Shown here: positions 1-33,390 of the stretch, in pieces
How positions within the stretch are numbered: position 1 is the first letter of the stretch
Layout of the letters: each line of letters starts with the position of its first letter
Source: an uncultured Bdellovibrionales bacterium
GTDB lineage: Bacteria > Patescibacteriota > Minisyncoccia > Moranbacterales > UBA1568
Assembly: GCA_964515255.1 (NCBI GenBank)
Contig: CAZETL010000002.1
Span: 1-33,390, forward strand
Direction of reading: 5' to 3'
DNA length: 33,390 nucleotides
The notes under the pieces: generated by a model
The model's input: only the letters and a program-made list of their open reading frames with translations
Told to the model about the DNA's origin: nothing
The model's database searches: none
Position numbers and translations under genes: made by a program

Positions 1-1976
1 TTCATCGGGCCGCACCTCCGGATTTAGATGGCTCTGTATTGCCGAGTACACAGGACTCGACTAACCCCGAGTCTTCATCACGACCATTTTCTGAACAACT
101 CGACGCCAAACAGGACTTGGCAGGAGCTCTCTCTCAGGATCCGGTTTCTAGCCCTCCTGTTCTTACCGAAGATGAAAAGCTTGAGCGTGAGAATATCAAG
201 GCGATAAAGTTTGCGGATGAAGAAGAAAAAAATTCTTCCTCATCCGTTGCGAAGGGATTGCCGTCCCGTCCAGATGACCTCGCGTCTGTACCCGCTTACT
301 TTATTCGTCCGGCCGAAGTGCCGCTTCCTTCTCGCCGGATGCCAAAGAAACGAAATTATTATTGGCAGCTGCCCCCGGTAGATCTTCTTGATGCGTCAAT
401 GGAGGCTGGGTTTGGTGGTGACACGGCTGCGCGCGCGGAGGTGATTCGGGATACGTTGGCGAATTTCGGCATCCAGGTTATTCCGAAGGAAATTAAAGAG
501 GGGCCCACGGTGACACAGTATACGTTTAGTCCGGCAAGCGGAGTGAAAGTATCCCGTATTTCAGCTCTTCAAAATGATCTTGCGCTCGCGCTTGCGGCGC
601 CCTCCATTCGCATTGAAGCGCCGATTCCCGGGAAGGCGCTCCTTGGCATAGAGGTTCCAAATCATACCTCGGCCATTGTCCGATTGAGGAATGTTTTTGA
701 AAGTCTTGCTTTCGTGAAGCGGGATCGCGAACCACCGCTGACCATTGCCCTCGGCAAGGACGTGTACGGCGAATATCGCGTGGCAAATCTTGCAAAGATG
801 CCGCATCTTCTCGTTGCTGGTGCCACGAATTCAGGGAAAAGCATTTTTATAAATACTCTTATCCTGTCGCTCTTGTATCAGAATTCTCCGGAAGATTTGC
901 AGTTGGTTCTTATTGACCCGAAGCGAGTTGAGCTTTCTCTGTACAATGGCATACCACATCTCGTTGCCCCGGTTATTGTCGAGGCAAAGAAAATGGTGAG
1001 CGCGCTTCGTCAGATGGGAGGAGAAATGGAACGACGATACAAGCTTCTTGAACAGGTTGGATCGAGGGACATTGCATCGTATCACAAGAGAGTTGAACGT
1101 GGGGAAAAACGGGAAGTATCGCTCCCGGGAGGGGGAACTCGCGAAGAGGATCTCCCGAAACTCCCGTATATCGTGATTGTCATCGATGAAATGGCTGATC
1201 TCATGATGGCGCATGGTCGGGAAGCAGAAGGGGCTATTGTTCGACTTGCTCAGATGTCACGGGCGGTTGGAATCCATCTTGTTCTCGCAACGCAGCGACC
1301 GAGTGTTGAGGTAATTACGGGCCTCATAAAGGCGAATATTGTAAGCAGAGTTTCCTTTCAGGTGGCGACGCAAATTGATTCCCGGACTATTCTTGATCAG
1401 GGTGGCGCCGAACGATTGCTTGGTCGGGGCGATATGCTGTTTTCTACGCCGGAGTATGCTCAGCCGCGTCGGCTCCAGGGAGCACTCGTGACAGAGGACG
1501 AGGTTGCGAGTGTGGTGCAGTTTCTTCGTGATCAGAAGGTGACGGCTGGGTATGAAGATCCGATAGGGGAAAATCTTGGCGACAGTGCGTTCCCCGAAAA
1601 AGAATTCGCTCTTCCGGAGTCGAATCGATCGGGAGGTGACCTCGAAGCTGCTCCAGTTGGTCCCGAACCGATGCGTCCCGAACGAGTCTCTGATGGAATG
1701 GTTTTTTCTCTTGACGATGATACTGAGAATGATGAGGACGGACGAGATCCCCGTTATGAGGAAGCGAGACAGGTGGTCTTGGAATTCGGAAAAGCTTCTA
1801 CATCGTTCTTGCAGCGTCGGATGGGTCTTGGCTATTCGCGTGCAGCAAAATTGGTCGATCTGCTTGAAGCGGACGGGATCATTGGTCCGGCAGACGGATC
1901 GAAGGCTCGCGAAGTATTCGGTACGAAGAAACCTTTGGAAGAAAGCGAACCCTCAATAGCGGAACAGAAAGAATAG
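1..1976 (+). CDS. ftsK: DNA translocase FtsK/SpoIIIE: linker, motor and gamma domain. The 5' end probably lies upstream of the window; the first in-window start is TTG at 39
   Basis: Walker A GATNSGKS, Walker B VIVIDEMADL, ATQRPS block, and a C-terminal winged-helix gamma domain (STSFLQRRMGLGYSRAAKLVDLLEADGIIGP). The frame stays open back to nt 3 and no N-terminal TM segments are visible in-window. Confidence 0.9.
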   Translation, partial: HRAAPPDLDGSVLPSTQDSTNPESSSRPFSEQLDAKQDLAGALSQDPVSSPPVLTEDEKLERENIKAIKFADEEEKNSSSSVAKGLPSRPDDLASVPAYFIRPAEVPLPSRRMPKKRNYYWQLPPVDLLDASMEAGFGGDTAARAEVIRDTLANFGIQVIPKEIKEGPTVTQYTFSPASGVKVSRISALQNDLALALAAPSIRIEAPIPGKALLGIEVPNHTSAIVRLRNVFESLAFVKRDREPPLTIALGKDVYGEYRVANLAKMPHLLVAGATNSGKSIFINTLILSLLYQNSPEDLQLVLIDPKRVELSLYNGIPHLVAPVIVEAKKMVSALRQMGGEMERRYKLLEQVGSRDIASYHKRVERGEKREVSLPGGGTREEDLPKLPYIVIVIDEMADLMMAHGREAEGAIVRLAQMSRAVGIHLVLATQRPSVEVITGLIKANIVSRVSFQVATQIDSRTILDQGGAERLLGRGDMLFSTPEYAQPRRLQGALVTEDEVASVVQFLRDQKVTAGYEDPIGENLGDSAFPEKEFALPESNRSGGDLEAAPVGPEPMRPERVSDGMVFSLDDDTENDEDGRDPRYEEARQVVLEFGKASTSFLQRRMGLGYSRAAKLVDLLEADGIIGPADGSKAREVFGTKKPLEESEPSIAEQKE

Positions 1977-2061
1977 GTATTGCTTTGCGCGCTATCCTCC
2001 AAGCTAAATCCGTGATATACTCCCGGTAGTTTTTGAAAACGTAAAAAAACAAAAAAACTCT

Positions 2062-2790
2062 ATGAAAAAAATAGCAAGAGGATCCGTTCTCGCATACTCT
2101 CTCATCCTGCTCAGCATTCTCCTTATTGTTTCTATCGGCATGATGTCGTCGTCCATTGTCGACCTCAAGTCTCTTTCATCAAACGATAACTCCGTCAACG
2201 CATTCCAAATCGCCGATTCCGGATCCCAGGCGATTGTTGCAAGCATTAAAAAAGATAACTCCGGAAACATTGGGGACCTCGCAACAAGAATGGGACTCTC
2301 TTGTTCAAACGGACTTGTTGAAAGTTCTCTCTTGAACGGGGCATACAAAGTTTCTTTCTACGGAGACGCGTCAACGGCTCCGCTTTCCTGCGCCGATACG
2401 CTCTCCGGAGTCACTTCGGTGAAATCGGTGGGAAGCTACCGTGACTCGGCTCGCGCGGTGAGCGTCGCGGTGGCGGCGGGGTGTAGCCAGCCGGGGGTTA
2501 TGGTGAAGGTGGCTAGTAACTCCGATTCCGCAAACTTCTCAAGCGGCGACTATGATAAGATTCGCGACTACACGAGAGATGTTTCGAACAAGATTGTCGG
2601 CATTCACTGCAACTACTCAACGGCGGAAGCGTTAAATTTCCACTATCCGATTCCGGCACAATTTCAAGTGGAAACATTTACGGCATCTGGGTTTGATTCT
2701 TTCTACTGCTCGCAGAGCACCGGAGTCTGCAAATTCGAATCGTCCAATTGTTCGAGTGGCTGGGCTGTGTATGGTATGTGTGCGGAATAG
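2062..2790 (+). CDS. Exported or membrane-anchored protein with a PilX-N / minor-pilin-like N-terminus and a Cys-rich C-terminal half
   Basis: N-terminus MKKIARGSVLAYSLILLSILLIVSIGMM followed by AFQIADSG resembles PilX_N-type N-termini. No canonical G|FTLxE prepilin cleavage site is present. There are 8 Cys, 5 of them in the last ~60 aa. Confidence 0.6.
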   Translation: MKKIARGSVLAYSLILLSILLIVSIGMMSSSIVDLKSLSSNDNSVNAFQIADSGSQAIVASIKKDNSGNIGDLATRMGLSCSNGLVESSLLNGAYKVSFYGDASTAPLSCADTLSGVTSVKSVGSYRDSARAVSVAVAAGCSQPGVMVKVASNSDSANFSSGDYDKIRDYTRDVSNKIVGIHCNYSTAEALNFHYPIPAQFQVETFTASGFDSFYCSQSTGVCKFESSNCSSGWAVYGMCAE

Positions 2791-2853
2791 AAGTATTGAT
2801 CCTGACCCCGCTTTTCTTGTTGCGGATAGGATCTGCATGATACCCAGAATTCA

Positions 2854-4566
2854 ATGAACGAAACGCGTGACAATATCTCCATCGTCCTTGCGGGGGCCGC
2901 TGGAAAAGGTGTGCAGACGGTCGAAGGTATGCTTCTCTCGATTTTGAATGAGGAGGGATACGTCGTTTTTGCGTCGAAAGAGTACATGTCGCGCGTCCGC
3001 GGTGGTTCGAATTCGACAGAGATCAGGGTGTCATCCGGTAATTCGCGGGCTTTCGTGAATAATGTCGACATATTCTTTCCGTTCGATCGGGCGGCGTTTG
3101 AACATATTCGGTCACGAGTGCATGAGAAGACGATTATTGTTGCCGATGAGAAATCGATGGTTGCCAGTTCTGATTATCGGATATTTCGTGCTCCGATATC
3201 GGGCATTGCTTCGGAACTTGGCAATGCTCTCTATGAAAATACAGTGGCAGCTGGCGTCGTACTTGGTCTTCTCGGCGCGGATATTTCCGGGCTCGACGGG
3301 TATATTCGGAATCGATTTTCTTCAAAGGGGGGATCTGTCATTGAGGGAAATATCGAAGCGGGACACCGAGGGTATAAACTTGGTGAGCATCTTGCGTATA
3401 CGGAAAATATTGGCATAAAGATAGCGGGTAACGCCTCTTTGAAAGACGTCGACAGGATACTTCTTGATGGCACCGAATCAATTGGTTTGGGCGCTCTTGC
3501 TGGCGGCTGCAACTTTATCGCTTCCTATCCGATGTCGCCCTCGACCGGAGTTCTCCAATTTCTCGCTCGCGAAGGAGAACGATTTGGGGTTGTCGTGGAA
3601 CAATCCGAAGACGAGATTGCGGCCGTTAATATGGGTCTCGGAGCTTCGTTTGCTGGTGCAAGATCGTTCGTGACAACTTCCGGTGGCGGATTTGCGCTCA
3701 TGTGCGAGGGAGTGTCTCTTGCTGGAATGATGGAACTCCCAATTGTGATTCATGTTGCTCAGCGGCCAGGGCCGGCAACCGGGCTTCCGACTCGGACTGA
3801 GCAAGGGGATCTTGATCTCGTGTTGTATGCGGGGCATGGAGAATTTCCTCGAGCGATTTTCGCTCCAGGAACGCATGAAGAAGCATTTGAGGTGACGCAA
3901 CAGGCGTTTAACATAGCGGAAAAATGGCAGTCCCCGATTTTTCTGCTCTCCGACCAGTATTTTCTTGATACTGTGAAAGCGGTGTCGAAAGATGACTTTG
4001 TCGTGCTTCCAGATATTCGGACCGTTATCGAGACGACGGAAGATTACCAGAGATACGCATATTCGGAAGACGGCGTTTCTCCGAGAGGAATTCCCGGGTG
4101 GGGTTCCGGCCTCGTGGTTTCCGATAGCGATGAGCATACCGAGGACGGACATTTGACGGAGCGTCTTGATACGAGGGTTCTTATGATGGAGAAGCGGATG
4201 CGGAAGCTTGACGGATTGGTTCGGGATGTCATGCCCCCTGTTTGGTTTGGGAAAGAAGAGGCGAAAATAACATGTGTCGGATGGGGATCAACATGCGGAG
4301 CAATACGGGAGGCGATTGAAAAATCCGGGCGCGATGATATCTCGCATCTTCATTTTCGGCAGGTGTATCCATTGCCGGGAAATCTAAAAGATTTCTTTAA
4401 AAATTCTGAGCGGATTATTGTCATTGAAAATAATTTTTCAGGGCAGTTCTCTGTTTTGCTTGAGAGGCACGGAGTTCGTGTGGATCAAAAGATACTAAAA
4501 TATACCGGCGAGCCATTTTCAGTGGAAGAAATTTCTCAGCATATAGCATCTTTTCCGGTCGTATGA
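2854..4566 (+). CDS. 2-oxoacid:ferredoxin (acceptor) oxidoreductase, alpha subunit (fused gamma-alpha type)
   Basis: N-terminal gamma-like block [13 protein letters not shown] and alpha-domain blocks [10 protein letters not shown] and [12 protein letters not shown]. The stop overlaps the beta-subunit start (ATGA). Confidence 0.88.
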
Positions 4567-5417
4567 ATCAGAAACTCTTCGACATGCCGCAAGAGACGGA
4601 TATTGCTTGGTGTCCCGGATGCGGAAACTATCCGCTTCTTACTATTCTTAAAATGGCACTTGTTGAACTTGGCATAGACCCGAGTCGACTCGTCTCTGTT
4701 TCGGGAATCGGACAAGCCGGGAAGGCTCCTCATTACTATAAGACGCATGTCTTCAACGGGCTTCATGGGCGAGCTCTTCCGGCGGCGACCGCTATAAAAA
4801 TGGCGAATCCTGAAATGACGGTGATCGTCGAAAGCGGCGACGGTGACATCTATGCGGAGGGAGGGAACCATTTTACGCATACAGTTCGGAGGAATCCGAA
4901 TATTACGGCGTTTGTTCATAACAACATGGTATACGGCTTGACGAAGGGGCAGGCGTCTCCAACTTCAGAAACCGGCATGAAAACGCCAGTGCAGGTCGCG
5001 GGAGTCGTTTTGGAGCCTTTTAATCCCCTTGCTGCAGCTATCGCGCTCGATTGTTCATTTGTGGCGCGCGCCTTTGTGGGCGATGTGCCGCAGACCAAGG
5101 AGATTCTCAAGAAAGCAATTCAACACACGGGATTCTCTCTTGTAGACATTTTTCAGCCATGTCCCATTTTCAATAAGCAGAATACGTATCCGTGGTTCAA
5201 GGAAAAGACATACTACCTCGAAGAGGAGTATAATAAGAATGACAGAATTGAAGCGTTTCGCAGATCTGTTGAAACTGATCGTCTCCCGCTTGGAATATTC
5301 TACGAGAATTCGGAAAGAATGAATTTTGAATCACAGCTTGCAAATCACGGCGAACCCCTCTACAAGCATCGATTTCGGAAAGAGACATTCGAGAAGTGGC
5401 TCCGTGATCGGCGATAA
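4563..5417 (+). CDS. 2-oxoacid:ferredoxin oxidoreductase, beta (TPP-binding) subunit
   Basis: WCPGCGNY Cys motif and ESGDGD thiamine-diphosphate GDG motif. Translationally coupled to the alpha subunit. Confidence 0.88.
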
Positions 5418-5473
5418 CGGGATCAATCACGAACAGTAAGTTATTTACGATATATTCTTAATTTTTTATTTGT

Positions 5474-6823
5474 ATGGCAAAAGGAATGAAGAGTTTTTCA
5501 GGGTTTGGCAACGTCGCCTTCATTGTACTGGCGCTTGTTGCGGGAGTCGGGGGTTTCGCTATGGCATCTCAGGTGCGGGCGCAAGTGGATGCATGTAGCC
5601 TCCCTGGATTCGGTCCGTGCCCGAGCGGGGATTCTGGAGATTATGGCGGTACGGTGAATTCAACCGAATCGTGCGGACCGGCAATGAATCAGAAGTACGT
5701 CCAGAAGCCTCCAGAGAGCGCGCTTTGCAAGCCCGATTCGACTCTTGAAGAATTCAAGAGGGTTGACATGGAGATTTATCAAGGTGCAGTGCAGGGTTCG
5801 AAAAATCGCTGGAACTGGTATTGCAGGAAGCCGGGTCTTGTGTCGGTGTGTTGGGCGACAGCCGGATCCTTTGCTGAGTCGGCCGGGCCGACCAACTGGT
5901 GCGGGTCTGCGAATGGAAAATCAATATCCGGGCCGCCTTCGAGAGAGCAGCTGTGCGCATCTGGCGCTTCTGCGACCGGAAACCCGACCCAAAAGGTTGC
6001 CACGAAGGAAGATTCTTGCGGGGGATTCGTATGGGTTTGCATGGGGTCCGACGGTTTTGTCAATCGGTGCGAGTCGATTGATCCGATATGGCAGAATGTG
6101 CTCAGGTATAGCGCTTGCATTCCGAAGGCATTAGGATCTTCCACGAGCGAGACAGGCGGCGGCAAATCGGATACGGGTCTTGTCTATAGTCCCCCCAAAA
6201 TCAAAATCGACGGCTTCTGCGGCAATGCCGCCCGGAACTATGGCGAAGGCGAAACGGCTTTCTCCGGCTCTCTCTGCTACACCGGGCTTCCCGATCCGAT
6301 CAATCCGACCTTTCCATCAATGAACGGTTCATCCTCATGGTCCTGCACGGGACTCACCGGAGGAAATGTCTCAAGCCTCTGCACGGCGACAAGAGGAACG
6401 CAAGCCCCGGGAGCCGGAGTCCCTTCTACTTGCTCGGTTTATACGAGCGCAAGCTCCTCAATTCCCGAGGGTTACGGATCCCCATTCAACCAGCTTTCCT
6501 CGGCAAAGGAATCTCTCCTCTCGGTAAATTGTTCTTCGTCCGGAGCGATTGCCACGGCCGGATCTCAGAACACCTATGTCTACAAAACGGGATTTGTTTC
6601 CCGGAACGGCCAGTGGGAAAAGATCGACTTTTCCGGAAACCCGGATCTCAATAATGAGGGATGGTTTGCCGGAAGTTCCCTTGCTAATCTCCCGGCAAGC
6701 AATGGAAACCAGAACTTCGTCATCGCGTTCGTCTGCCAGTACTCGAACGGATCTTGGAAGTGCGGATGCCGAGACGGCGCGTGCACCCAGAATTACTGGA
6801 CCCTCCAAGCGTACAAGAAGTAG
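5474..6823 (+). CDS. Exported Cys-rich repeat protein, paralog A (signal peptide, 3 four-Cys modules, conserved C-terminal domain)
   Basis: Signal peptide ...FAMASQVRA|QVD. Modules of the form CGxANG..LC..G..WxWxC..C. The last ~211 aa are identical to paralog B. Confidence 0.8.
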   Translation: MAKGMKSFSGFGNVAFIVLALVAGVGGFAMASQVRAQVDACSLPGFGPCPSGDSGDYGGTVNSTESCGPAMNQKYVQKPPESALCKPDSTLEEFKRVDMEIYQGAVQGSKNRWNWYCRKPGLVSVCWATAGSFAESAGPTNWCGSANGKSISGPPSREQLCASGASATGNPTQKVATKEDSCGGFVWVCMGSDGFVNRCESIDPIWQNVLRYSACIPKALGSSTSETGGGKSDTGLVYSPPKIKIDGFCGNAARNYGEGETAFSGSLCYTGLPDPINPTFPSMNGSSSWSCTGLTGGNVSSLCTATRGTQAPGAGVPSTCSVYTSASSSIPEGYGSPFNQLSSAKESLLSVNCSSSGAIATAGSQNTYVYKTGFVSRNGQWEKIDFSGNPDLNNEGWFAGSSLANLPASNGNQNFVIAFVCQYSNGSWKCGCRDGACTQNYWTLQAYKK

Positions 6824-7073
6824 TAACTCCTAAAAGAAACACACAAAAACCCTATGGAAGGATCAACTCGGAGAAAATTGGTCATTACCATCCTTCTCCT
6901 CGGCATAGCGATTGTCGCAGCCCTCGCATTCTATAGCTTTTCCAAGAAAGCCCAGGCTCCCGATCTTCCGACTCCTCCTCCGCTTCCTTCGATGCCAAGC
7001 AATCCCCCGGCAAGTTCAATGAAAGGAGAGCTTCCTCCTCCGCCTCCGGCTCTGCCGAGGTGAGGGGTGGCGA
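6192..7073 (+). repeat. 882-bp direct repeat, copy 1 (3' 632 bp of paralog A, 30-bp spacer, small TM ORF, and 10 bp beyond it)
   Basis: Base-by-base comparison with 8423-9304 at offset 2231. The only mismatch I found is 7052 C vs 9283 T. Confidence 0.9.
6854..7063 (+). CDS. Small single-pass membrane protein with a proline-rich tail (copy 1)
   Basis: 69 aa with TM segment LVITILLLGIAIVAALAFYSF, then PDLPTPPPLPSMPSNPP...ELPPPPPALPR. An identical protein is encoded at 9085-9294. Confidence 0.55.
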   Translation: MEGSTRRKLVITILLLGIAIVAALAFYSFSKKAQAPDLPTPPPLPSMPSNPPASSMKGELPPPPPALPR

Positions 7074-7119
7074 TAGTGTATAATGATATAAAATCAAAAG
7101 TGATATTTTATAAAAAATT

Positions 7120-9054
7120 ATGCAGAAATATTTCTCTTACCAGGAAAGGAAAATCAAGTATCCTCATAGACTTTTTTGGGCAATCGTTTTTGTCTTGACT
7201 TTTGGAGTATTCTCTTTTCCAGGCTATTCGGATGCAGCAGTATCGTGCGGCGGCTCGAAGTGGACATGTTCTCAGGGAACCGCAAATGGTCTTGGATACA
7301 CCGGATGTTCCGATTCCGGATGGCGAGGGAATTCAAGTTCAGGAAATAGTTACGGAGCCATTTGGGATTGCGTCGGACCAGATGCCTATAGAGGGGAGAC
7401 TGTAAGTTGTTTTTCTGCGGAAACGCCCCCGCAAAAATGTCCTCCGGATCCAGTTGAATACCCGAGAGGAACTGCGAATCCTCCTCTCGGGAATCTTGAC
7501 AAAGCGGACTGTACGTCTATGTCGGGCGTGGGATATGACCCAGACCATGCTGCGGCAGGTACATACGCTGATTTCACAGTCCAGTTTTTTGATGGACCGA
7601 GGGAGGGAAATAAGCTGATTGGTTCCGTGGGGACGAGTTCGACAGGGCCGCTTTATATGAGGAAGTTCACTTTCTCTACGCCGAATTCAGTGAAAGATGG
7701 CAAAGCCCATACCGTGTATGCTTATGGCGTTGACATCGAAACGGGAGTATTGGGGCAGGTATTTGCTGTTCCGCAAGCATTGAATTGTGCAGCTGTTCCT
7801 GGCGGCGGTTCTGGTGGCGGTTCGGGAGGAGGCTCCGCCTCTTGCGGTTCTGCGAATGGGAGTACTATCCCCGCGCGAGGTCCGGAATGGAGCCAGCTTT
7901 GCGCGAATTCGGCGGAACCGATAAATTTCTCGGCAAGGAATAACGGAAGCGGGTTCTGGGACGGATGGAAGTGGAATTGCGGGAATAATGCTTGCTCGGC
8001 AAACCTTTCCCCAGGGGAATGCGGAACGGCAAATGGAACAAGTCGCGCGTCGGCGCCTTCGACAGTCGGCGAGCTCTGCAAGTCGGGCGTTGCAACGTCC
8101 GTTTCGGGCTCGGGACCTTGGACATGGTCTTGCACAGGAAGAACTTGCTCTGCTAATAAATCAGGCGGGACTGGCGGCGGTGAATCCCGAGACTGGTGCG
8201 GTTTGGCAAATGGCGGAACGTTCTCGACGGAGCCGTCCGGCAGCCAGCTATGCGCTTCGGGCGCGACTTTGGATGGATCAGTGACATACCAGGCGCCATT
8301 TGCTCCAAATCCCTCTGGGAGCTGGAGATGGTCGTGCAGGGGATCGAATGGCAATGTGTCAGCATGCTGGGCAAATAGCTCGTCTTCGCAAGGAGGAGGG
8401 AGCGGTGGAACTGGCAGTGGCGCCCCCAAAATCAAAATCGACGGCTTCTGCGGCAATGCCGCCCGGAACTATGGCGAAGGCGAAACGGCTTTCTCCGGCT
8501 CTCTCTGCTACACCGGGCTTCCCGATCCGATCAATCCGACCTTTCCATCAATGAACGGTTCATCCTCATGGTCCTGCACGGGACTCACCGGAGGAAATGT
8601 CTCAAGCCTCTGCACGGCGACAAGAGGAACGCAAGCCCCGGGAGCCGGAGTCCCTTCTACTTGCTCGGTTTATACGAGCGCAAGCTCCTCAATTCCCGAG
8701 GGTTACGGATCCCCATTCAACCAGCTTTCCTCGGCAAAGGAATCTCTCCTCTCGGTAAATTGTTCTTCGTCCGGAGCGATTGCCACGGCCGGATCTCAGA
8801 ACACCTATGTCTACAAAACGGGATTTGTTTCCCGGAACGGCCAGTGGGAAAAGATCGACTTTTCCGGAAACCCGGATCTCAATAATGAGGGATGGTTTGC
8901 CGGAAGTTCCCTTGCTAATCTCCCGGCAAGCAATGGAAACCAGAACTTCGTCATCGCGTTCGTCTGCCAGTACTCGAACGGATCTTGGAAGTGCGGATGC
9001 CGAGACGGCGCGTGCACCCAGAATTACTGGACCCTCCAAGCGTACAAGAAGTAG
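7120..9054 (+). CDS. Exported Cys-rich repeat protein, paralog B (signal peptide, beta-sandwich-like insert, 4 four-Cys modules, conserved C-terminal domain)
   Basis: Signal peptide ...FPGYSDA|AVS, GGGSGGGSGGGS linkers and four tandem CGxANG..LC..WxWxC..C modules. The C-terminal 211 aa are identical to paralog A. Confidence 0.8.
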   Translation: MQKYFSYQERKIKYPHRLFWAIVFVLTFGVFSFPGYSDAAVSCGGSKWTCSQGTANGLGYTGCSDSGWRGNSSSGNSYGAIWDCVGPDAYRGETVSCFSAETPPQKCPPDPVEYPRGTANPPLGNLDKADCTSMSGVGYDPDHAAAGTYADFTVQFFDGPREGNKLIGSVGTSSTGPLYMRKFTFSTPNSVKDGKAHTVYAYGVDIETGVLGQVFAVPQALNCAAVPGGGSGGGSGGGSASCGSANGSTIPARGPEWSQLCANSAEPINFSARNNGSGFWDGWKWNCGNNACSANLSPGECGTANGTSRASAPSTVGELCKSGVATSVSGSGPWTWSCTGRTCSANKSGGTGGGESRDWCGLANGGTFSTEPSGSQLCASGATLDGSVTYQAPFAPNPSGSWRWSCRGSNGNVSACWANSSSSQGGGSGGTGSGAPKIKIDGFCGNAARNYGEGETAFSGSLCYTGLPDPINPTFPSMNGSSSWSCTGLTGGNVSSLCTATRGTQAPGAGVPSTCSVYTSASSSIPEGYGSPFNQLSSAKESLLSVNCSSSGAIATAGSQNTYVYKTGFVSRNGQWEKIDFSGNPDLNNEGWFAGSSLANLPASNGNQNFVIAFVCQYSNGSWKCGCRDGACTQNYWTLQAYKK

Positions 9055-9304
9055 TAACTCCTAAAAGAAACACACAAAAACCCTATGGAAGGATCAACTC
9101 GGAGAAAATTGGTCATTACCATCCTTCTCCTCGGCATAGCGATTGTCGCAGCCCTCGCATTCTATAGCTTTTCCAAGAAAGCCCAGGCTCCCGATCTTCC
9201 GACTCCTCCTCCGCTTCCTTCGATGCCAAGCAATCCCCCGGCAAGTTCAATGAAAGGAGAGCTTCCTCCTCCGCCTCCGGCTTTGCCGAGGTGAGGGGTG
9301 GCGA
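8423..9304 (+). repeat. 882-bp direct repeat, copy 2 (3' end of paralog B plus the small TM ORF)
   Basis: Same comparison. Identical shadow ORFs in several frames of the ORF track confirm the identity. Confidence 0.9.
9085..9294 (+). CDS. Small single-pass membrane protein with a proline-rich tail (copy 2)
   Basis: Protein identical to 6854-7063, with one synonymous CTG/TTG difference at 9283. Confidence 0.55.
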   Translation: MEGSTRRKLVITILLLGIAIVAALAFYSFSKKAQAPDLPTPPPLPSMPSNPPASSMKGELPPPPPALPR

Positions 9305-9326
9305 CGACTCATCAATTCTGCTGATA

Positions 9327-10526
9327 ATGGGAATGACGAATATAAAATTCAGGAATATTTTCTTTCTCTTGGCTTTCCTTGTAGGTACGCTGTTTCCCTT
9401 TGGCTCCTCGTTTGCTCAGTCGATAGACGATGAATTCTCGTCGCGTGCCGCACAGGTTGCTCTTGATGCTTTTCGGCTGGCACTCGAAAGCATGAAAGGC
9501 GATGGGTCGGTGAGCGAACTTTGTTCAAAAGTGGATGCAAGGTGTGATGGAGAGAAAAAAGAGGCTCGAGGGAAGAACTCGTCTGGTGATTTTGTTGCAG
9601 TTTTTCTTGATGATTCCGATGAGCAGCTTGGTTGCGGTGACGGTGTTGCGAAGATCCGATTTATTCGCGTCGAGGGGAGTTTTGCGAACAGCACCCGAGT
9701 GCTTGGAGCGAGGATATCTTTCAGGGAGGAATCTGTTGCAAAATGCGGATCTGCAAATGGATCGTCCTACGAGAATTCGCATATCCCAGAGGCGGATTTG
9801 TGTGAAAAGGGGTCTCCGAGTCCCATTGCAAAATCGAGTGACGGGAAACAGTGGGTATGGCTTTGTATAGCAGGAGACGCCAATGTCTCATGCTCGGCGA
9901 GCGTCATCGATACGAACGGTCTCGCGGGGAAGTGCGGAGATGCCGCGAAAGAGTATCTGCCCGAGGAGAGCGTTTTTTCAGGGCCGTTTTGTTCCAAAGG
10001 AAACTCTCGTCCGGTGGACATAGCTTTCCCGGTTCCAGGAGCATCGGTATCGTGGCGCTGCGTATCGGACGGGTATGAATCGGAGGCTTGCATCGCAAGG
10101 CGTCGATCCTCCGGCTCCACAAATGACTGCTCGCTCATTTCCGATCCGTTCGGAATTCCTGATGGATACGGGCCGCCGTTCAATATGCTCTCATCTGCAC
10201 AGGAACCAGTTCTTACTGTTTCATGCGATCCGGGGAACATTCGAGCGACGGCAGGGAGTTCAACGGCTCAAACATTCGTCTACAATAAGGGGTTTGTATA
10301 TGCGGGAGGCTCATGGCAAAGCATTTCTTTTTCAGGGATGAATGCTACGGGGAATCCGGGGTGGCTTTCGGGTAAGGCGAATTCCTCTCTTCTTCCCGAA
10401 GCGACGGGCGGGGCGGGAAATTTTGTTATTGCCTTTGTCTGTCAATACGTCGAGAATTCCTGGAAGTGCGGATGTCGAGATAAGGCATGCGCCAATAGCT
10501 TTTGGACTCTTCAGAAATACAAGTGA
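9327..10526 (+). CDS. Exported Cys-rich repeat protein, paralog C (divergent). The ORF is open from GTG 9291; ATG 9327 is preferred
   Basis: From ATG 9327 the N-terminus MGMTNIKFRNIFFLLAFLVGTLFPFGSSFA|QS is a signal peptide. It has two 4-Cys modules and a C-terminal domain sharing NFVIAFVCQY..SWKCGCRD.AC..WTLQ.YK with A and B. Confidence 0.78.
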   Translation: MGMTNIKFRNIFFLLAFLVGTLFPFGSSFAQSIDDEFSSRAAQVALDAFRLALESMKGDGSVSELCSKVDARCDGEKKEARGKNSSGDFVAVFLDDSDEQLGCGDGVAKIRFIRVEGSFANSTRVLGARISFREESVAKCGSANGSSYENSHIPEADLCEKGSPSPIAKSSDGKQWVWLCIAGDANVSCSASVIDTNGLAGKCGDAAKEYLPEESVFSGPFCSKGNSRPVDIAFPVPGASVSWRCVSDGYESEACIARRRSSGSTNDCSLISDPFGIPDGYGPPFNMLSSAQEPVLTVSCDPGNIRATAGSSTAQTFVYNKGFVYAGGSWQSISFSGMNATGNPGWLSGKANSSLLPEATGGAGNFVIAFVCQYVENSWKCGCRDKACANSFWTLQKYK

Positions 10527-10563
10527 ATCTCAATCTTGCGGATTCAGGGATTTGCGGGAATGG

Positions 10564-10599
10564 AAACGGAGGATGATGATCAATCGCCTCCGTTTTTTA
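10564..10599 (+). terminator. Rho-independent terminator after paralog C
   Basis: AAACGGAGG-(14 nt)-CCTCCGTTT followed by a T-run. Confidence 0.7.
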
Positions 10600-10715
10600 T
10601 CCTCCTATTGAGGGTTCCCGTAGAATCCTTGTGGGAAGCTGATTCCCATGCTATTTATTTACGAGAGCTTCCGAGAGTTCGGATTGTTTTCCTGGGTAAA
10701 GAGACAAACAAGCAT

Positions 10716-11849
10716 ATGGCTCCGGAGTCCAATACTGAGCGCGGCGGAGAACGCGGAAGAAAAAAATATGTCCGAACCGCACATGGTGCTCTCGAAACAC
10801 CGTTTTTCATGCCGGACGCCACTCGGGCCTCAGTTAGAGGTATTGAAATGAATTCGGTCCGGAATATCGGCATTGAAGCGGCAGTGGTGAATACCTACCA
10901 CCTTATGTTGCATCCGGGATCCCGGGCTATTGCGGGATTTGGAGGAGTTCACCGATTTATGGGATGGGATTTCCCGGTCCTGTCCGATTCCGGGGGGTAT
11001 CAGGTGTATTCATTGATCCATAAGCATCCGGATTTTGGGAAAATTACCGAGGATGGAGCTATATTTCGGTCTCCCCTTGATGGGTCGAAACGACTTTTGA
11101 CACCAGAGAAGTCTATCGATATCCAGTTCGATCTCGGCGTTGATATGATGGTGTGCTTGGATGATCCGAGGCCGAATGATGCTCCCCAAAGCGATCTCGT
11201 CCAGGCGGTTGAACGGACTATTCGATGGGCAAGGCGTTGCAAGGATCGATATGAAGAGCGAGTTATAAACGTAGATCCGAATCGTCGGCCACTTCTTTTC
11301 GGAGTTGTGCAGGGCGGGTTGGATCTCGAGCTTCGTCGGGAATGCGCTTCGGAGCTTGGAAAGATTGGTTTTGACGGATACGGTTTTGGAGCGAGACACA
11401 TTGATAATGATGGAAGTTTCCTTGAAGAAGTGCTGCGCGAGACAGCGAAGGCTGTGCCGGAGACATCTTTGCGATTTGCGCTTGGAGTTGGAACTCCGAT
11501 GGATATCGTTCGCTGTTATCGGCTCGGCTGGGATATGTTTGATTGCGTTATCCCGACACGAGAGGGGCGACATGGCCGCGCATTCGTCTGGAAGCGCGAG
11601 ATGTTGCTTGATGACGATTTCTATGATGCGATCCGTATAACGGGGGAGCAGTTTTCGGATGATCTCAGGCCGATAGATTCGGAGTGCGATTGCCCTGCGT
11701 GTCGAGGAGGATTTTCGCGGGCGTACATTCGCTACCTTTTTTCGAGTGCCGATTCGCTTGGCTCGAGACTTGTCTCTTTGCATAACCTTAGATTTTACGC
11801 GCAGTTGCTTCAATTGCTCCGCACCGGAAGCGAACGGGTGTTTCTTTGA
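10716..11849 (+). CDS. tgt: tRNA-guanine transglycosylase (queuine/preQ1 tRNA-ribosyltransferase family)
   Basis: Blocks ETPFFMPDAT, DSGGYQV and MFDCVIPTREGRHG, plus the Zn site CDCPAC. The ORF is open from 10536, but homology-like sequence begins near ATG 10716. Confidence 0.85.
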   Translation: MAPESNTERGGERGRKKYVRTAHGALETPFFMPDATRASVRGIEMNSVRNIGIEAAVVNTYHLMLHPGSRAIAGFGGVHRFMGWDFPVLSDSGGYQVYSLIHKHPDFGKITEDGAIFRSPLDGSKRLLTPEKSIDIQFDLGVDMMVCLDDPRPNDAPQSDLVQAVERTIRWARRCKDRYEERVINVDPNRRPLLFGVVQGGLDLELRRECASELGKIGFDGYGFGARHIDNDGSFLEEVLRETAKAVPETSLRFALGVGTPMDIVRCYRLGWDMFDCVIPTREGRHGRAFVWKREMLLDDDFYDAIRITGEQFSDDLRPIDSECDCPACRGGFSRAYIRYLFSSADSLGSRLVSLHNLRFYAQLLQLLRTGSERVFL

Positions 11850-11915
11850 CATTTTTACGATAAAAGGGTAGGATAAATCAGTTCTGGAACGTTCCGTTCT
11901 AACCCTCACTCATCT

Positions 11916-13415
11916 ATGGATCGGTCACTTGTTACCATGGAGAAGATTGTTTCCCTCGCAAAACGGCGAGGTTTTGTGTTTCCTGGGAGCGATATTTACG
12001 GCGGACTCGCAAATTCGTGGGACTACGGTCCTTATGGATCTCAGCTCAAGAAGAATATAAAGGACCACTGGTGGAACACATTTGTTGAAAGCCGAGATGA
12101 TATTGTTGGCGTCGACGCAGCTATCATCATGAATCCGCGAGTGTGGGAGGCAAGCGGACATATTTCAGGATTCAATGATTTTCTTATCGAGTGCAAAGAA
12201 TGTCACGAGCGAGTTCGCCCCGATCAGCACCTTGATTCGGATAACCAGCGCGTTTTCACGGCCGTCTTTTCGGAGATGATGTTTAAGCGGATGGAGACAG
12301 AGAGGCTTCGGCGCGAGGCGGGGAGCGAACCAAGTCTCAATATGCTGACGGCGGAACAATACGAAAAGGAAGTCGAAGATCTTGGCACGCGAATACTCGA
12401 GGTGCTCCGAACGATACCCTGTCCCCATTGCGGGAAGCGAGAGTGGTCGCATCCGACGCTTTTTAATCTCATGTTTAAGACTTTTGTAGGGCCGACGGAG
12501 GAGTCGGCGAATATTGTGTATCTTCGCCCCGAGACTGCGCAGGCGATGTTTGTGGATTTTCCGCTCATAGCGACGACGTCGCGCAAGCGGCTTCCATTTG
12601 GCGTCGGACAGATCGGAAAGGCTTTCCGAAACGAGATTACTCCCGGAAATTTTATTTTCCGAACGAGAGAGTTCGAACAGATGGAGATCGAGTATTTCTT
12701 TGATCCGGAGAAGCATCCTTGGAACGACGTTTTTGAATCATGGAAAAGCGAGATGGAGTCGTGGATGCGGATGGTTGGCATGGATATGGATCATGTCCAT
12801 CCCACGGAGATACCCGAGGGGGATCGGGCGCATTATTCGTCTCGAACCATTGACTTTGAATTCGACTATCCATTCGGACGAAAGGAGCTTTTCGGACTTG
12901 CGTACCGAACGGACTATGACCTTGCTCGCCATGCGGAATTTTCCCGACGCGACATGATGTGGGAAAATCCTGAGACGAAGAAGAAACTGGTGCCTCATGT
13001 GATAGAACCGACTTTTGGGTTGGATCGCGCACTCCTTGCGATCCTTCTTTCCGCATATGACGAAGAGGTGGTAGAGGGGGGCGAAACGCGCACGGTGCTT
13101 CATCTTGCAAAGTCGATTGCGCCGGTCAAAGTAGCGGTATTTCCGCTTCTCAAAAACAAACCCGAGCTCGTAGCGAAGGCGCGCGAAGTCTTTGATTCTC
13201 TTCGAAAGGATTTTGTATGCGAATTTGATGATAATGGCAATGTAGGAAAACGGTATCGCCGCCAGGACGAGATAGGGACGCCTTATTGCGTAACAATTGA
13301 TTTTGAGACGCTGGATAATGGAACGGTGACGGTGCGGGATCGAGATACGATGCAGCAAGACCGCGTTGCGATTACTGATCTCCGAGAGGTTATGCGCGAT
13401 CGACTTTCGGATTAG
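11916..13415 (+). CDS. glyQS: Glycine--tRNA ligase (dimeric class II, GlyQS type)
   Basis: N-terminus KRRGFVFPGSDIYGGLANSWDYGPYG, motif 2 FRNEITPGNFIFRTREFEQMEIEYF, GLDR motif 3 and a C-terminal anticodon-binding domain. Confidence 0.9.
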   Translation: MDRSLVTMEKIVSLAKRRGFVFPGSDIYGGLANSWDYGPYGSQLKKNIKDHWWNTFVESRDDIVGVDAAIIMNPRVWEASGHISGFNDFLIECKECHERVRPDQHLDSDNQRVFTAVFSEMMFKRMETERLRREAGSEPSLNMLTAEQYEKEVEDLGTRILEVLRTIPCPHCGKREWSHPTLFNLMFKTFVGPTEESANIVYLRPETAQAMFVDFPLIATTSRKRLPFGVGQIGKAFRNEITPGNFIFRTREFEQMEIEYFFDPEKHPWNDVFESWKSEMESWMRMVGMDMDHVHPTEIPEGDRAHYSSRTIDFEFDYPFGRKELFGLAYRTDYDLARHAEFSRRDMMWENPETKKKLVPHVIEPTFGLDRALLAILLSAYDEEVVEGGETRTVLHLAKSIAPVKVAVFPLLKNKPELVAKAREVFDSLRKDFVCEFDDNGNVGKRYRRQDEIGTPYCVTIDFETLDNGTVTVRDRDTMQQDRVAITDLREVMRDRLSD

Positions 13416-13484
13416 ATTGATACGGTTGGGTTGATGCGCATAAACGAGATCGGATCAGGAAGACTTAATGATATTTTTCCGTGT

Positions 13485-14753
13485 ATGCAATACGAGAAAC
13501 TGACGCTTCCGAATGGACTCCGTGTTATTCTTGCGCCAATGCCGGAATCGATGACGACGACGGTGTTGATCACGACGGCAACTGGTTCCCGGTATGAGAC
13601 GAAGGAAGAGAGTGGGCTGTCGCATTTTCTGGAGCACATGTTCTTTAAGGGGACCAAAAAGCGGCCGACAGCGCTTTCCATTAGCGAAGAACTCGATGGG
13701 GTTGGCGGAGAGTACAATGCGTTCACTTCGAAAGACCGCACGGCATATTATGCGAAAGTGGATGCGAAACATGCCGCGATGGCGCTTGATATCGTAAGCG
13801 ATTTATTTCTCAACTCAACGCTTCCGACTGAAGAGATAGATCGCGAGCGCGGTCCGATTCTGCAGGAATTGAGCATGTATGAGGATACGCCAGTCCGGCA
13901 TGTCGGAGATATTTTCGAGGCGCTTCTCTACGGGGATCACCCGCTTGGCCGGGATATTATCGGGACGAGGGAGAATATTCGCAGGTTCAAACGCGATGAG
14001 TTTATTTCGTATCTCAACCGGGCATACGTTGCTTCAAATGTTGTTGTTGGCGTCGCCGGAAAGTTTGATGTCGATTGGGCGAAAAGGACCATTGAGGGGG
14101 ATTTCGCGGGGATGCGGACCGGAAAGAATCCGAACCGGGAGAAAATTTCCGAGCATCAGGTCTCTCCCGCCGTTCTTCTCCAAACGAAGACAACCGACCA
14201 GACTCACTTTATACTCGGCGTCCGAGCCTTCGACTTCTTCCACCGAGACAGGCATGCTCTTGCCGTTTTGTCGACGCTTCTCGGAGGCGGCATGTCGAGC
14301 AGGCTTTTCATGGCGGTGAGAGAGCGGCGCGGTCTTGCTTATAGTGTCCACACGGGGACGGATGCGTACCATGATGCTGGGTACCTTGCAACGCAATGCG
14401 GTGTCGAGCACGGAAATCTCGAGAAGACAATCGCTGTTATTTTGGAAGAGTATCGGCGTATCCGGGAAGAAACAGTATCTGAGAAAGAGCTCGTGAAAGC
14501 GAAGGAGAATATAAAAGGCAGCATGTCGATGCATCTTGAAGCCTCCGATGATATCGCGAGCTTCCTCGTGGACCAGGAGAGTCTCAAAGGGGAGATTGTG
14601 CTCCCGGAGCAGCGATTTGCAGAAATCGATGCCGTGTCCGCTGATGATGTGCGTCGAGTCGCAGAAGAAATTTTTCTTCCTGAACGGCTGAATCTCGCTG
14701 TGATCGGGCCGCAGGAGTCGAAAGAAAGTCTTGAGGGTATGCTGCGCCTCTAA
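13485..14753 (+). CDS. M16 (pitrilysin/insulinase) family zinc peptidase
   Basis: HFLEHMFFKG (HxxEH) zinc motif and the typical N-terminus ..KLTLPNGLRVIL. Alternative upstream starts are TTG 13431 and ATG 13434. Confidence 0.85.
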   Translation: MQYEKLTLPNGLRVILAPMPESMTTTVLITTATGSRYETKEESGLSHFLEHMFFKGTKKRPTALSISEELDGVGGEYNAFTSKDRTAYYAKVDAKHAAMALDIVSDLFLNSTLPTEEIDRERGPILQELSMYEDTPVRHVGDIFEALLYGDHPLGRDIIGTRENIRRFKRDEFISYLNRAYVASNVVVGVAGKFDVDWAKRTIEGDFAGMRTGKNPNREKISEHQVSPAVLLQTKTTDQTHFILGVRAFDFFHRDRHALAVLSTLLGGGMSSRLFMAVRERRGLAYSVHTGTDAYHDAGYLATQCGVEHGNLEKTIAVILEEYRRIREETVSEKELVKAKENIKGSMSMHLEASDDIASFLVDQESLKGEIVLPEQRFAEIDAVSADDVRRVAEEIFLPERLNLAVIGPQESKESLEGMLRL

Positions 14754-14910
14754 AAGGAATTTGTGAAATTCTCTCTATCTTTTGGCATTTTGCTGAATGG
14801 GAGCTGTTGGGCCTTGTAAAGTGCGGAACTGACAGCAGAAAGCGGAGAAATCGGTGTACGCCTGGCTGCGCTGGTAAATATGCCGCTGTCGGGATGGGAA
14901 GTTAGCATTG

Positions 14911-15999
14911 ATGAAGAAAGCGGTGCATCGTATAGGTTCAAAAGAAATGATCCATCCCATAGACTCTATGAGCAGAGAACAATATATTGATGCTTGGTCA
15001 AAGATTTTGTTTCGTGCTGCCGCTGTGGTGGTTGGGCTTTCCTTTCTCTATTTTATTCGCGACATCATCACCCTTTTCTTTGTTTCCATCATCGTGACGG
15101 CGTCGGTTGCTCCGGCTATCGAGCGACTCGAGGTAATGCGGATTCCGAGGGCGCTTGGTGTTCTTTTTGTGTACGCGGTGATTATCGGCATTCTCGTGAC
15201 GGTTGTGTCGCTTGTCGTTCCTGCTGTTTCGGGACAGGTTAGGGAGTTCTCGCTCAATGCGCCGACTTACCTTGAGAAATGGTCTCTTTTTGCAAACGGG
15301 ATAGAGTCATACTTCCGTCTTCACGATGTTTCGATTGGCTCTGATGCGGATACGCCGCCGTCTCTTGAGGCGGGCGGTGCTGTATCGGGAATCTTTTCGA
15401 CGACAGTCGGATTTTTTCGGGCGGTATTCTCCGTCGTTGTAGTGTTTTTTCTTTCGCTCTACATGTCATTTGAACGGCGCGGCATCGACAAAGTGCTTCG
15501 TACGTTGACGCCTGCCGAGTATGAGGATCGGGTCCTCTCATTTTCTCGGAAAATCCAAGATAAGATCGGGCAGTGGATGTTTGGGCAGCTCCTTCTCATG
15601 GCAGTAGTCTTTTCTTTTTATTTCATTGGACTTACGATGCTTGGAATTCCGTACGCTTTTCTCTTGGCCCTTCTCGGTGGACTTCTTGAAATAGTGCCGT
15701 ATGCTGGACCGACCATGGCGGCGATACCCGCTGCACTTCTTGGATTTCTTATTTCTCCGTGGCTCGGCGTTGGCGTTGTTTTTCTCTATATTGCTATTCA
15801 GCAAATCCAAAATCATATCGTGATTCCCCAAATAATGCGGAGGACTGTCGGATTGAACCCGGTAGCGGTTATATTATCGCTTCTTATCGGTGCAAAACTT
15901 GCCGGTGTCGCGGGAATTCTCGTCGCGGTTCCATCGGCGGCCGCGCTCTCAGTCTTTGTCGAAGAATTTCTCGGGGATCGGAAAGGGAAATCCGAGTGA
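14911..15999 (+). CDS. AI-2E family transporter (PerM/UPF0118 permease)
   Basis: Multi-TM profile with the conserved EIVPYAGP block. TTG 14908 is an alternative start. Confidence 0.8.
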   Translation: MKKAVHRIGSKEMIHPIDSMSREQYIDAWSKILFRAAAVVVGLSFLYFIRDIITLFFVSIIVTASVAPAIERLEVMRIPRALGVLFVYAVIIGILVTVVSLVVPAVSGQVREFSLNAPTYLEKWSLFANGIESYFRLHDVSIGSDADTPPSLEAGGAVSGIFSTTVGFFRAVFSVVVVFFLSLYMSFERRGIDKVLRTLTPAEYEDRVLSFSRKIQDKIGQWMFGQLLLMAVVFSFYFIGLTMLGIPYAFLLALLGGLLEIVPYAGPTMAAIPAALLGFLISPWLGVGVVFLYIAIQQIQNHIVIPQIMRRTVGLNPVAVILSLLIGAKLAGVAGILVAVPSAAALSVFVEEFLGDRKGKSE

Positions 16000-16022
16000 T
16001 TGGCCGTATTGAAGTATTGAAT

Positions 16023-16760
16023 ATGCTGAAGCAGAAGCCTCTTATGAATGATGAGGAAGATGTCATTCAACTCGAAGACACGGAACTTCCGAATCGAGGG
16101 GTTTTATTTGTTGTTGCGACGCCGATTGGAAATATGGAGGACATAACGCTCCGCGCGCTCCATATTCTCGGTGAGTGCGATGCGATCGTATGCGAGGACA
16201 CGCGTGTCGCGAAAAAACTCCTTTTTCGCCACAATATATCGAAGCCGCTTCTTGCTATCCCGCAGCGGGCGGCGGACGAAAAAATTCGCCGGATTATCGG
16301 CATGCTCGAATTAGGGAAACGAGTCGCGCTCATAACCGACGCCGGGACGCCAGGAGTTTCCGATCCGGGAAATGAACTTGTTGCCTCTGTTTCTGAAAAT
16401 GGTTTTCGGGTCTCGCCCGTACCGGGACCATCAGCGCTTGGAGCGCTTCTTTCAATTGCCGGAGTGAATATGCAGGAATTTCTTTTTAAGGGGTTTCCGC
16501 CGCACAAGAAGGGAAGAGAGACTTTTTTCCGAAATGTTGCTGAATCAGCGGTGCCGATTGTCTACTATGAGTCGCCCTATCGCGTCGTTAAAAATTTGGA
16601 GCTTCTCTCGACACTCGCACCGGAAAAGCATATTATTCTCGGGCGAGAACTTACCAAGATGTTTGAAGAGGTTATTCGCGGAAGCGTTGCGGAAGTGTTA
16701 GCGCATTACCAGAAGAATCCGGGAAAGGTGAAAGGAGAGTTTTCTATGTTGGTTGTCTAG
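16023..16760 (+). CDS. rsmI: 16S rRNA (cytidine1402-2'-O)-methyltransferase
   Basis: TP-methylase blocks VATPIGNMEDITLRAL and TDAGTPGVSDPG. The ORF-track start at 15759 overlaps the permease and is unlikely. GTG 15996 (GTGA overlap) is an alternative start. Confidence 0.85.
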   Translation: MLKQKPLMNDEEDVIQLEDTELPNRGVLFVVATPIGNMEDITLRALHILGECDAIVCEDTRVAKKLLFRHNISKPLLAIPQRAADEKIRRIIGMLELGKRVALITDAGTPGVSDPGNELVASVSENGFRVSPVPGPSALGALLSIAGVNMQEFLFKGFPPHKKGRETFFRNVAESAVPIVYYESPYRVVKNLELLSTLAPEKHIILGRELTKMFEEVIRGSVAEVLAHYQKNPGKVKGEFSMLVV

Positions 16761-16920
16761 AGCTCGTCTCAAAAATAGTTTTGAAGCGATTCTGAGTATT
16801 TTTCGAGAGCGAAAACTTTGAAAACCAATGAATAACGGCATTATTTCGAAGAGATTTGAAAAGTTTGCAGTTGAGAAAGATAGGAATTCGAGTCATGAAT
16901 GATTTTTGAGATGAGCTCTA
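16758..16920. repeat. 163-bp AT-rich element bounded by 19-bp inverted repeats (a MITE-like element or a long structured RNA)
   Basis: TAGAGCTCGTCTCAAAAAT (16758-16776) pairs with ATTTTTGAGATGAGCTCTA (16902-16920) at 18/19 positions. The odd position is a G.U pair in RNA. A T6 run follows at 16922-16927. Confidence 0.6.
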
Positions 16921-16941
16921 GTTTTTTGATTGCGCTGGCAT

Positions 16942-16976
16942 AAAAAAGCGGAGCTTGGTTGTAATTTCCAAGCTCC
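16942..16976 (-). terminator. Rho-independent terminator of the 106-aa minus-strand ORF
   Basis: On the minus strand: GGAGCTTGG-aaattacaa-CCAAGCTCC followed by gcTTTTTT. Confidence 0.7.
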
Positions 16977-17017
16977 AAAGACCTTAGGCAACGCGGAGTG
17001 ACCGACGAAGGGAAGAG

Positions 17018-17338
17018 TTATTTCTCTTCGTTGCTAAAATTGTCGATAAGGAAAAATCCGTCTGGATTGTCAGGAGAAATGACTCCCACGAGAGAATTTT
17101 TGCAATGGACCGTCACTGCGCGGCTTGAGGGGTGCACTGTGAAGTGATGAACAGGACAAGTTCCCCTATCGATGTTGCTGATTGTCATCTGCTGTTTCCA
17201 CATCAAGTCGCTCTCCGTGTACTGGTAAGATGACGTGCCAGTTTGAGGATGAGGTTTGTCCGCAAGAAGGCAAGCAAGCAGCATGGAAGCAAGAGCAGAA
17301 ACGGACAGGAAAACGATCGGATTGGAGCTTGCTTTCAT
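17018..17338 (-). CDS. Small secreted protein or possible lipoprotein, function unknown
   Basis: Signal peptide MKASSNPIVFLSVSALASMLLAC (lipobox-like LLAC). It has its own minus-strand hairpin plus U-run terminator at 16942-16976. Confidence 0.55.
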   Translation of the reverse strand: MKASSNPIVFLSVSALASMLLACLLADKPHPQTGTSSYQYTESDLMWKQQMTISNIDRGTCPVHHFTVHPSSRAVTVHCKNSLVGVISPDNPDGFFLIDNFSNEEK

Positions 17339-17429
17339 TTCGTACTCCTCAAAGAAGTTGTTGCGTGAAAAGAACCGTTGAGGGTCTACGGAAAGAACCC
17401 GACTCGAAACCTATAATGGAAAAACTGTT

Positions 17430-18854
17430 ATGTCAAGATTCTACATTACGACCGCCATTGATTACGTGAATGCGAAGCCGCACGTGGGGCATGCGCTCGA
17501 GAAAGTTCTCGCAGATACTATTGCACGCTTCCACCGCCTGTCCGGAAAGGAAACCTTTTTTCTCACCGGGTCGGACGAAAACAGCCTCAAGAATGTGCAG
17601 GCCGCAGAGAAGGCAGGAGTTCAGACAAAAGAGTTTGTCGATGCCATCGTGCTCGACTGGAAAGGTTTGCGATCCGTTCTGAATCTTTCTTTCGACGAGT
17701 TTATTCGAACAACGGAAGAGAGGCATTTCGCAGGCGCGCAAAAACTTTGGTCTTGTTTCAAATCGGACGACATCTATCGAAAGCGCTATTCCGGGCTTTA
17801 CTGCGTCGGCTGCGAAGAATATAAATTGCCGAAGGATTTGATCGAAGGAAAGTGTCCGGATCACAAGAAAGCGCCAGAACATGTGGAAGAAGAGAATTAT
17901 TTCTTCCGCCTTTCTTCATACGCGGATATTTTGAAAAAGAAAATAGAGAGTGGAGAACTCAGAATTCTTCCTGAATTTCGAAGAAACGAGATGCTTTCGT
18001 TTATCGAGATGGGACTTGAAGATTTCTCAATTTCGCGATCCGTTGATCGGGCAAAAGGCTGGGGCGTTCCTGTTCCAGGCGACCCGTCACAGATTATGTA
18101 CGTTTGGGTGGACGCGCTTTCGAACTACATTACGGCGCTTGACTATGCTGGAGACGGGGCGCTCTATGAAAAATTTTGGGCGGGTGACGGAGATCGAGTC
18201 CATGTGATCGGAAAGGGAATCCTTCGGTTCCATGCGATTTATTGGCCGGCAATGCTTCTCTCGGCCAAACTGCCGCTGCCGACGACTATCTATGCGCATG
18301 AATACCTTACGGTTGAGGGGCAGAAAATATCGAAATCGATCGGGAATACTATTGATCCAGCTGATCTCGTGGAAGCATATGGCATCGATGGAACGCGATA
18401 TCTTCTTACTGCGAGTTTGCCATATATGAAGGATGGGGATATATCCCGAAAGAGGCTTACGGAAAAATATAACTCGGATCTTGCAAACGGACTCGGGAAC
18501 CTTGTCTCGCGAGTGATGAAACTCGGCGAAAAAATGGATTCTCGCGAAGAAAGCGTTGATGAGCGCGGATTTCCGGAAGAGTTTTCGGGACTGATACAGC
18601 AATATCGTCTCAGTGAAGCGCTTGAGTATGTCTGGGATATTGTCCGCGCAAGCAACCAGTATATAGAGGAGACGAAGCCGTGGGAACTTGCAAAGACAAA
18701 TCCGAAGGAATTTGAAATCGTTATGAGAAAACTCTTCCGGGATCTTGCGCGAATTGCGGCGCTTATCGCTCCTTTCATGCCGGAGACATCTGAGAGATTG
18801 CAGTCGATGCTTGCCGCTCGGAAGGGGGGCATCCTTTTTCAGAGGATTCAATAG
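17430..18854 (+). CDS. metG: Methionine--tRNA ligase (short form, no C-terminal tRNA-binding domain)
   Basis: HIGH-type motif KPHVGHA, KMSKS-type motif KISKS and a Zn-knuckle-like CVGCEE...CPDH. Confidence 0.9.
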   Translation: MSRFYITTAIDYVNAKPHVGHALEKVLADTIARFHRLSGKETFFLTGSDENSLKNVQAAEKAGVQTKEFVDAIVLDWKGLRSVLNLSFDEFIRTTEERHFAGAQKLWSCFKSDDIYRKRYSGLYCVGCEEYKLPKDLIEGKCPDHKKAPEHVEEENYFFRLSSYADILKKKIESGELRILPEFRRNEMLSFIEMGLEDFSISRSVDRAKGWGVPVPGDPSQIMYVWVDALSNYITALDYAGDGALYEKFWAGDGDRVHVIGKGILRFHAIYWPAMLLSAKLPLPTTIYAHEYLTVEGQKISKSIGNTIDPADLVEAYGIDGTRYLLTASLPYMKDGDISRKRLTEKYNSDLANGLGNLVSRVMKLGEKMDSREESVDERGFPEEFSGLIQQYRLSEALEYVWDIVRASNQYIEETKPWELAKTNPKEFEIVMRKLFRDLARIAALIAPFMPETSERLQSMLAARKGGILFQRIQ

Positions 18855-18867
18855 TATCTGCGCGCGC

Positions 18868-19410
18868 ATGTCTACGGCGATATTTTTGAGGCAATTGGCG
18901 AAAAATTTGAGGGGAGTCGGCGCAATTATGCCGAGTTCCAAATTTCTTGCGGACAGAATGGTTTCCAAGGTCGATTTCCGATCGGCGAAAATCATCGTTG
19001 AACTTGGTCCAGGAACTGGTGTGGTGACAAAGGAAATGCTTTCCCGCATGCGACCGGACGCGCGGCTTATCGCCATTGAAACGAATGATGCGTTCTGCGA
19101 CATGCTCGAAAAACTTCGCGATGAAAGGCTTGTAGTGGTGAGGTTGTCTGCCGAGCGTCTGCCGGAGATTCTTGATGGAGGGTATGCGGATGCGATTGTT
19201 TCCGGCATCCCGCTCGCATCCCTCGGGAAGAGAGTTTCGGGGGAGATTCTTGACGCAGTCAAAGGAAGCCTTGCGCCGCATGGAGTTTTCGTACAGTTTC
19301 AATACTCCAAACTCTCTCGCCGAATGATCGAAGATCGATTCAGCTCGGTTTCGATGGATTTCGTGCCGATCAATGTTCCTCCCGCCTTTGTGTATACTGC
19401 GAGACATTGA
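18868..19410 (+). CDS. Class I SAM-dependent methyltransferase (COG3963-like)
   Basis: Motif I VELGPGTGVVT and an N-terminal IMPSSKFLA block. The ORF-track start at 18745 overlaps metG, so ATG 18868 is preferred. Confidence 0.7.
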   Translation: MSTAIFLRQLAKNLRGVGAIMPSSKFLADRMVSKVDFRSAKIIVELGPGTGVVTKEMLSRMRPDARLIAIETNDAFCDMLEKLRDERLVVVRLSAERLPEILDGGYADAIVSGIPLASLGKRVSGEILDAVKGSLAPHGVFVQFQYSKLSRRMIEDRFSSVSMDFVPINVPPAFVYTARH

Positions 19411-19475
19411 CATTTCACATATCGGTTGATACCGTACTTTTGCTGAATGTCCAGCAATTTTCTTGGAGATACGTC

Positions 19476-19853
19476 ATGGAAACAGAAACATTTGTTCCTT
19501 TTCATTTCGACGGGAATCGTTGGAATGGCCCCGTGCGACGCTTGAAGGATTGGCTGGAATTGTGCGAAGGGCATCGCAGGTACTTCTCAACTGACAGCGA
19601 AGGAGCCAATAGGATCGAATTGATGCAGAGATCCCAAGCTTCCAATATTACACAACGAGTTGAGGGGGGGGAGGTGTCTGCGCCGGACTGGTATGAGATG
19701 CCAAACTTCGGTCTCCGTGGCGAACATATTGGGCAAGACCTGACGCTGGAAGAATGGTTAAAATCGAAAGGGATGTACGAGCTCCTGCTCAATGCCGGAC
19801 TCGAGTCGGAGAACGCCCCTGTCAAAACGGACGGAGGACGGGAAGCGGCGTAG
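19476..19853 (+). CDS. Hypothetical protein (125 aa)
   Basis: ATG preceded by GGAGAT, balanced composition, and followed by the hairpin plus T-run terminator at 19877-19908. I recognised no motif. Confidence 0.5.
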   Translation: METETFVPFHFDGNRWNGPVRRLKDWLELCEGHRRYFSTDSEGANRIELMQRSQASNITQRVEGGEVSAPDWYEMPNFGLRGEHIGQDLTLEEWLKSKGMYELLLNAGLESENAPVKTDGGREAA

Positions 19854-19876
19854 AATCGCCCCGGCATTCGTCATAG

Positions 19877-19908
19877 AAAAGCCGCTTGGTTTGTCCGGCG
19901 GCTTTTTT
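19877..19908 (+). terminator. Rho-independent terminator after the 125-aa ORF
   Basis: AAAAGCCGC-(12 nt)-GCGGCTTTTTT. Confidence 0.7.
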
Positions 19909-19925
19909 CATGTTTGAATGTCTCT

Positions 19926-20747
19926 ATGATAGACTCGCACGCTCATATTCATGATGAAAAGTTCGGTGTCGATAGGGATGAAGTGGCACGCCGTGCCCGG
20001 GAAGCTGGCGTTTGCAAGATGGTGACCATCGGGACGAGTATCCAGGAAAGTCGCGACGCGGTTCAATGCGCCGAGAAATATAAGGGTGTTTTCGCGACGG
20101 TTGCTGTTCACCCGGAAGAGTATTCAAAGCTCCCGGACGTGGAATTGCAAACAGCATGGATGGAGGAGCTTTCCCGGCTATCTGAGAATCCGAAAGTTGT
20201 CGCAATAGGGGAATGCGGTTTGGATTATCATGCATTCAATGGCATTGCCATAACCGACAAGCAGAAAGAATGCCAGAAACAAGGGTTCCTCGAACATCTC
20301 GAGCTTTCTTCGCGCACTGGGAAGCCGATTGTGATCCATGCACGGGAATCATACGAAGACGTTCTTGAATTACTGCAGGCATTTGTCTCGAAGATTCCGA
20401 ATATCATCCTGCATTGCTATCAGGGGGATACAAAGATAACGGAGAAGTTTCTCGGACTCGGGGAGAAAGTGAACTTTTCATTCGCCGGGAATATCACGTA
20501 TCCCGTCAAGAAGTCGGCGCAGGGCACGGATGATGATATTCGCGAAGTCGTCAGGATGATTCCGATAGGACGGATTCTTTCGGAGACCGATTGTCCCTAT
20601 CTTGCTCCGCAGAAATTCCGCGGAACGCGGAACGAACCGGCGTACGTAGTCGAGGTAGTTCGCGCTATCGCCGAATTCAAAGCAATCTCCTTGGAAGAAA
20701 CCGCGCGCCAGACCTGCGAAAACGCGGAAAGAATTTTCAGAATATAG
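19926..20747 (+). CDS. tatD: TatD family metal-dependent hydrolase/DNase
   Basis: Blocks DSHAHI, GECGLDY, HCYQGD and ETDCPYLAP. ATG 19914 is an alternative start. Confidence 0.85.
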   Translation: MIDSHAHIHDEKFGVDRDEVARRAREAGVCKMVTIGTSIQESRDAVQCAEKYKGVFATVAVHPEEYSKLPDVELQTAWMEELSRLSENPKVVAIGECGLDYHAFNGIAITDKQKECQKQGFLEHLELSSRTGKPIVIHARESYEDVLELLQAFVSKIPNIILHCYQGDTKITEKFLGLGEKVNFSFAGNITYPVKKSAQGTDDDIREVVRMIPIGRILSETDCPYLAPQKFRGTRNEPAYVVEVVRAIAEFKAISLEETARQTCENAERIFRI

Positions 20748-20803
20748 GCCTCTTCCTCCTGTTTTTCGGTATTTGCAGGATTTTCCTTGAGAACGCTTCG
20801 CGC

Positions 20804-20835
20804 CGCCCCTTTCTTCTTTTAAGGGGCGAATTTTT
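20804..20835 (+). terminator. Rho-independent terminator after tatD
   Basis: CGCCCCTT-tcttctttt-AAGGGGCG followed by aaTTTTT. Confidence 0.65.
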
Positions 20836-20852
20836 ATCTTTTCAAAAGATAA
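20834..20852. promoter_or_regulatory. Second perfect 19-bp 9-1-9 palindrome upstream of the -35 element
   Basis: TTATCTTTT-C-AAAAGATAA. Its centre is 37 bp from the centre of the first palindrome. Confidence 0.4.
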
Positions 20853-20865
20853 GATTTTCTTCCTA

Positions 20866-20894
20866 TTGACAATGCAACTAAGTTGCATTAAAGT
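20866..20894 (+). promoter_or_regulatory. Sigma70-like promoter of the Fur-family/metal-ABC operon with an embedded 19-bp perfect palindrome (candidate operator)
   Basis: TTGACA (20866-20871), a 17-nt spacer, then TAAAGT (20889-20894). The 9-1-9 palindrome AATGCAACT-A-AGTTGCATT (20871-20889) fills the spacer. Confidence 0.6.
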
Positions 20895-20940
20895 TTGAAG
20901 TATGAAAAAGGAATCTCGAGAGAAAAATAAGGGAGGGCGA

Positions 20941-21306
20941 ATGACGGCGCGAGAACTCATTATGGACACGTTGGCGTGCTCGCCGGAGCCGATATCGGCT
21001 CCGGAAATCCTGTGCCGCCTCGCTAGACGAAAAGTTTCTTTCAATAAGACGACGATTTATCGGGAATTGGAGACGCTTCGCAATAGCGGTTCGATTCGAG
21101 AAGTCTTCTTCCGAAACGACAAAGCGTTGTATGAGCTTCCAGGGGAACACCACCACCATCTTGTCTGTACATCTTGTGGGAATGTTCGGGACGTCGCTCC
21201 GAGGGAATCGTTCGCTGACGAAGAAAAGGAAATTCTGCGCCGCGAATCTTTCCTCGTGCTCGAGCATTCTCTGGAATTTTTCGGTCTATGCCGATCATGT
21301 CGATGA
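20941..21306 (+). CDS. Fur family transcriptional regulator (Zur-like)
   Basis: Winged-helix region TTIYRELETLRNSG, then HHHHLVCTSCG...CRSC metal sites. GGGAGGG SD lies 3 nt before ATG 20941. ATG 20902 is an alternative (near-leaderless) start. Confidence 0.8.
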   Translation: MTARELIMDTLACSPEPISAPEILCRLARRKVSFNKTTIYRELETLRNSGSIREVFFRNDKALYELPGEHHHHLVCTSCGNVRDVAPRESFADEEKEILRRESFLVLEHSLEFFGLCRSCR

Positions 21307-21334
21307 CAGCAGCTTCTCGCCAGAGCAGAAATCT

Positions 21335-22282
21335 ATGAAGAAAATAATGATATTTCTCGCGTTTGCGCTTGTGATGATTGCGGCTGTTTCTTTCGTATTT
21401 GTGCGGATGGAGGGGATTAAGATGCCAAAGAGCGGAGATGATGGTTTGAATGGTGGCGCGCGGATTACGATTGCAGCAAGCTTTTATCCGCTGTATTTTT
21501 TTGCTTCTCGAATTGGCGGAAGCAGGGCGGAGGTGTTGAACATGACTCCTTCCGGCGTGGAGCCGCATGACTACGAACTGACTCCAAAAGATATGGCGAA
21601 TATTGGCCGGAGCCGCCTCATTATCGTGAACGGCGGCGGCTTGGAACCGTGGAGCGACCGAATCGAAGGAATTGTTGATGCGTCGAAAACAAAGGTGATT
21701 GCGGCAGCTAACGGGGTTTTGACTCGAAAAGAAGAAGGTGGAGACGGGGCCGAGATTGATCCGCACGCGTGGCTCTCGCCGATAGTCGCTGGGTCTCTGG
21801 CGCAGAGTATTCTGGAGGGGTTCGTGGCCGTCGATCCTGGAAATGCGGAGGAGTATCGAAAAAATGCAAAAGCTCTCCAAGAGGAGCTGTCGATCCTTGA
21901 TGTCGAATATCGGGATGGGCTTGCTCATTGCGAGAGCCGGGATATTGTTACGGCTCACTCGGCATTCGGATACCTCGCCTCGTCGTACGGACTCCGGCAA
22001 ATGCCGATTGCGGGACTTTCTCCCGATGCGGAACCATCTCTCAAGGACCTTGGCAATATCGCGGCATTCGCAAGATCAAGCGGAGTAAGATATATTTTCT
22101 TTGAGAGCCTTTCGAGTCCGAAACTTGCTGAAGCGATTGCGAAGGAGGTTGGGGTTGGGACATTGGTCCTTAATCCGATCGAAGGATTGACTCCTGACGA
22201 AGAAGCCGCCGGCATGAATTATTTCTCGGAAATGCGCTCAAATCTTTCCCATTTACGCCAGGCACTTTCATGCATGAAGTAG
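21335..22282 (+). CDS. Metal (Zn/Mn-type, ZnuA/TroA cluster) ABC transporter substrate-binding protein
   Basis: N-terminal anchor MKKIMIFLAFALVMIAAVSFVFV with blocks EPHDYELTP and DPHAWLSP. The ORF-track start at 21131 overlaps the regulator. Confidence 0.8.
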   Translation: MKKIMIFLAFALVMIAAVSFVFVRMEGIKMPKSGDDGLNGGARITIAASFYPLYFFASRIGGSRAEVLNMTPSGVEPHDYELTPKDMANIGRSRLIIVNGGGLEPWSDRIEGIVDASKTKVIAAANGVLTRKEEGGDGAEIDPHAWLSPIVAGSLAQSILEGFVAVDPGNAEEYRKNAKALQEELSILDVEYRDGLAHCESRDIVTAHSAFGYLASSYGLRQMPIAGLSPDAEPSLKDLGNIAAFARSSGVRYIFFESLSSPKLAEAIAKEVGVGTLVLNPIEGLTPDEEAAGMNYFSEMRSNLSHLRQALSCMK

Positions 22283-23010
22283 ACCACACAAAAAATATCA
22301 TCGAGGTCAACGGAGTGAGCTTTTCCTATGATGGCAGGGTTGACGTCCTAAAGGACGTGTCTTTGAGTGTTCATCGCGGAGACTTCATCGGACTCGTTGG
22401 ATCAAATGGTTCCGGGAAGACAACGCTTCTCAAATTAATACTCGGGATTCTCGTTCCGAAGACTGGGAGCATCCGTTTGTTTGGTGAAGATATTGCTATA
22501 CTTCGCGATCGGAGTCGAATCGGATATGTGCCGCAGAAAGCATCGAGTTTTTACTTGAATTTTCCCGTTTCGGTTCGTGAAGCAGTTCTGATGGGGAGGT
22601 TTGGCAAGCGGGGATTGTTTCATCGGATGAAGTCGGAAGACTGGCTATTCGTTGACGACGTCCTTGCGAGAGTCAACATGGCATCGTTTGCTGATCGGCT
22701 TGTTGGCGAATTGTCTGGCGGACAGCAGCAGCGAGTTCTCATTGCGCGCGCACTTGCCTGTGAACCGGAAATTCTTTTCTTGGATGAGCCGACGACGGGC
22801 GTGGATCAATCCGGGGAGAATGAATTCTACGAATTGTTGAGAAGCTTGAACCGGAAGCTTGATATTACTCTGGTTTTGGTATCTCACGACATTGACCGAA
22901 TGGCGCGGGAAGCTATGCATCTTGTGTGCGTCGATCAAACGGTGAAATGCTATCTTTCTCCGGAAGAATATTTCGCAAGGCGCGGCGAAATCAACGAAAA
23001 AACCCTATGA
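22270..23010 (+). CDS. Metal ABC transporter ATP-binding protein (ZnuC-like)
   Basis: Walker A GSNGSGKTT, signature LSGGQQQR and Walker B ILFLDEPT. Confidence 0.88.
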   Translation: MHEVDHTKNIIEVNGVSFSYDGRVDVLKDVSLSVHRGDFIGLVGSNGSGKTTLLKLILGILVPKTGSIRLFGEDIAILRDRSRIGYVPQKASSFYLNFPVSVREAVLMGRFGKRGLFHRMKSEDWLFVDDVLARVNMASFADRLVGELSGGQQQRVLIARALACEPEILFLDEPTTGVDQSGENEFYELLRSLNRKLDITLVLVSHDIDRMAREAMHLVCVDQTVKCYLSPEEYFARRGEINEKTL

Positions 23011-23813
23011 GTTCCGATATATTGCAGATATTCCAGTACGGGTTCATCGTCCGCGGCATTGAAGCGGGCGTCATCGTCTCTCTTGTTGCGCCGCTCGTCG
23101 GAATTTTCCTTGTTTTGCGCCGCTATTCGCTTATTGCTGATACGCTTTCCCATGTCTCCCTTGCGGGCATTGCCGGCGGAATGCTCTTTGGCATACCGCC
23201 GGTTATCTCGGCGCTTGCGGCGGCTGTCGCCGCTTCTTTCGGGATCGAACGACTGAGAAATTCCCGGAGGCTCTCCGGCGAATCTGCACTCGCTTTATTT
23301 CTGTCGGGAAGCCTTGCACTCGCATTGATTCTCATTTCGCTCGCGCACGGTTTCAATGCGAATCTCTTCAGTTACCTTTTCGGGAGCGTCGTTACAGTGA
23401 CTAATCGGGACATTGTAGTGATCGCTGCTCTTTCGGTTGTAATTGTCGGTTTGATCGCTTTGTTTTACAAGGAGCTTGTCTATGTGACATTTGACGAGGA
23501 AGCTGCTCAAGTGAGCGGTATCCCGACTCGGCTCATCAATTCGGTTTTGATACTGCTTGCCGCTGTTCTTGTGGCTCTTGCTATCCCCGTTGTCGGAGTG
23601 CTCCTTATATCGGCGCTTATCGTGATTCCGGTCGTTTCGGCGCTCCAGTTCCGGACTGGATTTGCGCGGACGATCCTCATTGCCGAGAGTATATCGGTTT
23701 TCTCGGTTGTAACAGGAATCTTCACATCCTATTTTCTGGATCTCTCGACGGGCGGGACTATCGTGATCGTCATGCTGGCGATTTTCTCGGCGATATTTTT
23801 TTGGAAGCGGTGA
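23007..23813 (+). CDS. Metal ABC transporter permease (ZnuB-like, ABC-3 family)
   Basis: Polytopic membrane profile, with an ATGA overlap onto the ATPase stop. Confidence 0.82.
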   Translation: MSSDILQIFQYGFIVRGIEAGVIVSLVAPLVGIFLVLRRYSLIADTLSHVSLAGIAGGMLFGIPPVISALAAAVAASFGIERLRNSRRLSGESALALFLSGSLALALILISLAHGFNANLFSYLFGSVVTVTNRDIVVIAALSVVIVGLIALFYKELVYVTFDEEAAQVSGIPTRLINSVLILLAAVLVALAIPVVGVLLISALIVIPVVSALQFRTGFARTILIAESISVFSVVTGIFTSYFLDLSTGGTIVIVMLAIFSAIFFWKR

Positions 23814-23832
23814 TTTCTTCGGAAAAGTTTCT

Positions 23833-24540
23833 CTATCGTCGGATCTCAACCGAAGGGAGTCTTCCAAGAAGGCGATCTCGTATTCGTTCGAGATTGAGCG
23901 ACTTCGATCTTGATTTTTCTGCAAGCGACGGATCAAAAATTTTCACGTCGCGGAATTCTTGGAGAGCGTAGCGGCGCGCACCCCGGATCCAATCCCCGAT
24001 TTCGTCGAAGTCTTCTTCTTCGTGGATGCCCGGGACCACCGTAGTGCGGAATTCGTAGTCGGCACCGCTTTCCATGATGAGGCGCGCGCTTTCTCGGAAT
24101 CGATCGATGGCGATATGGGGATTCCCGGAAGCAATCGAGTATTTTTCAGGGGCGTGCTTGATGTCCATCGCCCAGAAATCAATGAGATTCGTTTGCATGA
24201 GGAGCCGTACTTTTTCGGGGAAGGCGCCGTTTGTATCGAGTTTTACGAGGAAGCCGAGCGATTTTATTTCCCGGATAAATTCCTCGAGATCGGGCTGGAG
24301 CGTCGGTTCGCCGCCGGTGATGCAGACGCCGTCGAGTTTCCCTTGCCTCTTCTTGAGAAATTCGAGGAATTCGCCAGCTTTGTCGCCGCCTGTCTGCGCA
24401 AGATACTCATCGGTCGGCTCGATGAGTTCCGGATTGTGGCAGAACGGACACCGGAGGGCGCAGCCGATCGTAAAGGCGACGGAAGCGATTTTCCCGGGGT
24501 AGTCGAGGAGCGTGAGCGGATGGTATCCGGCGAGACGCAT
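23833..24540 (-). CDS. nrdG: Anaerobic ribonucleoside-triphosphate reductase activating protein (radical SAM)
   Basis: CALRCPFCHNPE (CxxxCxxC) cluster near the N-terminus, GGEPTLQ block, and nrd-locus context. Confidence 0.88.
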   Translation of the reverse strand: MRLAGYHPLTLLDYPGKIASVAFTIGCALRCPFCHNPELIEPTDEYLAQTGGDKAGEFLEFLKKRQGKLDGVCITGGEPTLQPDLEEFIREIKSLGFLVKLDTNGAFPEKVRLLMQTNLIDFWAMDIKHAPEKYSIASGNPHIAIDRFRESARLIMESGADYEFRTTVVPGIHEEEDFDEIGDWIRGARRYALQEFRDVKIFDPSLAEKSRSKSLNLERIRDRLLGRLPSVEIRR

Positions 24541-24544
24541 ATTC

Positions 24545-24573
24545 TTGACATGACTAGTTATCTGTGATAAAAT
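24545..24573 (+). promoter_or_regulatory. Near-consensus sigma70 promoter for the 81-aa ORF
   Basis: TTGACA (24545-24550), a 17-nt spacer, then TAAAAT (24568-24573). A GTTAGC-ATTCG-GCTAAC hairpin (24579-24595) lies in the predicted leader. Confidence 0.6.
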
Positions 24574-24614
24574 GGTAAGTTAGCATTCGGCTAACGGTGG
24601 CGTAGGAGGAAGTC

Positions 24615-24860
24615 ATGAGTCACAACGAATTTTCGATAGTACCGGGCGTATATCGGGCAGTAGTCTGCGCGCAAGACCTTACGCCAACAGGGATGATGGA
24701 CGCGGAAGTGATGATCTTCCCCGATGGAACCGGGAAGTTTATGTGTTCGCGGAACGGGATCGTATCTCAGTATCCGAACGTCCATATTCGTACGGATAGG
24801 GGCGAGGGATTGAGGGAGATTGTCCGCGTGGGAGTGAGGCTGAATATCGTCGATGATTGA
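24615..24860 (+). CDS. Hypothetical 81-aa protein forming an independent opposite-strand unit inside the nrd locus
   Basis: AGGAGG lies 5 nt upstream of the ATG. A TTGACA-17-TAAAAT promoter is at 24545-24573 and a hairpin plus T-run terminator at 24887-24930. Composition is more protein-like than the overlapping minus-strand ORF. Confidence 0.6.
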   Translation: MSHNEFSIVPGVYRAVVCAQDLTPTGMMDAEVMIFPDGTGKFMCSRNGIVSQYPNVHIRTDRGEGLREIVRVGVRLNIVDD

Positions 24861-24886
24861 CGAGGGATATTCAGCTATCAATTTCA

Positions 24887-24930
24887 AAGGACGGCATTAC
24901 TTATGTGTGCTGTCCTTCTTTATTTTCATT
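24887..24930 (+). terminator. Terminator between the convergent 81-aa ORF (+) and the glycyl-radical mini-ORF (-)
   Basis: AAGGACGGCA-(11 nt)-TGCTGTCCTT (one G.U pair) followed by CTTTATTTTCATTTTT. The T-run is strong only on the plus strand. Confidence 0.6.
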
Positions 24931-24958
24931 TTTACCCCCACATTTTCTCTCCGAATGG

Positions 24959-25210
24959 TCATGCTGCGCTCGGGATGTATTCGAGGCGGTCGCCATATTC
25001 CTGCTGCTTCCCTTTGTTCCACTGTTCGACGGGGCGGATATAGCCGACGACTCGAGTGTAGACTTCCGCTTTCTGGAAATCGGCGAGCGCGGGATTCATC
25101 TCGTGGCAGGAGCGGCATTTTGCAAAGGTTTCGCCGCTTGCCTCATAGGGCATATATTCCTCACCTTTCTTCAGTGTCTTTTCGCAATCGTGGCACGTTA
25201 TCGCTTGCAT
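24959..25210 (-). CDS. Free-standing NrdD C-terminal module: zinc ribbon plus glycyl-radical loop (83 aa)
   Basis: CHDC-x22-CRSC, then EVYTRVVGYIRPVEQWNKGKQQEYGDR. This matches the RVxGY..WN.GK..E glycyl-radical tail normally found at the C-terminus of NrdD. Confidence 0.75.
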   Translation of the reverse strand: MQAITCHDCEKTLKKGEEYMPYEASGETFAKCRSCHEMNPALADFQKAEVYTRVVGYIRPVEQWNKGKQQEYGDRLEYIPSAA

Positions 25211-25301
25211 ACTCTTTTTGTTAGAGATTATTTTTTACATTTTTTGGCGGCGTGGAGGGATGTTTTTTTAAGAAAATCTTGGCAGCTTGCTCCTGAGTGA
25301 T

Positions 25302-25604
25302 TCATCTGGGAATCTCTTCCCACTGTACCCCTGATTCAAACGCATTCACATCCTCTTCGTATTGTTCGCGCGTTGCTCGAATGGTTATCGAATCAATATG
25401 CAATTTTGTTCCATGCATGTCCAGAAGTGCTTTCGCCTCCCTTGCTTTATTGACGCCGACCCAGTTGGCAACTATTGAGAAACGAGCGGAGGGATTTCTT
25501 CTAATTCTTTCTCGCAAAGAAGAAACAAAACTTCCGAAATCCACCTTGTTAAATTCTACGCCGAGTTCGAGCGGGAGCTCTTTTTCGGCGGGAATTCTTT
25601 CCAT
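25302..25604 (-). CDS. Hypothetical 100-aa protein inserted between the two NrdD pieces
   Basis: Own AAGGA SD upstream of the ATG. No Cys, and no HNH, GIY-YIG or LAGLIDADG motif that I recognised. Confidence 0.55.
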   Translation of the reverse strand: MERIPAEKELPLELGVEFNKVDFGSFVSSLRERIRRNPSARFSIVANWVGVNKAREAKALLDMHGTKLHIDSITIRATREQYEEDVNAFESGVQWEEIPR

Positions 25605-25637
25605 AAGTTTTTCCTTACCAATTATTTTTTTGAATTT

Positions 25638-27737
25638 TTACGCTTTCTTATACTCTTTCGCGGTTGGCGCTGCTACGCACTTCGGACAAGTCTTGTGTTC
25701 GCCGGGGAGATAGCCGTGCGCGGGGCAAACGCTGAAGGTCGGAGACAGCGTGAAGTAAGGAAGGCGGTATTTCTCGGCGATTCTCTTGACGAGCGTTTTC
25801 GCAAGCGCGGGATCATTGATGCGCTCCCCGAGGAATCCGTGGAGAACCGTTCCTCCGGTGTATTGCGTCTGGAGATTATCCTGGAGGTCGAGCGCTTCGA
25901 AGATGTCGTCGGTAAAGCCGACGGGGAGATGGGAGGAATTGGTGTAGTACGGTTCGGCGTGTTTTGTTTTCACTTCCCGATCATTCGCGACGGTGATATC
26001 GGGGTATTTCTTCATATCGAGAAGCGCGAGCCGGTACGCGGTTCCTTCAGCCGGAGTCGCTTCGAGATTAAAGAGATTATTCGTCTTCTCCTGGTAATTT
26101 CCGATTCGTTCGCGCATATGCGTGAGGAGTCGCTCTGCAAACGATTGTCCCTTGGAAGTCGTGATGTCGGTTTTGAGGAGATTTCGGATCGCTTCATTGG
26201 TGCCGACGAGTCCGATGGTGCTGAAGTGATTCTTCCAGAATTGTTGGAACCGCTTCTTTACATTCGACAAATAGAACTTCGTATAGGGATACAGACCCTT
26301 TTCAGTGAGGCCTTCAACTACCTTCCGTTTTATTTCGAGGCTTTCTTTCGCAATATCCATGAGCCGATCCAGGCGTTTGAAGAAATCCTTTTCATTTTTC
26401 GCGAGGTATCCAATGCGCGGAAGATTGAGCGTGACGACTCCGATTGAGCCGGTAAGGGGGTTTGCGCCGAAAAGTCCGCCGCCGCGGCGGCGGAGCTCGC
26501 GATTGTCGAGCCGGAGTCGGCAGCACATGCTTCGCGCGTCGTCAGGGCTCATGTCGGAGTTTACGAAATTGGCAAAGTAGGGAATGCCGTATTTCGCAGT
26601 CATTTCCCAGAGCGGCGCGTGCGCCGGATTGTTCCAGTCGAAGTCCTTCGTGATGTTGTAGGTCGGGATAGGGAACGTGAAAATGCGGCCCGATGAATCG
26701 CCTTCGCACATGACCTCCGCAAAAGCGCGATTGATCATCGCCATCTCAGCAGCAAAATCGCCGTAGGTTTCTTTCTGCGGTTCGCCGCCGATAATGACAT
26801 GCTCGCTGGAGAGGATTTTCGGCGGAATGAGATCAAGCGTGATATTCGAGAACGGCGTCTGGAATCCGACGCGCGTCGAAACGTTCATGTTGAAGACGAA
26901 AGATTGAATCTCCTGCTTTACTTGTCGATACGAAAGTTTGTCATACCGGACGAAAGGAGCGAGCAATGTGTCGAAGTTGGAAAATGCCTGTGCGCCCGCG
27001 ACTTCGCCTTGGAGCGTATAGATGAACTTCACCATTTGCCCAAGTGCCGATCCGAGGTGTTTTGCTGGTTTGCACGAGACTTTGCCGGGGACGCCGGTGA
27101 AGCCGCGACGGAGGAGATCTTCCAGATCCCAGCCACAGCAATAGGCGGAGATGAGTTGGAGATCGTGGATATGGAGATCGCCCGATTCATGGGCTTCGCG
27201 GACTTCTTTCGGATAAATCCGATTCATCCAGTATTTCGTGCTGATTGCAGAAGAGACGTAGTTATTGAGTCCTTGCAAAGAATACGCCATATTGGCGTTT
27301 TCTTTCACGAGCCAGTCGAGATTGCCGATATATTTATCGACAAGATGGACAGCTTTGACGAGAGACTCTTCCGCTTCTCGTGTCTCTCGATGTTGTTCGC
27401 GGTAGAGAATATACGCTTTTGCCGTCTCGTGGTATCCCTCGGACATGAGGACGGTTTCGACGAGGTCCTGAATCTCTTCGATCTTTGGGATGAATTTCCC
27501 GAGGTTTTGTTTTGCGTATCGGCGGGACTTTTGCTCCAGAAGCGACACGACTTTTTTGCCGAGGCGAGGGGCTTCTTTTTCTGTTCCTGCTTGCGTCGCG
27601 GAGAGGGCTTTTTCGATGGCGTTCGCAATTTTGTACGGGTTGAATGGCACGGTTCGACCGCTTCGCTTTCGCACGGATTCGACCGATGCTTTTTCTTTTT
27701 GTTTGAGAGATTTTTTCGTTGCCATACCTTTTTTCAT
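25638..27737 (-). CDS. nrdD: Anaerobic ribonucleoside-triphosphate reductase (class III) large piece: ATP-cone, barrel and zinc site, lacking the glycyl-radical loop
   Basis: ATP-cone VRKRSGRTVPFNPYKIANAIEKAL. NrdD-like blocks TFPIPTYN, MCCRLRLD, YYTNSSHLPV and QTQYTGGTVLHGFLGE. The protein ends ...CPAHGYLPGEHKTCPKCVAAPTAKEYKKA*. GTG 27773 and ATG 27725 are alternative starts. Confidence 0.88.
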   Translation of the reverse strand: MKKGMATKKSLKQKEKASVESVRKRSGRTVPFNPYKIANAIEKALSATQAGTEKEAPRLGKKVVSLLEQKSRRYAKQNLGKFIPKIEEIQDLVETVLMSEGYHETAKAYILYREQHRETREAEESLVKAVHLVDKYIGNLDWLVKENANMAYSLQGLNNYVSSAISTKYWMNRIYPKEVREAHESGDLHIHDLQLISAYCCGWDLEDLLRRGFTGVPGKVSCKPAKHLGSALGQMVKFIYTLQGEVAGAQAFSNFDTLLAPFVRYDKLSYRQVKQEIQSFVFNMNVSTRVGFQTPFSNITLDLIPPKILSSEHVIIGGEPQKETYGDFAAEMAMINRAFAEVMCEGDSSGRIFTFPIPTYNITKDFDWNNPAHAPLWEMTAKYGIPYFANFVNSDMSPDDARSMCCRLRLDNRELRRRGGGLFGANPLTGSIGVVTLNLPRIGYLAKNEKDFFKRLDRLMDIAKESLEIKRKVVEGLTEKGLYPYTKFYLSNVKKRFQQFWKNHFSTIGLVGTNEAIRNLLKTDITTSKGQSFAERLLTHMRERIGNYQEKTNNLFNLEATPAEGTAYRLALLDMKKYPDITVANDREVKTKHAEPYYTNSSHLPVGFTDDIFEALDLQDNLQTQYTGGTVLHGFLGERINDPALAKTLVKRIAEKYRLPYFTLSPTFSVCPAHGYLPGEHKTCPKCVAAPTAKEYKKA

Positions 27738-27802
27738 GGAGAAAAGAAAAACCGTGGAAATCTTCTCCCCCACGGAGTGCGCGCTTCGAAGGGCGCCTCC
27801 CC

Positions 27803-27831
27803 ATTATCTTCCAAATAAAAAAACTCGTAAA
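27803..27831 (-). promoter_or_regulatory. Candidate nrdD promoter
   Basis: On the minus strand: TTTACG, a 17-nt spacer, then GATAAT, about 20 nt upstream of the first possible nrdD start. Confidence 0.35.
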
Positions 27832-27854
27832 GTTTCCCGTAGGGAAGGGGAGAA

Positions 27855-27863
27855 TGGTATACT
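27855..27863 (+). promoter_or_regulatory. Candidate extended -10 element for the ADP-forming acetyl-CoA synthetase gene
   Basis: TGGTATACT (TGnTATACT), 43 nt upstream of the ATG. Confidence 0.35.
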
Positions 27864-27905
27864 GAAGACGCTTTTCGTCGAGGATAAATTGAGAAGTTTT
27901 CTCCT

Positions 27906-30026
27906 ATGAGCATTGCGTCGCTTCTTGAACCGAAATCGATAGCCGTCGTAGGCGCTTCCACACAGGCGGGAAGCGTCGGAAATGATATTGTCAAAAATCT
28001 CGTTACACAAGGCTTTCAAGGGAAAGTTTTTCCCGTGAACCCAAAAACAAATGAATTGTACGGAGTTCCTTGTTTCCCAAATGTATCTTCGATTGAAGAT
28101 GACATTGAATGCGTCGTGATTGCCGTGCCGGCGAGCATTGTGCCCCAGGTATTGCGGGAAGCGGTGGAGAAAGGGATTCGGGCGGCAATTGTCATTTCCG
28201 CGGGATTCGGCGAATCGGGTCATGAGGATCTGGAACAAGAAATCGCATCGATTGCTGAGAAGGGCGGTATTTCCCTCTTGGGCCCGAATTGTCTCGGAGT
28301 TGTGAACCCCTCTCTTTCTCTCAACGCCTCTTTTGCGAGAACGCTTCCGAAGCGCGGCGGCGTTGCATTTTTGTCGCAGAGCGGCGCACTTGGCACGGCA
28401 ATTCTCGACGCCGCCGGAAATTATGGTATCGGGATATCCAAATTCGTCAGTCTCGGGAACAAGGCGCGCCTTGATGAACAGGCATTGCTTGAGTATCTTG
28501 CGCAGGATCGGAAAACGAAAGTTATCGCGATATACGCTGAGTCATTCAGGAACCCGGGGGCATTGAAGCGTATCGCGCGAAAGATGGCGATGTCGAAGCG
28601 TCCGAAGCCGATTATCGTGTTGAAATCTGGCCGGACGAATGCGGGCGCGTCGGCGCTTGCCTCCCATACAGGGGCGCTTGCTGGGAACGATGCGAGCTAT
28701 CAGGCGCTTTTTGAAGAGTCCGGGATACTCCGTGCGGAGACCGTAGAAGAGCTATTCCTATTGGCGCGAGCATTCTCGCTTGCTCCGATTCCGAAGGGTC
28801 GTCATGTCGCTATCCTCACAAATGCCGGAGGTCCGGGAGTGCTTGCTGCTGATGCGGCGATTTCTTCCGGCCTTGTTCTTGCTCCGATGAGCGAGAAAAC
28901 GAAAAACTCTCTGAGGAGTTTTCTGCCGGAGGCTGCGAGCGTAAAGAACCCGGTTGATATTCTCGGCGATGCGCGAAGCGACAGATATTTGAGAGCTCTG
29001 AGCGAAGTGCTGGCGGATTCGGAAGTGCAGTCCGTGCTTGTTCTCTTGACGCCGCAGTCCATGACGGATATAGAGGCGATTGCTGATTCGATCGCTGAGG
29101 AGGCGAAAAAACATGAGAAGCCCGTAGTGGCCGTATTCATGGGAGGGAAACTGGTTTCGAGCGGATTAAAGACGCTTCTCCGGAAGAAGATTCCAACGGC
29201 AAGCTTTCCCGAAGCGGGAATTTGCATGCTCTCGGCGCTCGCAAGGTTCTCTGAGTGGTGTGGTTCAATTTGGTCGAGAGAGGCCGGGCCTTATGTGTAC
29301 GCGATTCTTCCAGCATCGGATCGCATTCGCAAGGAGCAGGCGAAAGATATCGTGCAGGCGGTTCGCGATTCGGGGAGGCACATGCTCTCACCCGTTGAAA
29401 CACTGGATTTCTTTTCGAGTTACGGTTTTCCGATACCGAAATACGGCAGGGCATTGACATTGGAAGATGCTGTCCGAGTTGCCGGGGAGATCGGGGGCGA
29501 GTGTGCGATGAAAATACTCTCTGACGATATTACCCACAAGACTGATTCTGGAGGCGTTTCCCTTGGTGTTCGTCCGGAACAAGCCGGTGCAGCATTCTCT
29601 GATATGATGAAGCGCGTCCAGACAAGAGTCCCGGATGCGCAGCTCGATGGCGTGCTTCTTATGGAAATGGCTGCCTCCGGCGGTTTCGAATTGATTCTTG
29701 GGAGTTTTCGCGATTCGAATCTTGGGAACACGATTATGATTGGCGCGGGCGGCATTTATTCCGAGACGCTCAAGGATACAGCTTTCGGCCTTGCTCCGGT
29801 TGATCGCGATCGAGCTGGGCGAATGATTTCATCGCTTCGAGTCGCCCCCATTCTGAGCGGAGCGAGAGGGAAGGGCGCGCTTGATATGGCGGCGTTTATC
29901 GAGTGTATCGGTCGTCTTTCAGAACTTCTGGCGGATTTTCCGGAAATTCGCGAACTTGATATGAATCCAGTTCTTGTCTATGAGAACAGAGTGGTAGTCG
30001 TCGACGGCAGGGTTATGCTGGACTGA
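27906..30026 (+). CDS. Acetyl-CoA synthetase (ADP-forming), an acetate--CoA ligase family protein (fused alpha/beta)
   Basis: CoA-binding N-terminus SIAVVGAS, succinyl-CoA-synthetase-like NCLG block and a C-terminal ATP-grasp domain. Confidence 0.85.
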   Translation: MSIASLLEPKSIAVVGASTQAGSVGNDIVKNLVTQGFQGKVFPVNPKTNELYGVPCFPNVSSIEDDIECVVIAVPASIVPQVLREAVEKGIRAAIVISAGFGESGHEDLEQEIASIAEKGGISLLGPNCLGVVNPSLSLNASFARTLPKRGGVAFLSQSGALGTAILDAAGNYGIGISKFVSLGNKARLDEQALLEYLAQDRKTKVIAIYAESFRNPGALKRIARKMAMSKRPKPIIVLKSGRTNAGASALASHTGALAGNDASYQALFEESGILRAETVEELFLLARAFSLAPIPKGRHVAILTNAGGPGVLAADAAISSGLVLAPMSEKTKNSLRSFLPEAASVKNPVDILGDARSDRYLRALSEVLADSEVQSVLVLLTPQSMTDIEAIADSIAEEAKKHEKPVVAVFMGGKLVSSGLKTLLRKKIPTASFPEAGICMLSALARFSEWCGSIWSREAGPYVYAILPASDRIRKEQAKDIVQAVRDSGRHMLSPVETLDFFSSYGFPIPKYGRALTLEDAVRVAGEIGGECAMKILSDDITHKTDSGGVSLGVRPEQAGAAFSDMMKRVQTRVPDAQLDGVLLMEMAASGGFELILGSFRDSNLGNTIMIGAGGIYSETLKDTAFGLAPVDRDRAGRMISSLRVAPILSGARGKGALDMAAFIECIGRLSELLADFPEIRELDMNPVLVYENRVVVVDGRVMLD

Positions 30027-30219
30027 AAGAGTAAAGGCGGAATGCGGTTGATTCATTCGATTTTCTGACCGATTTTGTCGTTTCGCGATTTTTCCTGAGA
30101 AGGAGGAAAAAGTGCTCACATGTCGCTTGTGAGTGCGAATGGAGTGGAGGAAGGTTATTGGCTTATCTTGACGGCCTGTCACTTGATGGGGAGTACCATT
30201 GAGGAATATTCCAGGAGGA

Positions 30220-31068
30220 TTATTTCTTCTCGATGAGCTCGATGTTCTCAATGGTGACGTTTTCTTTCGGATGATCTTTTTTGTCCGTATCGACTTTCTC
30301 GATTTTACGAACCACATCCATTCCATCCGTAACTTCTCCGAAATTGGTGTAGCGGCCATCGAGAAGGGGCGTTGATTTCGCGGTCACGATGAAGAATTGG
30401 GACCCGTTTGTGTTGGGGCCGGCATTTGCCATGGCGATGGATCCTTGGACGAGTTTGCGCGAGTTTATTTCGTCGCCGAAAGTGTATCCCGGTCCGCCTT
30501 GACCGTCATCCGCCCAGTTGTCGTCTTTGGAGTTCGGATCGCCAGCTTGGATGATGAAACCCTTAATGATGCGATGGAATCGAATGCCGTTGTAGAAATC
30601 GTCATGCGCGAGCTTGAGGAAGTTCTCGACGGTTTTCGGGGCGTCGTCACTGTAAAACTTTATTGTGATAGCGCCCTCGCTGGTGTTCATTATTGCGCCG
30701 CTATATTTTTTTATGAGTTTCAGATCGCCACTTTTCTCTCCATTGCTTGATGTGCTTTCCTCCGGCGTTGGTCCAGTGGTTTCCCCTTCGGTTTCAGGCG
30801 GCTTTTGCGGTGGATCAGCGATCCCACCACTCTCTGGAACATGGGGTGTTGGGGGCATCGCGGCTTCCTCGTTTGTTGCGGCGCTTTGCGTTTTCTCGAC
30901 CGAAGCGGCGCTGGATGACGGCGGTGTGCTGGTGTTCTTTATGGCACGAGAGAGATAGCTGTAATCGCCGCGGCTAGACGTGAGTGTTTCCGGAGCCGGC
31001 TCTTGCGAGCATCCGGAGAGCGTCAGTACGGAAGCGAGGAGAAAAGCGATGAGAGAGAATTTTTTCAT
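30220..31068 (-). CDS. Lipoprotein peptidyl-prolyl cis-trans isomerase (cyclophilin type)
   Basis: From ATG 31068 the N-terminus is MKKFSLIAFLLASVLTLSGC (lipobox), followed by a Pro/Ser/Thr-rich linker. Cyclophilin blocks FHRIIKGFIIQAGDP and GSIAMANAGPNTNGSQFFI are present. Confidence 0.85.
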   Translation of the reverse strand: MKKFSLIAFLLASVLTLSGCSQEPAPETLTSSRGDYSYLSRAIKNTSTPPSSSAASVEKTQSAATNEEAAMPPTPHVPESGGIADPPQKPPETEGETTGPTPEESTSSNGEKSGDLKLIKKYSGAIMNTSEGAITIKFYSDDAPKTVENFLKLAHDDFYNGIRFHRIIKGFIIQAGDPNSKDDNWADDGQGGPGYTFGDEINSRKLVQGSIAMANAGPNTNGSQFFIVTAKSTPLLDGRYTNFGEVTDGMDVVRKIEKVDTDKKDHPKENVTIENIELIEKK

Positions 31069-31205
31069 AGGGACTGGAACATTGCTTGCGCTTCTCGGTC
31101 GCAGAAAAGAAAGCGTCTTCTTTTCAGGATAGCATAGATTCCCTCTTCGTTCAGAAAGATTCGTTTGTTCGGAGAATCCTGCATCCTGGACGAAACACTC
31201 TTTCC

Positions 31206-31916
31206 ATGGCACTATTTGAATACATCTTTCTGAAGCCAATGGGACCATTTTCTATTCGAATTCTCTTTGATTCAGTGCTTTTTCTTGCATGCGCGGCAAG
31301 CTTCTCTTTGCTTTCAGCGAGGATGTTTCTTACTGGAACGGATGGCTACTTCTTTCTGTCTTGGAATCTCGTGCTTGCCGCGGTCCCATATGGCCTCGCG
31401 CTTTTCTGGGACCGCGTATCCCATAGGGAATCCGCCTCGGCGTGGAAGGAAAGCGGTATTTTTTTGCTCTGGCTTTTTTTCTTTCCAAATGCGCCGTATA
31501 TCGTGACGGATTTTATCCATGTTCCGTGGGCGTATCCGAATTCGTCGAGATTCGCTTTTGATTTCTTGCTTGTTGCTTCGTTCGCCGTTTCCGGAATGCT
31601 CTTCGGATTGGGATCATTATTTCATGTCCATGCCGCGCTTCGAGATCGAATAGGGAGGACTTTTGCTGGAATCGTGGTGGCTTTCTCGATTTCCCTTGCA
31701 GGCATCGGCATGTACCTCGGGCGATTCCTCCGTTGGAACAGTTGGGACGTTCTGCTGAATCCGCTCCGGGTGCTTCGAGATGCGGCGCTCCGCTATGGCG
31801 ATCCCGCTTGGTTTGAACATGCGGCGGCCCTTTCGATTCTATTCGCTGCATTTATCGGAGTTTCGTACGGGATGTTCCTTGGGATGCGCCGCCTGCTTTC
31901 GAAGCTCGAGAGATAG
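31206..31916 (+). CDS. DUF1361-like integral membrane protein
   Basis: Multi-TM profile with FFPNAPYIVTDFIH. The ORF-track start at 31086 overlaps the divergent PPIase promoter region, so ATG 31206 is preferred. Confidence 0.7.
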   Translation: MALFEYIFLKPMGPFSIRILFDSVLFLACAASFSLLSARMFLTGTDGYFFLSWNLVLAAVPYGLALFWDRVSHRESASAWKESGIFLLWLFFFPNAPYIVTDFIHVPWAYPNSSRFAFDFLLVASFAVSGMLFGLGSLFHVHAALRDRIGRTFAGIVVAFSISLAGIGMYLGRFLRWNSWDVLLNPLRVLRDAALRYGDPAWFEHAAALSILFAAFIGVSYGMFLGMRRLLSKLER

Positions 31917-31930
31917 AATCTTTGGTCGCT

Positions 31931-33082
31931 CTATTCTTCCCCGTCTTCGCTTTGAGTTTTCTTGACACGAATCGACACGGATGATTTCGCAAATTTTTTC
32001 GCCGCGCCTTCTATCTGGTCCCTTGTCTCTCGGGGGAGCGAGGCGAAGGTTCTTTTGACGAGCGTCTGGTTGACCGCAAGCACGCTCTCCCATTTGCCAA
32101 GAGGGAGGAGCATTTCTCGAAGTTTTTCCCGGTCATAGTCGTATTTCTCGGTCCGGACGCGTTCGACAATCCCGCTTTCTCCGAAAAGCCGTTCGACGCC
32201 CTCGGCATCCATATAGCCGAGGATGGTTTCCTGGAGTTTCATGAGCTTTTGTTTCTCGAGCTCGATTGCGCGTTTCGCGGAGAGGTACTCGTTGATCGCC
32301 CGCTCTTTTTCTTCTTTTCCAGCCGCCTCGCGGTCGCGGAATTTATGCTTCCACATGGGGCATATCTTTTGGAACCCGCACCAGTCGCAGAGCGGACCGA
32401 CTCGCGGATCGAAGTGTCCGGACTCGATATCATTGATGGTGTCGAGGAAAAGCAGGTCCACTTTCCGAAGATCTTCCAGGGTGCGCGTCGAGGAGAGTTT
32501 CACTCCGTGTTTCAGGTAGTAGAGACTTACGGTGAGCTGATCGAGATGTTCGGATTCTTTCGGATAACGGGCGAGGAATGCTTTTGCGTAGACAGACAAC
32601 TGAAGATTTTCGTCCACGTCTTTTTGGGAGGGCATTTTCCGTCCGGTTTTGTAATCGATGATTTCGTAGCCGCTCGGTGTCTTATCGAGTCGGTCGATGA
32701 TGCCCCGGATCGTATGCGGCGACCCCCCTTCGTCGGTGATATCGAGTTGAAACGGCGTCTCGAGCGCGATCACGGTGTATTGCGACGGATCATTTGCTTC
32801 CCGGTATCGACGGATCATTTCGATGCCCATGGAGAAAGCTGCTCGTTCTTCGTCCGGATTGTCGTACACGGCGTCGTTCCAATTCTTCGCGAAGTGATTG
32901 ATTGCATCCTCGAGGGATGGCGGAAGAAGGGATGGTTCGTGGAGGTAGCGGAGCGTCGAGTGGACAAGCGTCCCGAAGACGGCCTCTTTCGATTTCGGCT
33001 CTTTCAATTTGTCTATTTCCTTGAATTTGTATTTCAAGGGGCAAGTGCGGTAGGAATCGAGAGAGGAATAGGAGAGGCGCAT
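31931..33082 (-). CDS. PD-(D/E)XK nuclease family protein (RecB/Cas4-like, with a putative Fe-S Cys cluster)
   Basis: GIIDRLDK...YEIIDYKTG nuclease core. One N-terminal Cys (YRTCPLKY) plus a C-terminal CDWCGFQKIC. Confidence 0.75.
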   Translation of the reverse strand: MRLSYSSLDSYRTCPLKYKFKEIDKLKEPKSKEAVFGTLVHSTLRYLHEPSLLPPSLEDAINHFAKNWNDAVYDNPDEERAAFSMGIEMIRRYREANDPSQYTVIALETPFQLDITDEGGSPHTIRGIIDRLDKTPSGYEIIDYKTGRKMPSQKDVDENLQLSVYAKAFLARYPKESEHLDQLTVSLYYLKHGVKLSSTRTLEDLRKVDLLFLDTINDIESGHFDPRVGPLCDWCGFQKICPMWKHKFRDREAAGKEEKERAINEYLSAKRAIELEKQKLMKLQETILGYMDAEGVERLFGESGIVERVRTEKYDYDREKLREMLLPLGKWESVLAVNQTLVKRTFASLPRETRDQIEGAAKKFAKSSVSIRVKKTQSEDGEE

Positions 33083-33146
33083 AGCTAAAAATGGATGCGA
33101 TACACTGTCGATAGGGAGGATAGATTCTAGTCACCGCCACTGTAGC

Positions 33147-33189
33147 AAAAAAGAAGAGAAAGAAAAAACCCATCCGATTGAGGATGGGT
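33147..33189 (-). terminator. Rho-independent terminator of the partial right-edge ORF
   Basis: On the minus strand: ACCCATCC-tcaatc-GGATGGGT followed by TTTTTTCTTTCTCTTCTTTTTT. Confidence 0.7.
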
Positions 33190-33208
33190 CAAAGAAAATT
33201 CGCCTATT

Positions 33209-33390
33209 TTATCTCGCAGCTCTCAACTTCATTTGTCTTAGGATCTCACCCCAGACGTCGTCATCATCATCGGCAATTTCCCCGACCTCCATCATCTGGT
33301 CGGCTGACAATGTTCCGGTTCGCACGATCATTTGCCAGACGTCGTTGCTTCTAGCGGTTTCCCCGACCTTCATCATCTGGTCGACCGACA
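33209..33390 (-). CDS. 3' end of a repeat-containing hypothetical protein (5' part lies outside the window)
   Basis: My own minus-strand translation gives ...SVDQMMKVGETARSNDVWQMIVRTGTLSADQMMEVGEIADDDDDVWGEILRQMKLRAAR*. The stop is at 33209-33211, followed by the terminator at 33147-33189. Confidence 0.45.
   Translation of the reverse strand, partial: SVDQMMKVGETARSNDVWQMIVRTGTLSADQMMEVGEIADDDDDVWGEILRQMKLRAAR

Follow-up and report, generated by a model that had tools for sequence, protein, structure and literature searches.

What do three neighbouring genes for cysteine-rich proteins encode, and what may their products do for the cell? The genes, A, B and C, lie on the same strand at 5474-10526 of a DNA stretch of 33,390 nucleotides (the window; Table 1). 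Each product has a signal-peptide-like N-terminus, followed by four-cysteine modules (beads) and a common C-terminal domain of about 135 aa, the WKCGCRD domain. A first-pass annotation had described three consecutive same-strand genes. The open reading frames and their strand were recovered; the genes are not strictly consecutive, as two 69-aa ORFs intervene.

Gene architecture and source organism

The N-termini of A, B and C combine a basic n-region with a hydrophobic core (12-aa Kyte-Doolittle maxima of 2.5-3.1) and a small-x-small site, marked here by a slash: VRA/Q in A, SDA/A in B and SFA/Q in C. All elements of the signal peptides proposed earlier are present by this heuristic reading, and the three proteins are predicted to be Sec-exported. 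The translations also contain the reported Gly/Ser linkers between modules, and the N-terminal parts differ between the proteins while the C-terminal part is conserved.

The nearest relative of B, P0001, shares 65% identity across 97% of B. An insert of about 110 aa had been noted in B; it exists, measures about 119 aa and is kept in P0001, and it has no Pfam match (E≤1). The Cys-rich segment preceding the insert could be a degenerate module. Module 1 of B has counterparts in the relatives P0001 and P0003. Protein C consists of a signal peptide, a lineage-specific N-terminal domain, one type-1 module, one type-2 module and the WKCGCRD domain. Its relatives are encoded on L004 (44% identity), L002 (36%) and L065. 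The N-terminal domain of C occurs in C-like proteins of Moraniibacteriota only, besides a weak match to an ORF on L036 that is possibly PilX-like.

By an indirect assignment, the source organism is probably a member of the Moraniibacteriota within the CPR/Patescibacteria. It appears to be an anaerobe, judged from genes for NrdD and its activase, a 2-oxoacid:ferredoxin oxidoreductase and an ADP-forming acetyl-CoA synthetase.

Table 1. Features of the locus, in window coordinates; scores refer to bead HMMs built from external copies.
Feature	Position	Strand	Basis or remark
Gene A, 449 aa	5474..6823	+	ORF; signal peptide, two divergent type-1 modules, type-2 module, WKCGCRD domain
A signal-peptide-like N-terminus, aa 1-36	5474..5581	+	Heuristic from sequence features; ...QVRA/Q
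A module 1, aa 66-128, divergent	5669..5857	+	Cys/Trp pattern only; HMM 7.0 and 3.7 bits, not above shuffle maximum
A module 2, aa 142-201, type-1 with one extra Cys	5897..6076	+	11.2 bits vs shuffle maximum 8.4
Duplication copy 1	6192..7073	+	3' 632 bp of A, spacer, small ORF s1, 10 bp beyond
A type-2 module, aa 248-305	6215..6388	+	50.5 bits, type-2 HMM of external copies
A WKCGCRD beta-sandwich domain, aa 317-449	6422..6820	+	Family alignments A1 and A2; AlphaFold pLDDT 94
Small ORF s1, 69 aa	6854..7063	+	ORF between A and B
Gene B, 644 aa	7120..9054	+	Signal peptide, Cys-rich segment, 119-aa insert, three type-1 modules, type-2 module, WKCGCRD domain
B signal-peptide-like N-terminus, aa 1-39	7120..7236	+	Heuristic; ...YSDA/A
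B Cys-rich N-terminal segment, aa 42-100	7243..7419	+	Kept in P0001; not significant vs module HMM
B insert domain, aa 106-224	7435..7791	+	Conserved in P0001, E 3e-59
B module 1, aa 241-294, type-1 with long insertion	7840..8001	+	Pattern; not significant vs external HMM
B module 2, aa 300-345, canonical type-1	8017..8154	+	48.6 bits; model pLDDT 92
B module 3, aa 359-418, type-1	8194..8373	+	18.0 bits
Duplication copy 2	8423..9304	+	Repeat comparison, one mismatch
B type-2 module, aa 443-500	8446..8619	+	49.8 bits
B WKCGCRD domain, aa 512-644	8653..9051	+	Identical to that of A
Small ORF s2, 69 aa	9085..9294	+	Protein identical to s1
Gene C	9327..10526 (ATG, 399 aa) or from GTG 9291 (411 aa)	+	NCBI version 399 aa
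C N-terminal domain, aa 43-150 of the 411-aa form	9417..9740	+	Sequence comparison with C-like proteins
C type-1 module	9741..9899	+	32.6 bits
C type-2 module	9930..10097	+	45.0 bits
C WKCGCRD domain	10119..10523	+	51-52% identical to A and B

The bead and the WKCGCRD domain

The beads fall into two subtypes. Type 1 (51 aa, CGxANG…GPWxWxC…C) has the consensus GACGSANGxSxSSAPSxNLCSSGTASxVSGSGPWTWSCxGSNGGxxASCSA; type 2 (59 aa, CGxAAxxY…FP…WxC…C) has the consensus GACGTAAKTYAYSATSYGSDTFCSAGTASPATPAFPAQGSSVTWTCQGLNGGSTATCTA and invariably sits directly before the C-terminal domain. HMMs were built without any window sequence, for type 2 from 31 external copies in 11 proteins. A type-1 assignment required a significant match to the external HMM together with C1-G, L-C2-x-x-G, (G)PWxWxC3 and C4-x-A. 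This was found for modules 2 and 3 of B, module 2 of A and the first module of C, compared with 8.4 bits for the best of 900 shuffled proteins. The type-2 modules of all three proteins lie far above their shuffle maximum of 8.8 bits. Counts of three, four and two modules in A, B and C had been proposed. By the Cys/Trp pattern all of them are present; by HMM, the first modules of A and B are not significant.

The bead is widespread in metagenomes and yet undescribed in Pfam, NCBIfam and the PDB. At E≤1e-3 at least 5,206 cluster representatives were matched, 739 of them at E≤1e-30, and one protein can contain as many as 29 matched stretches. The 181 module-bearing proteins fetched contain up to 23 copies each, separated by linkers with a median of 7 aa; of the 168 with an initial Met, 137 have a hydrophobic N-terminus. 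A set of 231 fetched proteins gave 1,472 copies; of the 1,375 full-length ones, 1,365 have all four cysteines, and the second tryptophan is 99% conserved. Beads occur alongside domains such as prepilin N-termini, OmpA, GH5 cellulase, RCC1, fibro-slime and LCCL. There is no counterpart in Pfam or NCBIfam, and proteins in which 18-29 stretches matched are no exception, in agreement with the initial failure to assign the module to a named family. AlphaFold predicted module 2 of B with confidence as a compact beta fold without cofactor, and Foldseek found no PDB neighbour of the bead model. Four invariant cysteines in exported proteins probably form two disulfides per bead. The host is anaerobe-like, so extracellular disulfide formation is not self-evident.

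The WKCGCRD domain likewise forms an undescribed family of its own, CPR-enriched and multi-copy. It has six conserved cysteines, with the motif W-K-C-G-C-R-D-x-x-C near its C-terminal end. In alignment A2, C39, C107, C116, C118 and C123 are invariant and C6 is near-invariant; Y56, W67, W83, W114 and W128 are invariant aromatic residues. Profile searches recovered 47 proteins and, separately, 60 genomic loci. The loci are nearly all in CPR MAGs, and nine of them are located in one complete 1.05-Mb genome of the Moraniibacteriota. The AlphaFold model is an all-beta sandwich (pTM 0.88) with generic Ig-like fold matches only, at TM below 0.5. The domain is found at the C-terminus, at the N-terminus right behind a hydrophobic leader, or alone. 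It is fused to proteins with beta-helix, Big_13, fn3 and PKD domains and also occurs on proteins without any bead. The stand-alone proteins consist of a hydrophobic leader and the domain, nothing else, which argues for autonomous ligand binding and not for a pure anchor.

Duplication and age of the genes

A direct duplication of 882 bp (6192-7073 and 8423-9304) differs by a single mismatch at 7052. It accounts for the identical C-terminal domains of A and B; the shared C-terminal domain reported earlier extends to C at lower identity. The first-pass annotation had recorded neither this repeat nor the small ORFs, the two bead subtypes and the separate family status of the C-terminal domain. In gene A, a chimera of recent origin, a copy of the 3' part of B follows a unique 5' part. 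The same pattern was seen in the complete Moraniibacteriota genome, where genes that are unrelated elsewhere share 96-99.6% identity in their WKCGCRD-coding 3' ends. Such concerted evolution within a genome fits a domain that has to match a genome-specific partner. Homogenisation does not reach every copy in the genome: the domain of C shares only about 51% identity with that of A and B.

Relatives of B and C with 36-65% identity and the same gene order are present in related genomes; B and C are thus old genes. The proposal of a variable family has to be qualified, since A alone is recent and genome-specific. As arguments against itself, the first-pass annotation had named a known family for the module, unsupported signal peptides, and absence or decay of the genes in close relatives. 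None of these was found, and intact relatives of B and C occur in other genomes.

The product of the small ORF has a single hydrophobic span and, behind it, a Pro-rich tail (PPPLPxxPxNPP ... PPPPPALP). Basic residues flank the span on both sides, and its topology is ambiguous. A match to TIGR02537 was sub-threshold (15.9 bits, cutoff 20). The small ORF is located directly downstream of A, of B and of B-like genes on L001, L002, L003/L063, L004 and L064; it was not found behind the other WKCGCRD genes checked. The order B-like gene, small ORF, C-like gene is kept in two Moraniibacteriota genomes, L004 and L002. The nearest relatives of the cassette are encoded in MAGs of Moraniibacteriota and Peregrinibacteria.

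Hypervariation by a diversity-generating retroelement was considered for the locus. No reverse transcriptase was detected among the 20 larger ORFs (E≤1e-5) or in A, B, C and the small ORF (E≤1), and the only repeat is the 882-bp duplication with its one mismatch. A phage tail fibre or receptor-binding protein was likewise rejected: there was no PHROGs match, no IMG/VR relative and no BFVD fold match.

Proposed function and known systems

Surface display or binding is the most likely function of the proteins, and a putative adhesin role is plausible. With a little better than an even chance, A, B and C are disulfide-stabilised exported stalk proteins with a terminal binding or docking domain, a function predicted from their domains. 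Their plan comprises a variable N-terminal head, one to three type-1 beads, one type-2 bead and WKCGCRD at the extreme C-terminus. The beads may be small autonomously folding units, probably with two disulfides each, that build up a stiff stalk or a spacer. The beads of thousands of other exported proteins, placed between pilin N-termini, OmpA, glycoside hydrolases and other domains, seem to serve the same purpose. WKCGCRD would be a common binding or docking module put on many different secreted proteins. Its ligand is most likely a common one on the cell's own envelope, alternatively a glycan on a partner cell. A candidate for a membrane partner or a tether is the 69-aa protein with its single span and Pro-rich tail. 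Paralogues like A may arise by recombination of a new 5' part onto the 3' cassette of type-2 bead, WKCGCRD and small gene.

A glycan or protein on the host cell of the CPR bacterium could also be the target. WKCGCRD or the variable heads would then act as adhesins or lectins, with the proteins released or displayed by other means. The CPR lineage, the variation of the N-terminal heads between paralogues and between genomes, and the several invariant aromatic residues of WKCGCRD are in line with this, and the stand-alone proteins and the fusions beside CBM6, discoidin, LamG and DUF5010_C resemble carbohydrate-binding modules. However, WKCGCRD itself matches no carbohydrate-binding-module family, and a self-encoded partner is the simpler account of its concerted evolution within a genome, which leaves this a possible but doubtful explanation. 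An accessory or tip role in type IV pili or a type IV secretion pilus, used in host attachment, is improbable. The prepilin N-terminal domain PF07963 occurs together with beads in 5 of 35 hits to B, an NCBIfam prepilin model matches P0004, and on L001 the B-like gene is followed, 2.6 kb downstream, by a T4SS_pilin gene. The L036 ORF weakly matched by the N-terminal domain of C spans the whole PilX_N model, but at E 0.85, far below threshold. The N-termini of A, B and C are ordinary signal-peptide-like sequences without the G-F-T-L-I-E prepilin motif, and there are no pilus genes among the window genes.

The invariant cysteines and the anaerobic genome context would also suit metal binding by the four bead cysteines in place of disulfides, in extracellular metal-binding or redox-active proteins; the even cysteine counts of A and B are compatible with either reading. 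Typical Cys4 zinc sites have CxxC or CxxxxC knuckles. The bead spacing of C-x18-C-x17-C-x4-9-C lacks both, beads occur almost exclusively in proteins with export signals, and the predicted fold is compact without cofactor, so that metal binding is quite improbable. Least credible, and largely refuted, is an assembly artefact by which a collapsed or mis-joined repeat produced gene A and the A/B identity, the true locus holding B and C only. An 882-bp repeat of 99.9% identity on one contig is of the kind that short-read assemblers mis-handle, and the exact B protein is absent from the protein collection. The exact A protein is present in three public sources, though, and the independent Logan contig L062, assembled from another run (SRR21694149), covers 4539-6918 at 99.9% identity. 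It takes in the upstream gene, gene A in full and a 727-bp portion of the repeat, which confirms the junction of A. Similarly shared 3' ends in the complete Moraniibacteriota genome also argue against an artefact.

The preferred reading of stalk proteins with a terminal binding or docking domain can be compared with known systems at both ends. Like SLH domains, dockerins, T9SS C-terminal domains and carbohydrate-binding modules, WKCGCRD is terminal on many unrelated secreted proteins within one genome, at one end or the other. It differs from them by its six conserved cysteines, its stand-alone occurrence and the lack of a sequence or fold match. A T9SS sorting domain was rejected, as there was no Pfam or NCBIfam match and WKCGCRD also occurs at the N-terminus and alone. 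T9SS is a system of Bacteroidota and is not known from CPR lineages. CBM6 and discoidin (F5_F8_C) were rejected, since WKCGCRD-only sequences gave no Pfam match and Foldseek comparisons with carbohydrate-binding modules reached TM 0.26-0.30. WKCGCRD fills the last ~140 aa; the CBM6, F5_F8_C and DUF5010_C matches therefore lie in the neighbouring N-terminal parts. The best Foldseek matches to the WKCGCRD model were NEAT and the DsbD N-terminal domain, which share the Ig-like beta-sandwich topology. At TM 0.45-0.46, about 10% identity and a best E-value of 3e-3, this is a generic likeness and not a membership.

The bead resembles Sushi/CCP, EGF-like and TSP1 domains, which are extracellular, 40-60 aa long, arranged in series and have conserved Cys and Trp. 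This is an analogy only, without sequence or structural match. Sushi domains have a conserved Trp between Cys3 and Cys4, whereas the Trp pair of the bead directly precedes Cys3; membership in Sushi/CCP (PF00084) was rejected for this reason and for lack of a Pfam match at E≤1 and of a Foldseek match in the PDB. The bead has four cysteines, EGF six. CPR type IV pilins with long C-terminal extensions carry the same beads behind prepilin N-termini (P0004, P0014, P0015). A, B and C differ from them by the absence of the prepilin cleavage and methylation motif; with no Pfam or NCBIfam match of the three proteins to PF07963 or TIGR02532, they were not assigned to pilins or prepilins. Tandem stalks of Big/Ig-like, FN3, PKD, Rib, G5-E or SHIRT domains are larger: the bead, with 51-59 aa, is about half their size, and it has four invariant cysteines and no Pfam, NCBIfam or PDB match. 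Its predicted stalk role follows the same layout: short independent domains of exported proteins, repeated head to tail between an anchoring and a functional end and separated by short linkers, for the bead in 1 to 29 copies.

Locus layout and host gene content

A, B and C are three exported-looking proteins encoded on the same strand, as proposed by the first-pass annotation. Their genes are not consecutive: together with two small ORFs (s1 and s2, located after A and B), five ORFs are present in the region. Intergenic gaps within it are 30-56 nt. The flanks are housekeeping genes, a 2-oxoacid:ferredoxin oxidoreductase upstream and a tRNA-guanine transglycosylase (tgt) downstream. A promoter and terminator scan of 5300-10800 yielded nothing above shuffle expectation. 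The whole window had no match to Rfam, and neither tRNA nor rRNA genes were detected in it.

Coordinates of the exported-protein locus and of metabolic genes in the window
Feature	Position	Strand	Description
Gene A	5474-6823	same as B and C	ORF, 449 aa
s1	6854-7063	same as A	ORF, 69 aa
Gene B	7120-9054	same as A	ORF, 644 aa
s2	9085-9294	same as A	ORF, protein identical to s1
Gene C	9291-10526	same as A	ORF; NCBI version: ATG 9327, 399 aa
2-oxoacid:ferredoxin oxidoreductase	2854-5417		
NrdD and radical-SAM activase	23833-27773	minus	anaerobic ribonucleotide reductase
ADP-forming acetyl-CoA synthetase	27906-30026		

A basic stretch at the N-terminus of A, B and C is followed by a hydrophobic core and then by a small-x-small site, which is VRA|Q in A, SDA|A in B and SFA|Q in C. 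In this heuristic check, the annotated signal peptides were recovered as signal-peptide-like N-termini in all three proteins. All cysteines of each protein (22 in A, 30 in B and 17 in C) are located after the predicted cleavage sites. No match to Pfam, NCBIfam or PHROGs was obtained for A, B, C or the small ORF, and a PDB sequence search with B was negative as well. The exact B protein is missing from a collection of 15 billion proteins; A, C and the upstream gene of the same NCBI contig are present.

The window also encodes FtsK, two aminoacyl-tRNA synthetases (a class II enzyme and MetRS), TatD and a ZnuA ABC system. The gene content indicates a presumably anaerobic, fermentative host, because NrdD with its activase, a 2-oxoacid:ferredoxin oxidoreductase and an ADP-forming acetyl-CoA synthetase are encoded. 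With an anaerobic host, the oxidation route of 17-30 cysteines per secreted protein becomes a question. The closest relatives of the cassette, a B-like gene, a small ORF and a C-like gene, and of its gene order are in MAGs of Moraniibacteriota and Peregrinibacteria. Moraniibacteriota are part of the Patescibacteria group. The window most probably originates from an anaerobe resembling Moraniibacteriota. A prophage tail fibre was considered and rejected, as no search gave a phage signal.

The four-cysteine bead

The repeated module of A, B and C, the bead, was counted by its Cys/Trp pattern, and the annotated numbers of three, four and two modules hold. The window modules are of two subtypes, with the consensus GACGSANGxSxSSAPSxNLCSSGTASxVSGSGPWTWSCxGSNGGxxASCSA for type 1 and GACGTAAKTYAYSATSYGSDTFCSAGTASPATPAFPAQGSSVTWTCQGLNGGSTATCTA for type 2. 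A type-2 module always directly precedes the C-terminal domain in A, B and C. To avoid circularity, the window modules were scored with HMMs made from other proteins only. When A, B and C were shuffled (900 sequences), the highest scores were 8.4 bits for type 1 and 8.8 bits for type 2. The type-1 HMM scored the second and third modules of B with 48.6 and 18.0 bits, the first module of C with 32.6 bits and the second module of A with 11.2 bits. The type-2 modules of A, B and C reached 50.5, 49.8 and 45.0 bits. The first modules of A and B fit the pattern and are too divergent to be scored by HMM; that of B is kept in two relatives of the protein, P0001 and P0003.

To see how common the bead is, 1.84 billion cluster representatives were searched with a profile built on 97 type-1 modules. 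Matching proteins numbered 5,206 at E<=1e-3, of which 2,890 reached E<=1e-10 and 739 reached E<=1e-30; a single protein had as many as 29 matched stretches. The 231 proteins that were fetched contain 1,472 bead copies. All four cysteines are present in 1,365 of the 1,375 full-length copies; just 10 are without some cysteine. Across the fetched proteins, the second tryptophan is conserved to 99%, and the glycine after Cys1 and the glycine three residues after Cys2 to 96% each. Successive beads are joined by linkers with a median of 7 aa (181 module-bearing proteins), and a hydrophobic N-terminus is present in 137 of 168 module-bearing proteins with a Met start. Partner domains include prepilin N-termini, OmpA, GH5 cellulase, RCC1, fibro-slime, LCCL and PKD. 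Named sources are few: Dojkabacteria, Moraniibacteriota, Bdellovibrionales and Alphaproteobacteria.

The AlphaFold2 model of the bead, based on the 97-sequence alignment, is a small fold predicted with confidence (pLDDT 92). It shows a short strand at the N-terminus, a helix of one turn and, at the C-terminus, a beta-hairpin bearing WxWxC. Two disulfides per bead can reasonably be inferred. A Foldseek search of the model against the PDB returned nothing similar, the best E-value being 4.3. Proteins in which as many as 18-29 stretches matched gave no Pfam or NCBIfam model for the bead either, in agreement with the initial view that the module belongs to no named domain family. Full-text literature searches by topic and by motif strings found no description of the bead or of the C-terminal domain. 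The bead is real and widespread, and no description was found in Pfam, NCBIfam, the PDB or the literature searched.

The WKCGCRD domain and the gene cassette

The C-terminal domain annotated as shared is indeed common to A, B and C: their last ~135 aa end in WKCGCRDxxCxxxxWxxQxY. A profile search retrieved 47 proteins with this WKCGCRD domain and a genome scan 60 loci, nearly all in CPR/Patescibacteria MAGs, among them Moraniibacteriota, Peregrinibacteria, Saccharibacteria, Paceibacterota, Falkowbacteria and others. A few loci are in MAGs labelled Bdellovibrionales, Gammaproteobacteria or Rhodospirillales, and one is in a Nanoarchaeia MAG. The complete 1.05-Mb Moraniibacteriota genome CP064994.1 has nine. 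The domain is placed at the extreme C-terminus, straight after an N-terminal hydrophobic leader (Saccharibacteria) or alone, and its carriers include beta-helix, Big_13, fn3 and PKD proteins without the four-Cys module. Six cysteines and several aromatic residues are invariant or nearly so. One WKCGCRD gene of CP064994.1 (L047, 6204-8432) has an in-frame stop inside the domain (…TPEGNDRDS*NQTRV…), which may represent a pseudogene or a sequencing error.

AlphaFold2 predicted an all-beta sandwich (pLDDT 94, pTM 0.88). The best Foldseek matches in the PDB were NEAT domains and the DsbD N-terminal domain (TM 0.45-0.46, ~10% identity), for the predicted fold a generic Ig-like resemblance only. Among the viral structures of BFVD, Foldseek matches were likewise generic Ig-like (TM <0.5), and a scan of IMG/VR viral contigs revealed no relative. 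Pfam had no match, and a PDB sequence search with the profile was blank. The domain is thus a second undescribed family beside the bead. A T9SS C-terminal sorting domain was rejected: no model matched, the domain is not confined to the C-terminus and the lineage is unsuitable.

In the 69-aa protein of s1 and s2, a single hydrophobic span precedes a Pro-rich tail (PPPLPxxPxNPP ... PPPPPALP); the topology of the protein in the membrane is ambiguous. The gene order recurs in CP064994.1 (locus L004, 4820-11672), where a 730-aa B-like protein is followed by a 77-aa ORF, again with a single hydrophobic span and a tail rich in proline, and by a 410-aa protein with 44% identity to C. The B-like protein has a different Cys-rich N-terminal region, then modules and a WKCGCRD domain 62% identical to that of A/B. 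This cassette sits within the cell-division cluster, between ftsA and ftsZ. The same three genes, with ftsZ directly downstream, are present in a second Moraniibacteriota MAG (L002, 3-3860). Unlike these two, the window cassette is located between the oxidoreductase gene and tgt. The B-like genes of L001, L003/L063 and L064 are likewise followed by a small Pro-rich ORF (in L001 with 49% identity to s1); none was found after the other WKCGCRD genes examined. Relatives of B and C are intact in related genomes, neither absent nor pseudogenised. Since the order is kept as well, B and C are old conserved genes, and A is a recent addition.

The N-terminal third of the 730-aa protein (L004, 6216-7100) contains about four copies of another Cys-rich repeat, …GGCxI…WGVGCG…YPxPPSGYxCGxV…YYxCxK…, which is unrelated to the four-Cys bead and had no Pfam match. 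In L001, a T4SS_pilin (PF18895) gene and a weak Imm1 match (6170-7321) are located a few kb downstream of the P0001 gene; these surroundings resemble a mobile element and are unlike those in the window.

Gene A carries part of B. An 882-bp direct duplication (6192-7073 and 8423-9304) has a single difference, at 7052, which leaves the small-ORF protein the same. The repeat starts eight codons before the type-2 module and extends through the WKCGCRD domain and the small ORF, then 10 bp more. A is a chimera, because the repeat joins the 3' cassette of B, including the small ORF, to a unique 5' part. An assembly artefact as the origin of A and of its identity to B is very unlikely: a Logan contig of run SRR21694149, an independent assembly, spans 4539-6918 including the A junction at 99.9% identity. 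In CP064994.1, four dispersed genes (L039, L040, L041 and L047) share 3' ends of 440-720 bp with 96-99.6% identity. The WKCGCRD domain is encoded in these ends, and no alignment exists between the 5' parts, a pattern that suggests concerted evolution or recombination of cassettes inside one genome. Recombination onto the 3' cassette, or its gene conversion, seems to be a recurring route to make or homogenise genes. A diversity-generating retroelement was dismissed: none of the larger ORFs scanned matches a reverse transcriptase, and the type of repeat does not fit.

The N-terminal domain of C appears to be restricted to Moraniibacteriota. A homologue search with it retrieved a single partial Moraniibacteriota protein, and a metagenome scan with C alone found no relative. 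In L036, from a MAG labelled Bdellovibrionales, the ORF that immediately follows a WKCGCRD gene (~6679-7515) possibly has a PilX-like N-terminus; the match to PilX_N spans the full model length at E 0.85. Its globular part weakly resembles the N-terminal domain of C (E 4e-5 in a small local database). This gives a weak hint that the domain may be pilin-like (PilX).

Proposed surface display and related systems

CPR/Patescibacteria are thought to live attached to other microbes. To our knowledge, little is known about how their cell surface is built and decorated. Judged by their sequences, A, B and C are most likely exported modular proteins. The beads would form a stiff stalk, probably braced by disulfides, with the WKCGCRD sandwich as a putative binding or docking module at the end. 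Two findings speak for docking to a partner encoded by the same genome: a single genome carries the domain on many unrelated secreted proteins, and its copies evolve in concert within the genome. The small conserved membrane protein suggests itself as the candidate partner of the B-type proteins. As the chief alternative, the domain may bind a host glycan, in line with the adhesin function suggested in the first-pass annotation. Stand-alone WKCGCRD copies and neighbours of the domain that resemble carbohydrate-binding modules speak for this alternative. Less likely are metal binding by the four cysteines of the bead and a link of the proteins to type IV pili.

Docking could be extended to a joint reading of both families, which we consider rather improbable. 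The WKCGCRD domain would be a display docking module throughout the CPR, matched by gene conversion to a self-encoded envelope receptor, and the bead a new disulfide-stabilised stalk fold. For B-type proteins, the Pro-rich membrane protein with a single span that is encoded beside them could serve as this receptor. Secreted enzymes and adhesins of diverse kinds would be tethered to cells without classical anchoring systems, and bead stalks would also occur in CPR pilins.

The results provide material for two new domain families and a hypothesis on CPR surface display. The bead, with at least 5,206 cluster representatives, could become a domain family of its own, through which thousands of exported proteins now called 'hypothetical' would gain an annotation, CPR pilins included. 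The WKCGCRD domain, mostly from CPR, multi-copy and evolving in concert, is a concrete and testable candidate for a module that docks proteins to the surface or binds a ligand. Should the function prove ordinary, a useful gain in annotation would remain, without a new principle. New are the two building blocks, both abundant and both absent from the curated libraries and the literature searched; one of them, the bead, has a predicted fold without a neighbour in the PDB. In their architecture, A, B and C are like a known kind of bacterial surface protein, in which repeated small domains are combined with a terminal targeting domain.

Follow-up and report, generated by a model that had tools for sequence, protein, structure and literature searches.

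The locus considered here raises the question of how two adjacent genes, A and B, with unrelated beginnings come to share almost the same 882 bp at their ends. In the window, that is the whole stretch of 33,390 nucleotides that was analyzed, a base-by-base comparison at an offset of 2231 reveals that positions 6192–7073 and 8423–9304, both on the forward strand, are identical at 881 of 882 bases. A repeat search of the window recovers the same pair, reported as 300 nt, and no further long repeat beside it. In the flanks of both copies, the identity falls at once to 8–18 matches per 50 bases, which is the chance level. The sole differing site, C at 7052 and T at 9283 on the forward strand, is the 22nd base counted from the 3′ end of the repeat and distinguishes CTG from TTG at Leu67 of a small ORF, a synonymous change. 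The identity between the copies includes non-coding sites, namely a 30-bp spacer and the 10 bp behind the stop codon. On the 5′ side, the repeat begins in the codon that precedes PKIKIDGFCGN, immediately past two unrelated Gly/Ser-rich linkers, one in A and the other in B, and the 3′ boundary lies 10 bases past the TGA of the 69-aa ORF. A sequence-only reading of this DNA had described the near-perfect 882-bp repeat with its silent leucine mismatch 22 bp from the 3′ boundary, the start at the Gly-rich linker before KIKIDGFCGN, the end 10 bp beyond the small ORF, and the lack of relatedness between A and B in the DNA outside the repeat, all of which hold on base comparison and sequence inspection.

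The ORF list, translations, and module scan place the repeat in a defined architecture on the forward strand. Gene A (5474–6823) encodes a 449-aa secreted Cys-rich protein with 22 cysteines, which starts with a signal/TM segment at the N-terminus, continues with variable sequence that contains 4-Cys modules (5474–6191), and ends in a constant cassette; an identical protein is known from an NCBI contig of 36,992 bp. Copy 1 of the repeat takes in the final part of A up to 6823, with its last 4-Cys module and its C-terminal domain of ∼135 aa, and after it the 30-bp spacer and a small partner gene (6854–7063), the 69-aa product of which begins with a basic N-terminus, has a single TM helix, and ends in a proline-rich tail (PPPLP...NPP...PPPPPALP). 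Between the copies lies a unique spacer (7074–8422, 1349 bp), which consists of an AT-rich intergenic stretch containing TGTATAAT, followed from 7120 by the variable N-terminal region of B. Gene B (7120–9054) encodes a 644-aa secreted Cys-rich protein with 30 cysteines, the constant cassette of which is preceded by a signal peptide, by a variable region in which three 4-Cys modules are clear, and by a Gly/Ser linker; the second small partner gene (9085–9294) encodes a protein identical with the product of the first. Gene C (9327–10526), a third paralog of 399 aa from the ATG at 9327, has an open frame from the GTG at 9291, and its form on record (P0005) is also of 399 aa. C displays the C-terminal architecture of the A/B cassette at 45% amino-acid identity, in line with the roughly half-identical protein level given by the sequence-only reading, but lies outside the repeat and is not followed by a small ORF. 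Between the N-terminal regions of A and B, no nucleotide similarity was found, and their proteins are only 33–44% identical, over single 4-Cys modules. The repeat is a constant cassette made up of the last 4-Cys module, the ∼135-aa beta-rich C-terminal domain, and the gene for a 69-aa membrane-spanning proline-rich protein. A and B lie in tandem and belong to a family in which the order is always signal peptide, variable 4-Cys N-terminus, flexible linker, and constant cassette.

Searches of A, B, C, and the small ORF against Pfam-A and NCBIfam gave no match at the curated threshold, with E-values up to 10 allowed, and a PDB sequence search gave no match for these proteins. A fold search returned only generic Ig-like sandwiches (E > 0.001) and no significant structural match. 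The C-terminal domain is found in more than 1000 protein clusters. The A and B proteins are predicted to be surface or attachment proteins, which would be held at the envelope via the C-terminal domain and the proline-rich membrane partner.

The sequence-only reading had named coverage and the repeat junctions as the points at which the presence of both copies could be checked, and both speak for two copies. The read-level evidence consists of Logan contigs from independent sludge and wastewater metagenomes, a form of assembly that drops rare variants and may pop bubbles. In three independent runs, the k-mer depth of the repeat node is roughly double that of the flanks: 31.2 in X1 (A side 12.9, spacer 11.5, C side 14.3), 19.5 in X3 (A side 8.8, spacer 10.5, C side 11.4), and 17.1 in X17 (flanks ∼6.7). 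The spacer is at single-copy depth in X1 and X3 and also in X6 (11.9). The repeat node of X1 and X3 is single, exactly 882 nt long, and without difference from copy 2; the flank contigs overlap it by 30 nt (k = 31) at 6221, 7044, 8452, and 9275. In X15, a loop contig of 2261 nt (2231 + 30) has a depth of 8.6, 1.39 times that of the flanks (5.5–6.3), as two copies predict. The ratios of repeat to flank depth scatter between 1.6 and 2.6. A third copy of the cassette could be present elsewhere in the genome.

All four junctions of the repeat are crossed by contigs from other samples. The 5′ junction of copy 1, between the N-terminal region of A and the cassette, is crossed by L006 and by an X9 contig that covers 4539–6918, and the 3′ junction by an X13 contig that covers 6192–7181. 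Copy 2 lies entirely within an X16 contig (7916–9484), which continues into unique sequence at either end and shows no difference, and the junctions of this copy are also crossed by an X14 contig (7767–9182) and by contigs of X10 and X12, which begin at 8423 and extend beyond 10400; copy 1 together with its two unique flanks is not contained in any single contig. A contig from 7044 to 8452 exits the cassette, passes through the N-terminal region of B, and re-enters the cassette, and a linear genome must therefore pass through the cassette twice. The same loop topology is seen again in numerous runs that differ in study and year. Short reads are unable to bridge a perfect 882-bp repeat, a de Bruijn loop is resolved by an assumption of the assembler, and several strains coexist in the samples, yet the doubled node depth beside a single-copy spacer, the re-entering contig, the crossed junctions, the recurrent topology, and the contig across copy 2 largely refute an assembly artifact, and it is hardly credible that a cassette existing once was placed twice by the assembler or that A-type and B-type strain alleles were joined as a chimeric tandem. 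The 882-bp direct repeat is genuinely present in two copies in the chromosome of this uncultured sludge bacterium, which is Moranbacteria-like (CPR/Patescibacteria) and resembles Candidatus Moraniibacteriota.

The cassette varies among strains, with alleles that differ from that of the window at 2, 8, or 14 sites, mostly synonymous. The site at 7052/9283 is itself polymorphic among samples: C is present at 9283 in X6 and X12 and at this site in L007, which carries gene A of a diverged strain. The 8-site allele (sites within 6708–6793) exits toward the region upstream of B in X13 (contig 6192–7181), where the entry contigs of A and B end at one node, is entered from the N-terminal region of B in X14 (contig 7767–9182), and exits into gene C in X10. 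The 14-site allele forms a single loop path in X15, in which the spacer does not differ from the window; 11 of its 14 variant sites are synonymous, and six match L007 alleles, compared with approximately one expected by chance on a rough hand estimate. In the unphased contigs of these mixed populations, both alleles are single paths entered from A and B and leaving to the upstream region of B and to gene C. A single path in Logan contigs is not strict proof of identical copies, although bubbles of similar depth are kept in X6 and X17. A cassette allele that appears to be reached from both genes in each strain points to ongoing concerted evolution, and some of the strain variants could have arisen by recombination among strains instead of conversion inside one genome. 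The sequence-only reading had suggested a comparison of strain variants for alternative N-terminal regions on the same cassette, and the outcome refines the picture: new N-terminal regions on the cassette did not appear, but several cassette alleles did, each apparently in both copies of a strain. The strain comparison also turned up variation within gene A: in X15, its N-terminal region combines window-like with L007-like segments as a mosaic, and in X5, X15, and X17 an alternative linker leads into the same start of the cassette.

Such variation could reflect a programmed process in the manner of antigenic-variation loci, with the cassette as a recombination handle through which N-terminal heads are switched or exchanged, whether the direct repeats mediate deletion and duplication or heads are imported from other strains. 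The joining of unrelated N-terminal regions to the cassette at the same point across the family is consistent with this possibility, as are the gene A mosaic and the alternative linkers. Strain variation in large Cys-rich extracellular CPR proteins has also been noted earlier (PMC4736985). A and B, however, are complete genes, each with a start codon and a signal peptide, and there are no silent promoterless cassettes. Gene calls of the window and Pfam scans of its ORFs reveal only housekeeping genes and no recombinase, invertase, or reverse transcriptase; the depth of the spacer is similar to that of the flanks, with no sizeable spacer-deleted subpopulation visible; and only two entries into the cassette are seen. 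Programmed variation is, on this evidence, highly unlikely. Two specific types of system were considered and rejected. A pilE/pilS- or vlsE-type locus has one expression site and silent promoterless partial cassettes, whereas A and B are complete ORFs and B is preceded by an AT-rich region containing TGTATAAT. A diversity-generating retroelement, which combines a reverse transcriptase with a template/variable repeat pair carrying adenine-specific mismatches, does not fit a window with no reverse transcriptase among its gene products, a single C/T mismatch, and a repeat that is the constant rather than the variable part of the genes.

The relatives of A and B indicate the age of the joins between heads and cassette. 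Variable N-terminal regions precede the cassette in every homolog examined, and in all A/B-type homologs the similarity to the cassette begins at cassette residue 2–7; the boundary of the repeat coincides with the point at which constant and variable parts meet throughout the family. Downstream of every A/B-type homolog examined (L001, L003/L058, L008, L059, and L060) lies a homologous small ORF. In L007, gene A has the cassette at the same junction with 89.9% identity: 87–88 of 874 aligned positions differ without gaps (87 by direct count), and 68 of the 87 differences are synonymous. L008, from another species, harbors a B ortholog (P0011, 619 aa, 64% identical over the N-terminal region), with nucleotide identities of 67% in the N-terminal region and 69.5% in the cassette, also at the same junction. 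Both A and B thus appear to have carried their own cassette long before the present identity arose. As the A–cassette join and the B–cassette join occur in diverged lineages, both joins predate the homogenization, and the copies would have been homogenized by gene conversion rather than made recently by duplication. The paralogous cassettes are far closer to each other (99.9%) than either is to its ortholog (about 90% and 70%), synonymous sites included, with one difference in 882 bp between the copies against 68 synonymous differences in L007. Purifying selection is no explanation for this pattern because synonymous and non-coding sites are homogenized as well.

The alternative that survives best is a single recent segmental duplication or domain swap without ongoing conversion, in which the cassette and small gene were copied once behind another N-terminus, for example by illegitimate or unequal recombination, and the identity reflects the youth of that event. 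This would account for an identity that covers the whole shared unit and ends abruptly, with no older zone of lower similarity beyond it. The arrangement in L003/L058 is also compatible: only one large gene with its small ORF lies ahead of the ortholog of C, which is at the same position after the small ORF, and the second unit of the window was possibly added. Neither fusion is new, however, given the same junctions in the diverged L007 and L008, and the strain-specific cassette alleles occur in both copy contexts, where an old duplication would leave later mutations in one copy. A single duplication is therefore considered unlikely. Its outcome would differ little from that of a single conversion event.

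The explanation that best covers the whole, and which is quite probable, is a real two-copy cassette with older joins, the copies of which are homogenized by apparently recurrent gene conversion. The sequence-only reading had proposed that very recent gene conversion or segmental duplication placed a constant cassette behind different variable N-termini, with an assembly artifact as the alternative; its main proposal is supported, with conversion favored by the older joins in L007 and L008. Two pre-existing cassettes would be homogenized by homologous, presumably RecA-dependent, gene conversion; no recA is present among the gene products of the window according to gene calls and Pfam scans. 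Heteroduplex would form only where A and B can be aligned, and because of this limit the tract would extend from the first to nearly the last homologous base and stop abruptly at the linker and 10 bp past the small gene. The conversion is apparently recurrent, as strains differ in their cassette allele, which in any one strain seems to be entered from A as well as from B. This would probably keep the anchoring or interaction end matched to its small partner, and both of them interchangeable, even as the N-terminal heads diverge; such co-adaptation is perhaps the selected effect. The joint conversion of domain and small gene hints at an interaction between them, which might form an anchoring system for surface proteins of CPR bacteria. 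A more far-reaching proposal, which is rather doubtful, is that the cassette of C-terminal domain and proline-rich membrane partner is a portable anchoring module, the identity of which is actively maintained as a recombination handle for head swaps. If true, N-terminal heads would be swapped between the paralogs and strains of an episymbiotic CPR bacterium, and the locus would be a population-level head-shuffling system for host attachment proteins.

The two copies are most likely kept identical by repeated copying between A and B, a well-known process that is new for this protein family. Since the mechanism is well known, the value of the locus is descriptive rather than conceptual: an ordinary and clear mechanism acts on an undescribed protein family. 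The locus is a natural and clear-cut case of concerted evolution in a CPR/Patescibacteria genome of about 1 Mb that can be followed through many independent metagenomes, and suggests that homologous recombination actively shapes surface-protein loci in uncultured, probably host-dependent bacteria. It also reveals a conserved two-gene module absent from Pfam and NCBIfam, in which a modular Cys-rich secreted protein with a ∼135-aa C-terminal domain is followed by a small proline-rich membrane protein.

The textbook case of concerted evolution of duplicated bacterial genes by RecA-dependent gene conversion is tufA/tufB of Salmonella enterica. As in tufA/tufB, the two copies per genome are far closer to each other than either is to the ortholog of a relative, at synonymous sites too, the identity ends where homology ends, and strain-specific variants appear to be shared by both copies. 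Unlike tufA/tufB, which are whole genes lying far apart, the present copies are in tandem, 1.35 kb apart, and only the 3′ part of the gene and the small downstream gene are homogenized while the 5′ parts are unrelated. In Helicobacter pylori, the adhesin paralogs babA/babB (and sabA/sabB) exchange segments by gene conversion. The Bab proteins, too, are surface proteins encoded by paralogs, nearly identical in the C-terminal (anchoring) region and divergent where they bind their ligands, and conversion yields strain-specific chimeras. They are, however, beta-barrel outer-membrane proteins encoded at dispersed loci, and their conversion alters the expressed adhesin and is coupled to phase variation, whereas the proteins described here are secreted, Cys-rich, modular CPR proteins with a tract that includes a separate partner gene and with no evident expression switch. 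The antigenic-variation cassette systems include Neisseria pilE/pilS, Borrelia vlsE, and Anaplasma msp2, in which, as here, constant blocks that flank variable parts are recombination substrates among tandem or clustered surface-protein genes. Those systems consist of an expression site and silent partial cassettes from which the variable part is copied, whereas here the genes are complete and the constant part is copied. The closest counterparts in CPR bacteria are the large Cys-rich extracellular proteins of Peribacteria, ∼1,655 aa on average, which display strain variation (PMC4736985). These proteins are much larger than A and B, and the sections of that report drawn on here contain no account of the present C-terminal domain, the small proline-rich partner gene, or conversion between paralogs. 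They resemble the present family in being secreted, Cys-rich, and without functional annotation, in their proposed role in attachment, in belonging to a small-genome and probably symbiotic bacterium, and in the strain variation that is concentrated in them (PMC4736985).

Self-comparison of the window at an offset of 2231 aligns positions 6192-7073 (copy 1) with positions 8423-9304 (copy 2), with 881 of 882 bases equal. The sole mismatch, C at 7052 and T at 9283, changes CTG to TTG, both leucine codons, at codon 67 of a 69-amino acid small open reading frame (ORF). The copies form the ends of gene A (5474-6823, 449 amino acids) and gene B (7120-9054, 644 amino acids), neighbouring paralogs for secreted cysteine-rich proteins, together with the small ORF that follows each (6854-7063 and 9085-9294). 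The repeat starts in the codon preceding PKIKIDGFCGN, just downstream of two Gly/Ser-rich linkers that are unrelated to each other, and extends 10 bases past the small-ORF stop codon. Directly beyond it, matches drop to the chance level of 8-18 per 50 bases. On the 5′ side, A and B have no nucleotide similarity, and their protein-level similarity is limited to 33-44% identity between single four-cysteine modules. A third paralog, C (9327-10526), lies outside the repeat and has 45% amino acid identity to its constant content, the cassette. On re-comparison, every sequence claim of the sequence-only reading is correct: the 881/882 match, the synonymous leucine site, both boundaries, the unrelated flanks and a paralog C that is about half identical. 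A repeat scan detected no further long repeats within the window. A mobile element, a DGR or an invertase was rejected as the source of the repeat, as the window has no such genes and nowhere contains an inverted repeat at least 40 nt long.

An assembly artefact, the alternative raised in the sequence-only reading, would mean that the duplicate is not real. The read evidence consists of Logan contigs (k = 31) rather than long reads, and a perfect repeat is therefore expected as a separate node with summed depth. In two sludge or wastewater metagenome runs, X1 and X3, the perfect repeat is one 882-nt node. Its depth in X1 is 31.2, compared with 12.9 on the A side, 11.5 in the spacer and 14.3 on the C side; the corresponding values in X3 are 19.5, 8.8, 10.5 and 11.4. 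The flanking contigs in both runs stop or start exactly 30 nt within the repeat, at 6221, 7044, 8452 and 9275. The depth of the repeat is 17.1 versus ∼6.7 in the flanks in run X17, and 17.3 versus 10-12 in run X6. The contig 7044-8452 exits the cassette, crosses the N-terminal region of B and re-enters the cassette, which implies that a linear chromosome passes the cassette twice; the single-copy depth of the spacer indicates that the loop is traversed once. The loop in run X15 is one contig of 2261 nt (2231 + 30) with a mean depth of 8.6, which is 1.39 times that of the flanks (5.5-6.3), as predicted for two copies. The mean contig depth of 11.4 in run X9 is consistent with a genome at ∼8.8 in which the cassette is present twice.

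The junctions are also crossed individually by contigs from low-coverage samples in which the other branch is missing by chance. The 5′ and 3′ junctions of copy 1 are crossed by contigs 4539-6918 (X9 and the separate contig L006) and 6192-7181 (X13), and those of copy 2 by contigs 7767-9182 (X14) and 8423 to beyond 10400 (X10, X12). The whole of copy 2 with both flanks is present, with zero differences, in contig 7916-9484 of X16; no single contig among those examined covers copy 1 with both flanks. The artefact is rejected on the basis of a repeat at about twice the depth of its flanks in X1 and X3 with a single-copy spacer, the loop topology, the crossed junctions and the X16 contig over copy 2. 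The repeat is present in two copies at this locus, and a third may lie elsewhere in the genome.

The sequence-only reading attributed the repeat to very recent conversion or duplication of a constant cassette, and two contigs from diverged lineages bear on this choice. L007, a 1344-bp ENA contig, carries gene A of a diverged strain with the cassette at the same junction. Its cassette differs from that of the window at 87-88 of 874 aligned positions without gaps (87 by direct count, of which 68 are synonymous), and its N-terminal part and linker have diverged more than its cassette. L008 carries a B orthologue (P0011) whose N-terminal region has 64% amino acid and 67% nucleotide identity to B; its cassette, with 69.5% nucleotide identity to that of the window, is then followed by the small ORF. 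Both fusions are therefore far older than the present identity, and the A and B cassettes were homogenised later. A single new duplication, in which the second copy would be as young as the identity, is disfavoured because the joins of the cassette to A (L007) and to B (L008) predate that identity. The identity of synonymous and non-coding sites argues for gene conversion rather than selection. The proposal is thus supported, with conversion as the favoured form: the joins are ancient, the homogenisation is recent, and variation between strains exceeds variation within the genome.

The outermost differences between the L007 and window cassettes are at 6223 and 7024, and all three sequences (both window copies and L007) agree over the outermost 31 bases at the 5′ end and no fewer than 41 at the 3′ end. 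These conserved ends would provide homology for the conversion tract. Gene B from the L007 lineage was not recovered: a protein search with the B N-terminal region returned P0011, the 64% orthologue, and otherwise just distant four-cysteine proteins, a JGI metagenome scan yielded nothing beyond distant four-cysteine modules, and no L007-lineage contigs were present in runs compared at 82-84% likeness.

Several cassette alleles occur among the metagenome runs. The cassette of X9 and L006 has C at 6369 and 6793, and site 9283 is C in X12 and X6. An allele with eight changes within 6708-6793 ('8v') leaves toward the region upstream of B in X13, where the A and B entry contigs both end at one node; in X14 the path into it comes from the B N-terminal region, and in X10 it leads out into C. 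Copying of the eight X10 variants from paralog C was rejected, as only one of the eight matches C. In X15, the loop contig carries an allele with 14 changes ('14v') that are confined to the cassette, and the 1349-bp spacer is unchanged. Eleven of the 14 are synonymous, and six equal the L007 allele compared with about one expected by chance, a rough estimate rather than a tool-computed value. X17 contains a bubble in the small ORF (6919-7023 / 9150-9254) with a window-like branch at depth 16.8 and a divergent branch at 10.5 that has 16 of its 19 differences in common with L007. Added together, the branch depths are greater than the 17.1 of the cassette node upstream; there may be an additional copy, or a different strain that has this part alone.

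Both branches of similar depth are retained in the contigs of X6 and X17, and hence the single paths in X10, X13, X14 and X15 suggest that each strain has the same allele in both copies. These contigs, unphased and from mixed-strain samples, provide strong but indirect evidence suggesting recurrent conversion, that is, the concerted evolution proposed from the sequence. Gene A in X15 is a mosaic, L007-like at 5560-5761 and window-like to 6127, in which positions 6128-6191 are replaced by a 67-nt L007-like linker joined to the same cassette start. That linker also occurs in X5 and X17, as a loose end. Lineages thus evidently recombine often at the locus. Instead of new N-terminal regions joined to the cassette, for which the sequence-only reading proposed to look, the strain comparison revealed several cassette alleles, an alternative linker and a mosaic gene A with L007-like segments in X15.

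The cassette consists of the last four-cysteine module (CGNAARNY...FSGSLC...WSC...LC), a ∼135-amino acid C-terminal domain ending in ...FVCQY..WKCGCRD.AC.QNYWTLQAYKK, and the complete 69-amino acid gene, whose product combines a basic N-terminus with a single transmembrane helix and a tail rich in proline. Other proteins contain such four-cysteine modules in arrays, with as many as 22 matched stretches. The ∼135-amino acid domain is N- or C-terminal in more than 1000 protein clusters at 50% identity (1174 at E ≤ 0.001; 623 at E ≤ 1e-10). A, B, C and the small ORF have no sequence matches at threshold in Pfam, NCBIfam or PDB. A match of the small ORF to a type IV pilin N-terminal model (E = 0.0068) fell under the cut-off and was rejected as driven by the transmembrane helix. 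The AlphaFold model of the cassette is all-beta with a mean pLDDT of 68. A fold search with this model returned nothing at E ≤ 0.001; the top matches, NEAT, DsbD-N and other Ig-like sandwiches, are treated as a generic fold resemblance of the predicted structure.

In all A/B-type homologues, similarity to the cassette begins at its residue 2-7 irrespective of the N-terminal region, and a homologous small transmembrane/proline-rich ORF follows each homologue examined (L001, L003/L058, L008, L059 and L060). The boundary of the repeat is therefore the constant/variable boundary of the family, and the large and small genes form a conserved module. P0010, a 578-amino acid protein from ENA, has the ∼135-amino acid domain at its N-terminus, right after the signal peptide and before a poly-Pro/Gly linker, and thus the domain works at either protein end. 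By eye, the long region after this linker could be a parallel beta-helix.

By gene content, the window is an ordinary chromosomal stretch, with genes for FtsK, a two-subunit 2-oxoacid:ferredoxin oxidoreductase, tRNA-guanine transglycosylase, ProRS, an M16 peptidase, MetRS, TatD, ZnuABC, NrdD and an ADP-forming acetyl-CoA synthetase. Over 17 metagenome runs of sludge or wastewater, drawn from ∼10 studies, contain the locus. The ∼135-amino acid domain is spread over MAGs labelled Saccharibacteria, Paceibacterota, Peregrinibacteria and other CPR groups, and a few further MAGs labelled proteobacterial or Bdellovibrionales. Among genomes with the family, the nearest is CP064994.1, a complete Candidatus Moraniibacteriota MAG of 1.05 Mb. 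It has the domain at ∼9 loci (L058, L096, L103-L105, L107, L110, L116 and L125), which is a large number of paralogs for so small a genome. The gene order in the Moraniibacteriota relative is FtsA, a 730-amino acid protein, a 77-amino acid ORF, a 410-amino acid C homologue and FtsZ, with a single large gene in place of the two in the window. In another species (L008:1-7732), the surroundings of the B orthologue and small ORF are very different, with genes for an HTH regulator and a T4SS_pilin-domain protein, an Imm1-like gene and a Y1 transposase fragment; the module may there be part of a mobile or conjugative element. A related contig has tandem 7-nt units (GGCAAGT / AACAAGT and variants) 3′ of a Bac_transf gene (L001:18397-18564).

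A scan for promoters and terminators found nothing above the level of shuffled sequence. An AT-rich stretch at 7074-7119 begins exactly at the 3′ end of copy 1 and holds TGTATAAT, an extended -10-like element that lies 36 nt 5′ of the B start codon and is left unscored by a simple promoter scan; B may have its own promoter. The sole RNA-labelled run, with three short low-depth contigs labelled 'GENOMIC', is uninformative on expression.

RecA-type homologous recombination between tandem direct repeats would produce the observed pattern, and a conversion tract limited by the extent of homology would account for the sharp repeat boundaries. Judged from their sequences, the A/B-type proteins are probably secreted surface or attachment proteins whose C-terminal domain may act together with the small proline-rich membrane protein, perhaps in anchoring. 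Joint conversion would keep the domain and the small protein matched while the heads vary. A passage in PMC4736985 describes large cysteine-rich extracellular proteins with strain variation in CPR genomes. A full-text literature search returned no paper joining gene conversion, Patescibacteria and paralogs.

The locus has no silent cassettes and so falls outside the definition of an antigenic-variation cassette system. It is unlike a DGR in that it lacks a reverse transcriptase and that what is repeated is the constant portion of the genes. It represents a well-documented case of conversion in a CPR protein module that is widespread yet undescribed, while the process itself is of a known kind. 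The closest analogues are tufA/tufB, an example of concerted evolution of duplicated bacterial genes, and babA/babB of H. pylori, in which conversion occurs among adhesin paralogs with constant C-terminal regions.

Follow-up and report, generated by a model that had tools for sequence, protein, structure and literature searches.

The DNA analysed here, referred to as the window, is the whole stretch of 33,390 nucleotides from contig CAZETL010000002.1 (assembly GCA_964515255.1). Its minus strand carries, in this order, nrdD, a 100-aa ORF, an 83-aa ORF, and nrdG, the genes of a class III ribonucleotide reductase (RNR) and its activase. The locus has the following features:

25638..27773, minus strand: nrdD, the barrel subunit; 711-aa ORF from a GTG codon, stop codon TAA at 25638-25640 (profile and PDB alignments)
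27384..27677, minus strand: ATP-cone, residues 33-130 of the 711-aa ORF (Pfam PF03477, E 1.1e-22)
26517..26528, minus strand: finger-loop motif M416-C417-C418-R419, double-cysteine MCCR type (read from the sequence; invariant in alignment A2)
25677..25727, minus strand: retained zinc site (predicted), C683-P-A-H686, x9, C696-P-K-C699 (read from the sequence; invariant in truncated and intact relatives)
25302..25604, minus strand: conserved hypothetical 100-aa ORF between nrdD and the mini-protein gene (20 homologues, 54-100% identity)
24959..25210, minus strand: 83-aa glycyl-radical mini-protein with a four-Cys ribbon, a Gly loop and a C-terminal helix (Pfam NRDD C-terminus; AF2 model)
25106..25195, minus strand: zinc ribbon of the mini-protein (predicted), C6, C9, C32 and C35 (all four Cys invariant in 140 sequences; modelled beta-ribbon)
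25043..25045, minus strand: Gly56 codon, predicted radical site in RVVGY (R53, G56 and Y57 invariant in 140 sequences)
24615..24860, plus strand: 81-aa ORF between the mini-protein gene and nrdG (gene call in L086 and L089; no Pfam family)
23833..24540, minus strand: nrdG, class III RNR radical-SAM activase (TIGR02495, NrdG2, E 8e-59, 198 bits, cut-off 131)

Re-reading of the window confirmed the coordinates and sequences of both the large and the 83-aa ORF as given in the first-pass annotation. The extent of the 711-aa ORF is correct, but its true start is probably the ATG at 27737, which yields 699 aa and corresponds to the gene call in the near-identical contig L086.

According to profile and PDB alignments, the large ORF is predicted to be a complete class III RNR barrel. 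It matches positions 1-528 of 562 of Pfam NRDD (PF13597; E 2.6e-185, 617.8 bits), positions 3-649 of 684 of NCBIfam PRK08270 (1038.5 bits, cut-off 548), and TIGR02487 (528.6 bits, cut-off 326), and it aligns to residues 100-612 of the Thermotoga maritima NrdD structure. Its finger loop (SMCCRLRL, residues 415-422) is predicted to hold the thiyl-radical cysteine; the motif classes (MGCR/MCCR) are those of PMC9669993. The C-terminus reads SVCPAHGYLPGEHKTCPKCVAAPTAKEYKKA and ends 12 residues past the CxxH/CxxC zinc site, with no Gly among these last 12 residues. The absence of a glycyl-radical loop, already pointed out in the first-pass annotation, was borne out by the end of the NRDD match at position 528 and by a search for the motif [RK][VILA]xG[YF], which is absent from the whole large ORF. 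The features of the NrdD family are thus present (barrel profile, finger-loop Cys motif, zinc site, cognate NrdG) except for a glycyl-radical loop on the same chain.

Such a loop is found on the 83-aa mini-protein, which is laid out as C6HDC9, 22 residues, C32RSC35, and then EVYTRVVGYIRPVEQWNKGKQQEYGDR. It carries the glycyl-radical loop EVYTRVVGYIRPV and matches positions 510-562 of the 562 positions of Pfam NRDD (E 3.3e-12, 46.3 bits, cut-off 26.2). This C-terminal part of NRDD is the sole Pfam match at E up to 1, and PF01228 is not among the matching families. The profile of the mini-protein aligns to residues 607-644 of T. maritima NrdD, which is the Gly loop, and in the AF2 model (pLDDT 81.7) Gly56 lies between strands 49-51 and 58-60. 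Homologues fall into 39 clusters, each of 64-108 aa, with 48-94% identity. Mini-proteins are common, and the best 150 representative matches all have 42-159 aa. The dN/dS of the mini-protein is 0.17 compared to L086, a value derived from just 12 substitutions. In size and domain content, the mini-protein is a small stand-alone glycyl-radical domain of the GrcA/YfiD type.

Structure searches by Foldseek with mini-protein models (pLDDT 61, and 81.7 with a deeper alignment) returned only generic zinc ribbons (eL24/Rlp24, eS27, TRASH) at E >= 0.07, none of them significant. No NrdD chain came up, probably on account of the small share that the domain has in chains of 650-740 aa. When the mini-protein by itself was searched against PDB sequences, only weak matches to cytochromes c7/c3 via CxxCH (E 0.16-0.7) emerged. 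Heme binding was rejected: all four Cys are invariant, but many homologues have Tyr or Phe in place of the His that follows the second CxxC.

Recurrence of the split in related Patescibacteria

Three arrangements were found in related Patescibacteria: an intact NrdD with an additional mini-protein; a truncated NrdD, in which the loop survives as a decayed relic, together with a mini-protein, which is the type of the window; and a mini-protein distant from nrdD. A survey of nrdD in related genomes recovered the nrdD-mini-nrdG layout in about 20 independent genomes, and intermediates with an intact NrdD exist. A truncated NrdD with a mini-protein is encoded at 11 surveyed loci, and at 9 others NrdD carries an intact loop (EVYSRVVGYIRPV) and a mini-protein is encoded too. 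With nrdG downstream of the mini-protein gene, the order nrdD-mini-nrdG is kept in all class A, B, and D loci that have enough downstream sequence. The mini-proteins of the relatives all start with ATG, 4-6 residues upstream of CHDC. Relics of the loop are visible in several truncated NrdD tails (AEVYSVGLMEL in L004, TEVFLKVGEE in L020, STVYLKVVMAD in L008).

The truncated barrels were compared in alignment A2, which joins the large subunit through a linker to the mini-protein for each of 11 loci. They show about 70% identity among themselves, and the finger loop, zinc site, and ATP-cone are kept. The dN/dS of the truncated barrel is 0.05, with the dN/dS values resting on just 12-13 substitutions. 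In a neighbour-joining tree of the barrel, computed without bootstrap, the truncated forms are intermingled with the intact ones, both those with a mini-protein and those without; judging from this unbootstrapped tree, the cis loop appears to have been lost several times.

It might be argued that the mini-protein is an accessory spare part or the partner of another enzyme, that the window's nrdD is a relic without function, and that dNTPs are supplied by another RNR or by salvage. Mini-proteins do occur alongside intact NrdDs in many genomes, and the truncated nrdD of the only related genome that is complete (CP064994.1, L006) has two frameshifts, of a single base each, in that assembly. An assembly error is likely in this case because the identity stays at 80-83% over all three pieces. 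The mutual similarity of the truncated barrels with their intact motifs, the low dN/dS, the operon with nrdG that is kept at all truncated loci having downstream sequence, and the apparently repeated origin and persistence of the truncated form argue against a relic, and we consider this explanation unlikely.

At the nine loci that carry both an intact NrdD and a mini-protein, the loop of the mini-protein is most like that of its own NrdD, which ranks first in 5 of the 9 cases and third or better in all of them. Compared with the built-in loops of the closest relatives that lack the split, the mini-protein loop of the window is identical at 20-24 of 31 residues. Mini-proteins apart from nrdD were found in genomes with an intact NrdD elsewhere (L025 and L067, L029 and L082). 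They also occur on phage contigs, with neither NrdD nor NrdG within 4 kb, and a tblastn search of GenBank phage records gave just two matches. On phages, the gene is a probable auxiliary gene for host dNTP supply. Loop-only micro-proteins occur as well. The presence of mini-proteins away from nrdD and on phage contigs fits a module acting in trans.

These same phage-borne and distant loci, where no NrdD or NrdG is adjacent, and the extra ribbon without a counterpart in unsplit enzymes could also suit a regulator or decoy, which would compete for NrdG or store or quench the radical and thereby tune RNR or another glycyl-radical enzyme. Such a role leaves unexplained how the loop-less NrdD in the lineage of the window works, and why the loop sequence of the mini-protein follows that of the NrdD beside it. 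We regard it as improbable.

Origin of the split

The interval between nrdD and the mini-protein gene spans 427 nt and is occupied by the conserved 100-aa ORF. The large and the mini-protein ORF are in different reading frames. Misassembly over the split was checked with assemblies from other samples, five of which (L086, L087, L089, L090, and L091) could be aligned; a sixth (L088) was left out as it could not be placed by an exact seed. All five are colinear with the window region without gaps, at 98.3-99.96% identity, and L090 covers the end of nrdD, its stop codon, the 100-aa ORF, and the mini-protein gene. That the split is an artefact of sequencing or assembly, i.e., a frameshift or chimera within one continuous nrdD, has in its favour only that errors of this sort are generally frequent in assembled metagenomes. 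It is refuted by the five independent assemblies and by the same layout in about 20 related genomes, and the mini-protein, moreover, has a domain that is absent from continuous NrdDs. The split of nrdD at this locus is genuine.

In Aeromonas phage Aeh1, the class Ia NrdA is split by the homing-endonuclease gene mobE. A comparable origin was offered as an alternative in the first-pass annotation, and the 100-aa ORF between the two pieces might speak for it. It matches no family and no nuclease domain in Pfam and NCBIfam, with only a weak match to DUF6967 (E 0.036), and it is absent at every other split locus surveyed. Three of its homologues were sampled and proved to be in three unrelated contexts. 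The 100-aa ORF is a lineage-specific insertion unrelated to the enzyme, and the mobE-like alternative was not sustained. No intron, intein, or homing endonuclease was detected at the locus with Rfam, Pfam, and NCBIfam; Rfam gave no relevant match over the whole window at the gathering score, nor over positions 24500-26000 at E up to 10.

A related possibility is that splicing, readthrough, or frameshifting undoes the split. The large and the mini-protein ORF share a frame at 11 of 20 related loci, an excess which raised the question of stop-codon readthrough. For the window, readthrough was rejected, as the stop codon is TAA and the mini-protein ORF lies in another frame, beyond an intervening ORF. 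In the relatives, the nrdD stop codons are TAA or TAG, frames are mixed, and gaps to the mini-protein gene measure 9-136 nt. Furthermore, removal of the spacer would give no canonical NrdD, since the N-terminal ribbon of the mini-protein has no equivalent in unsplit proteins. Taken with the lack of intron and nuclease matches, these data make a split created by a mobile element, or one undone during expression, very unlikely.

On the other side of the mini-protein gene, a promoter-like site (24545-24573) lies near the 81-aa ORF. A 98-aa minus-strand ORF (24591-24887) was taken as non-coding: it has no family match and an odd composition, and gene callers favour the 81-aa ORF on the opposite strand.

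A radical domain probably delivered in trans

We consider it likely (probability about 0.75) that the locus codes for a genuine two-gene class III RNR, in which a GrcA/YfiD-like radical domain, delivered in trans, replaces the lost cis loop. The first-pass annotation had described the radical domain as a separately translated protein with its own zinc ribbon and had suggested a replaceable cofactor similar to GrcA/YfiD. Both views gain support from the comparative data: the layout that recurs in about 20 genomes, the intermediates with intact NrdD, the loop relics, and the stand-alone mini-proteins. The mini-protein would probably serve as an exchangeable "spare part", and so far only one other enzyme is known to have one. 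We infer its function in trans from these comparisons, and it would have become the obligatory radical subunit here; that the organism depends on the enzyme is assumed.

Having lost its C-terminal loop, the large protein would contribute the ATP-cone, the structural zinc site, and a ten-stranded barrel that includes the MCCR finger loop. The 83-aa protein would correspond to the complete glycyl-radical domain of NrdD, copied as an independent protein with ribbon, RVVGY loop, and tail helix. NrdG, with S-adenosylmethionine, would remove a hydrogen from the mini-protein's Gly56, the mini-protein's loop would fill the slot left empty in the barrel beside Cys417/418, and radical transfer and nucleotide reduction would then proceed as with ordinary NrdD. 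For an enzyme of the MCCR type, thioredoxin would be the expected reductant. In Prevotella copri (P. copri) NrdD, the glycyl-radical domain is a mobile, largely rigid body (PMC11226230). The evolutionary course, which is partly shown, may have begun with an intact nrdD next to which a spare radical domain arose, autonomous and similar to GrcA/YfiD. As soon as this domain could serve in trans, the built-in loop would have become dispensable and decayed, apparently several times. Oxygen damage to glycyl-radical enzymes consists of chain cleavage at the radical glycine. A plausible benefit is that such damage would destroy only a 9-kDa consumable and spare the 80-kDa barrel.

The proposed enzyme resembles single-chain NrdD with NrdG (phage T4, E. 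coli, T. maritima, P. copri) in its ATP-cone, barrel, MCCR loop, zinc site, RVxGY loop, and adjacent NrdG. It differs in that the loop resides on a second polypeptide, which brings a second zinc ribbon, and in that the large chain ends 12 residues past its zinc site. The spare parts of pyruvate formate-lyase, GrcA/YfiD from E. coli and Y06I from phage T4, likewise exist in cellular and phage versions, and the mini-protein, like them, presumably acts in trans after activation by the partner enzyme's own radical-SAM activase. The mini-protein belongs to a different family (the C-terminus of NRDD, PF13597, rather than PF01228, IPR011140), carries a four-Cys zinc ribbon in place of the disordered N-terminal half of YfiD, and has an RNR as its partner instead of pyruvate formate-lyase. 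While GrcA/YfiD is a rescue device, the partner in the window is genetically loop-less, so that the mini-protein would be obligatory.

With Aeh1 NrdA and with NrdJa/NrdJb of Pseudomonas aeruginosa, a split class II RNR (PMC9669993), the locus shares a catalytic component that derives from two genes and must assemble. Those are simple fissions, whereas the small piece here is a duplicated and remodelled domain that is also found beside intact enzymes, and, in contrast to Aeh1 NrdA, there is no mobile element at this locus. Benzylsuccinate synthase (alpha-beta-gamma) and 4-hydroxyphenylacetate decarboxylase combine a large glycyl-radical barrel with small Cys-rich metal-binding subunits. Their radical glycine is on the large subunit, unlike that of the proposed enzyme, which the small protein would carry.

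The first-pass annotation knew of no description of this architecture, and our literature search likewise found no described split class III RNR of this kind. YfiD and T4 Y06I serve in the same role for pyruvate formate-lyase (PMC8683613, PMC13450708), and a 2026 review knows of no spare-part protein beyond that enzyme. It seems fairly probable to us, with less confidence than in the two-gene enzyme itself, that the mini-proteins form a large, hitherto undescribed, partly phage-borne family of autonomous NrdD-type cofactors, which would be the first spare parts beyond pyruvate formate-lyase and the sole radical subunit in several Moraniibacteriota lineages, that of the window among them.

For genome annotation, this means that short ORFs called 'anaerobic ribonucleoside-triphosphate reductase' are no reductases (a 144-aa gene of ANMV-1 had been read as a complete RNR) and that glycine-less NrdDs are not automatically pseudogenes. 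The loci supply a concrete, clonable candidate for a class III RNR spare part, and the natural series of intact NrdD with mini-protein, loop-less NrdD with mini-protein, and loop-only micro-proteins lends itself to tests of activation and delivery in trans. If our reading is correct, this would be the first glycyl-radical enzyme to have its radical glycine on a small, exchangeable subunit, disposable once oxygen has damaged it, which is relevant to the ways in which strict anaerobes with tiny genomes may tolerate pulses of oxygen.

Organization of the nrdD locus

The window encodes a class III ribonucleotide reductase (RNR) in two pieces, which lie with the activase gene on the minus strand.

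Features of the nrdD locus
27773..25638, minus strand: nrdD large ORF, 711 aa, GTG start
25604..25302, minus strand: 100-aa ORF between nrdD and the mini-protein gene
25210..24959, minus strand: mini-protein ORF, 83 aa
24615..24860, plus strand: 81-aa ORF between the mini-protein gene and nrdG, function unassigned
24540..23833, minus strand: nrdG activase, 235 aa, TIGR02495 match

The large ORF also carries an ATP-cone. Its Pfam NRDD match (E 2.6e-185) spans 1-528 of the 562 profile positions, its match to NCBIfam PRK08270 spans 3-649 of 684, and among solved structures it aligns to residues 100-612 of Thermotoga maritima NrdD. It ends in ...CPAHGYLPGEHKTCPKCVAAPTAKEYKKA*, and a sequence scan found no RVxGY-like motif in it and no glycine beyond the zinc site. 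For its start, ATG at 27737 (resulting in 699 aa) is more likely than the GTG, judging from the gene call in a near-identical contig. The 83-aa ORF (MQAITCHDC-x22-CRSCHE...AEVYTRVVGYIRPVEQWNKGKQQEYGDR) covers only NRDD positions 510-562 (E 3.3e-12, exceeding the gathering score), and in the solved structures its family profile falls on the Gly loop of T. maritima NrdD (residues 607-644). This is the division that the first-pass annotation had expected of a split NrdD, and its factual statements proved correct throughout. It missed the 100-aa ORF located between the two pieces. In every tested feature, the locus is that of a class III RNR, except that the radical loop resides on a second chain.

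The locus is flanked by chromosomal genes with housekeeping roles in a fermentative anaerobe (FtsK, pyruvate:ferredoxin oxidoreductase, TGT, aminoacyl-tRNA synthetases, ZnuABC, ADP-forming acyl-CoA synthetase). The closest named relatives are Candidatus Moraniibacteriota (Patescibacteria/CPR). The 81-aa ORF breaks the otherwise conserved adjacency of the mini-protein gene and nrdG. Upstream of this ORF lies a promoter-like site (24545-24573) that agrees with TTGACA-17-TAAAAT at 11 of 12 positions and has an extended -10 TG. A ZnuA/ZnuC/ZnuB-type zinc-uptake operon (21131-23813, plus strand) converges on nrdG and thus adjoins an enzyme that would need two zinc ribbons per protomer, which may be a coincidence.

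Origin of the split and its recurrence in related genomes

An assembly artefact, an intron or recoding was rejected as the cause of the split because the assemblies agree, Rfam reports no intron and the reading frames are mixed. The window is colinear, without gaps, with five assemblies from other samples (98.3-99.96% identity), one of which (L090) covers the end of nrdD, its stop codon, the 100-aa ORF and the mini-protein gene. The same mini-protein gene is present on a sixth contig (L088), for which exact-seed placement failed. Rfam searches of the window at gathering scores and of 24500-26000 at E values up to 10 were both negative for introns. In the window, the frames of the two ORFs differ; in 20 related loci, nrdD ends with TAA or TAG, the spacer to the mini-protein gene is 9-136 nt with mixed frames, and the small ORF always starts with an ATG 4-6 codons upstream of CHDC. 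Unsplit enzymes run directly through CPxC-(4-10 residues)-EVYSRVVGY. Since the N-terminal ribbon of the mini-protein has no counterpart in them, removal of the spacer by splicing could not restore a normal NrdD.

The first-pass annotation had also considered a split generated by a mobile element, as for mobE. This is unsupported, since the 100-aa ORF shows no nuclease or other domain (Pfam, NCBIfam), is missing from every other split locus, and has homologues in unrelated neighbourhoods (three inspected, all different). Its family comprises 20 clusters of proteins with about 100 aa and 54-100% identity, one of which bears the name Moraniibacteriota. By these comparisons, it is a conserved hypothetical protein and a bystander in the nrdD locus.

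For the survey of related nrdD loci, one genome per GTDB species was scanned with the mini-protein alignment, and loci were classified by a custom ORF and phmmer script. Homologues of the mini-protein form 39 clusters (48-94% identity, all 64-108 aa), and the split layout recurs (class A).

Arrangements found in the survey
Class A (the window's layout): truncated NrdD (just after CPxC), mini-protein, nrdG; 11 surveyed loci and, in addition, the complete genome L006
Class B: NrdD with intact EVYSRVVGYIRPV loop, mini-protein, nrdG; 9 loci
Class C: lone mini-protein, nrdD and nrdG absent within 4 kb; Saccharibacteria, Desulfobacterales, other MAGs
Class D: NrdD stopping after the zinc site, then a 44-63-aa loop-only ORF without ribbon; 5 loci

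Several class A NrdD tails retain visible relics of the loop (AEVYSVGLMEL in L004, TEVFLKVGEE in L020, STVYLKVVMAD in L008). In a neighbour-joining barrel tree without bootstrap, class A, class B and unsplit enzymes are interleaved within a Moraniibacteriota-like clade, a pattern suggestive of several losses of the built-in loop. The loop of the window mini-protein shares 20-24 of 31 residues with the built-in loops of its nearest unsplit relatives and 10 of 31 with that of T. maritima. In class B, the mini-protein loop is closest to the one in the NrdD of the same locus, with rank one in five of nine loci and a place in the top three in all nine. This is consistent with gene conversion or with a loop that co-evolves with a single barrel and activase; an old duplication followed by independent evolution would not yield such a pattern. 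The large and mini-protein ORFs share a reading frame in 11 of the 20 class A and B loci (about 7 expected), possibly because the family began with a tandem, in-frame duplication of the glycyl-radical domain.

In L006 (CP064994.1, a complete Moraniibacteriota genome), two single-base frameshifts break the truncated nrdD (1512-3822), and the 3' end of the mini-protein gene looks shifted too (about 4240). The 80-83% identity to the window across all pieces suggests consensus errors; the frameshifts could be real. The dN/dS values for the window genes have few substitutions behind them.

For two class C cases, an intact NrdD is encoded elsewhere in the same genome (L025 with L067, L029 with L082). 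Class D (L059, L068, L075, L077, L085) is a second kind of split, with a clear Shine-Dalgarno sequence before the short ORF in three loci (L059, L068, L077); many 45-60-aa proteins are of the same type (e.g., P0149, P0169, P0172-P0174).

The mini-protein family

When 1.84 billion representative proteins were searched with the family profile, 4257 matched at E <= 1e-3 and 627 of these at E <= 1e-10; all of the top 150 are 42-159 aa long. The full CxxC...CxxC...[RK]xxGY architecture is present in 139 of 187 short proteins collected, and an alignment of 140 sequences shows no variation at the four Cys, R53, G56 or Y57. No curated model exists for the mini-proteins in Pfam, NCBIfam or PHROGs, which match only via the last ~50 positions of NrdD models.

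An AlphaFold2 model based on the 140-sequence alignment (mean pLDDT 81.7) places the four Cys on a three-stranded ribbon (residues 4-32), followed by a short helix; Gly56 is flanked by two short strands (49-51 and 58-60), with a helix at 66-73. The radical glycine lies at a hairpin tip in solved glycyl-radical enzymes, and the modelled position of Gly56 agrees with this. Foldseek found no significant PDB match for the model.

About 21 of the 187 short proteins have a terminal Cys pair (CC, CxC or CxSC; e.g., P0014-P0019, P0025, P0036 and P0037 in alignment A1), as does the large-subunit tail of L016; the window mini-protein has none. Such pairs recall the redox-shuttle Cys tails of class I and II RNRs. 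Residues 32-36 of the mini-protein read CxxCH, with weak c-type cytochrome matches (Pfam E 0.03-0.1; TIGR01904 E 4.7e-4); heme binding is unlikely because many homologues have Tyr or Phe in place of the His.

Viruses also carry such genes. In IMG/VR (loci L095-L149), 45 of 61 profile-matching loci carry stand-alone ribbon-plus-loop or loop-only ORFs, with NrdD barrel and NrdG absent within 4 kb. Neighbours in six sampled loci include head maturation protease, minor head protein, small terminase, endolysin, RNA ligase and endonuclease VII. The archaeal virus ANMV-1 (KP703175.1; L156:3237-3671) has a 144-aa CDS of mini-protein architecture, labelled "anaerobic ribonucleoside triphosphate reductase" in GenBank and published as 'nrdD', an oxygen-sensitive RNR (PMC4372165); judged by its sequence, this protein cannot be a reductase. 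The occurrence of viral beside cellular mini-proteins parallels T4 Y06I alongside E. coli YfiD.

A probable glycyl-radical cofactor acting in trans

From the genomic evidence, we infer that the mini-protein works in trans. NrdG would generate the radical on Gly56, for which the ribbon beside the loop is probably needed, like the zinc site of single-chain NrdD; mutagenesis in T4 and E. coli reportedly showed the latter to be required for the radical step. The loop would then fill the vacant barrel slot adjoining the MCCR finger loop, and the usual catalysis would follow. Delivery in trans is plausible, since high mobility and largely rigid-body movement have been reported for the glycyl-radical domain in P. 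copri NrdD (PMC11226230). In glycyl-radical enzymes, oxygen breaks the chain at the radical glycine; in pyruvate formate-lyase, YfiD takes the place of the lost piece (PMC8683613, PMC13450708). The barrel described here is genetically "pre-cleaved", which would make the mini-protein obligatory and cheap to replace. The system would work in trans as GrcA/YfiD does, yet it lies outside that family (no PF01228 match).

The comparative survey supports the main reading of the first-pass annotation, a separate, cofactor-like radical-bearing protein: an autonomous glycyl-radical cofactor, which here would serve an RNR and be obligatory. Our literature search found no description of a split NrdD, of a class III RNR with a separate glycyl-radical domain, of NrdD with GrcA or another autonomous cofactor, or of such a system for the anaerobic RNR of Patescibacteria. 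Reviews of 2021 and June 2026 name pyruvate formate-lyase as the one enzyme with validated spare-part proteins and leave open whether other glycyl-radical enzymes have them (PMC8683613, PMC13450708). With the system described here, this explicitly stated question becomes directly testable.
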